Origin: a virus
Taxonomy: Duplodnaviria; Caudoviricetes
DNA: 32,594 nucleotides
Virus record (IMG/VR): IMGVR_UViG_3300030450_002564
Span: 1 to 32,594 of that record
Reading direction: 5' to 3' (one strand)
Below are positions 1-32,594 of this stretch, piece by piece. The position numbers and the translations under genes are program-made. The notes under the pieces were generated by a model, which worked only from the letters and a program-made list of their open reading frames with translations, was not told the DNA's origin and did no database searches. The number at the start of each line of letters is the position of its first letter. Positions within the stretch are counted from its first letter, which is position 1.

Positions 1-1
1 C

Positions 2-58
2 CCAGTTATTTTAACTAGAATAGTTAGCATGGCAGCATTTGTATTAAGGAAGTCATAA
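2..58 (+). CDS. 3' end of a truncated gene (hydrophobic C-terminus PVILTRIVSMAAFVLRKS)
   Basis: Open frame from the window edge to TAA at 56-58, which overlaps the next ATG (TAATG), the coupling pattern used throughout this genome. Confidence 0.45.
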   Translation, partial: PVILTRIVSMAAFVLRKS

Positions 59-276
59 TGTTTAAAAAGATATGGGCGTGGCTCATTGAAATAATTAAAG
101 AAACTTTGAATCTTAGTTGGACTTTAGTAGGTTTAGTTATTGCTACGCTTACTCTTACTGGTTCAGCACAACAGGTTACAGGTCTTGCGACTTTAATTAC
201 ATTAGGTGTATGGTTATTAACTATAGGATTTAGAAAAGGTAAGAGTGAAGTTGGCAAAAAATCAGCAAGTAGATAG
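58..276 (+). CDS. small membrane protein (two TM helices), possible holin-like or lysis accessory protein
   Basis: 72 aa with two hydrophobic segments (LSWTLVGLVIATLTL, VTGLATLITLGVWLLTIGF) and a basic C-terminus. AAGGAAG upstream; next to the putative endolysin and holin. Confidence 0.7.
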   Translation: MFKKIWAWLIEIIKETLNLSWTLVGLVIATLTLTGSAQQVTGLATLITLGVWLLTIGFRKGKSEVGKKSASR

Positions 277-352
277 TAAGTGTGTATCATATAAAGCTGA
301 GAATGGTTATACAAATGTGACCATTTGTCATTGTAGATACCCAAAAAGATAG
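251..352 (+). CDS. possible 33-aa Cys-containing peptide
   Basis: TTG-start ORF (MAKNQQVDSKCVSYKAENGYTNVTICHCRYPKR) filling the gap between two genes. Short and without further support. Confidence 0.3.
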   Translation: MAKNQQVDSKCVSYKAENGYTNVTICHCRYPKR

Positions 353-360
353 GAGCTAAT

Positions 361-864
361 ATGAAACTACAAGTTATAAGACACCAATTCGGTAAAGATG
401 CAACCAATGGTTTGTTGTTTATTGATGGTGTTTTTGAATGCTATACACTAGAAGATGAGTATAGAGATGTTAAAGTAAAACACGAAACCTGCATACCTGA
501 AGGTACATACGAAATAAAATTAAGGAATGAAGGTGGATTTTCAAATAGATATTTAGGTAAATACGGAGAAGAATTTCATAAAGGTATGCTTCATGTACAA
601 AATGTCCCTGGATTTGAGTGGATTTTGGTGCATCAGGGGAATACCGACGAGCACACCTCAGGTTGCCTGATAATTGGTGATACTCAACAGGATTTAGATG
701 TCAATTTTAATGGATTTGTTGGTAGTTCTAAGGTTGCATATAAGAAAATGTACCCTAAAGTACGAGATGCTTTATTAAATGGTGAGAAAGTTACCATAGA
801 ATATAGTAAAATAAACTTAAGCAAAAAACAAAAAGCTAAATTGAAGTGGAGGATATTAAGTTAA
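361..864 (+). CDS. DUF5675-like (YkuD/L,D-transpeptidase-like) protein, candidate endolysin
   Basis: Motifs T-x-G-x-L-x-IDG-x-F-x-C-x-TLED, ETCIP-x-G-x-Y and ILVHQGNT-x3-TSGCLIIG (His...Cys catalytic pattern). AGGAG RBS; directly upstream of the holin. Confidence 0.75.
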   Translation: MKLQVIRHQFGKDATNGLLFIDGVFECYTLEDEYRDVKVKHETCIPEGTYEIKLRNEGGFSNRYLGKYGEEFHKGMLHVQNVPGFEWILVHQGNTDEHTSGCLIIGDTQQDLDVNFNGFVGSSKVAYKKMYPKVRDALLNGEKVTIEYSKINLSKKQKAKLKWRILS

Positions 865-1142
865 TGTTAAAAAAAGTAAGAGCAAGAACATCTAAAGGTA
901 CATTCAAGAAGGATGCGGCGTGGACCCCTTGGAACGAAGCATGGAGTTATAAGATGAGTGAAGACTTGAAAGATATGATTGAGCGAACAGCTTGGACATT
1001 CGTTGAAGCCTTTATCGGAGCTTTAACTGTCGCTCCATTAGTTGGTATAGACGCTGGAGCACTCCAGTTGGCTGCATTAGCTGGTGGTGGTGCTGCATTA
1101 GCAGTAGTTAAGACATACGCTAAAAAACAAATTTCTAAATAA
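864..1142 (+). CDS. holin (r1t/actinophage-type)
   Basis: ERTAWTFVEAFIGAL motif, two TM segments and a basic tail. ATG at 864 (TAATG overlap, GGAGGA upstream) is preferred over GTG 846; a second RBS+ATG lies at 954. Confidence 0.7.
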   Translation: MLKKVRARTSKGTFKKDAAWTPWNEAWSYKMSEDLKDMIERTAWTFVEAFIGALTVAPLVGIDAGALQLAALAGGGAALAVVKTYAKKQISK

Positions 1143-1197
1143 CATATTTGTCACAGAAGTCCTGTAAACTGTTATTGAACAGGAAAAGGAGGGCTTC

Positions 1198-2382
1198 ATG
1201 TCACATAAAAAGAAACCAATACCTAACGAAATTGGTAACAACTTTTATAAATCAGGTTGGAAACCAGGTATAGAAGTTAATGATTTAACAGGTATCGGTG
1301 AGATTACTCACGTTGGAACAGACCCAGATTTTAAGAGTAAGTATGACGAAATCTTACAAGAATGGGGATTTGACCCTAAAAAATACGAAATAGAAGGTGC
1401 TGTAAAGGTATCATCATGGAATACACAGCTAAAAGGAGGACATGTTGAGACTTTTCATGCTTTTAAAGGCATTGTTAGGAAGAAAAAGCCTGGACATGAC
1501 AAGTATTTTAAAGAATTATTAAAAAAAGCATCTAAAAAACCACCTTTACAAACAAAAATGTATGGTGGAGACACAGCTTTCATGTTTTTTATGTCAGATT
1601 GGCAGATTGGAAAGCGTGATTATGGTGTTGAAGCCATGTTAAATCGTTATGAAATAGCTTTACAAGATGCAGTTGCACGTATTAAACAACTAAGAAGAAT
1701 TGGTGTTGAAATAGATGAGGTGCATTTAGTGGGAATGGGAGACCTCACAGAGAATTGCAGTATGAATTACTTTGATAGCCAACCATTTAATGTTGAACTT
1801 TCTTTAATGGAACAGTATGCACTAGCTAGAAATATGATATTTAATACTGTTGAAACTTTCTTACCTTTAGTAGATAAAGTTATTTTGACAGGAGTTCCAG
1901 GAAATCATGGTGAAATGACAAGAAGTGGTAAAGGGCAGGTTCTTACATCTCGCTTAGATAACTCAGATACAATGCACCTGGAGATAATGAAAGAAATATT
2001 TAATGCTAATAAAGAAAGGTTTAAAAAAGTTAAAGTTGAAATACCTGAAGGCTTTCACATTTCTACTACCGTTAAAGGCATTAGCTGTTCTTATACTCAT
2101 GGTCACATGTCAGGTGGACCAGGCGGTAATCCTGAAAACAAGATAGAAAATTGGTGGAAGGGACAAATGTATGGCTTCCTTCCTGCAGGAGATAGTAAAA
2201 TTTTAGTGACTGCTCATTACCACCACTTCAGAGCAAAGCAACAAGGAGATAGGACTTGGTTTCAATGTGGAAGTTTAGATAAGAGTATAGATTTTACAGA
2301 GAGAACAGGTCTTTGGTCCCATCCAGGAGTGTTGACCTTTACTATTAATGCTAAAGGTTGGGATAACTTAAAGATATTGTGA
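1198..2382 (+). CDS. calcineurin-like metallophosphoesterase (Mre11/SbcD-like fold, actinophage-type)
   Basis: All five metal motifs are visible: SDWQ, GDLTEN, VPGNHG, THGH, AHYHH. AAAGGAGG RBS. Confidence 0.85.
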   Translation: MSHKKKPIPNEIGNNFYKSGWKPGIEVNDLTGIGEITHVGTDPDFKSKYDEILQEWGFDPKKYEIEGAVKVSSWNTQLKGGHVETFHAFKGIVRKKKPGHDKYFKELLKKASKKPPLQTKMYGGDTAFMFFMSDWQIGKRDYGVEAMLNRYEIALQDAVARIKQLRRIGVEIDEVHLVGMGDLTENCSMNYFDSQPFNVELSLMEQYALARNMIFNTVETFLPLVDKVILTGVPGNHGEMTRSGKGQVLTSRLDNSDTMHLEIMKEIFNANKERFKKVKVEIPEGFHISTTVKGISCSYTHGHMSGGPGGNPENKIENWWKGQMYGFLPAGDSKILVTAHYHHFRAKQQGDRTWFQCGSLDKSIDFTERTGLWSHPGVLTFTINAKGWDNLKIL

Positions 2383-2383
2383 T

Positions 2384-2485
2384 TTAGATATTACCTGTTA
2401 CGTGAATACATTTATGAGGTTCGTCTTCCAATAATTCTTGACAATCCTCACAATAATAACTTTGTCCAGGAACTGGGTGGCTCAA
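2384..2485 (-). CDS. possible 33-aa Zn-binding peptide
   Basis: TTG start overlapping the upstream TGA; YYCEDC...HKCIH pattern. Would be the last gene of the leftward operon. Confidence 0.35.
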   Translation of the reverse strand: MSHPVPGQSYYCEDCQELLEDEPHKCIHVTGNI

Positions 2486-2715
2486 TACATATCCTGACGT
2501 GCTTGATATTCTAATTGTTCCATATATAAGTCATGGTCGCATTTTGTTCTTGGGTCATAAGGACTCATACCATGTCGTCTTTCAAATACTTTATCATAGA
2601 CTTTCCTAGTTAACCTATGGGCAGTTTTTTTAACTTTTGTTTCTCTTGGATAGTCAAGTTTTTCTAATATATCTCCTAATCTATTCAAGATAAATTTATA
2701 AATACTATCCATCAT
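2482..2715 (-). CDS. hypothetical protein
   Basis: 77-aa ORF with ATGA overlap with the upstream gene and GAGGA RBS. Confidence 0.7.
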   Translation of the reverse strand: MMDSIYKFILNRLGDILEKLDYPRETKVKKTAHRLTRKVYDKVFERRHGMSPYDPRTKCDHDLYMEQLEYQARQDMY

Positions 2716-3020
2716 TCTTCCTCTTCATTTTTCATAAGTCCTTTTAGTCTTTCAACTTCCTCTTTAGGCAGACCTTTAAACATTTCTTCTAGTTCTTTTT
2801 GTGTTGGCTTTCCATCTCTTTTTTGCATCTCAACAGCCATTAAATTAACATTGTAATCTTTTATAAATTTATCTATTAATGCCTGAAGTTTAGAAACATT
2901 GGGTTGCTGTCCTGTTATTAAACTTCCACAAGACTCCGATACTTCCATTGCCCACTCTTTCATAACTTGTGGATGTTGGAATAAGTTAGGTTTATTTTTT
3001 ATTTTCTTTTTCTTAGCCAT
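2712..3020 (-). CDS. hypothetical protein
   Basis: 102-aa ORF with AAAGGAG RBS, abutting its neighbours. Confidence 0.75.
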   Translation of the reverse strand: MAKKKKIKNKPNLFQHPQVMKEWAMEVSESCGSLITGQQPNVSKLQALIDKFIKDYNVNLMAVEMQKRDGKPTQKELEEMFKGLPKEEVERLKGLMKNEEEE

Positions 3021-3317
3021 TTAAAAAGCTCCTTTCTTCATAAGCTCCTTTTGTTCAGCAGTTCTAATAACTGCGTAACAAGTTTTTATTTTGTAGATAG
3101 TCCAATTTTCCTCTGTAACTTCTTTATATTGTTTTATACAAAAGTCATTACCGTCCATATCTGTTGCCCATTCTTTAGGTTTATCATTTTTTAAACTACA
3201 GAAATGCTTTCTTCTTGGTTTACTTTTTTCAGTAAAATCATGGTCAGGATAGCGTTTCTGTAGTTTGTTAATAAGTTTATCTAATCCGTGTGATATAAGT
3301 TCTAAATCATTTGCCAT
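3021..3317 (-). CDS. hypothetical protein
   Basis: 98-aa ORF with TAATG overlap and AAGG RBS. Confidence 0.75.
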   Translation of the reverse strand: MANDLELISHGLDKLINKLQKRYPDHDFTEKSKPRRKHFCSLKNDKPKEWATDMDGNDFCIKQYKEVTEENWTIYKIKTCYAVIRTAEQKELMKKGAF

Positions 3318-4243
3318 TAGCTAACCTTATCATTCCAATTAGTAATAATTTCACTAGCTTGTGTCCCTGTTAGGTTTCCATCTCCATAGATTGCTTTAAG
3401 TTCTTTAACACTATCTGCGTCAAGTTTATCTTGTGCTTTTCTCATAATGTCATTAACCCATTTCATTTGACCTTCACTAGCAGGATTTTCTCCTCCATAA
3501 TTACTCATTTCTCCACCTCCTTCTTCAATCTCTTCTGTTTCAAATACTTCATTTACATTATTAATATTACCTGTTGTTCCTTGATACATCTGCTCAAATT
3601 CATCAAGAAATTGAGTCATCATATCAGCAGACCATTTCTCTACATCTTCCATGAAGTCATCTTCAGCAACAAGTCTTGAGTAAACAGTTGCTTGTATTTC
3701 CTTGCGTTGCTTTTCATCACTACAAATTTCTTGCATAACATGATTCATTTGCTCTGCATTTTTCTTACTGTTTCCTGTTGGTGTCTTTGGCTCTGACACC
3801 ATTTCATTAGCTATTTTTTCCATATTTGCTTTCTCTTCTTCAGTAGGTTTATTCTCTTTCTTTCGCATATCAACTTTTTCTACTTTGACTTTGTCGTCTT
3901 TAAATTTCTGAGTCTTAGCCATTTCCTGCATAGAAGGTCTTTTCTTACCACTACCTTGATAGTTCCAATTAGCTAAAGCTCTACCGATAGCAGAAGTTTC
4001 GCAGTTTTCAACCCATGAAGTGTTATTTACATAAGCATTACCTTGTCCTTTAGTTTCTTCTGCTATGCCAGTTGATACAGGATTAACATCATTAATATCT
4101 TTATAAACTAAAGCTCTGATAACAATCACTTTTGCATCTTCTGAAGTGTATGTTGGCTCTGTTAATATTCTTCCGTTTGGATTATCTTTCCAAAACTTAA
4201 TTAACCTATCCTCTACATTTTCGTACTCGTCTTGCCATGCCAT
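3317..4243 (-). CDS. single-strand annealing protein / recombinase (Rad52/Sak-like)
   Basis: N-terminal domain with Y-x2-V-x-DR-x3-F, TG-x-AEE and ENCETSAIGRALA, typical of phage Rad52-like SSAPs. Acidic linker and C-terminal PASEGQ...LT-x3-AS-x2-I helical motif. AAAGGAGG RBS. Confidence 0.7.
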   Translation of the reverse strand: MAWQDEYENVEDRLIKFWKDNPNGRILTEPTYTSEDAKVIVIRALVYKDINDVNPVSTGIAEETKGQGNAYVNNTSWVENCETSAIGRALANWNYQGSGKKRPSMQEMAKTQKFKDDKVKVEKVDMRKKENKPTEEEKANMEKIANEMVSEPKTPTGNSKKNAEQMNHVMQEICSDEKQRKEIQATVYSRLVAEDDFMEDVEKWSADMMTQFLDEFEQMYQGTTGNINNVNEVFETEEIEEGGGEMSNYGGENPASEGQMKWVNDIMRKAQDKLDADSVKELKAIYGDGNLTGTQASEIITNWNDKVS

Positions 4244-4494
4244 TACTTATCCTCCTTTGACAATATCCTATAAACTCTTTGTCTTGTTATATTAAAAACT
4301 TTTGCAACTGCTGACACAGACCAACCAATGTCTATTAGAAATTCCATAAGTTTTTTCCTTTCACTTGTAACTTGGATTCTTTCTTTTGTATTATCTACAA
4401 TTTCTTTGTTTATAAAATCACAAGTTAAATTGATTATTGAATCAGATGAGTTTTCATTTAATTCTTTACCATATATTTTTACTTCTTTAACCAC
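4243..4494 (-). CDS. helix-turn-helix DNA-binding protein
   Basis: C-terminal GWSVSAVAKVFNITRQRVYRIL is a classic HTH. AAAGGAGG RBS before the GTG start. Confidence 0.8.
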   Translation of the reverse strand: MVKEVKIYGKELNENSSDSIINLTCDFINKEIVDNTKERIQVTSERKKLMEFLIDIGWSVSAVAKVFNITRQRVYRILSKEDK

Positions 4495-4528
4495 ATTCCT
4501 CCTTTAAAAAAATCAGTTATTCTAAAAC

Positions 4529-4690
4529 TTATATCTTTATAAGTTCATTATCCTCTCTTAACACTTGCGTTGAGAAGTGTTTTTGAGGATAGTCTTTCAA
4601 CCTTGACACAATTTTCAAGGTTTCTGCGTATGACTCACAGAAAAATTGTTTCTGCGTTCCATCTATGCTCGTTGTTATTATTGTGAACAT
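4529..4690 (-). CDS. hypothetical 53-aa protein
   Basis: ATG ORF (MFTIITTSIDGTQKQFF...ELIKI) filling the gap in the leftward operon; weak RBS. Confidence 0.45.
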   Translation of the reverse strand: MFTIITTSIDGTQKQFFCESYAETLKIVSRLKDYPQKHFSTQVLREDNELIKI

Positions 4691-4716
4691 CTATTTACTA
4701 TGTTAATAGCTATTTT

Positions 4717-5004
4717 CTATTTTGTAAACAGTTTCAACTCTTCTTTTGGTGTTGCAAGTAACCTATATTTGCTGTCTTTTCCTCCACCAAGAGTTTCTAT
4801 TATCCAATTATCTTGTCTTAAATTAAACAGAATACCACCATGCCTTGTCATTCTTAGCTTAAATGTAAGTTCATAGTTTGCTAATGGTCTATCATCTCTA
4901 AAAGTTACTAATGCCCACTCGTATAAATCTCTTTGAGTTTTAATTGTATCTTTAGGAACTTCAATACCTCTAAAATAATCAACACATTCTCTACTAATAG
5001 CCAT
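4717..5004 (-). CDS. winged helix-turn-helix-like protein
   Basis: LRMTRHGGILFNLRQDNWIIET resembles the phage winged-HTH pattern R-x4-I-x2-LR-x4-I-x-T. TAATG coupling. Confidence 0.6.
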   Translation of the reverse strand: MAISRECVDYFRGIEVPKDTIKTQRDLYEWALVTFRDDRPLANYELTFKLRMTRHGGILFNLRQDNWIIETLGGGKDSKYRLLATPKEELKLFTK

Positions 5005-5156
5005 TATGCTTCCACCATTACCTCTCTATCCGTAACTTTGTGCATATAAGCATTGTCTCTTTCTTCTTCCATATCATCAATAGCTTGTTCTTTGTTGTCT
5101 GCTTCAACAACCCATTTTTTAGTTACAATTTCATAAATAATAAATTCTTTAGCCAT
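5004..5156 (-). CDS. hypothetical 50-aa protein
   Basis: MAKEFIIYEIVTKKWVVEADNKEQAI... with TAATG overlaps at both ends; not in the ORF track (<60 aa). Confidence 0.65.
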   Translation of the reverse strand: MAKEFIIYEIVTKKWVVEADNKEQAIDDMEEERDNAYMHKVTDREVMVEA

Positions 5157-5365
5157 TATTTACCTACTTTCTTTAACGATTTTCTTGAACAGGCAAAGCA
5201 AACACCTAATCGTGCTTGACCCATTGCTATTTTGTCTTCTCTTACCCAATGATTACCCAATGGTGCAAATTCCTCACACCACCAATGTTTACCACAATCA
5301 CAATCATTAGGAGAGTCATTTTCAGAACTACAATCTTGTAATTCCATTTTTATTCCAATAGCCAT
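5156..5365 (-). CDS. Cys-rich hypothetical protein (possible Zn-binding)
   Basis: CDCGKH...CFAC; TAATG coupling. Confidence 0.65.
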   Translation of the reverse strand: MAIGIKMELQDCSSENDSPNDCDCGKHWWCEEFAPLGNHWVREDKIAMGQARLGVCFACSRKSLKKVGK

Positions 5366-5508
5366 TACTCTTCCTTTTTAATTAGTGTTATTGTGTCGTA
5401 TCTTTCATCAATAGATAAGTTCTCATTTATATAATCACTTTGATAATCATACAAATTTCCATAGCCGTCTTGTAATGTAATTTTATGAACATAATATTCT
5501 TTAGCCAT
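5365..5508 (-). CDS. hypothetical 47-aa protein
   Basis: MAKEYYVHKITLQDGYG...KKEE with TAATG overlaps at both ends and GAGGA RBS. Confidence 0.65.
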   Translation of the reverse strand: MAKEYYVHKITLQDGYGNLYDYQSDYINENLSIDERYDTITLIKKEE

Positions 5509-5654
5509 TATTTATTCCTCCTCTTTAATATTCTGCTTACTCTTTTATATAAGTCATCATATTTATTAAATAGTTCATCAGTAATCATTCCATCTTCATC
5601 ACATTTGAACACGCCTTCCAACTCTTCTATAATTATGTCATCTATATGTGCCAT
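5508..5654 (-). CDS. hypothetical 48-aa protein
   Basis: MAHIDDIIIEELEGVF...; TAATG overlaps and GAGGA RBS. Confidence 0.65.
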   Translation of the reverse strand: MAHIDDIIIEELEGVFKCDEDGMITDELFNKYDDLYKRVSRILKRRNK

Positions 5655-5899
5655 TACTCTTCCTCTCCAAACATTTCAATAAAACATCTTGGGTGTGTTC
5701 CTGTCATTATTTGTTCTCTATAATCTTTATGAATATAAGGGAACAAGTCTTGAACTAATGGTCTAAGATGTCTTGAAGTATATTTCCATATTTTATAATC
5801 TTGTTTTCTAACTCTAACGTATCCATGTGTTCCACAATGAATACATCTAGGGGTAAATAACATTGTCCATTCATCAGCTTTTGGTTTTCCTAAACTCAT
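5654..5899 (-). CDS. small Zn-finger-like phage protein
   Basis: TPRCIHCG ... REQIMTGTHPRC (CxxC...HxxC); coupled to its neighbours. Confidence 0.7.
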   Translation of the reverse strand: MSLGKPKADEWTMLFTPRCIHCGTHGYVRVRKQDYKIWKYTSRHLRPLVQDLFPYIHKDYREQIMTGTHPRCFIEMFGEEE

Positions 5900-6054
5900 T
5901 ACTTACTTCCTAGTTGTGCTATTTGAATATCAATAAGTCTTTTTTGTATGACTAATGTATTACAAGCACCACAACACCTGCCTTTAGCTAATGGCTCTGC
6001 GTTGTGATTATCTATTCCAACAAGTATCTTTCCACATATAGAACATTTACTCAT
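5899..6054 (-). CDS. 51-aa Zn-finger-like protein
   Basis: MSKCSICGK...NAEPLAKGRCCGACN (CxxC...CCxxC); GAGGAAG RBS; stop overlaps the next ATG. Confidence 0.7.
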   Translation of the reverse strand: MSKCSICGKILVGIDNHNAEPLAKGRCCGACNTLVIQKRLIDIQIAQLGSK

Positions 6055-6172
6055 TCTTCCTCTTTTCTTTTTTTAATCCTATCCATACAGCTACATCAGT
6101 AGTTTGATGTAACAACCAACCTATAACAAAAGTAGTCAATGCTATGCTTAGTGTTTGTAATTCAGGGCTCAT
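6047..6172 (-). CDS. 41-aa single-TM membrane peptide
   Basis: MSPELQTLSIALTTFVIGWLLH...KKEKRKNE; TAATG overlap with the SGNH gene and AAAGG RBS. Confidence 0.55.
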   Translation of the reverse strand: MSPELQTLSIALTTFVIGWLLHQTTDVAVWIGLKKEKRKNE

Positions 6173-7017
6173 TAGATACCTTTCAGTTCTTTAAAGGCGT
6201 TGTTGTACCATAACCAACTAAAGATTTGCTTACCTATTCGTTTAGCACCTTTATCATTTGGCTCAATATCGTTGTAGTAGCAAGTTTCGTCCATTACATT
6301 TCTTGTATCAACTACTTCTACATAATCTAAATCACTTGCTAAACGATATAATCTATCGTTCCACATTGATATTACAGTTTCAACTATATCTTCAATTCCT
6401 TGAAATTGGCTGTTGTCGTATGCTGGGTTTCCGTCATAAACAGTTAACAGCATAAACTTTCTGCCTTTTTTCTTTAGTTTTCCAATAACTGTTTTGTAAG
6501 CACTCAAATATTTGTCTAATTCTCTATTTAATAGTGCTAACATTTCGTTAGTGTCAACTTGTTTTGATAATAAAGGTAAAGCACCTAATAAATCGTTTCC
6601 ACCTGCTGAGATAACAACATACTCCGAGTTGTCGTTTACATCTTTGCAACTATCAAGCACGTTATATATTGTGTATCCATCAACAGTTTGGTCGTTTACT
6701 AGCTCTTCCTTATCCTTTTTACTAATTCCTTGTATTTGGATATTATCTAACATAAAGTCAATAGTTGTCTTATTTGACTTTGTGTAAGCATCACAGTCTA
6801 AAATACTATCTCCTAAAAAAGTTATTTTTGCTTTTTCGTTTATAGTTCTAATAGAATTGAAGTGTCCAAAACTATTCATTAGTTTTATATCCTCATTATC
6901 AAATTTATTATAGTTAATTTCGTTACTTGGTCGTAAATTTTGAACTATTCCGTTTTCGTCTAGTTCGTATTCACTTCCACTCCACTCATCAACAAATAAT
7001 TCATTATTATCTGACAA
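6172..7017 (-). CDS. SGNH/GDSL-family hydrolase (esterase/acyltransferase-like)
   Basis: Block I FLGDS, block II DG, block III SAGGND, block V NDIEPN. Start moved to TTG 7017 (AGAGGA RBS just upstream) because the longer 7116 frame runs through the hairpin array. Confidence 0.8.
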   Translation of the reverse strand: MSDNNELFVDEWSGSEYELDENGIVQNLRPSNEINYNKFDNEDIKLMNSFGHFNSIRTINEKAKITFLGDSILDCDAYTKSNKTTIDFMLDNIQIQGISKKDKEELVNDQTVDGYTIYNVLDSCKDVNDNSEYVVISAGGNDLLGALPLLSKQVDTNEMLALLNRELDKYLSAYKTVIGKLKKKGRKFMLLTVYDGNPAYDNSQFQGIEDIVETVISMWNDRLYRLASDLDYVEVVDTRNVMDETCYYNDIEPNDKGAKRIGKQIFSWLWYNNAFKELKGI

Positions 7018-7051
7018 TTTTTCCTCTTTTCTTTTACTTAACCTGCTATCA

Positions 7052-7474
7052 ATAGATAGCTTGTAACACACAGACACAGTTTTCTCTGCTTGTTTCAAGG
7101 AAGTTTCAACCTGCACTAATCTAGTTGTTTAATCTATAGTTAGTGTACTGTTAGTTTCCTATGTGCTACAAGCTACCTACTGCAACTTTAACGTGTTGCA
7201 TAAAACCCACGTGAATTAGGTTTATAGATAGCTTGTAACACACAACTTGGTTAACAGCAAATTTTAGTTAACATTCCAGTGCACCTCGCTACAAGTATGT
7301 GCTACAAGCTACCTACAGAACTTGGATACTACCAACACACCTATACGTATTGGGCAAGGTTCAGTAAGTTCAAATTTCCCCTCGCTTATCCCTTATAGAT
7401 AGCTTGTAACATACTAGGGTGCAGTCTGCTTTATTATAATTACTTTGTAACCTAATATGCTACAAGCTACCTAC
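7052..7474 (-). repeat. array of three inverted-repeat cassettes with a conserved 20-bp stem and variable inserts; candidate structured ncRNA array
   Basis: ATAGATAGCTTGTAACA(C/T)AC at 7052-7071, 7224-7243, 7395-7414 and AT(G/A)TGCTACAAGCTACCTAC at 7161-7180, 7297-7316, 7455-7474. All four mismatches per stem are G-U on the minus strand; copy 3 has a compensatory change. Confidence 0.9.
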
Positions 7475-7560
7475 CGCTTTCAGTCGTAAGACCAACAGGG
7501 CTGTGTTTACTTACTCTTACTCACGATAGATAACTTTTTTATCTGTCTTTCATATTATTA

Positions 7561-7569
7561 AATATAACA
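7561..7569 (-). promoter_or_regulatory. possible extended -10 promoter (TGtTATATT) upstream of the hairpin array
   Basis: TGn + TATATT on the minus strand about 90 nt before the first cassette. The region is AT-rich, so a chance match is possible. Confidence 0.35.
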
Positions 7570-7577
7570 TCTTGTCG

Positions 7578-7775
7578 TTATATGTTTACAACTTCTTGAG
7601 ATTTTTCATATCCACAAGCAGACATAAACTTTTCTTCATCAAAATTGCTATTAAATTCCTTGAAAGTTTTTCCAAGTTCTAATGCCATATAAAATATAAA
7701 GTCTTTATCTGCATTCGGCTTTGTCTTCATATCTTTAATAACATTTGCAATAGCTTTGAAATGTTTTCTATGCAC
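7578..7775 (-). CDS. hypothetical early protein
   Basis: RKHFKAIA...NSNFDEEKFMSACG, a pattern seen in small phage early proteins; AAAGGA RBS. Confidence 0.7.
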   Translation of the reverse strand: MHRKHFKAIANVIKDMKTKPNADKDFIFYMALELGKTFKEFNSNFDEEKFMSACGYEKSQEVVNI

Positions 7776-7777
7776 TT

Positions 7778-8026
7778 TTATTCCTTTCCCTGTACTTCTT
7801 TGACACTATCAATTACGCTTTGCACATAATTAGTGCCTTCATCTTCTCCCATAGATAACATAATGTTGCCTATAAGAATGTCTATTTGCTTTCCAATTCC
7901 TAAAACTGAATTGGCTAATTGCATATCACAACCAAGTTCGGTTGCCTTTGCATGTAAGGTACTTCTAACTCTTTCCCTTTCCTCATAGAGTTCTTTTAAC
8001 TCTTTAGGTAATTCTTTTTTTGCCAT
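7778..8026 (-). CDS. hypothetical early protein (first gene of the leftward operon)
   Basis: 82-aa ORF with GGAG RBS, immediately downstream of the consensus promoter. Confidence 0.75.
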   Translation of the reverse strand: MAKKELPKELKELYEERERVRSTLHAKATELGCDMQLANSVLGIGKQIDILIGNIMLSMGEDEGTNYVQSVIDSVKEVQGKE

Positions 8027-8055
8027 TATTCTTTCTCCATTTTTAGTACTTTTTT

Positions 8056-8085
8056 ATTATAGGCACATCTTAAATTATATGTCAA
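8056..8085 (-). promoter_or_regulatory. strong sigma70/SigA-type early promoter
   Basis: Perfect TTGACA (8085-8080), 18-nt spacer, TATAAT (8061-8056), pointing into the leftward operon. Confidence 0.8.
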
Positions 8086-8091
8086 TAGTTG

Positions 8092-8119
8092 TTGCATAAA
8101 TATTATTATCTAGTATTGT
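8092..8119 (+). promoter_or_regulatory. possible divergent promoter
   Basis: TTGCAT-N16-TATTGT upstream of the gene at 8149; moderate match only. Confidence 0.35.
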
Positions 8120-8148
8120 TTTATTAAGTAAATGAAATGAGGTAAATA

Positions 8149-8430
8149 ATGACAGTTAAAGAAAAAGAATATGTCATGTGTACATTTGAAATATTAGAGG
8201 GAGAGAGAGAATATGGAACAAAATATTTTTATCCCAAAGAAAAATATGACAAGTGGACAACCAAAGAATTATTAGAAGAGTTTTTTGGTGGAAAATTAGG
8301 AGAACAATTCAAGGCAGAAAGCTATTGGGACTGCGATAGAGTAGTTGGTTTAGACACAACAAACAACTTTAAAGCAGACAAAAACAAGATTAAAGAATTG
8401 CTTTCAATGGGAATTTGGGGAGAGGAATAA
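8149..8430 (+). CDS. hypothetical protein
   Basis: 93-aa ORF with GAGG RBS. Confidence 0.75.
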   Translation: MTVKEKEYVMCTFEILEGEREYGTKYFYPKEKYDKWTTKELLEEFFGGKLGEQFKAESYWDCDRVVGLDTTNNFKADKNKIKELLSMGIWGEE

Positions 8431-8585
8431 TGGCTAAGAATAAAAAAGATATTACTCTTGAGGAATTGACACCTAGCGAGATTAGGTTAAATAAATTAAG
8501 AGAGATAGCTGAAAAAGTAAGAGAGAATGAGGAGAGACAGAAAGAAATTAATCAAGCTCTTGATACTTTAAAAAGACTATTGTAA
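8430..8585 (+). CDS. 51-aa coiled-coil hypothetical protein
   Basis: MAKNKKDITLEELTPSEIRLNKLREIAEKV...; TAATG overlap and GAGGA RBS. Confidence 0.65.
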   Translation: MAKNKKDITLEELTPSEIRLNKLREIAEKVRENEERQKEINQALDTLKRLL

Positions 8586-8611
8586 TGTAATTCTCTCATT
8601 GTTACATTACT

Positions 8612-8658
8612 AGAAAGCCCTGCTTAGTTGTTCCTTTGACGCTGAGTGGGGTTTTCTT
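8612..8658 (+). terminator. possible intrinsic terminator
   Basis: AGAAAGCCCTGCTTAG...CTGAGTGGGGTTTTCT imperfect stem ending in a U-rich run, after the last rightward early gene. Confidence 0.55.
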
Positions 8659-8753
8659 ATGCCTATTTTATATGGATTTCAACTGCATCTCTTGTTCTGG
8701 ACTATAAGTTTAACTGATTATCCCCTGTTCTCAATCAAACTAGGTACATTTCT

Positions 8754-8949
8754 ATACCATATCTAGTGCAATCACACACACATACTATATATTGTGTGGT
8801 ATATGCTAGGTATTCTTTTGGTGGCTAGGCAGTTATTGTGCCATCTTTCACATGGCAGGGTTCAATGTGGCGGGGTCTCCTTTATGTAGTAGAACCTCTA
8901 GGAATATGCTGTTAACAGGTACTAGATATAGTGGTACTATATGTTGTAG
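8754..8949. promoter_or_regulatory. four NrdR-box-like 16-mers
   Basis: ATACCATATCTAGTGC (8754-8769), ATACTATATATTGTGT (8782-8797), GTACTAGATATAGTGG (8919-8934), GTACTATATGTTGTAG (8934-8949), compared with the NrdR consensus acaCwAtATaTwGtgt. Confidence 0.55.
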
Positions 8950-9193
8950 GTACCTCTTATATGGCTTTTTTATGTTTGCTTTTCATTTAAGCAAGTAAAG
9001 ATAATGAGTACTTCTTACCCTGTGTCATCCCTCCCAAACCGATAACAAATCTATTTATGACTTATTTTATATTATGAAGTAATAGGCTTTAACCCTAGTT
9101 ATGATGGTCTAGCTAGTCCACTTTATTGATGTTCTTATCAGATATTCTCTTCCTAAGAGCTAGAAAAATATCCTATTTGTACGATTTAATAAC

Positions 9194-9222
9194 TTGTATC
9201 TTAACAGAACATATATTAAAAT
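9194..9222 (+). promoter_or_regulatory. sigma70-type promoter
   Basis: TTGTAT-N17-TAAAAT directly upstream of a run of hairpins. Confidence 0.55.
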
Positions 9223-9228
9223 CAAACT

Positions 9229-9390
9229 AACTAAACTTTTAGGATTCCTTTCCTTTGTTTAGCCTCCTTTCAGTACGATAATCCATCCTCTCGCAAGAGA
9301 GGGTGACTCTAAAATTGGAGGTGACCAAGTTTATTTTGCTAGGCAACTAACAAAATATAACGCAGGTTAAAACCCTGCCACCTCCCTTTA
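9229..9390 (+). ncRNA. candidate structured non-coding RNA(s)
   Basis: Stems CTAAAC/GTTTAG and CATCCTCTC-GCAA-GAGAGGGTG, then a three-way junction GGAGGTG/CACCTCC enclosing TATTTTG..TAG-GCAA-CTA..CAAAATA and GCAGG/CCTGC. No ORF; promoter upstream. Confidence 0.55.
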
Positions 9391-9430
9391 GAGATACCTT
9401 AAGTAATAAGAAAATTTTTTTTACAGCCTA

Positions 9431-9439
9431 TGTTATAGT
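9431..9439 (+). promoter_or_regulatory. extended -10 promoter, probably giving a leaderless transcript
   Basis: TGtTATAGT with ATG 7 nt downstream and no SD sequence. Confidence 0.5.
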
Positions 9440-9445
9440 ATTTAT

Positions 9446-9511
9446 ATGCCTTATACAAAAACAGGAAAAAAGAAAAGCTACTCTTCTAAAAGAAAACCTA
9501 AGAGAAAGTAA
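9446..9511 (+). CDS. 21-aa highly basic peptide
   Basis: MPYTKTGKKKSYSSKRKPKRK; starts at the predicted TSS and ends 4 nt before the terminase ATG. Confidence 0.5.
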   Translation: MPYTKTGKKKSYSSKRKPKRK

Positions 9512-9515
9512 CTTA

Positions 9516-11447
9516 ATGAATGACAAGCGAAGAATCTGCTACGCAGCAGGTTGCAAACGTATGCTTCCAACAGGGAGGAGGAAATTTTGCAGCGACAGAT
9601 GTTCTAACAGAATACAGATGCAGAAGAAGAGAGCTGCTAAACTGGGGAAAGAGTGGAAACAGGATGAAGAAACACTTAATATACCTAGCGAGGTTGAAAA
9701 GAAAAACGTTCAAAGCCGTAGAGGTACGGTCTATAATGATATTGTTGAGTCAGGTCTTGCACAAGATATTCTTGATAAGAAAAATACCATTGCAGATGTG
9801 GCAAGACTTCTTGAAACAACGCCAGGTGCAGTATCAATGGCATACTCAGCATTCCTGGAAGATAAACAAATCAAACAAGCTCAAGACACTTGGGAGCTTC
9901 CGCCTGTTGCAGCCGAAACTCTTAAAGACTTCTCTAAGTTTAGAGATAGATACTTCTTAACCGAACAAGGATTACCATACGAAACTCCCAAATTTCATTT
10001 AAAGTGGATAGATTCACTTTTAGAAGCATTAGACGAAGGTGGGCAACAAATGATATTGTCTCCTCCACGACACGGCAAGACAGAACTGTTAATACATTTC
10101 ACAGTATGGTTAATATGCAAAAATCCAAATATGAGAATTTTATGGGTAGGTGGAAATGAAGAGATTTCAAAGAACAGCGTTGGTGCTGTGCTTGACACTC
10201 TGGAAAACAATGAACTTCTTGTTGAGGAAATTTGTGGACCTGGTAGAAGTTTTAAACCAACGTCTCGAACTGGTAAGACCTGGACTCAAAACCAATTTAC
10301 CGTGGCTACTCGTACTGTGTCTGGTATTAAATCACCTACGATTGTTGGGTTGGGAAGAGGGGGAAAGATACTTTCAAGAGATTGTGACCTCATTATCTGT
10401 GATGATGTCGAGGACCACAGTTCTACTATGCAACCTTCTTCACGAGAGAACACTAGAAATTGGTGGACAACTACATTGTCAAGTCGTAAAGAAGACCATA
10501 CTGCCGTAATTGTAATAGGTTCAAGACAACACCATGATGACTTATATCATCACTTGTTAGATAACGAATCTTGGAAAACAACAGTTGAAGAAGCACATGA
10601 TACAGGATGTACATTACCTGATTGGAATGAAGATGAACATCAAGACTGTATGTTATGGAAAGGTAAAAGAAGTTTTAATTGGTTAATGGATAGAAAAAGA
10701 GCTGCGGAAACTACAGGTGGTAGAGCCATCTATGAAATGGTATATCTTAATGTAGCTATGCCTGATGGACTTTCTTTATTTGATAGAGAAGAGATTGAAA
10801 TGTGTAGAAACCAAAGAAGAGATATAGGACACATTCCACCTCATACTCAACTTATTGCAGGATTGGACCCTGCTTCAACAGGCTACCAAGCTGCGTTTTT
10901 ATGGGCTTATGAAAAAGGAAATAACATAATGTATATGGTGGATATGGATAATAACCTTGGTGGAGGTATCCCTCAAGCATTACATGTTATAAAAGATTGG
11001 TGGCAGAAATATAATTGTTCTCATTGGGTTATAGAGGAAAACGGTTTTCAAAAAGCTATTAGACAAGATAGAAGTATTAGAGAGTTTGCATCTCAACATG
11101 GAGTATTTTTAGAGGGACATGAAACTTATGCAAATAAATTTGACCCTATCTATGGAGTTACTGCTATGAGACCTCTGTACCAAGAACAACTTATAGACTT
11201 ACCCTACCAAACATTAAATGCACAAGAAAAAGTAAATCTTTTAACAAGTCAGTTAGTTTACTTTTCTAGTGCTAAAAATAAATCAAAGACAGTAGGTACA
11301 AAGACTGACATAGTTATGGCTAGTTGGTTCCCTATGAGAGCAGTAAGAAGGTTACAAAAAGAACGTCTTGCAGAACTAGGTACTGACTACAATCCAAGCT
11401 ATACTAATTATGAAACAAGTAAGCTAGATAACGATATTTGGAGATAA
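9516..11447 (+). CDS. terL: terminase large subunit with N-terminal Zn-finger and HTH extension
   Basis: Walker A PPRHGKT, Walker B LIICDD, coupling motif IGSR, RNase H-like nuclease start IAGLDPA and C-terminal DIVMA. Confidence 0.92.
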   Translation: MNDKRRICYAAGCKRMLPTGRRKFCSDRCSNRIQMQKKRAAKLGKEWKQDEETLNIPSEVEKKNVQSRRGTVYNDIVESGLAQDILDKKNTIADVARLLETTPGAVSMAYSAFLEDKQIKQAQDTWELPPVAAETLKDFSKFRDRYFLTEQGLPYETPKFHLKWIDSLLEALDEGGQQMILSPPRHGKTELLIHFTVWLICKNPNMRILWVGGNEEISKNSVGAVLDTLENNELLVEEICGPGRSFKPTSRTGKTWTQNQFTVATRTVSGIKSPTIVGLGRGGKILSRDCDLIICDDVEDHSSTMQPSSRENTRNWWTTTLSSRKEDHTAVIVIGSRQHHDDLYHHLLDNESWKTTVEEAHDTGCTLPDWNEDEHQDCMLWKGKRSFNWLMDRKRAAETTGGRAIYEMVYLNVAMPDGLSLFDREEIEMCRNQRRDIGHIPPHTQLIAGLDPASTGYQAAFLWAYEKGNNIMYMVDMDNNLGGGIPQALHVIKDWWQKYNCSHWVIEENGFQKAIRQDRSIREFASQHGVFLEGHETYANKFDPIYGVTAMRPLYQEQLIDLPYQTLNAQEKVNLLTSQLVYFSSAKNKSKTVGTKTDIVMASWFPMRAVRRLQKERLAELGTDYNPSYTNYETSKLDNDIWR

Positions 11448-13205
11448 ATGCCTTATACAGGAGAACAACTTTTTAAGAAGGTAGCAACCTTGAGAAACAT
11501 GAATCAAGATGCTGCTATTGATAGAAGCAGAGTACGTGATATTTTAAATGGTGGACAGGCTGGTGTTAAAGCACTATTAGGTGAGAAATCATCTTTAGAG
11601 TTTTCAGAACTACCTGCACCTAACCTAATGCTTTCTGCTTTAGAGAGATTTGCACAAAAACTAGGAAGAAGTCCTGATTTAAAAATTGATGTATTTAATG
11701 AAAAAGATTCAGAGAGAAGTAAAAAGAAAGCAGAAAAACTAGAAAGAATAGTTCATGCTTTCGATAAGAATCAAAAACTACATTTACAATTACCTCAAGT
11801 TGGTAGATGGATGCCAGGTTATGGATTTGCTGTTTGGGTTATAGGTTATGAAGAAAAAAATGGTATCCCATATCCTTGTGCAAAACTAAGAGACCCTTTT
11901 AAATGTTATCCTGGTTATTTTGGTAATGACCAACAACCTAAAGAACTTGCAATTATACAGCAAGTTCCACATGAAGTTTTAGCAAAACAATATCCAAGTG
12001 CTAAATCAATAATATACGATACTGAAGATGCACAACAATCTGCACTTGGAATGGTGTATACAAAACGTAGTGAATCTTGGGCTAATTCAAGTGGTCAAGG
12101 AAAAGTAGTTGTTGAGTATATGGATAATGAAGGAACGTATGTTTTTCTTCCAGAAAATAAAAAGATTATAGACTTTATGCCTAACCCATTAAAAAGCGGT
12201 CCTTGTTTTGTTGTTGCAAAAAGATTCGCATTTGACCAAATGCAAAGTCAGTTTCATCACATTGTTGGACTTATGGCTAATATGGCAAAGATTAATATTC
12301 TTGGAACTATTGCTATGGAAGACGCTGTGTTTACCGAAACTAATATTATTGGTGAAATTGAATCAGGTAAATATAGAAAAGGAAGATTTGCTGTAAACTA
12401 TTTAACACCAGGTTCAAATGTATCAAAACCTGTTAACAATTTACCGTATCAATTATTTCAACAAGTAGATAGATTAGAAAGACATCTACGATTAGGTTCT
12501 GCTTATCCTGTATCTGATGACGGACAATCTCCAAATTCATTTGTTACAGGTAGAGGATTAGAAGAATTAGGTCAATCTGCATCTATGCACGTAAGAGAAT
12601 ATCAAACAGTTATATCAGATGCTTTACAAGAAATAGATTCTAAAAGACTAGAGTATGATGTTGAATTGTTTGGTAAGAAAAGAAAACCGATAGCAGGATA
12701 TTTAAATGGAACTGCGTTTAAAGAAACATATACTCCTGAAAGTGATATTGCAGAAATGTACACAACAAGAAGAGTATATGGAGTAATGGCAGGATTTGAT
12801 GAGCCACAAAAAGTTATAACAGGATTACAGTTAAAACAACAAGGTATTATTGACACACAAACGTTACAGGAAAACCTTGATGGTCTTGAAAACATAACTG
12901 CTATACAACAAAGAATAAATGCAGAGAAAGCAGAAACAGTATTGTTTGAATCTCTTATGGCACAAGCTGCAGAAGGTAATGCACAAGCAACATTAGCAGC
13001 TATAGAGATAAGAAAAAATCCTCATAAAATGTCTGAGATATTAGATAAATATTATACAGCACAGGGAGAAGAACCAACACCTGAAGAGTTAGCAATGATG
13101 GGAATGGGTGGACCTCAAATGCCAACAGGACCTGGTGGAGGATTGCCTGGTATAGAACAAGTTTTAGGAACTTTGGGACAACAAGGAGGACCTCCTGGTG
13201 GATGA
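11448..13205 (+). CDS. portal protein
   Basis: 585 aa immediately after terL, with a helical body and Gly/Pro-rich tail. Assigned mainly from size and synteny. Confidence 0.75.
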   Translation: MPYTGEQLFKKVATLRNMNQDAAIDRSRVRDILNGGQAGVKALLGEKSSLEFSELPAPNLMLSALERFAQKLGRSPDLKIDVFNEKDSERSKKKAEKLERIVHAFDKNQKLHLQLPQVGRWMPGYGFAVWVIGYEEKNGIPYPCAKLRDPFKCYPGYFGNDQQPKELAIIQQVPHEVLAKQYPSAKSIIYDTEDAQQSALGMVYTKRSESWANSSGQGKVVVEYMDNEGTYVFLPENKKIIDFMPNPLKSGPCFVVAKRFAFDQMQSQFHHIVGLMANMAKINILGTIAMEDAVFTETNIIGEIESGKYRKGRFAVNYLTPGSNVSKPVNNLPYQLFQQVDRLERHLRLGSAYPVSDDGQSPNSFVTGRGLEELGQSASMHVREYQTVISDALQEIDSKRLEYDVELFGKKRKPIAGYLNGTAFKETYTPESDIAEMYTTRRVYGVMAGFDEPQKVITGLQLKQQGIIDTQTLQENLDGLENITAIQQRINAEKAETVLFESLMAQAAEGNAQATLAAIEIRKNPHKMSEILDKYYTAQGEEPTPEELAMMGMGGPQMPTGPGGGLPGIEQVLGTLGQQGGPPGG

Positions 13206-13416
13206 AAAAGAAATCTTAGAAAAGTTTATGGATATGGTTAATCAAGAAAATTGGTCAACTGATGTATTTGCAGGTAATGAACCTTCTGTATCAAATAGAC
13301 TAATGGTAGCAACTTATGTAATACCAACACCTTTACCATATTATTTTTTACATATTGACGTAGGTTATGAATTTAACGAAGAGTTAGGAAAAGATATTTA
13401 TGGCGAACAAATATAA
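13198..13416 (+). CDS. hypothetical protein
   Basis: 72-aa GTG-start ORF with AGGAGG upstream, overlapping both neighbours. Confidence 0.55.
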   Translation: MDEKEILEKFMDMVNQENWSTDVFAGNEPSVSNRLMVATYVIPTPLPYYFLHIDVGYEFNEELGKDIYGEQI

Positions 13417-13789
13417 CAGAGGTAGAAAAAATACTGCATTAAATGAAGCTACTGATATGACAGGTGGTGGAGCTTTTGCAGACATTGTTGCACCTCCAAG
13501 AAAAGAAGGCGACCCAACAGGACAATCAAAAGCATTAGATGCACAAGCAGGAGCTATAAGTCCAACTGCAGGTCAAATGTCTCCAGGTGTACCAACACCA
13601 GGAATACCTTCTCCGATAAATATTGGAGCAGGAACACAATATCCTAATGAACCTATAACTACAGGGGTTCCTATAGGAATGGGAGATAGTGGTCCACAAC
13701 CTGTGCCAACAAAAACTGTAGAAAATTTTATATTAGAAGCAAAGGTTGCATTTCCAGACCCAATATGGGATGAATTACTTGGAGCGTAA
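13400..13789 (+). CDS. Pro/Gly-rich hypothetical (probable virion) protein
   Basis: 129 aa, AGGA RBS, low complexity, follows the portal gene. Confidence 0.7.
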   Translation: MANKYNRGRKNTALNEATDMTGGGAFADIVAPPRKEGDPTGQSKALDAQAGAISPTAGQMSPGVPTPGIPSPINIGAGTQYPNEPITTGVPIGMGDSGPQPVPTKTVENFILEAKVAFPDPIWDELLGA

Positions 13790-16700
13790 TGGATTACAGA
13801 TTAAAATTCTATTCTCCTTCGTTGGTTAGAGAGTTCATAGCAGAAGAAAATACCGCTAATTTAAATGAAAGATTACAGTTTAGAAGAAATATAAGTCCAG
13901 ATTTAGCAGAAAGTATTGCAAGTATATCAAGGACATATCCTAATTTAGATAAAAGAGCTGTTGTTTATAGTGGTTTAATGGGCTTACAAGATGATGATAA
14001 TACATTATTAGAGTTATCACAAAAACAACAAAAAGCTATGGAGAAAAGTCAAAGAAGTATAAGACCAACATCTACATCTTTTTGGAAAAGAGGAACACAA
14101 TTAGGTTTCTTAGCACTAGATGCACCATTTCAAAACATATCTCAAAATTTTAAATCTACTGTATATGCAGCACAACAAACACAAACACCAGTTGGAAAAG
14201 CTGTTTTTGGAACTTTAGCAGGTTCAATATTGCCAGGAGAAGCAATGAGTGATGCTGTTAGAGAATCTATGTTTAGCAAAGAATTTTCTGATACATGGAA
14301 ACAAACAAAAGAATCTTATGGACCTACTGAATTTAGAAGAGCTAGAGATGCAATGAAAGCAGGAGAACCTTTAAATTTAGGAACAGGTTTTGTTCCACAA
14401 TCAGTAACATTAGAAGATACAGATGAATATAACAGACAAATTAAACTTGGTGAATCACCAACAACTGCATATAAATCAGCAGAAAATAAATACGGAACAC
14501 CTATTACAGAAGAATTTAAAAAAGATGAATATAGATATAACTATGTAACACCTCAAGGAGAACACGTTCCTATATCTCCAGGTCGTGTTGTTGCAGGTCA
14601 ATTTAGCAAAGAAGGAGATTTAAAATATGCAGTTACAAGTACTATTATTGATGGAGCTTTTAGACTAGGAGCAGACCCAATTAACTTACTTTTAGGTTAT
14701 GGTTCTGGTGTAAAAACTGCAGGACAAAAAATAGTTTCTAAAGCTGCAGTAGATGATTTTCTAATAAAAAATCCTAAAACTATTGGTAGAGCATTAAAAA
14801 GTATGTCGCTTGGTAAAAAAGGAAAAGATGCTAGAAAATTTATGTTTGGTAAAACTGCAGAAGATGTACTTAAATCTAAATGGGGTGATGATTTCTTAGA
14901 TGCTTTAGTAGAGAACGATAGTATAGCAAGATTAAGAGACATACCTTCTTTTAGAAAAGTAGATACTAGAGTTTTAGAATTGTTAGCTAGTGTAAAAAAC
15001 AAAAATGCTATGAGAGAAATTGTAGAAAGCATGTTAACAAAAGGAGATTTATCAAAATTAGCATCAGCACCATACACAAGTCAATTTGTTGGGAAAGAAT
15101 TATTAGAAGCACTTCCTGTATCTAAAGTAAATAAATTACCTATGAGAAAAAGTGTTACAGGAGAGTTAGCAGGAGGTTTAGCTAAAAAATTTAAAAGTCT
15201 AGGACCAACAGATATTGCACCAATAAGAAGAGGTGTGGTTCCTACAACATTAACACTTGGAGAAGAATTAATTAAAGGTATTGGAAAAATACCTGGAAGT
15301 CCTTTTAAAAAATTAGCAGGAGGTTTAATTGAAAAAGGAGACGACCCTTTTAGAGGAATTGTTGGAACTGGAGGACAATTAAAATTTGCACTTCCAAGAG
15401 GAATTACAAGACTTTTTGATTTAGCACCAAGTAAATTTGCATCTTTAAGATATGTACAGGAAACTGTAGAAAACATTGATGGGCTTTTAACTACAATGGG
15501 AGAAAATGCTGAAACAAGAGATTATTTTATAGCTAAAATACTTACAACAAAAACTGCAGATGATTTAATAGAAGTAGTATCAGAACTTAATGAAAAAATA
15601 TTTGATTTTGTTAAAAGAGAAAATCCAGATTACGGTAGATATTTAGACTCTCCAGAGGGTGCTGATGATGCTAAAAAAATATTAGAAGCACATAAACGTT
15701 TATCTTCGACAATACAAGAAAATAAAAAATATTTCTATGATGAAGATGGCTATCCTATTATTTTTCCAGGAACAAAATTTAAATATCCTAGTTTAGAAAC
15801 TACTCCTATAGCTGAAGCTGCAGGAAGAGAGACACCTAGGTTTCAACAAATTGCAGAACCTACAGCATTAGTAATGAGTCAATTTGCAGATAACTTTGTA
15901 GCATTAATGGATTACACACAACTTGCTACAGCAGGAAATAAATATAGAAAATTAGTTCCTAAAGAAGCTAAAGGATTAAATAAAGCACTATATGGTTGGA
16001 ACTCTGAAAAAGAATCTATAACTAAAAAAATAGTAGATACAGGAAAATTTCCTAAAACTGCATTTAAAGATAGTAATTATAGAGGGTCAACTCCTGAATT
16101 AGCATCTGCTACTTTAGCTGAATATGTATATAGTGACGTATTTATGCAAAAAGTTTTAAAACCTGGATGGATGTTAAGACTTGCTTTAGCTGTTCGTGTA
16201 CCAGGTGAAGAAGCAGTTCGTACTGCTGTATATGGTGGTCCATCTGTATTTACACATCCTTTAGAGTTATTATCTTTAAAATTTAATAATCCTTTTTCAA
16301 AAAAACAAACAATACAACTTATGGGAAGTATGGGAGAAGATTTTTTTGCAACAACAATTAGAGGAGATGAGATAAGTAAAATTGCTGAAATGACAGGAAC
16401 TCCTGCAATGCAAGATTCAGTAAAAAATTTAACGTATGATGAAATAGAAAGAGTACTTAAATTTAAAAGATTAAATGTTAATCCGTCAGGAACTATTGGA
16501 GATTCGTATTTAGCTTCTTATATTAAAGATGTTGATACCACAATAGATTTTCAATTAAAAGAAATTAAAGGTGGATTAAAAAAATTAAAGAAACAAAAAG
16601 TAACTCCAGAAGATATAGAAGAATCTGCAAGGTTTTTAGGTTATGAAATAAATAGATTAAAAGATGTAGTTCAAGTACGTGCATTTAATAACGTGAGTAG

Positions 16701-19700
16701 AGTTTCTACAGGACAATTAGACTTTCAAGCAGGTAATGGTATAGCTGTAGGAATAAATAAAAATCTTGAAAAAAGTTTTGAATTTTCAACAGAAAAAGAA
16801 TTACAAGAAATATTACAAGGATATATGCAGGAACCAGATGTATTAAAAGCATTACAAAAAGAAAGTCACGGATTAATAACAGATGTAACAGGTAACAAAA
16901 TAAATTTAAATGTTGGAATATCTAAAAAAGAATTAGTAAGAGGAACAAAAGAAGAATTAATAGATGCTTTAGCTTTGGCTATTAAAGGACAGCAAGAGTA
17001 TGTATATTTAACTCGTTCAATAATAGATACAATAGATTTAGATAATGGATTATGGGATGTAATTGAAAGTTCAGGAGACGTGTATAAATTAAAAGTTCAT
17101 AAGTTACTTGATGATGAAGATTCTATAACTTTTAATACTCAAGTAGCAAGAGAAGTAATGGAATATATGTTTGAAGAAAATTTTAAGACAGCAAAATTAA
17201 TAACTTCTAAAAAAGGTGGATTTGCACAAGCTGCACCAGATGGTTCATTTTTTAATGTTGACCCTTATTATTTAGAATCACAGGCAGAAAATACTTTAAT
17301 GCAAACATTTAGAACAGGTAAAAGAAGTTCAGATGAAGAGATATACCACATGGCAGACAAATTAAGAAACGGAGAAATTACAGAAGAATTTTGGACAGGT
17401 TTTATAGGTGAAATGATGAATTATTCAAAAGACCCTGCATTTATTATAGTTGCAAGAGATGGTGTAGAAGAAGCTGTTAAATACTTTACAGAAACTAGAC
17501 ATGGTAAAAAATATATACAAGATTTTATAAATTGGAGTGATGACCCAGGAACTCGTGAAATGTTGTTAGATGAAGACAACTTAAGACTTTGGTTAGGTAA
17601 TATTGAATGGGAAATAGGAAGATTGCAAGGTAATCCAACAAGAAAAGCAGTTAGTCAATTTACTGGTAATGAAATAAGATTAGAAAGTCAATTAAGAGAA
17701 TTGATGACTAATGCTGAAGGTATTACTAAATATCCAGTATTTAGTGCAGACTTAACACAAGGTTCCCAATCTGTTAGAGAGTTTATAGCAAATGGTGGAG
17801 TAATTGATGGGGAAGATTTTAATGAATTAATTCAAAAATTTAGTATCAATAGAAGAGGTAAACCTGAACAAGCTCAAGCATTTAGAAATAAATTTAAAAA
17901 GTCTTTTAAGGAAGATTTATACGACTTTGATATGGGACCAAAAAGAATAGCTTATAATACAAATACTAATATAACTCCTGATGGAAGATTAAAAGATGGA
18001 GCATATTCAAAATATGATGAGTTTTTATCTTTAGGATATAGTGTATTATTACAAAAACCTTCAGATTGGTTAAATAGAGACCCATTTTTTAGATGGTCAT
18101 TTTATACATTATCACAAGATATTATTCCTTTTATGACAAAAGAAGTTAGAGATGAATTTTTAGTAGGTGCTAAACCTTGGATAGAAGGTAGTAGTTTGTG
18201 GGATGATGTAGTTAAAGCAGCAAACGTTGGTGAAGGTGAAAATTCTATAACAAGTCTTGAACAAGCTATGGAGATATTGAAATACCAAGCTATGGACGAA
18301 GTCAAGAACTTACTTTATTCAAGTAGTGATAGACATGTACTTTCTGACATTATGGCTACTTATGTTCCATTTCCTGAAATATGGCAAGAGGTAGCAAAAA
18401 CATGGGGTAAATTAGTATTAGAAAATCCTGCTAAATTTAACAGAACACGTATAGCTATGGATGCAGGAAAAGAAGCTAAGCCTTGGGATACTCATAATGC
18501 TTTTTTTGAAACAGACCCTGTTACAGGAGAATTAATGTTTAATTATATAGATGTTATGAATGTTATGACGTTTGGTATGACAGCAATACCTGGTGCTTTA
18601 GGATTTAGACCTTTTCAAAGTGGAATGTTAGGAGAAGATTTAACAGAAGAAGGTGTAAGAGTAAAGCCACATGGTTTCTTAGAGGGATTAAACTTAGTAT
18701 CTGCTAATGGATTTTCACCAGGATTTGGACCTGTTGTTACTATGCCACAAAAATTCTTTACAAGATATAGAACATTCCCTAAATGGTTGAATGATTTTGT
18801 TTTAGGAAACTTTAATTCTCCAGGAGGACAAGCAGACCCTAGAGATGAATTGCCTGGATGGATGAAAAAGTTCTTTAAAACAACACCATTTGGTTCATTA
18901 AAATCAGACGAGATGGATGCTTCTTATGCTAAAACTGTAATGGATATATATACTTTATATTATTATGCAGGGAAATGGGACCCTGAAGATGAACAATCTA
19001 TGAAAGATGCTTTAATAGAAGCAGAACAAGCTGCAGCAACACATTGGAGAATAAGAGGTGCAGCTCAATTTGCGTACCCTACAGCAATACAACCAAGATA
19101 TGAATTACAAGATAAAAATGGAACTTGGTGGGCATTAACTGTTTTATCTGCACAATATCAAAAAATGTTAGAAGCAAATGATTTTGATTATTTTGTTACT
19201 ACACAACAATTTGTAAATAGATATGGATTAAATCCAATACCGTTTAGACAAGCAACAGTTAAGAAAGAAGGTAGATTTCCTGTTAAAAAATCAGCTTATG
19301 CTTTCTGGTCTTTAAAAGAAAATAAAGAACTTATGGAGAGAAATCCATCTACAGCTATTTATATACACATGGATACATGGGATGATGAATTTTCTTATGC
19401 TGCGTTTTTAGATGGTGCAGACCAATTAGAACCAGAACAATATCAAAAAGCTATGAATCAAACATTAGCTCAATTTGAATATCAAGAACAAAAAGAAATT
19501 CTTGAACGTGATAAAACTATCAAAAATGAAAGTGCTTTACAAAATGCAATTACTGATAAAAGAATTGAAATAGAAGGAAGATATGGTGTTAAACTATTTG
19601 GAAATATTGGTATATCTGTTACGCAACCAGAATTTACACAATTAGTTCTTGATTTTAGAAAATGGGAAAATGAACCTAAATTAAAAGCATCTCCTGAATA

Positions 19701-20010
19701 TACACCTTTAAAGAAATATTTAGATAAAAGAGATGAAGCAATACGTGTTATGTTAAAAGGAGGAACATTTACAGCAGTAATTAATGGTGTAGAACAATCA
19801 TACGAATCAAGAGGTGTGCCTGGAAAAAGGGATGTTATACTTAACGGTAAGCATGAAGACACTAAGCAGTTGAGAATATTGCTTGATTCTTATGCTAGAG
19901 ATTTAGCTAAAGATTATTCAGATACTAATTTTATCGATATATACCTCGGTAACTTTTGGTCTGAATTAGACAATAGAAGATATTATGACGAGGAAGAGTT
20001 AGAAGAATGA
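13789..20010 (+). CDS. very large (2073 aa) putative internal virion / DNA-ejection protein
   Basis: Uninterrupted ORF in the structural module with no tape-measure-like repeats. Function inferred from size and position. Confidence 0.6.
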   Translation: MDYRLKFYSPSLVREFIAEENTANLNERLQFRRNISPDLAESIASISRTYPNLDKRAVVYSGLMGLQDDDNTLLELSQKQQKAMEKSQRSIRPTSTSFWKRGTQLGFLALDAPFQNISQNFKSTVYAAQQTQTPVGKAVFGTLAGSILPGEAMSDAVRESMFSKEFSDTWKQTKESYGPTEFRRARDAMKAGEPLNLGTGFVPQSVTLEDTDEYNRQIKLGESPTTAYKSAENKYGTPITEEFKKDEYRYNYVTPQGEHVPISPGRVVAGQFSKEGDLKYAVTSTIIDGAFRLGADPINLLLGYGSGVKTAGQKIVSKAAVDDFLIKNPKTIGRALKSMSLGKKGKDARKFMFGKTAEDVLKSKWGDDFLDALVENDSIARLRDIPSFRKVDTRVLELLASVKNKNAMREIVESMLTKGDLSKLASAPYTSQFVGKELLEALPVSKVNKLPMRKSVTGELAGGLAKKFKSLGPTDIAPIRRGVVPTTLTLGEELIKGIGKIPGSPFKKLAGGLIEKGDDPFRGIVGTGGQLKFALPRGITRLFDLAPSKFASLRYVQETVENIDGLLTTMGENAETRDYFIAKILTTKTADDLIEVVSELNEKIFDFVKRENPDYGRYLDSPEGADDAKKILEAHKRLSSTIQENKKYFYDEDGYPIIFPGTKFKYPSLETTPIAEAAGRETPRFQQIAEPTALVMSQFADNFVALMDYTQLATAGNKYRKLVPKEAKGLNKALYGWNSEKESITKKIVDTGKFPKTAFKDSNYRGSTPELASATLAEYVYSDVFMQKVLKPGWMLRLALAVRVPGEEAVRTAVYGGPSVFTHPLELLSLKFNNPFSKKQTIQLMGSMGEDFFATTIRGDEISKIAEMTGTPAMQDSVKNLTYDEIERVLKFKRLNVNPSGTIGDSYLASYIKDVDTTIDFQLKEIKGGLKKLKKQKVTPEDIEESARFLGYEINRLKDVVQVRAFNNVSRVSTGQLDFQAGNGIAVGINKNLEKSFEFSTEKELQEILQGYMQEPDVLKALQKESHGLITDVTGNKINLNVGISKKELVRGTKEELIDALALAIKGQQEYVYLTRSIIDTIDLDNGLWDVIESSGDVYKLKVHKLLDDEDSITFNTQVAREVMEYMFEENFKTAKLITSKKGGFAQAAPDGSFFNVDPYYLESQAENTLMQTFRTGKRSSDEEIYHMADKLRNGEITEEFWTGFIGEMMNYSKDPAFIIVARDGVEEAVKYFTETRHGKKYIQDFINWSDDPGTREMLLDEDNLRLWLGNIEWEIGRLQGNPTRKAVSQFTGNEIRLESQLRELMTNAEGITKYPVFSADLTQGSQSVREFIANGGVIDGEDFNELIQKFSINRRGKPEQAQAFRNKFKKSFKEDLYDFDMGPKRIAYNTNTNITPDGRLKDGAYSKYDEFLSLGYSVLLQKPSDWLNRDPFFRWSFYTLSQDIIPFMTKEVRDEFLVGAKPWIEGSSLWDDVVKAANVGEGENSITSLEQAMEILKYQAMDEVKNLLYSSSDRHVLSDIMATYVPFPEIWQEVAKTWGKLVLENPAKFNRTRIAMDAGKEAKPWDTHNAFFETDPVTGELMFNYIDVMNVMTFGMTAIPGALGFRPFQSGMLGEDLTEEGVRVKPHGFLEGLNLVSANGFSPGFGPVVTMPQKFFTRYRTFPKWLNDFVLGNFNSPGGQADPRDELPGWMKKFFKTTPFGSLKSDEMDASYAKTVMDIYTLYYYAGKWDPEDEQSMKDALIEAEQAAATHWRIRGAAQFAYPTAIQPRYELQDKNGTWWALTVLSAQYQKMLEANDFDYFVTTQQFVNRYGLNPIPFRQATVKKEGRFPVKKSAYAFWSLKENKELMERNPSTAIYIHMDTWDDEFSYAAFLDGADQLEPEQYQKAMNQTLAQFEYQEQKEILERDKTIKNESALQNAITDKRIEIEGRYGVKLFGNIGISVTQPEFTQLVLDFRKWENEPKLKASPEYTPLKKYLDKRDEAIRVMLKGGTFTAVINGVEQSYESRGVPGKRDVILNGKHEDTKQLRILLDSYARDLAKDYSDTNFIDIYLGNFWSELDNRRYYDEEELEE

Positions 20011-21569
20011 TAACGCAACAATCTATTCAAGATATTATAAATTTACTTATTGGATATGATAAATCAGGACAATATAAGCAAAGTTGGAAAGAATTATTTT
20101 CAGATTTAAACAAGACAATAATGATTCCTGTACAAGAATCTATTGGTGATTCTCAATTAGAAGCAAGAGAAATATCATTAACAGATTTAACTATGTCAGA
20201 ATTTAAAGATGAAGAGGTACAAGAACTAGCAGTTAGTTTACGAAATGCAGAAACTGCTTATGATTATCAAGATTATTTAAAACAATTTTTATTAGCATTA
20301 GAAAATCAAGACAATATAGAAATAACAACAACAGAAACATCAATAGGAGTTACTGAAGAGACATATACTATAACAAAAACTTTTGACTTTACATTAGGTA
20401 GTGCAGAAGGAACAGTACAACAACAATATGAAAAAGTAATTAATGAAGTAAATGATTGGCATAATTCATCTGAATATAAAGTAAATGAAGATGGAGTAGA
20501 AGTTGAGGGATTTGGTCAAGGTAATCCCAAAACACCTGGAGGACAAGAATGGATAGCAGAACAATATACTCCTGAAAGTGAAATGACTTTTGAAGGTGAA
20601 GATATATCTAGGTCTAAATCACACTACACAGGTCCTTATGCACAAATTGATGAAGATACTAATTTTTATGTGCAATATAATCAAGCTGAAGATGAATGGG
20701 ATGCTGTTACGTATGGTAAAGACCATCCTTTAGCAGGTAAAAGAGTAAAGCCACATTTTTATAGAGGTGCAGATTCTGATGTGTTTGAAAATAAAACAGC
20801 TAATGAAATATTTATAATTCAACAACAATTACTTGAATTAGGTTTAGATACTACACAGTTTAATTTTGTTCCTGGAGAAGTAGATTTTCAAGCTAAAAAT
20901 AATGAGATTTCTTTTATTAGAAGTTTAATGACAGCAGCAAATGATTTATCCGCCATGAATCCAAATGGAGTGTATATAAATTATAATGCTCCTACTTTAA
21001 TGGGACAACTTGCACCTTATGTAGAATTTAGAAAAGGCGTAAATGAAGAATTAAACATAGAAGGATATAAAGAACATTTAGAAGAATTTGGTACAGAAGT
21101 ATTACCTCCTACTGAATCAGAAGTAAAAAATGCTATAGATGAATTATTTTTATCAAAAGGATTAACACCTTCAGCTTCAGACTATGAACAATATGGAGGT
21201 ATTATTGCAGGATTAAGGTCACAAGCAGCAGCTAGAGAAATAGAAATTAAAAAGAATGAAGTTACACTTGCTGATTTTGTAGGATTAGGAAGATTACCTA
21301 GTGAAGACTTACAAAGTAGAATACATGGTAAAGAGTTTCAAGACCCTGGTTTTGCTGTAAGTTATACTCCAACTTTTCCAACAGCAGAAGAAGCAAGAGA
21401 ACAATTAGGAAAACCTTTGTTAACTCCATTTGATATAGATGCAGAACTTGAAAAAGTTTTCTTAAGTAAGGAAGCTCCAAGAATATTAGCAGGACAACAA
21501 TTAATGAATAGAAGAGGACAAGCTCAACAATTTAAAAGCAACTTTATGGAATTTGAGGAGTCGTTCTAA
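20007..21569 (+). CDS. acidic putative virion protein
   Basis: 520-aa ORF with ATGA overlap; contains IQQQLLELGL...PGEVD, weakly like a peptidoglycan-binding repeat. Confidence 0.6.
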   Translation: MITQQSIQDIINLLIGYDKSGQYKQSWKELFSDLNKTIMIPVQESIGDSQLEAREISLTDLTMSEFKDEEVQELAVSLRNAETAYDYQDYLKQFLLALENQDNIEITTTETSIGVTEETYTITKTFDFTLGSAEGTVQQQYEKVINEVNDWHNSSEYKVNEDGVEVEGFGQGNPKTPGGQEWIAEQYTPESEMTFEGEDISRSKSHYTGPYAQIDEDTNFYVQYNQAEDEWDAVTYGKDHPLAGKRVKPHFYRGADSDVFENKTANEIFIIQQQLLELGLDTTQFNFVPGEVDFQAKNNEISFIRSLMTAANDLSAMNPNGVYINYNAPTLMGQLAPYVEFRKGVNEELNIEGYKEHLEEFGTEVLPPTESEVKNAIDELFLSKGLTPSASDYEQYGGIIAGLRSQAAAREIEIKKNEVTLADFVGLGRLPSEDLQSRIHGKEFQDPGFAVSYTPTFPTAEEAREQLGKPLLTPFDIDAELEKVFLSKEAPRILAGQQLMNRRGQAQQFKSNFMEFEESF

Positions 21570-22948
21570 TGGCACCTGAAAATTACGAAGAATATACAGC
21601 AGAACAGTTACAAGAGTATTTACAGTATGCAGGTAATTATTTAAAAACACAAGGTATGGAATTTGTTAGTGATGAACTACATTTAGACCCTGAAAATCTT
21701 GAAGACATAAAAAGATTTATTGCTATTGCATTTGCTGAACATGGCGACCCAAAAACTAAAAGCAATCCTAGACAAGTTGCTACAAATACTCCTGGTGACA
21801 CAGGAGATTCAAGAGGTCCATGGCAAATAAGAATCCCAACATGGAGAGACACATTAGAGAAATATGATATATTTGACGGATATGAAAGTTTAGAAGAAGC
21901 ATTAGATAGACCAGAATTAAATGCTATTGCAGCAGTTATTGTTGCACAACAAGGAGCAGTTGAACCACGAGGAGAAATGTATGATGGTATCAATAATTGG
22001 GAGACAGTTATGGATACAGAACTTGATGAAAATGATGAAAAACAAATTGTAACAGACGACCCTTACGGAATTAAAAAAGGTAATACTCCTATTTATGAAG
22101 GAACAGAAAATTTTGAAACACAGATAGAACCTCCACAAGGACAGATGGAAGAGGAAACTAAACAAATAAAAGAATTTGTACAAGAAAATACATTAGAAGA
22201 AGAAGCAAAAAGCATACCTGTTATGAAAAGAGAACTTTTGGCAGCTAAAAGAGGTTCTTTATTTTCTGACCCTAATACCTATGTAGCAATGATAAATAAT
22301 AGATTACAAGAAATAGATGGTTCAGGTATAAATAAACAAACAAGAGAAGCACTAGGAAACACAGATATAGACAGTTTATCTGATGGAGCTATCTTAGATT
22401 TATATACTAAACATGTACATCCTTACGTTGCATTTAGTTCAGTATATAAAAATTTAGAAATGGAAGGTTCAGGAGATAACATTATAGATATATCTCACAA
22501 CACAGGATTTGATACTAATGCAAAGTATTATGATACAAAGATAGGTTCAATCATACCAGGGAAAGAATTAAGAGATAAAGAAAAACAATTAGAAGATAGC
22601 ATATATAGATATTATAAAGGTAGATTAGGAGAAGATTCATTAAATAATCTTCAACAAGTATATACATATTTATTAAGACAAAGACATCCATTTATAAGAA
22701 TGGAAGGAAATGTAGAATTAGCACAACCAACTTCTACTTCTAATAATGAACCACAAGGTCAAAATATACAAAATTCAGAAATGGGAATATATAACAAGTA
22801 TCAATTACCTGAAAAAAAACCATCAGAAACATTTTTAAATAATTGGGAAATGGTAACAAAAGTAGGTTCTAATAATCAAACTGTTGCTTCTCAAAAACCA
22901 CAACAAGATACAGCAAAGGATTTTATAAATATTCAAGGTGAAGAATAA
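21569..22948 (+). CDS. virion-associated lysozyme-like / lytic transglycosylase domain protein
   Basis: AIAFAE-x-G (catalytic Glu helix), GDSRGPWQI and P-x2-NA-x-AA in the N-terminal third match lysozyme-superfamily motifs. Confidence 0.65.
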   Translation: MAPENYEEYTAEQLQEYLQYAGNYLKTQGMEFVSDELHLDPENLEDIKRFIAIAFAEHGDPKTKSNPRQVATNTPGDTGDSRGPWQIRIPTWRDTLEKYDIFDGYESLEEALDRPELNAIAAVIVAQQGAVEPRGEMYDGINNWETVMDTELDENDEKQIVTDDPYGIKKGNTPIYEGTENFETQIEPPQGQMEEETKQIKEFVQENTLEEEAKSIPVMKRELLAAKRGSLFSDPNTYVAMINNRLQEIDGSGINKQTREALGNTDIDSLSDGAILDLYTKHVHPYVAFSSVYKNLEMEGSGDNIIDISHNTGFDTNAKYYDTKIGSIIPGKELRDKEKQLEDSIYRYYKGRLGEDSLNNLQQVYTYLLRQRHPFIRMEGNVELAQPTSTSNNEPQGQNIQNSEMGIYNKYQLPEKKPSETFLNNWEMVTKVGSNNQTVASQKPQQDTAKDFINIQGEE

Positions 22949-23154
22949 TGTCTTCAAAAATTAACTGGAAAAAAGACCCAGAATTAAAAAAGATAATTGA
23001 ACATGAAGGTGCAGATTATTTTGAAGCCGAAGAATATATAGACGGTGATTATATACCAGAAAAAATTGTAAAAGAAGTTATTGAAGAGAAATACGCAGAA
23101 GACGAAACATTTGCTGAATCATTTGAATTTTATTATATAACAAGGAGCATATAA
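22948..23154 (+). CDS. small acidic hypothetical protein
   Basis: 68 aa, TAATG overlap, AAGGTG upstream. Confidence 0.6.
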   Translation: MSSKINWKKDPELKKIIEHEGADYFEAEEYIDGDYIPEKIVKEVIEEKYAEDETFAESFEFYYITRSI

Positions 23155-26100
23155 GTGGATAGAAACCAATTTATAGCAGCAATAATGGATGAAGCTAACC
23201 TTTTATTTAGAAATAATGGTGGTATAGATTTAAATGAGATATGGGATAATGTAAGTAGTTCAGACCAACGTTCTCTAATAGAAGATTTATTAACTCGGTT
23301 GGAAAAGGGCGATACTCTTAACGATATTACTGTAGATATATTAAATGATAATTCACAGTTACAACCATTTGAACCAAATGTCCGTAATATTATATGGGAC
23401 CTTAATGAAAAAAGAGAGGGAATGATTGAAAGAGCAGGGACTTTGGATGGAGAGTCTTTGGCTAACATTATGTTGGAAGAACCTGGTACATTAGATGACC
23501 CTGTACCAAGGTCTGTCTCTCGTAGGGTAGCTGAACAGAGAGCAGCAGAATTAGAATCTCCAGAAGCACGACAGAGAGCAGCAGAGTTAGAAGCAGAATC
23601 ATTAAAAAGAAGAGCAAAAACATACGGAAGTAGCAATGTAATCATAGCTGATTTTAATAAAACATATAAACCGTTACTTGAATCATTATTGGAAATAGAT
23701 TATTTTAAAGAATCTCTTGAAAAATATTTATCACTTGAACAATCAAACTATCCAGGATTAACAATAGATGATTTACTGGATAAAGAATATAGAGGTTTAT
23801 TAGTAGGTGTATTAGAAGACATGGGTATTAATACTCAACTGTATATTAATAATAAAAGAAGAATACATCCAAACCCTGAAGTAACAGGTTCAGCTAAATT
23901 TAAACCTCTTTTTGAAGGTCCTAATAATGAAGGATTTATTAGTTTTGATTTATATAAATATATAAATGTTAGTGATGCTAATCACAATCAACCAATAGAA
24001 GTATATGAAAAATTAAAAGAATTTAGTAAATCTCATAAAATTCCTGTAGTAGCTTCAGTAGATAGAAATGTTTCTTCTATGCACAGCTTAAGATTATTAG
24101 GAGAAAGCAGACAAATTGCAGATGGTGTAAACCCAATATTAGAACGAAGTATTGATGCAATTAACTATATAACTGAAAATACAGAAGATATTAGTCATAT
24201 AAAAGAACACGATACTAGGAGTTTTGTAGATGAGACAGTAAAAGATTTTAACGCAAACCCAGAAAAAAATGGAAGACATGCTATAAAATACGGTTCTGCA
24301 CAACAAACTGTTGTATCTTTTGGTGATATTGATTTAGATACATTAGAAACTGCATTATTAGAAGTAATGGACAATCATTTTAAGAATGTTGAAAGTACTT
24401 ATTCATCATCTCCAGTTATAAGGGACCGAAATTTTATGAAAGTAGGAAATAAATCTCTGCCTGTAGGGGGAATAAGTACTTTAGAAAGATATTTAGAAGA
24501 AATGTTTGCAGGTCACATGCACCATCCAGTAGGTTCACACCACAATATATTTGGAGAAGGTGCAGATTTTCATACTGCTATTTTAAATTCTCTTATGGAA
24601 AAGATTATTGAAAATAATAAAGGTACACAATTTATTACTCTTGGAGGGGATACCAACTTGAATTCAAGTATGAGTTTTAAGGCTAGAAGACTAGCAAGTG
24701 CTATTTTTGAAGAACCAACATCACAAGATGCAGTTGCACGAAGAAGTACCAGAAGCGAAGTAGTAAATTTGTTTGACACATTAAACCATGATGGATTACC
24801 AGATAATGAATATTTTGATGAATTAAGAAAAAGATTAGATATTGCAATGGAAAAAGGAATAAAACTTTCTGAAAATAAAAAAGAAATAAATACTTTTTTT
24901 GAAGAACTTATATCACACTTTGAGGATACACTCACAGCAGAAATTATATATATAAAAGGAGAACCAAGAATTATTGGTATTGTAAATAATAATGTTGGAA
25001 AGATTTCTCAAACATCTGAGTTGGTAGCTAGTTTTACTAACTACGATAGTGGTTACACATACGGATATAAACGTCCTATGTATATGTATGATAAATTAAA
25101 TCATAATTATAAAAGTAATTTAATTAAGTTTAGAAAATTAAAAAAGGCAGGATTAGATTTTATATTTGGTGGAGCAATAAAGAGATTATTAATTCCTTGG
25201 GCAGATAAATTGAGATACACTATGAAAAATGGTCCATCTTGGACAAGTGTAGCTTTAGCTTATACTAGGTTTGGATTTCAAAATCAAGATAAAAGCCACT
25301 TATATGAGTTAGGAAATAGACCTGATTATGATTACTTTCAAGTAAGAATACCGTTACCAGAAGAATATACAAATTCTAGGAGTAGGTATCTTAAACCTGT
25401 AAAAGAAATAGAAGAGAGAATTTCTGGTAAACCTAAACCCTTGAGCGACCAATGGAAATTTACATGGGAACCAGGAAGTATGAGAGTTACAGATAGAGAA
25501 ATGATGATTCTTATTGCCGCAATGGAAGGATTTTATGATAAAGATGCAATAGAAAAAACTCTTAATGTAATAAAAGGTGATACTGAAAATCCTATTACAG
25601 ATAGTACGTATGGCTCAGATATAGATTTAAATAGGCAGGTAATGAACAATATAGTTGGACTTTTTGCAGAGACAGAAGATGATATTGATACATTAAGAGA
25701 CGTAATGGATAGTACCACTAACGTTAGTACTGTTGCTATGGAAAGAGCTTTACAAAGTAGAATAGAAATGTTGGAATACAGAGGTGCTAAATTGTATTCA
25801 AAAAATGCAAATGATTTAGTTTCTTTTCTTCTTCGTAATCACCTATTAAAAATTCAAGATTTAGCAATAGCAATTTCACAATCAGGCTTAGTTCACGATA
25901 AGCATACAGTGTTATTAGAAGATGCAGATATTAATTTAACTTTTCTTGAAAATTTAAAAAAAGGTCTTGGAGATAAACATCCATCAGCTATATCAACAAT
26001 TAAAAATATTGAAAAAGATTGGTTTGTAAGACCAGGAGAGACAGTAGATGATATGCTTTTAAACATTACAGATTACATTGTTGAAAATAAAGATAACATA

Positions 26101-28914
26101 AAATTAAATATTAGAAAAGATGGGACAGTATCAGTTGGTGATAATTGGAGGATGTTATCAGATTTGTTAATAGAAGATAATGATTCTCCTGATAGTAAAT
26201 GGGAAAAAGGAAATACCGATAACATTACTATAGGTGAACTTTTAGATATGATGGAAGATGAGAATCCTTTAAAAAACAGCCTCACAGAAGGAATAGGATA
26301 TATTAGCGAAGATGAATCACTTAAATTAAATGACGACCCTGAACGTTTAGAACAATATAGAGCTGATTATGTTTTGAGTGAATCTGAATTTACTGAATTA
26401 AGTGAAGAACAAAGAGAATTAAGAAGAGCAAATAAAGAAGATATAACTGCAACACCAGAACCTGACACACCACGTGCAAGTAACCCAGGACTTCTTTATG
26501 ATGATTTGAATAGAAGAATTTTATCACAAGAAGTTGATGTATGGGATGATGATGCAGAATGGTTAATAGAAAGACAACACGCAGATACAGAAACTATTGC
26601 TTTGTTAGAACCAAATTATAATGATTATTATCCATCTGATAATTGGAGAAATCCAATACAACCTATTTCAAGTGAACTTCCTAATAACGAACTGTGGGCT
26701 ATAGATGTAGAATATACTTATGGTAATTTTATAAACATGTTCCAACAAGGAAGTGAAGTTGGATACCGAGGTTTTCAAGGTATAGGTAAAGATATTTCAG
26801 ATTATTTTAGACATAAATTTATATCTAATTTAAATAGATTAATTGAAACATCAGACAATATATCAGGTGGTGAAAGAATACTTGCTGTTGATATAGATAT
26901 TACTCCTGTAGTTAGTCACGAGTTTCCATTCTCTAATACTGACTTTATAGAAATAGGAATAATAGGTTATGACCCTAAATATAACAAAACATTTCACGAT
27001 TACATAAATGTAAAAGTAGATATTTCTGGACGTGAAGGTGTCGTAATAACTGATACAGCATATACAAGTAATAGAATTAACCCTGCTTTAGCAGATGATA
27101 CTGGACCTATGCACTTAATAAGAGATGGACGTTCTTTATCAAGAGATGCAAATCTAGGAGTTATGGTAGAAAATGCTGTTGGTTCATTAGTTATAAGTAT
27201 GGAAGAAATAGAAAAAGAAAAAATAAAAGATGCTAACTCAGGAGATACACCAAAAGGTGTCAGATTTGAGGGAGGTTTAACTCCTGGTACAGAGCCATCT
27301 CCATCAACTCCTTTTGGTACAGGATTACCATTTAGCACTATTGATGACAGAGTTTTTATGATGGGTAAAGTAGCAAAACGAATGAATTTATTTAAATCAT
27401 CAGCACCTAATCCAGATGTCGTACCACTTATGAGTACAAACATTAACAATGATTTTCCACCAAAGATAATATCAGGTGAGAAAATGGAAATGGTGTTACT
27501 TCATTCAGAATATAGCCGAGATGCTAATGCAGAACAAATAGACGTAAGAGAAAGAATTGAAGAAGCAAGAAGTACTACTCATACAATAGGAACATTTTGG
27601 GAAACAGTTGCTTATGATACAACAACAAATGATGAAGCTTTATTTGAATTAGGTAATCAAAGTTTACAACAGGATAATGTTCAACAACTTATACAAAATT
27701 TAGAAGATTTTGCAGAAACTAACAATGCAATAGTAGAGCTTAATTTAACTGCTACAGCTCATAATTTAAATACAGATAATATTCGTACTATTGAAATAAG
27801 ACCTTCAGGAATTACAAACTCTCAAGCCCAACCTATATATGCTAATGCAGTAGCTGAAGGTAATAATGTATTTGTTGGAAGAATAGATATTACAGCACCT
27901 AGTAATTCTTTTGGAGAAAATTTTGATGCCTCTTTTAAAAGAGCTTTAAATATAAAACTAGCTGATGGTAGTCTTATGGATTTAATAACCATACACGATG
28001 ATGAATTACCTAAATCTGAAGTACAAGCATTAACTAATCAATCTCATCCTCATAATAATATTCACAATCAAATGAGTGGTGGACCTTTTGCAACAGAAAC
28101 TGATAACCCTTTTGCTAATCAATATAACATTAACAGAAACGCTGGTTTAGGAGAAGCTACAGGTGGACCAACAGAAACACAATATAAAAATTCACCTGTG
28201 GAAACAATACCTAGTAAAAAAGTATTAAGACAATTATGGAGGGCTATGGCTGATACACCTGTAGGTAAAACATTAGGTTTAGCTTGGAAGGCAGTAGATA
28301 TAGGAGAAGTTGCTATATCTAAAGCATTTGAAGTATCACAGGCAGCAGCAATTAGAAGAGCATTAGCTCAAGGTGCAAGTAAAGCAGCAGCATTAGCTGC
28401 AGCTAAACCTTGGATGTTTATGTCTCAATTATGGATTGCTTATGAAGTTTCTAACTTAATAGTAGGAATGGCACAACAAGTTCCTGATATTGCAAACATA
28501 ATTAAACACAGAAATGATGTTTTAAAAAATGGTGAACCATGGGAAAAAGCTGCTATTGAAGATAAATTATGGAAAAGTATAGGTAAAGAATTATGGGAAG
28601 GATTAACAGTAGCGGCACAACGTTCTCCTGCAGAAAAATTAGCAGATGTAATATGGCAACCTGCATTTGGTGCCATTGAAAATTACATGAATGGAGATAA
28701 CAGACAACTTGCAAACATACCTCAAACTAAAGTAGAAGATACAGCAGATGATATATATAATAATGTTTCTTATTCTCCAGAAAAGAAAATGGATTTAATG
28801 GCTGATAGAATAGACTACGATACATTGTTCTACGGCTATTTAAATAACGACCCACAAGCTAATGTTGTTGTTGATAGAACATTTGAATTAGCAAATAGTG
28901 TGTACAATAGGTGA
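23155..28914 (+). CDS. very large (1919 aa) putative virion / polyvalent protein
   Basis: Long ORF with GTG start and AAGGAG RBS; Ala-rich hydrophobic segment near the C-terminus. No confident family. Confidence 0.6.
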   Translation: MDRNQFIAAIMDEANLLFRNNGGIDLNEIWDNVSSSDQRSLIEDLLTRLEKGDTLNDITVDILNDNSQLQPFEPNVRNIIWDLNEKREGMIERAGTLDGESLANIMLEEPGTLDDPVPRSVSRRVAEQRAAELESPEARQRAAELEAESLKRRAKTYGSSNVIIADFNKTYKPLLESLLEIDYFKESLEKYLSLEQSNYPGLTIDDLLDKEYRGLLVGVLEDMGINTQLYINNKRRIHPNPEVTGSAKFKPLFEGPNNEGFISFDLYKYINVSDANHNQPIEVYEKLKEFSKSHKIPVVASVDRNVSSMHSLRLLGESRQIADGVNPILERSIDAINYITENTEDISHIKEHDTRSFVDETVKDFNANPEKNGRHAIKYGSAQQTVVSFGDIDLDTLETALLEVMDNHFKNVESTYSSSPVIRDRNFMKVGNKSLPVGGISTLERYLEEMFAGHMHHPVGSHHNIFGEGADFHTAILNSLMEKIIENNKGTQFITLGGDTNLNSSMSFKARRLASAIFEEPTSQDAVARRSTRSEVVNLFDTLNHDGLPDNEYFDELRKRLDIAMEKGIKLSENKKEINTFFEELISHFEDTLTAEIIYIKGEPRIIGIVNNNVGKISQTSELVASFTNYDSGYTYGYKRPMYMYDKLNHNYKSNLIKFRKLKKAGLDFIFGGAIKRLLIPWADKLRYTMKNGPSWTSVALAYTRFGFQNQDKSHLYELGNRPDYDYFQVRIPLPEEYTNSRSRYLKPVKEIEERISGKPKPLSDQWKFTWEPGSMRVTDREMMILIAAMEGFYDKDAIEKTLNVIKGDTENPITDSTYGSDIDLNRQVMNNIVGLFAETEDDIDTLRDVMDSTTNVSTVAMERALQSRIEMLEYRGAKLYSKNANDLVSFLLRNHLLKIQDLAIAISQSGLVHDKHTVLLEDADINLTFLENLKKGLGDKHPSAISTIKNIEKDWFVRPGETVDDMLLNITDYIVENKDNIKLNIRKDGTVSVGDNWRMLSDLLIEDNDSPDSKWEKGNTDNITIGELLDMMEDENPLKNSLTEGIGYISEDESLKLNDDPERLEQYRADYVLSESEFTELSEEQRELRRANKEDITATPEPDTPRASNPGLLYDDLNRRILSQEVDVWDDDAEWLIERQHADTETIALLEPNYNDYYPSDNWRNPIQPISSELPNNELWAIDVEYTYGNFINMFQQGSEVGYRGFQGIGKDISDYFRHKFISNLNRLIETSDNISGGERILAVDIDITPVVSHEFPFSNTDFIEIGIIGYDPKYNKTFHDYINVKVDISGREGVVITDTAYTSNRINPALADDTGPMHLIRDGRSLSRDANLGVMVENAVGSLVISMEEIEKEKIKDANSGDTPKGVRFEGGLTPGTEPSPSTPFGTGLPFSTIDDRVFMMGKVAKRMNLFKSSAPNPDVVPLMSTNINNDFPPKIISGEKMEMVLLHSEYSRDANAEQIDVRERIEEARSTTHTIGTFWETVAYDTTTNDEALFELGNQSLQQDNVQQLIQNLEDFAETNNAIVELNLTATAHNLNTDNIRTIEIRPSGITNSQAQPIYANAVAEGNNVFVGRIDITAPSNSFGENFDASFKRALNIKLADGSLMDLITIHDDELPKSEVQALTNQSHPHNNIHNQMSGGPFATETDNPFANQYNINRNAGLGEATGGPTETQYKNSPVETIPSKKVLRQLWRAMADTPVGKTLGLAWKAVDIGEVAISKAFEVSQAAAIRRALAQGASKAAALAAAKPWMFMSQLWIAYEVSNLIVGMAQQVPDIANIIKHRNDVLKNGEPWEKAAIEDKLWKSIGKELWEGLTVAAQRSPAEKLADVIWQPAFGAIENYMNGDNRQLANIPQTKVEDTADDIYNNVSYSPEKKMDLMADRIDYDTLFYGYLNNDPQANVVVDRTFELANSVYNR
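23535..23592 (+). repeat. in-frame 36-bp-period duplication (QRAAELE x2)
   Basis: ACAGAGAGCAGCAGA(A/G)TTAGAA at 23535 and 23571. Confidence 0.8.
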
Positions 28915-28917
28915 TAT

Positions 28918-30129
28918 ATGTTTAAAGAAGGATTACAGTTAACAAACGCAGACAGGTTAATAGTTGTAGACGGACAATATTATGCTATTTATAACTATGA
29001 AGCAACAAGTGGTAACACATTACCTATTGTAATAGCTGTTGACACAGTAGATGCTTTAACTAACCCTGGAAATGCAGAAGTTATGACTGAAGAACAATTT
29101 CAAGACCAAACAGGTCATATTCTTATGCCTTTATTTAATCTATCTCAATTAAAATTAGAAACAGCAGATGACCCATTCTCTGATTTAGATACAATACTTG
29201 CCAATTTAGATGAAGATTTAGAAAAAAAAGCAAAATACTATGGTTCTCCCTGGTATTTAGATGATGAAGTACAAAAACTGTTTGCTTACGGTGCTATAAC
29301 AGGTGAAAGTATAACTCCTTATTTAAGTGAATTATCTTGGTGGAAGAATACTACTGAACATGAAAGAGATTGGATAAAGTTAGTATATAGAAATCCTGAA
29401 GAAGCAAAAAATATTATTTCAGAAAATTATAAAAATATATTGTTATCTACAAATCAGTTACAAATAACTGGTGAAGGAGTTGATGATTTGTTAAAACAAT
29501 TAGCATCAGATGCTTCTAGTGGAAAGTTTGGCTCACCTACAGAAGCAGGAACAAAATTAAATGAGATAGTTTCTTTATTGTTTGATGGTGTTAAAAGACA
29601 AATGGCAGGTGGTATAGAGGCAATACATGAAGATTATAGAGGATATGTTGGAAGAATTAATGAAACTAAATCAGGAGAAGGAGATGCTTTTACAAAAATA
29701 GAATCATATTTAGGATTAGAAGCAGCACATGCTTACCGTTCCTCTGGAAAATTAGCAGAGTATGCAGGACTATTAAGAGCTGATGCAGAATCAGGAACAA
29801 ATACAAATGCAGAAATGATTAATGATGAATTACAAAAAGCACATGATAAGTTATTTCCAAATTATGAAGGTAGTAAACATTCTTCTTGGTCTGCTTCTAT
29901 ATACAACACAGCATCAACAATATTAGGTAAAACAAGTTTAAGTCGTGCTGATAAAAAAGAAATGGATTTAATATCTCAATCTGTAGGTGGAGATATGTCT
30001 TTGTTTAAAGCAGAAGTAAGAAAGAAGTATGAAGATGACCCAACATATCAAGAAAGAGTGTTAGCAGGTTCTACTATGGCATTTAATCAAGCATTGTCTG
30101 GTGTTTATCAAAGAAGAGGAAGAATGTAA
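28918..30129 (+). CDS. hypothetical (probable virion) protein
   Basis: 403-aa ORF with AGGTG RBS. Confidence 0.7.
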   Translation: MFKEGLQLTNADRLIVVDGQYYAIYNYEATSGNTLPIVIAVDTVDALTNPGNAEVMTEEQFQDQTGHILMPLFNLSQLKLETADDPFSDLDTILANLDEDLEKKAKYYGSPWYLDDEVQKLFAYGAITGESITPYLSELSWWKNTTEHERDWIKLVYRNPEEAKNIISENYKNILLSTNQLQITGEGVDDLLKQLASDASSGKFGSPTEAGTKLNEIVSLLFDGVKRQMAGGIEAIHEDYRGYVGRINETKSGEGDAFTKIESYLGLEAAHAYRSSGKLAEYAGLLRADAESGTNTNAEMINDELQKAHDKLFPNYEGSKHSSWSASIYNTASTILGKTSLSRADKKEMDLISQSVGGDMSLFKAEVRKKYEDDPTYQERVLAGSTMAFNQALSGVYQRRGRM

Positions 30130-30130
30130 A

Positions 30131-31618
30131 ATGGCAGAATTTGAAATTGAAATACAAAGAGAATTAGAGAAAAGAAAAAAAGCTCAAGAAGCTGCAAAAA
30201 GAGAATTAGAGAAAAGAAAAAAAGCTCAAGAAGCTGCAAAAAGACGTAGGCAACAAGCATTCCAAGATGAACTATCACGTGAACAAGAAATAGAGCAACA
30301 AGCTACTGAAAGAGAAACTAGAAAAAATCTAGGTTCACAACCTAAAGAAGGCGATAGAAAAACCATTGATGGTGTACCGCATATATATTCAGGTTCTCAA
30401 TGGGTTGCAATAAATCCTCCTTCACCTGCACCAGAACCGCCTGTTATTAACGAGCCACCTGAAGATACTGCTGCAACATTTTATAATGATAATGCAGATA
30501 GTAGTGATATGTTTGGTAGTGAAACAAGTGGAACTTCTTACCTTGTTGATGGTTCAGGAAACATTTTTACAGTTGGTAGTGCAGAAGCAATGGAAGCATT
30601 TTATAGTGACGGTTCACTTATAGAAGGGTTTCGTGAAGCAACTAATGAAGAAATTACAAAATATAAATCTGATGCTTTTGCAGACGCTTATGCTTTTAAT
30701 TTATCTACTTCTTTGTCAGATTCTTTTAAATTAGGTTTAAATAATTTAGGTGAAATGATGTCAGAATATTTTGAAGCTACTGAAGAGTCAGCAGTTGTAC
30801 CATCTACAGCTTCAACGTTTGACCAAATAAAAGGTTTATATCCTTGGTTAGATGATAGATTAGCAAGAGTTTATTTAGATAGATTCCATGAATCAGGTAG
30901 CGAAAGATTAGCTATAGCAGAAATGAGACAGGACCCAATTATGGATACTGTATATCCAGGAATAAGAAGAGAAGATGGAACTTTAAGAATGACAGAAGAA
31001 GAATATGTCGTTGTTGTAGATAATATGAAATCAAGTTTAAGACAATTTAATTTAAACCCAACAGAATTTGAAGAAGATATAGTAGAGGCAATCTCTGGTG
31101 ATGTATCTCCTAAAGAATTTGCTACTAGATTACAAGCAGGATATGACGGTATTGTTAATAATATACCTCAAGTAAAACAGGCTTATTTAGATAATTTCGG
31201 TATTGAATTACCTGATGAATCTATCTTTGGTATGTTTATTTCTCCTAAAGTAGCTACAAATATTTTAGAAGGTAACATACGTGCATCACAAATATTAGGT
31301 GAAGCTGAAGCTGCAGGATTTTCTGGTATATCAGCACAAGTTGCAGCTAGTTTATCTAAACAAGGTTTAACTCAAGAAACAGCTAGGCAAGGATTTGGTG
31401 CAGCAGCATTAAATCTTCCTGGTATTCAAGCATCAGCTAAAGCACAAGGAAGACAAGGATTAACTGCTGCAGATTATATAGAAGGAACACAATTAGGTTC
31501 TGCAGAAGATGCAGAAGCACTTAACAGAATACTCGCACAACAAAGAGGTAGTAGTACTGCTGCTACAGGTGCAGCTCAAAATCAAGAAGGACAGACTACA
31601 GGTTTAACTGAACGATAA
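30131..31618 (+). CDS. hypothetical (probable internal virion) protein
   Basis: ATG 30131 (after GAGGAAG and the upstream stop) is preferred over GTG 30101. Charged coiled-coil N-terminus and Ala/Gln/Gly-rich C-terminus. Confidence 0.7.
   Translation: MAEFEIEIQRELEKRKKAQEAAKRELEKRKKAQEAAKRRRQQAFQDELSREQEIEQQATERETRKNLGSQPKEGDRKTIDGVPHIYSGSQWVAINPPSPAPEPPVINEPPEDTAATFYNDNADSSDMFGSETSGTSYLVDGSGNIFTVGSAEAMEAFYSDGSLIEGFREATNEEITKYKSDAFADAYAFNLSTSLSDSFKLGLNNLGEMMSEYFEATEESAVVPSTASTFDQIKGLYPWLDDRLARVYLDRFHESGSERLAIAEMRQDPIMDTVYPGIRREDGTLRMTEEEYVVVVDNMKSSLRQFNLNPTEFEEDIVEAISGDVSPKEFATRLQAGYDGIVNNIPQVKQAYLDNFGIELPDESIFGMFISPKVATNILEGNIRASQILGEAEAAGFSGISAQVAASLSKQGLTQETARQGFGAAALNLPGIQASAKAQGRQGLTAADYIEGTQLGSAEDAEALNRILAQQRGSSTAATGAAQNQEGQTTGLTER
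30156..30244 (+). repeat. perfect 42-bp tandem duplication (RELEKRKKAQEAAK x2)
   Basis: Identical units at 30156-30197 and 30198-30239. Confidence 0.9.
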
Positions 31619-31629
31619 ACTTGCACACA

Positions 31630-31680
31630 ATGTCTTGTAGGTCTAATAAGACAAGACATCATATTATATTATGGTATAAT
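31630..31680 (+). promoter_or_regulatory. late promoter (TGgTATAAT) with an inverted repeat over the -35 region
   Basis: ATGTCTTGT (31630-31638) / ACAAGACAT (31651-31659) perfect 9-bp inverted repeat; extended -10 at 31672-31680. Confidence 0.6.
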
Positions 31681-31851
31681 AAATTTGACCCTGTTCGATA
31701 GTCTGGGGGTAAAACTTGACTACGAAATATAAAACGAATACGGTCTTGATGCCTACTAACAAGACCTGCCAAATAAAAAAAGTAGTGAGTATAAACAAGG
31801 GATACCTGATGACCCTTAGTAAAAAACCATTAGAGAAAAGGACAAGTAAAT

Positions 31852-32286
31852 ATGACGACAGAAGAAAATTTGGACTCTGTAAACGAGGACAAAAACTGGA
31901 AAGCTATTCGTGAAGAGAATAAGACTCTAAAGGAAAAGTTAGAAGGTTTTGAAGTAGCTAAGAAAGAACAGGTTTTTAAACAAGCAGGTTTTGATACTAC
32001 TGTAGGACTCGGAAAGGCAATTAGCCAAGTGTATAAAGGTGACATGGAAGTGGAATCTTTACAAACATTTGCTAAGGAAGAATATGGAGTAGAAGTTGGG
32101 CAACAAGACGGTATTCGTGAACAAATACAAGAATCCCAACCTAAGCTAGACGCTATAGACAGGAACTCTGTTTCTGAAGTCTACGGTGACGACCTAGTTG
32201 ATGCTATAAATAACTCAGCTAATCCAAAAGACTCCATTCGTCTAAAACTTGCCGCAATAGAAGAGGCAAAAGCAAACTCGAAATAG
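31852..32286 (+). CDS. capsid scaffolding protein
   Basis: 144 aa, acidic with coiled-coil character, directly before the capsid gene; AAAGGA RBS. Confidence 0.65.
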   Translation: MTTEENLDSVNEDKNWKAIREENKTLKEKLEGFEVAKKEQVFKQAGFDTTVGLGKAISQVYKGDMEVESLQTFAKEEYGVEVGQQDGIREQIQESQPKLDAIDRNSVSEVYGDDLVDAINNSANPKDSIRLKLAAIEEAKANSK

Positions 32287-32365
32287 AGTTAAAACTTTTA
32301 CCTTTTCTAAAAAATAGTATTAGACAACAATTTCAGGTAGAAATACCTGGGAAAGGTAAAATAAA

Positions 32366-32594
32366 ATGGCAGCAATATCGTTAACAAATAGTACGATTTA
32401 TGCACAGAATATTAACAACTTTGCAGGAGAACTGTTTAAAGTTGGCGGTCAAAGAACTCCTTTCCTATCAGCAGTTGGTGGTTTGAATGGTGGAAAAGCT
32501 ATTCAATCAACATTTTGGCAGGTCCAAATCGCGGACAATGCTAAAATATCTTCTGAACCTACTAAAGGTCAAGAAGGTGCAACACCTACTGAAT
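32366..32594 (+). CDS. major capsid protein, 5' part (runs off the window)
   Basis: Open frame MAAISLTNSTIYAQNINNFAGELFKVGGQRTPFLSAVGGLNGG...EGA. The GELF/TPFLS/GG/EG pattern resembles DUF5309 (SU10-like) capsid N-termini; follows the scaffold gene. Confidence 0.75.
   Translation, partial: MAAISLTNSTIYAQNINNFAGELFKVGGQRTPFLSAVGGLNGGKAIQSTFWQVQIADNAKISSEPTKGQEGATPTE

Follow-up and report, generated by a model that had tools for sequence, protein, structure and literature searches.

Gene layout and architecture of the array

The window, by which we mean the whole stretch of DNA analysed, is a single virus record of 32,594 nucleotides (32.6 kb) with an estimated completeness of 83%. A terminase gene at 9516 opens a plus-strand block of structural genes, and small ORFs on the minus strand, from 8026 to 2482, form the early side. 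The best annotated matches of the terminase comprise a handful of unannotated records together with many Streptomyces phages at ~25% identity. A perfect match to a sigma-70-type promoter, located 611 nt before the first arm of the array, likely drives the early operon. Directly 3' of the array, a gene for a GDSL/SGNH-like hydrolase begins with a TTG codon ~35 nt past the last arm, preceded by a purine-rich stretch that resembles a ribosome-binding site. This gene is a passenger and no fixed partner of the array, being present at 8 of 69 loci. A constant partner gene of any other kind was also rejected, the commonest neighbour family occurring at 26 of the 69 loci only.

The three arm pairs of the array lie where the preliminary description had placed them (Table 1). 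On the minus strand, each unit forms 20 contiguous pairs, 16 of them Watson-Crick and the others G-U at positions 1, 5, 15 and 20, and in the copy at 7395-7474 both partners of pair 18 are altered from C-G to U-A, all as claimed; the lengths given for inserts and linkers are likewise correct. Three further points needed revision. Among the unit-specific extensions reported for the stems, ACTTG/CAAGT pairs on the minus strand only with a one-base bulge. The inserts and linkers are indeed unrelated to each other within the window, but five of the six pieces have relatives in other phages. Finally, the array starts earlier than noted, with an orphan half-arm, for which no upstream partner was found, and a conserved leader cargo. 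Folding of 7040-7545 yields -165.8 kcal/mol (z -6.85) for the minus strand, compared with -124.8 kcal/mol (z -3.56) for the plus strand. A BLASTN search with 6900-7600 against annotated phages returned two 37-nt chance matches only. Contigs of two RNA runs (with small shares of 0.09 and 0.05) reach 6062-6521 of the window; the array lies outside their coverage, as does the array of a relative.

Table 1. Features of the array and its surroundings, and tmRNA-like RNAs of related loci
Feature	Position	Strand	Remarks
Terminator-like site	9362-9378	-	within ORF-poor stretch 8586-9515
Perfect sigma-70-type promoter match, TTGACA-18-TATAAT	8056..8085	-	consensus match only
Orphan outer half of 3' arm	7526..7534	-	pairs with first 5' arm and closes leader cargo, 12-bp helix
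Cargo 0 (leader), AGUA..GAA bulged-G-type hairpin with CCCUGUU loop	7479..7521	-	family of 55 distinct copies
Unit 1, arms 7455-7474 and 7395-7414, 40-nt insert	7395..7474	-	predicted cuts 7464/7463, 7404/7403; insert 7415-7454 a singleton
Linker cargo, three-helix pseudoknotted RNA, 78 nt	7317..7394	-	16 homologues
Unit 2, arms 7297-7316 and 7224-7243, 53-nt insert	7224..7316	-	predicted cuts 7306/7305, 7233/7232; insert in cluster of 5
Linker cargo, two short hairpins, 43 nt	7181..7223	-	homologue between arms in L230/L223
Unit 3, arms 7161-7180 and 7052-7071, 89-nt insert	7052..7180	-	predicted cuts 7170/7169, 7061/7060; insert in cluster of 6
GDSL/SGNH-like hydrolase gene	6172..7017	-	directly 3' of array
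tmRNA-like RNAs	L104:64-146, L435:75-155, L498:425-507, L522:153-238	-	
tmRNA-like RNA	L536:793-875	+	
tmRNA-like RNAs, further loci	L026, L040, L150, L191, L197, L240		beside arrays

Distribution of the stem family

The window array belongs to a large phage family present in hundreds of virus and metagenome contigs. Three pattern searches matched the arms in at least 125, in 111 and in 26 IMG/VR stretches, and at least 127 metagenome stretches carry the arm pattern; the design claimed for the window, conserved arms with variable inserts in variable copy number, recurs in these contigs. A finder that combines the motif with required pairing at positions 10-18 (positions 14 and 20 being free in sequence) returned 287 units in 1.15 Mb of fetched loci versus none in 0.20 Mb of shuffled loci. 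These reduce to 134 distinct arm pairs and 67 distinct inner stems. Units were present in 223 of the 238 loci examined, and at none of the 223 did they occur on both strands. We also collected 117 distinct 5' arms without any partner requirement, 107 of them with enough downstream sequence; for 106 of the 107, a paired 3' arm follows within 8-145 nt, giving inserts of 8-145 nt with a median of 54.5. Pooled, the data hold 334 distinct inserts in 150 clusters (Chao1 264), and a ribosome-site-plus-ORF pattern occurs in five of the 334. Units stand singly in 100 of 188 clusters and in groups of two, three, four and five in 62, 21, 4 and 1, figures that are lower bounds since loci are cut at their ends. 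At four loci (L351, L354, L192 and L495), units reach 314-322 nt, and several modules lie within one variant stem.

No single phage protein accompanies the element: of seven longer records compared with the window, five have 11-13 protein clusters in common with it and the other two only 2 and, in G012, 0. Neither the stem nor the window cargo has an Rfam match at gathering score. Below that score there are weak miRNA-type hairpin matches and, in relatives only, partial matches to tmRNA; no CRISPR repeat family matches the array. ARAGORN reported nothing in the window or in 52 loci. No prior description of the stem family was found in the literature, mainly open-access, and the arm motif is absent from those tables covered within the supplements of PMC10690425. 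The exact 5' arm occurs in a single contig of the GTDB collection. This contig (L126), 3 kb long, comes from a MAG titled Acidiferrobacteraceae and is probably a mis-binned phage fragment.

Probable host

The host is probably Actinomarina-like, which fits the Ca. Actinomarinales of PMC7771536; the assignment draws on genes of two relatives and not on the window itself. A whiB gene, present in 1 of 30 records, has its best matches among 401 Acidimicrobiia genomes mostly in genomes of ~1 Mb. A close relative encodes a ferredoxin with 72-74% identity to those of two ~1 Mb genomes and 67-68% identity to those of two larger ones. Homologues of the exonuclease, searched as a further clue to the host, gave no match. 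We used such genomes as proxy hosts; one of them, G091, has a GC content of 34%. According to the accessible text of PMC7771536, Ca. Actinomarinales are without toxin-antitoxin or CRISPR systems, which makes anti-CRISPR or antitoxin mimicry by the array less likely. Two phage loci, L255:7435-7686 and L243:6419-6673, encode 4Fe-4S ferredoxins with 65-74% identity to proxy-host ferredoxins.

The stem as an RNA helix with two distinct halves

As judged by comparison of homologues, the stem is an RNA helix of 21-24 bp on the strand of the neighbouring genes. The helix reaches 21-24 contiguous pairs in 231 of 287 units. Pairs 2, 3 and 6-9 hardly vary among the 134 arm pairs and 67 inner stems, and pairs 10-20 are altered on both sides. 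In these alignments, outer pairs 1-9 are thereby nearly fixed in sequence and inner pairs 10-20 co-vary freely. Covariation among homologues, which the proposal of a functional RNA stem had called for, is clear in 22 units chosen to include variants: 99.8% of alignment cells are paired, 10 of the 20 pairs are altered on both sides, slid partners pair at only 17-46%, and extrahelical bases are absent from pairs 1-20. An unfiltered check gave a similar picture. Of 26 matches found by the outer motif alone, 18 pair at 10-11 of 11 inner positions; the other eight pair at six or fewer and look like chance.

The wobble pairs indicate the strand. Of the 134 arm pairs, 89 have G-U and 2 have A-C at position 1; at position 5, the corresponding numbers are 88 and 4. 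The nearest ORF is co-oriented with the units upstream at 57 of 65 loci and downstream at 56 of 63. By their distribution, the G-U pairs mark the strand read by the neighbouring early genes.

Exchange of inserts and linkers at the arms

Comparison of loci further indicates that inserts and linkers belong to conserved families and are exchanged at the arms. The preliminary description had missed two aspects of this, that the linkers are cargo too and that the arms are the exchange points. In L081, the sequences upstream and downstream of the array are 98-99% identical to those of the window (291/295 and 285/290), and one unrelated unit stands in place of the three units of the window; the units of this locus have been replaced, and the site is not empty. 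Of the pairs formed among 283 units, 249 have only the insert in common, 61 have both flanks but not the insert, and 11 have everything; insert and flanks are thus largely uncoupled. A cargo that one phage has within the stem can lie between stems in another phage. Rare outer variants of the arms track the flank (35/172 and 79/178) over the insert (12/173 and 24/223), and inner variants track the insert (94/255 and 117/255) over the flank (37/509 and 11/355), which places surviving crossovers around the invariant pairs 6-9.

This exchange needs no site-specific enzyme. No tyrosine integrase was found in 21 phage records, and no Y1 transposase, IS630-type DDE transposase or reverse transcriptase in the same 21 records and two proxy hosts. 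The lack of a reverse transcriptase gene (0/21 records) also sets the array apart from retron ncRNAs. Integron attC sites and REPINs depend on an integrase or a Y1 (RAYT) transposase, respectively, and contain extrahelical bases; here, neither enzyme was found in the 21 records and the helix is free of such bases.

The arms might nevertheless be DNA-level sites of a MITE/Correia-like or attC-/REPIN-like kind, recognised by a transposase or recombinase, with the RNA fold being incidental. Both arms read RTARRTAGC in inverted orientation, starting with TA, exchange points map to the arms, and G-T pairs can form in single-stranded DNA as well. We consider this quite improbable, given the enzymes not found, the single GTDB contig with the exact 5' arm, the strict one-strand arrangement of units, the uninterrupted pairs 1-20, and the strand specificity of GNRA-capped hairpins in the interiors (24 sense and 7 antisense versus 12.7 shuffled, of 135). 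The closest element of this kind is the Neisseria CREE, in which inverted arms of ~20-26 bp surround a core and which is bound or cleaved by RNase III in mRNA. The accessible text of PMC2649163 describes CREE as having a conserved core, more than 120 copies per genome and target-site insertions. In contrast, the present units have unrelated cores, few copies and a single orientation, and occur in phage early regions only. A conserved core, many host copies and both orientations, the marks of a Correia or MITE element, were not found here.

Structured RNA families among the cargo

Several cargo families combine sequence conservation with structure. Homologues of the 78-nt window linker number 16, and every one begins directly behind a 3' arm. 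In 13 aligned copies it forms three helices, one of them crossing, with 99% of cells paired and three pairs altered on both sides. The commonest linker cargo, to which the window leader belongs, has invariant AGUA and GAA ends stacked on the closing helix, which we take to be the bulged-G motif. A full 9/9 closing helix is present in 49 of 55 such cargos and comes mostly from the outer halves of neighbouring units; a separate scan gave 22 copies that form the stem, 17 of them located at arms or units. A kink-turn reading of the leader was dropped because the RG/CY pairs co-vary, with 53 of 55 pairing. Overall, inserts fold slightly better than shuffles, with a median z of -0.61 versus -0.31 for control fragments. 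Pseudoknots at first appeared enriched (30 versus 19.4 shuffled), a signal we discarded as not strand-specific, with 37 in antisense.

A T-loop-like motif occurs in 10 of 106 insert clusters versus 1.4 shuffled; several of these motifs sit in pseudoknot loops, so that tRNA mimicry is not general. Relatives of the window, though not the window itself, contain six distinct tmRNA-like RNAs of 77-83 nt, four of which lie within 120 nt after a 3' arm-like motif (Table 1). They share the acceptor and T arms of the tRNA-like domain of tmRNA (RF00023), with E values of 2e-13 to 3e-12. In contrast to tmRNA, they score below gathering threshold and include neither a coding domain nor an encoded CCA; at least three unrelated interiors occur among them. 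These RNAs are possible decoys of SmpB or alanyl-tRNA synthetase.

The alternation of constant and variable segments 3' of a strong promoter match, with predicted processing to small RNAs, resembles CRISPR and TIGR arrays, and the preliminary description had entertained a CRISPR-like polycistron. In a guide array of this kind, inserts would pair with targets. The cargo speaks against this. Exact 15-mer matches of 142 cargos to the proxy host number 28, compared with 25 in shuffles, and matches to phage records number 13 versus 7.9 (maximum 13), borderline at most; one 18-nt match falls in a tRNA gene. No target was found for any cargo in the proxy host or the phage records. TIGR-Tas systems have a Nop-domain gene and short spacers of fixed length. 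Here, inserts vary from 8 to 145 nt, no Nop domain is encoded in the 21 records, no Cas family occurs among the 31 window proteins, and the pieces are recurring, co-varying folded families rather than spacers. A guide array is therefore largely excluded. For the CCCUGUU loop of the leader family, the complement occurs in 4 of 920 host start regions versus none in controls, which the ribosome-binding site alone could explain, and 12 times per 157 kb in cargo-carrying phages versus 19 times per 433 kb, no clear excess. In G091, it stands just 5' of start codons at 76529+, 332669+ and 666852-, maybe only as ribosome-binding sites; the genes are presumably eno, smc and clpX.

Predicted processing by host RNase III

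RNase III processing signals are known from the early mRNA of phage SP82. Those of T7 are likewise two-turn helices in an early polycistronic transcript, often just 5' of a ribosome-binding site, and five occur in the T7 early precursor (accessible text of PMC3867540). As described in the accessible part of PMC6212723, a substrate of RNase III from E. coli is a helix of ~22 bp with A-U/U-A at positions D and D', G at J and J', and G-C/C-G between the cuts. Phage RNase III signals and the present stem agree in these D- and J-position preferences. When the register is centred at 10/11, the 67 distinct inner stems have A-U/U-A at D' and D with frequencies of 1.00 and 0.91, and G at J' and J with 0.96 and 0.82, a fit that is not independent at D' and part of J', which belonged to the search motif. 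Of seven registers, this is the only one that satisfies both D and both J positions by E. coli preferences. Against the E. coli rule of PMC6212723, as far as its accessible part states it, the central pairs are mostly U-A, with G-C/C-G in 7% and 16%. The two-fold symmetry score at 10/11 is 0.37, no clear excess over other axes (0.35-0.39).

RNase III is encoded in all five genomes that serve as proxies for the probable host and in none of the 21 phage records. We considered Mini-III, whose ACCU/AUCU site (accessible text of PMC4357697) resembles pairs 3-6, and rejected it: each proxy host has a single PF00636 match, of 227-230 aa, the size of full-length RNase III. The 23S rRNA stalk of the proxy hosts has the same pairs as the phage stem at 2, 6-9 and 12, a likeness spotted post hoc; their 16S stalk is without the motif. 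As in pre-rRNA stalks, the arms of the stem flank an RNA, here a putatively functional one. Here, however, the cargo is short (8-145 nt), highly diverse and phage-borne, and the linkers are predicted to be released as well.

For each of the five products predicted for the window (60, 98, 73, 63 and 109 nt), the predicted fold has a closing stem that leaves two 3' bases unpaired. At 107 junctions, a mean of 8.85 of the 9 outer pairs form across the linker, compared with 8.81 within the unit and 8.69 between arms that never share a product; a shuffle test gave P ≤ 0.0005, which is optimistic since junctions are related. These comparisons suggest that the stems are likely cut mid-helix by host RNase III, releasing inserts and linkers as small RNAs. 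Of the earlier proposal, the part that concerns RNase III-type cutting and release of several small RNAs is thus supported comparatively, by helix, register, junction pairing and cargo families, while its CRISPR-like part is not.

The pairs that flank the predicted cuts, 9 and 12, are C-G/G-C in 100% and 79% of stems. In the accessible text of PMC1540722, such pairs beside the cut lower E. coli cleavage 7-14-fold in vitro and leave binding unaffected; we infer that the position concerned corresponds to stem pairs 9 and 12. This E. coli rule of binding without cutting fits stems that are held uncut by RNase III or another host dsRNA-binding protein, the long early RNA then being a sponge or a scaffold that displays the cargo, and CREE hairpins can be bound and then either cut or protected (accessible part of PMC2649163). 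The preliminary description had named such a decoy function as its alternative, and we keep it as a minority reading of low probability, since the 23S stalk of the proxy host has the same C-G/G-C pairs and since uniform outer halves and closed linker folds are explained most simply if both strands are cut.

Alternatively, the stems may be sites of the T7 type that segment or stabilise early mRNA, with the folds acting in cis, through end protection or translation control, or being passengers spread by recombination. The single-unit clusters lie between genes, and 111 of 176 terminal units stand within 60 nt of a ribosome-binding-like site with a start codon (median 21 nt). We regard this as unlikely, though the most credible of the alternatives. 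Compared with T7 signals, the stems here are near-identical in sequence across unrelated phage groups, are stacked without genes, up to five in a row, and both enclose and separate a conserved, exchangeable non-coding cargo that can stand inside or between stems. Excisable pieces retain compensatory changes, and 150 cargo clusters go far beyond the needs of end protection.

Proposed mechanism

The best explanation, to which we assign a probability of roughly 60%, is that stems on the early strand are cut mid-helix by host RNase III, which frees each insert and linker RNA, and that these RNAs are exchanged at the stems. A helix of 21-24 bp would be transcribed on the strand of the neighbouring genes, with inserts and linkers as conserved families swapping at its arms. 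We hypothesize that the two arms are cut in a staggered manner, the 5' arm after pair 11 and the 3' arm between pairs 10 and 9, which would yield RNAs closed by a stem with a 2-nt 3' overhang. An insert would keep its own inner halves as the closing helix, and a linker would be closed by outer halves from the two units beside it; outer halves must therefore stay uniform, whereas inner halves need to match only within a unit. The freed RNAs may act in trans in host takeover, the weakest step, either by mimicking the partners of the host's RNA-binding machinery or binding to it, or by antisense pairing through short seeds. Short-homology recombination within the common arms, between co-infecting phages, would reshuffle the set.

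The stem would thereby resemble an RNase III processing stalk in its working and serve as an exchangeable cassette for small RNAs; its helix and its exchange are the parts shown by comparison. A broader reading is tentative and, in our view, somewhat less probable than its negation: marine actinophages with unrelated virions would share a protein-free polycistron, processed by host RNase III, of at least ~250 recombining structured RNAs, including mimics of host housekeeping RNAs, that serve as effectors of early takeover.

If the cuts are real, a single host nuclease signal mass-produces many small RNAs that are reshuffled like gene cassettes. The stem would then be a bracket marking the ends of ~150 observed (~260 estimated) RNA folds, undescribed so far and subject to selection, that could be screened for targets or ligands. 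A further gain would be the rules by which RNase III of an uncultured marine lineage recognises its substrates, together with a natural design that yields several closed small RNAs from one transcript. Should the RNAs form an effector library, they would represent the RNA counterpart of the variable early-protein repertoire.

Other features of the window

The minus-strand ORF at 3317-4243 has an N-terminal domain resembling Slr1353_N, a dsRNA-binding-like fold, and its product could serve in annealing or be a partner that binds RNA. The connection of this ORF to Rad52 is weak; Rad52-family genes are present in two relatives. Two very large ORFs, at 13789-20010 (2073 aa) and 23155-28914 (1919 aa), have no Pfam or PHROG match. 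The stretch 8586-9515, 5' of the terminase gene, contains ~930 nt without long ORFs and several palindromes, possibly packaging or replication signals. The ORF at 30101-31618 contains an exact 42-nt tandem duplication at 30156-30239.
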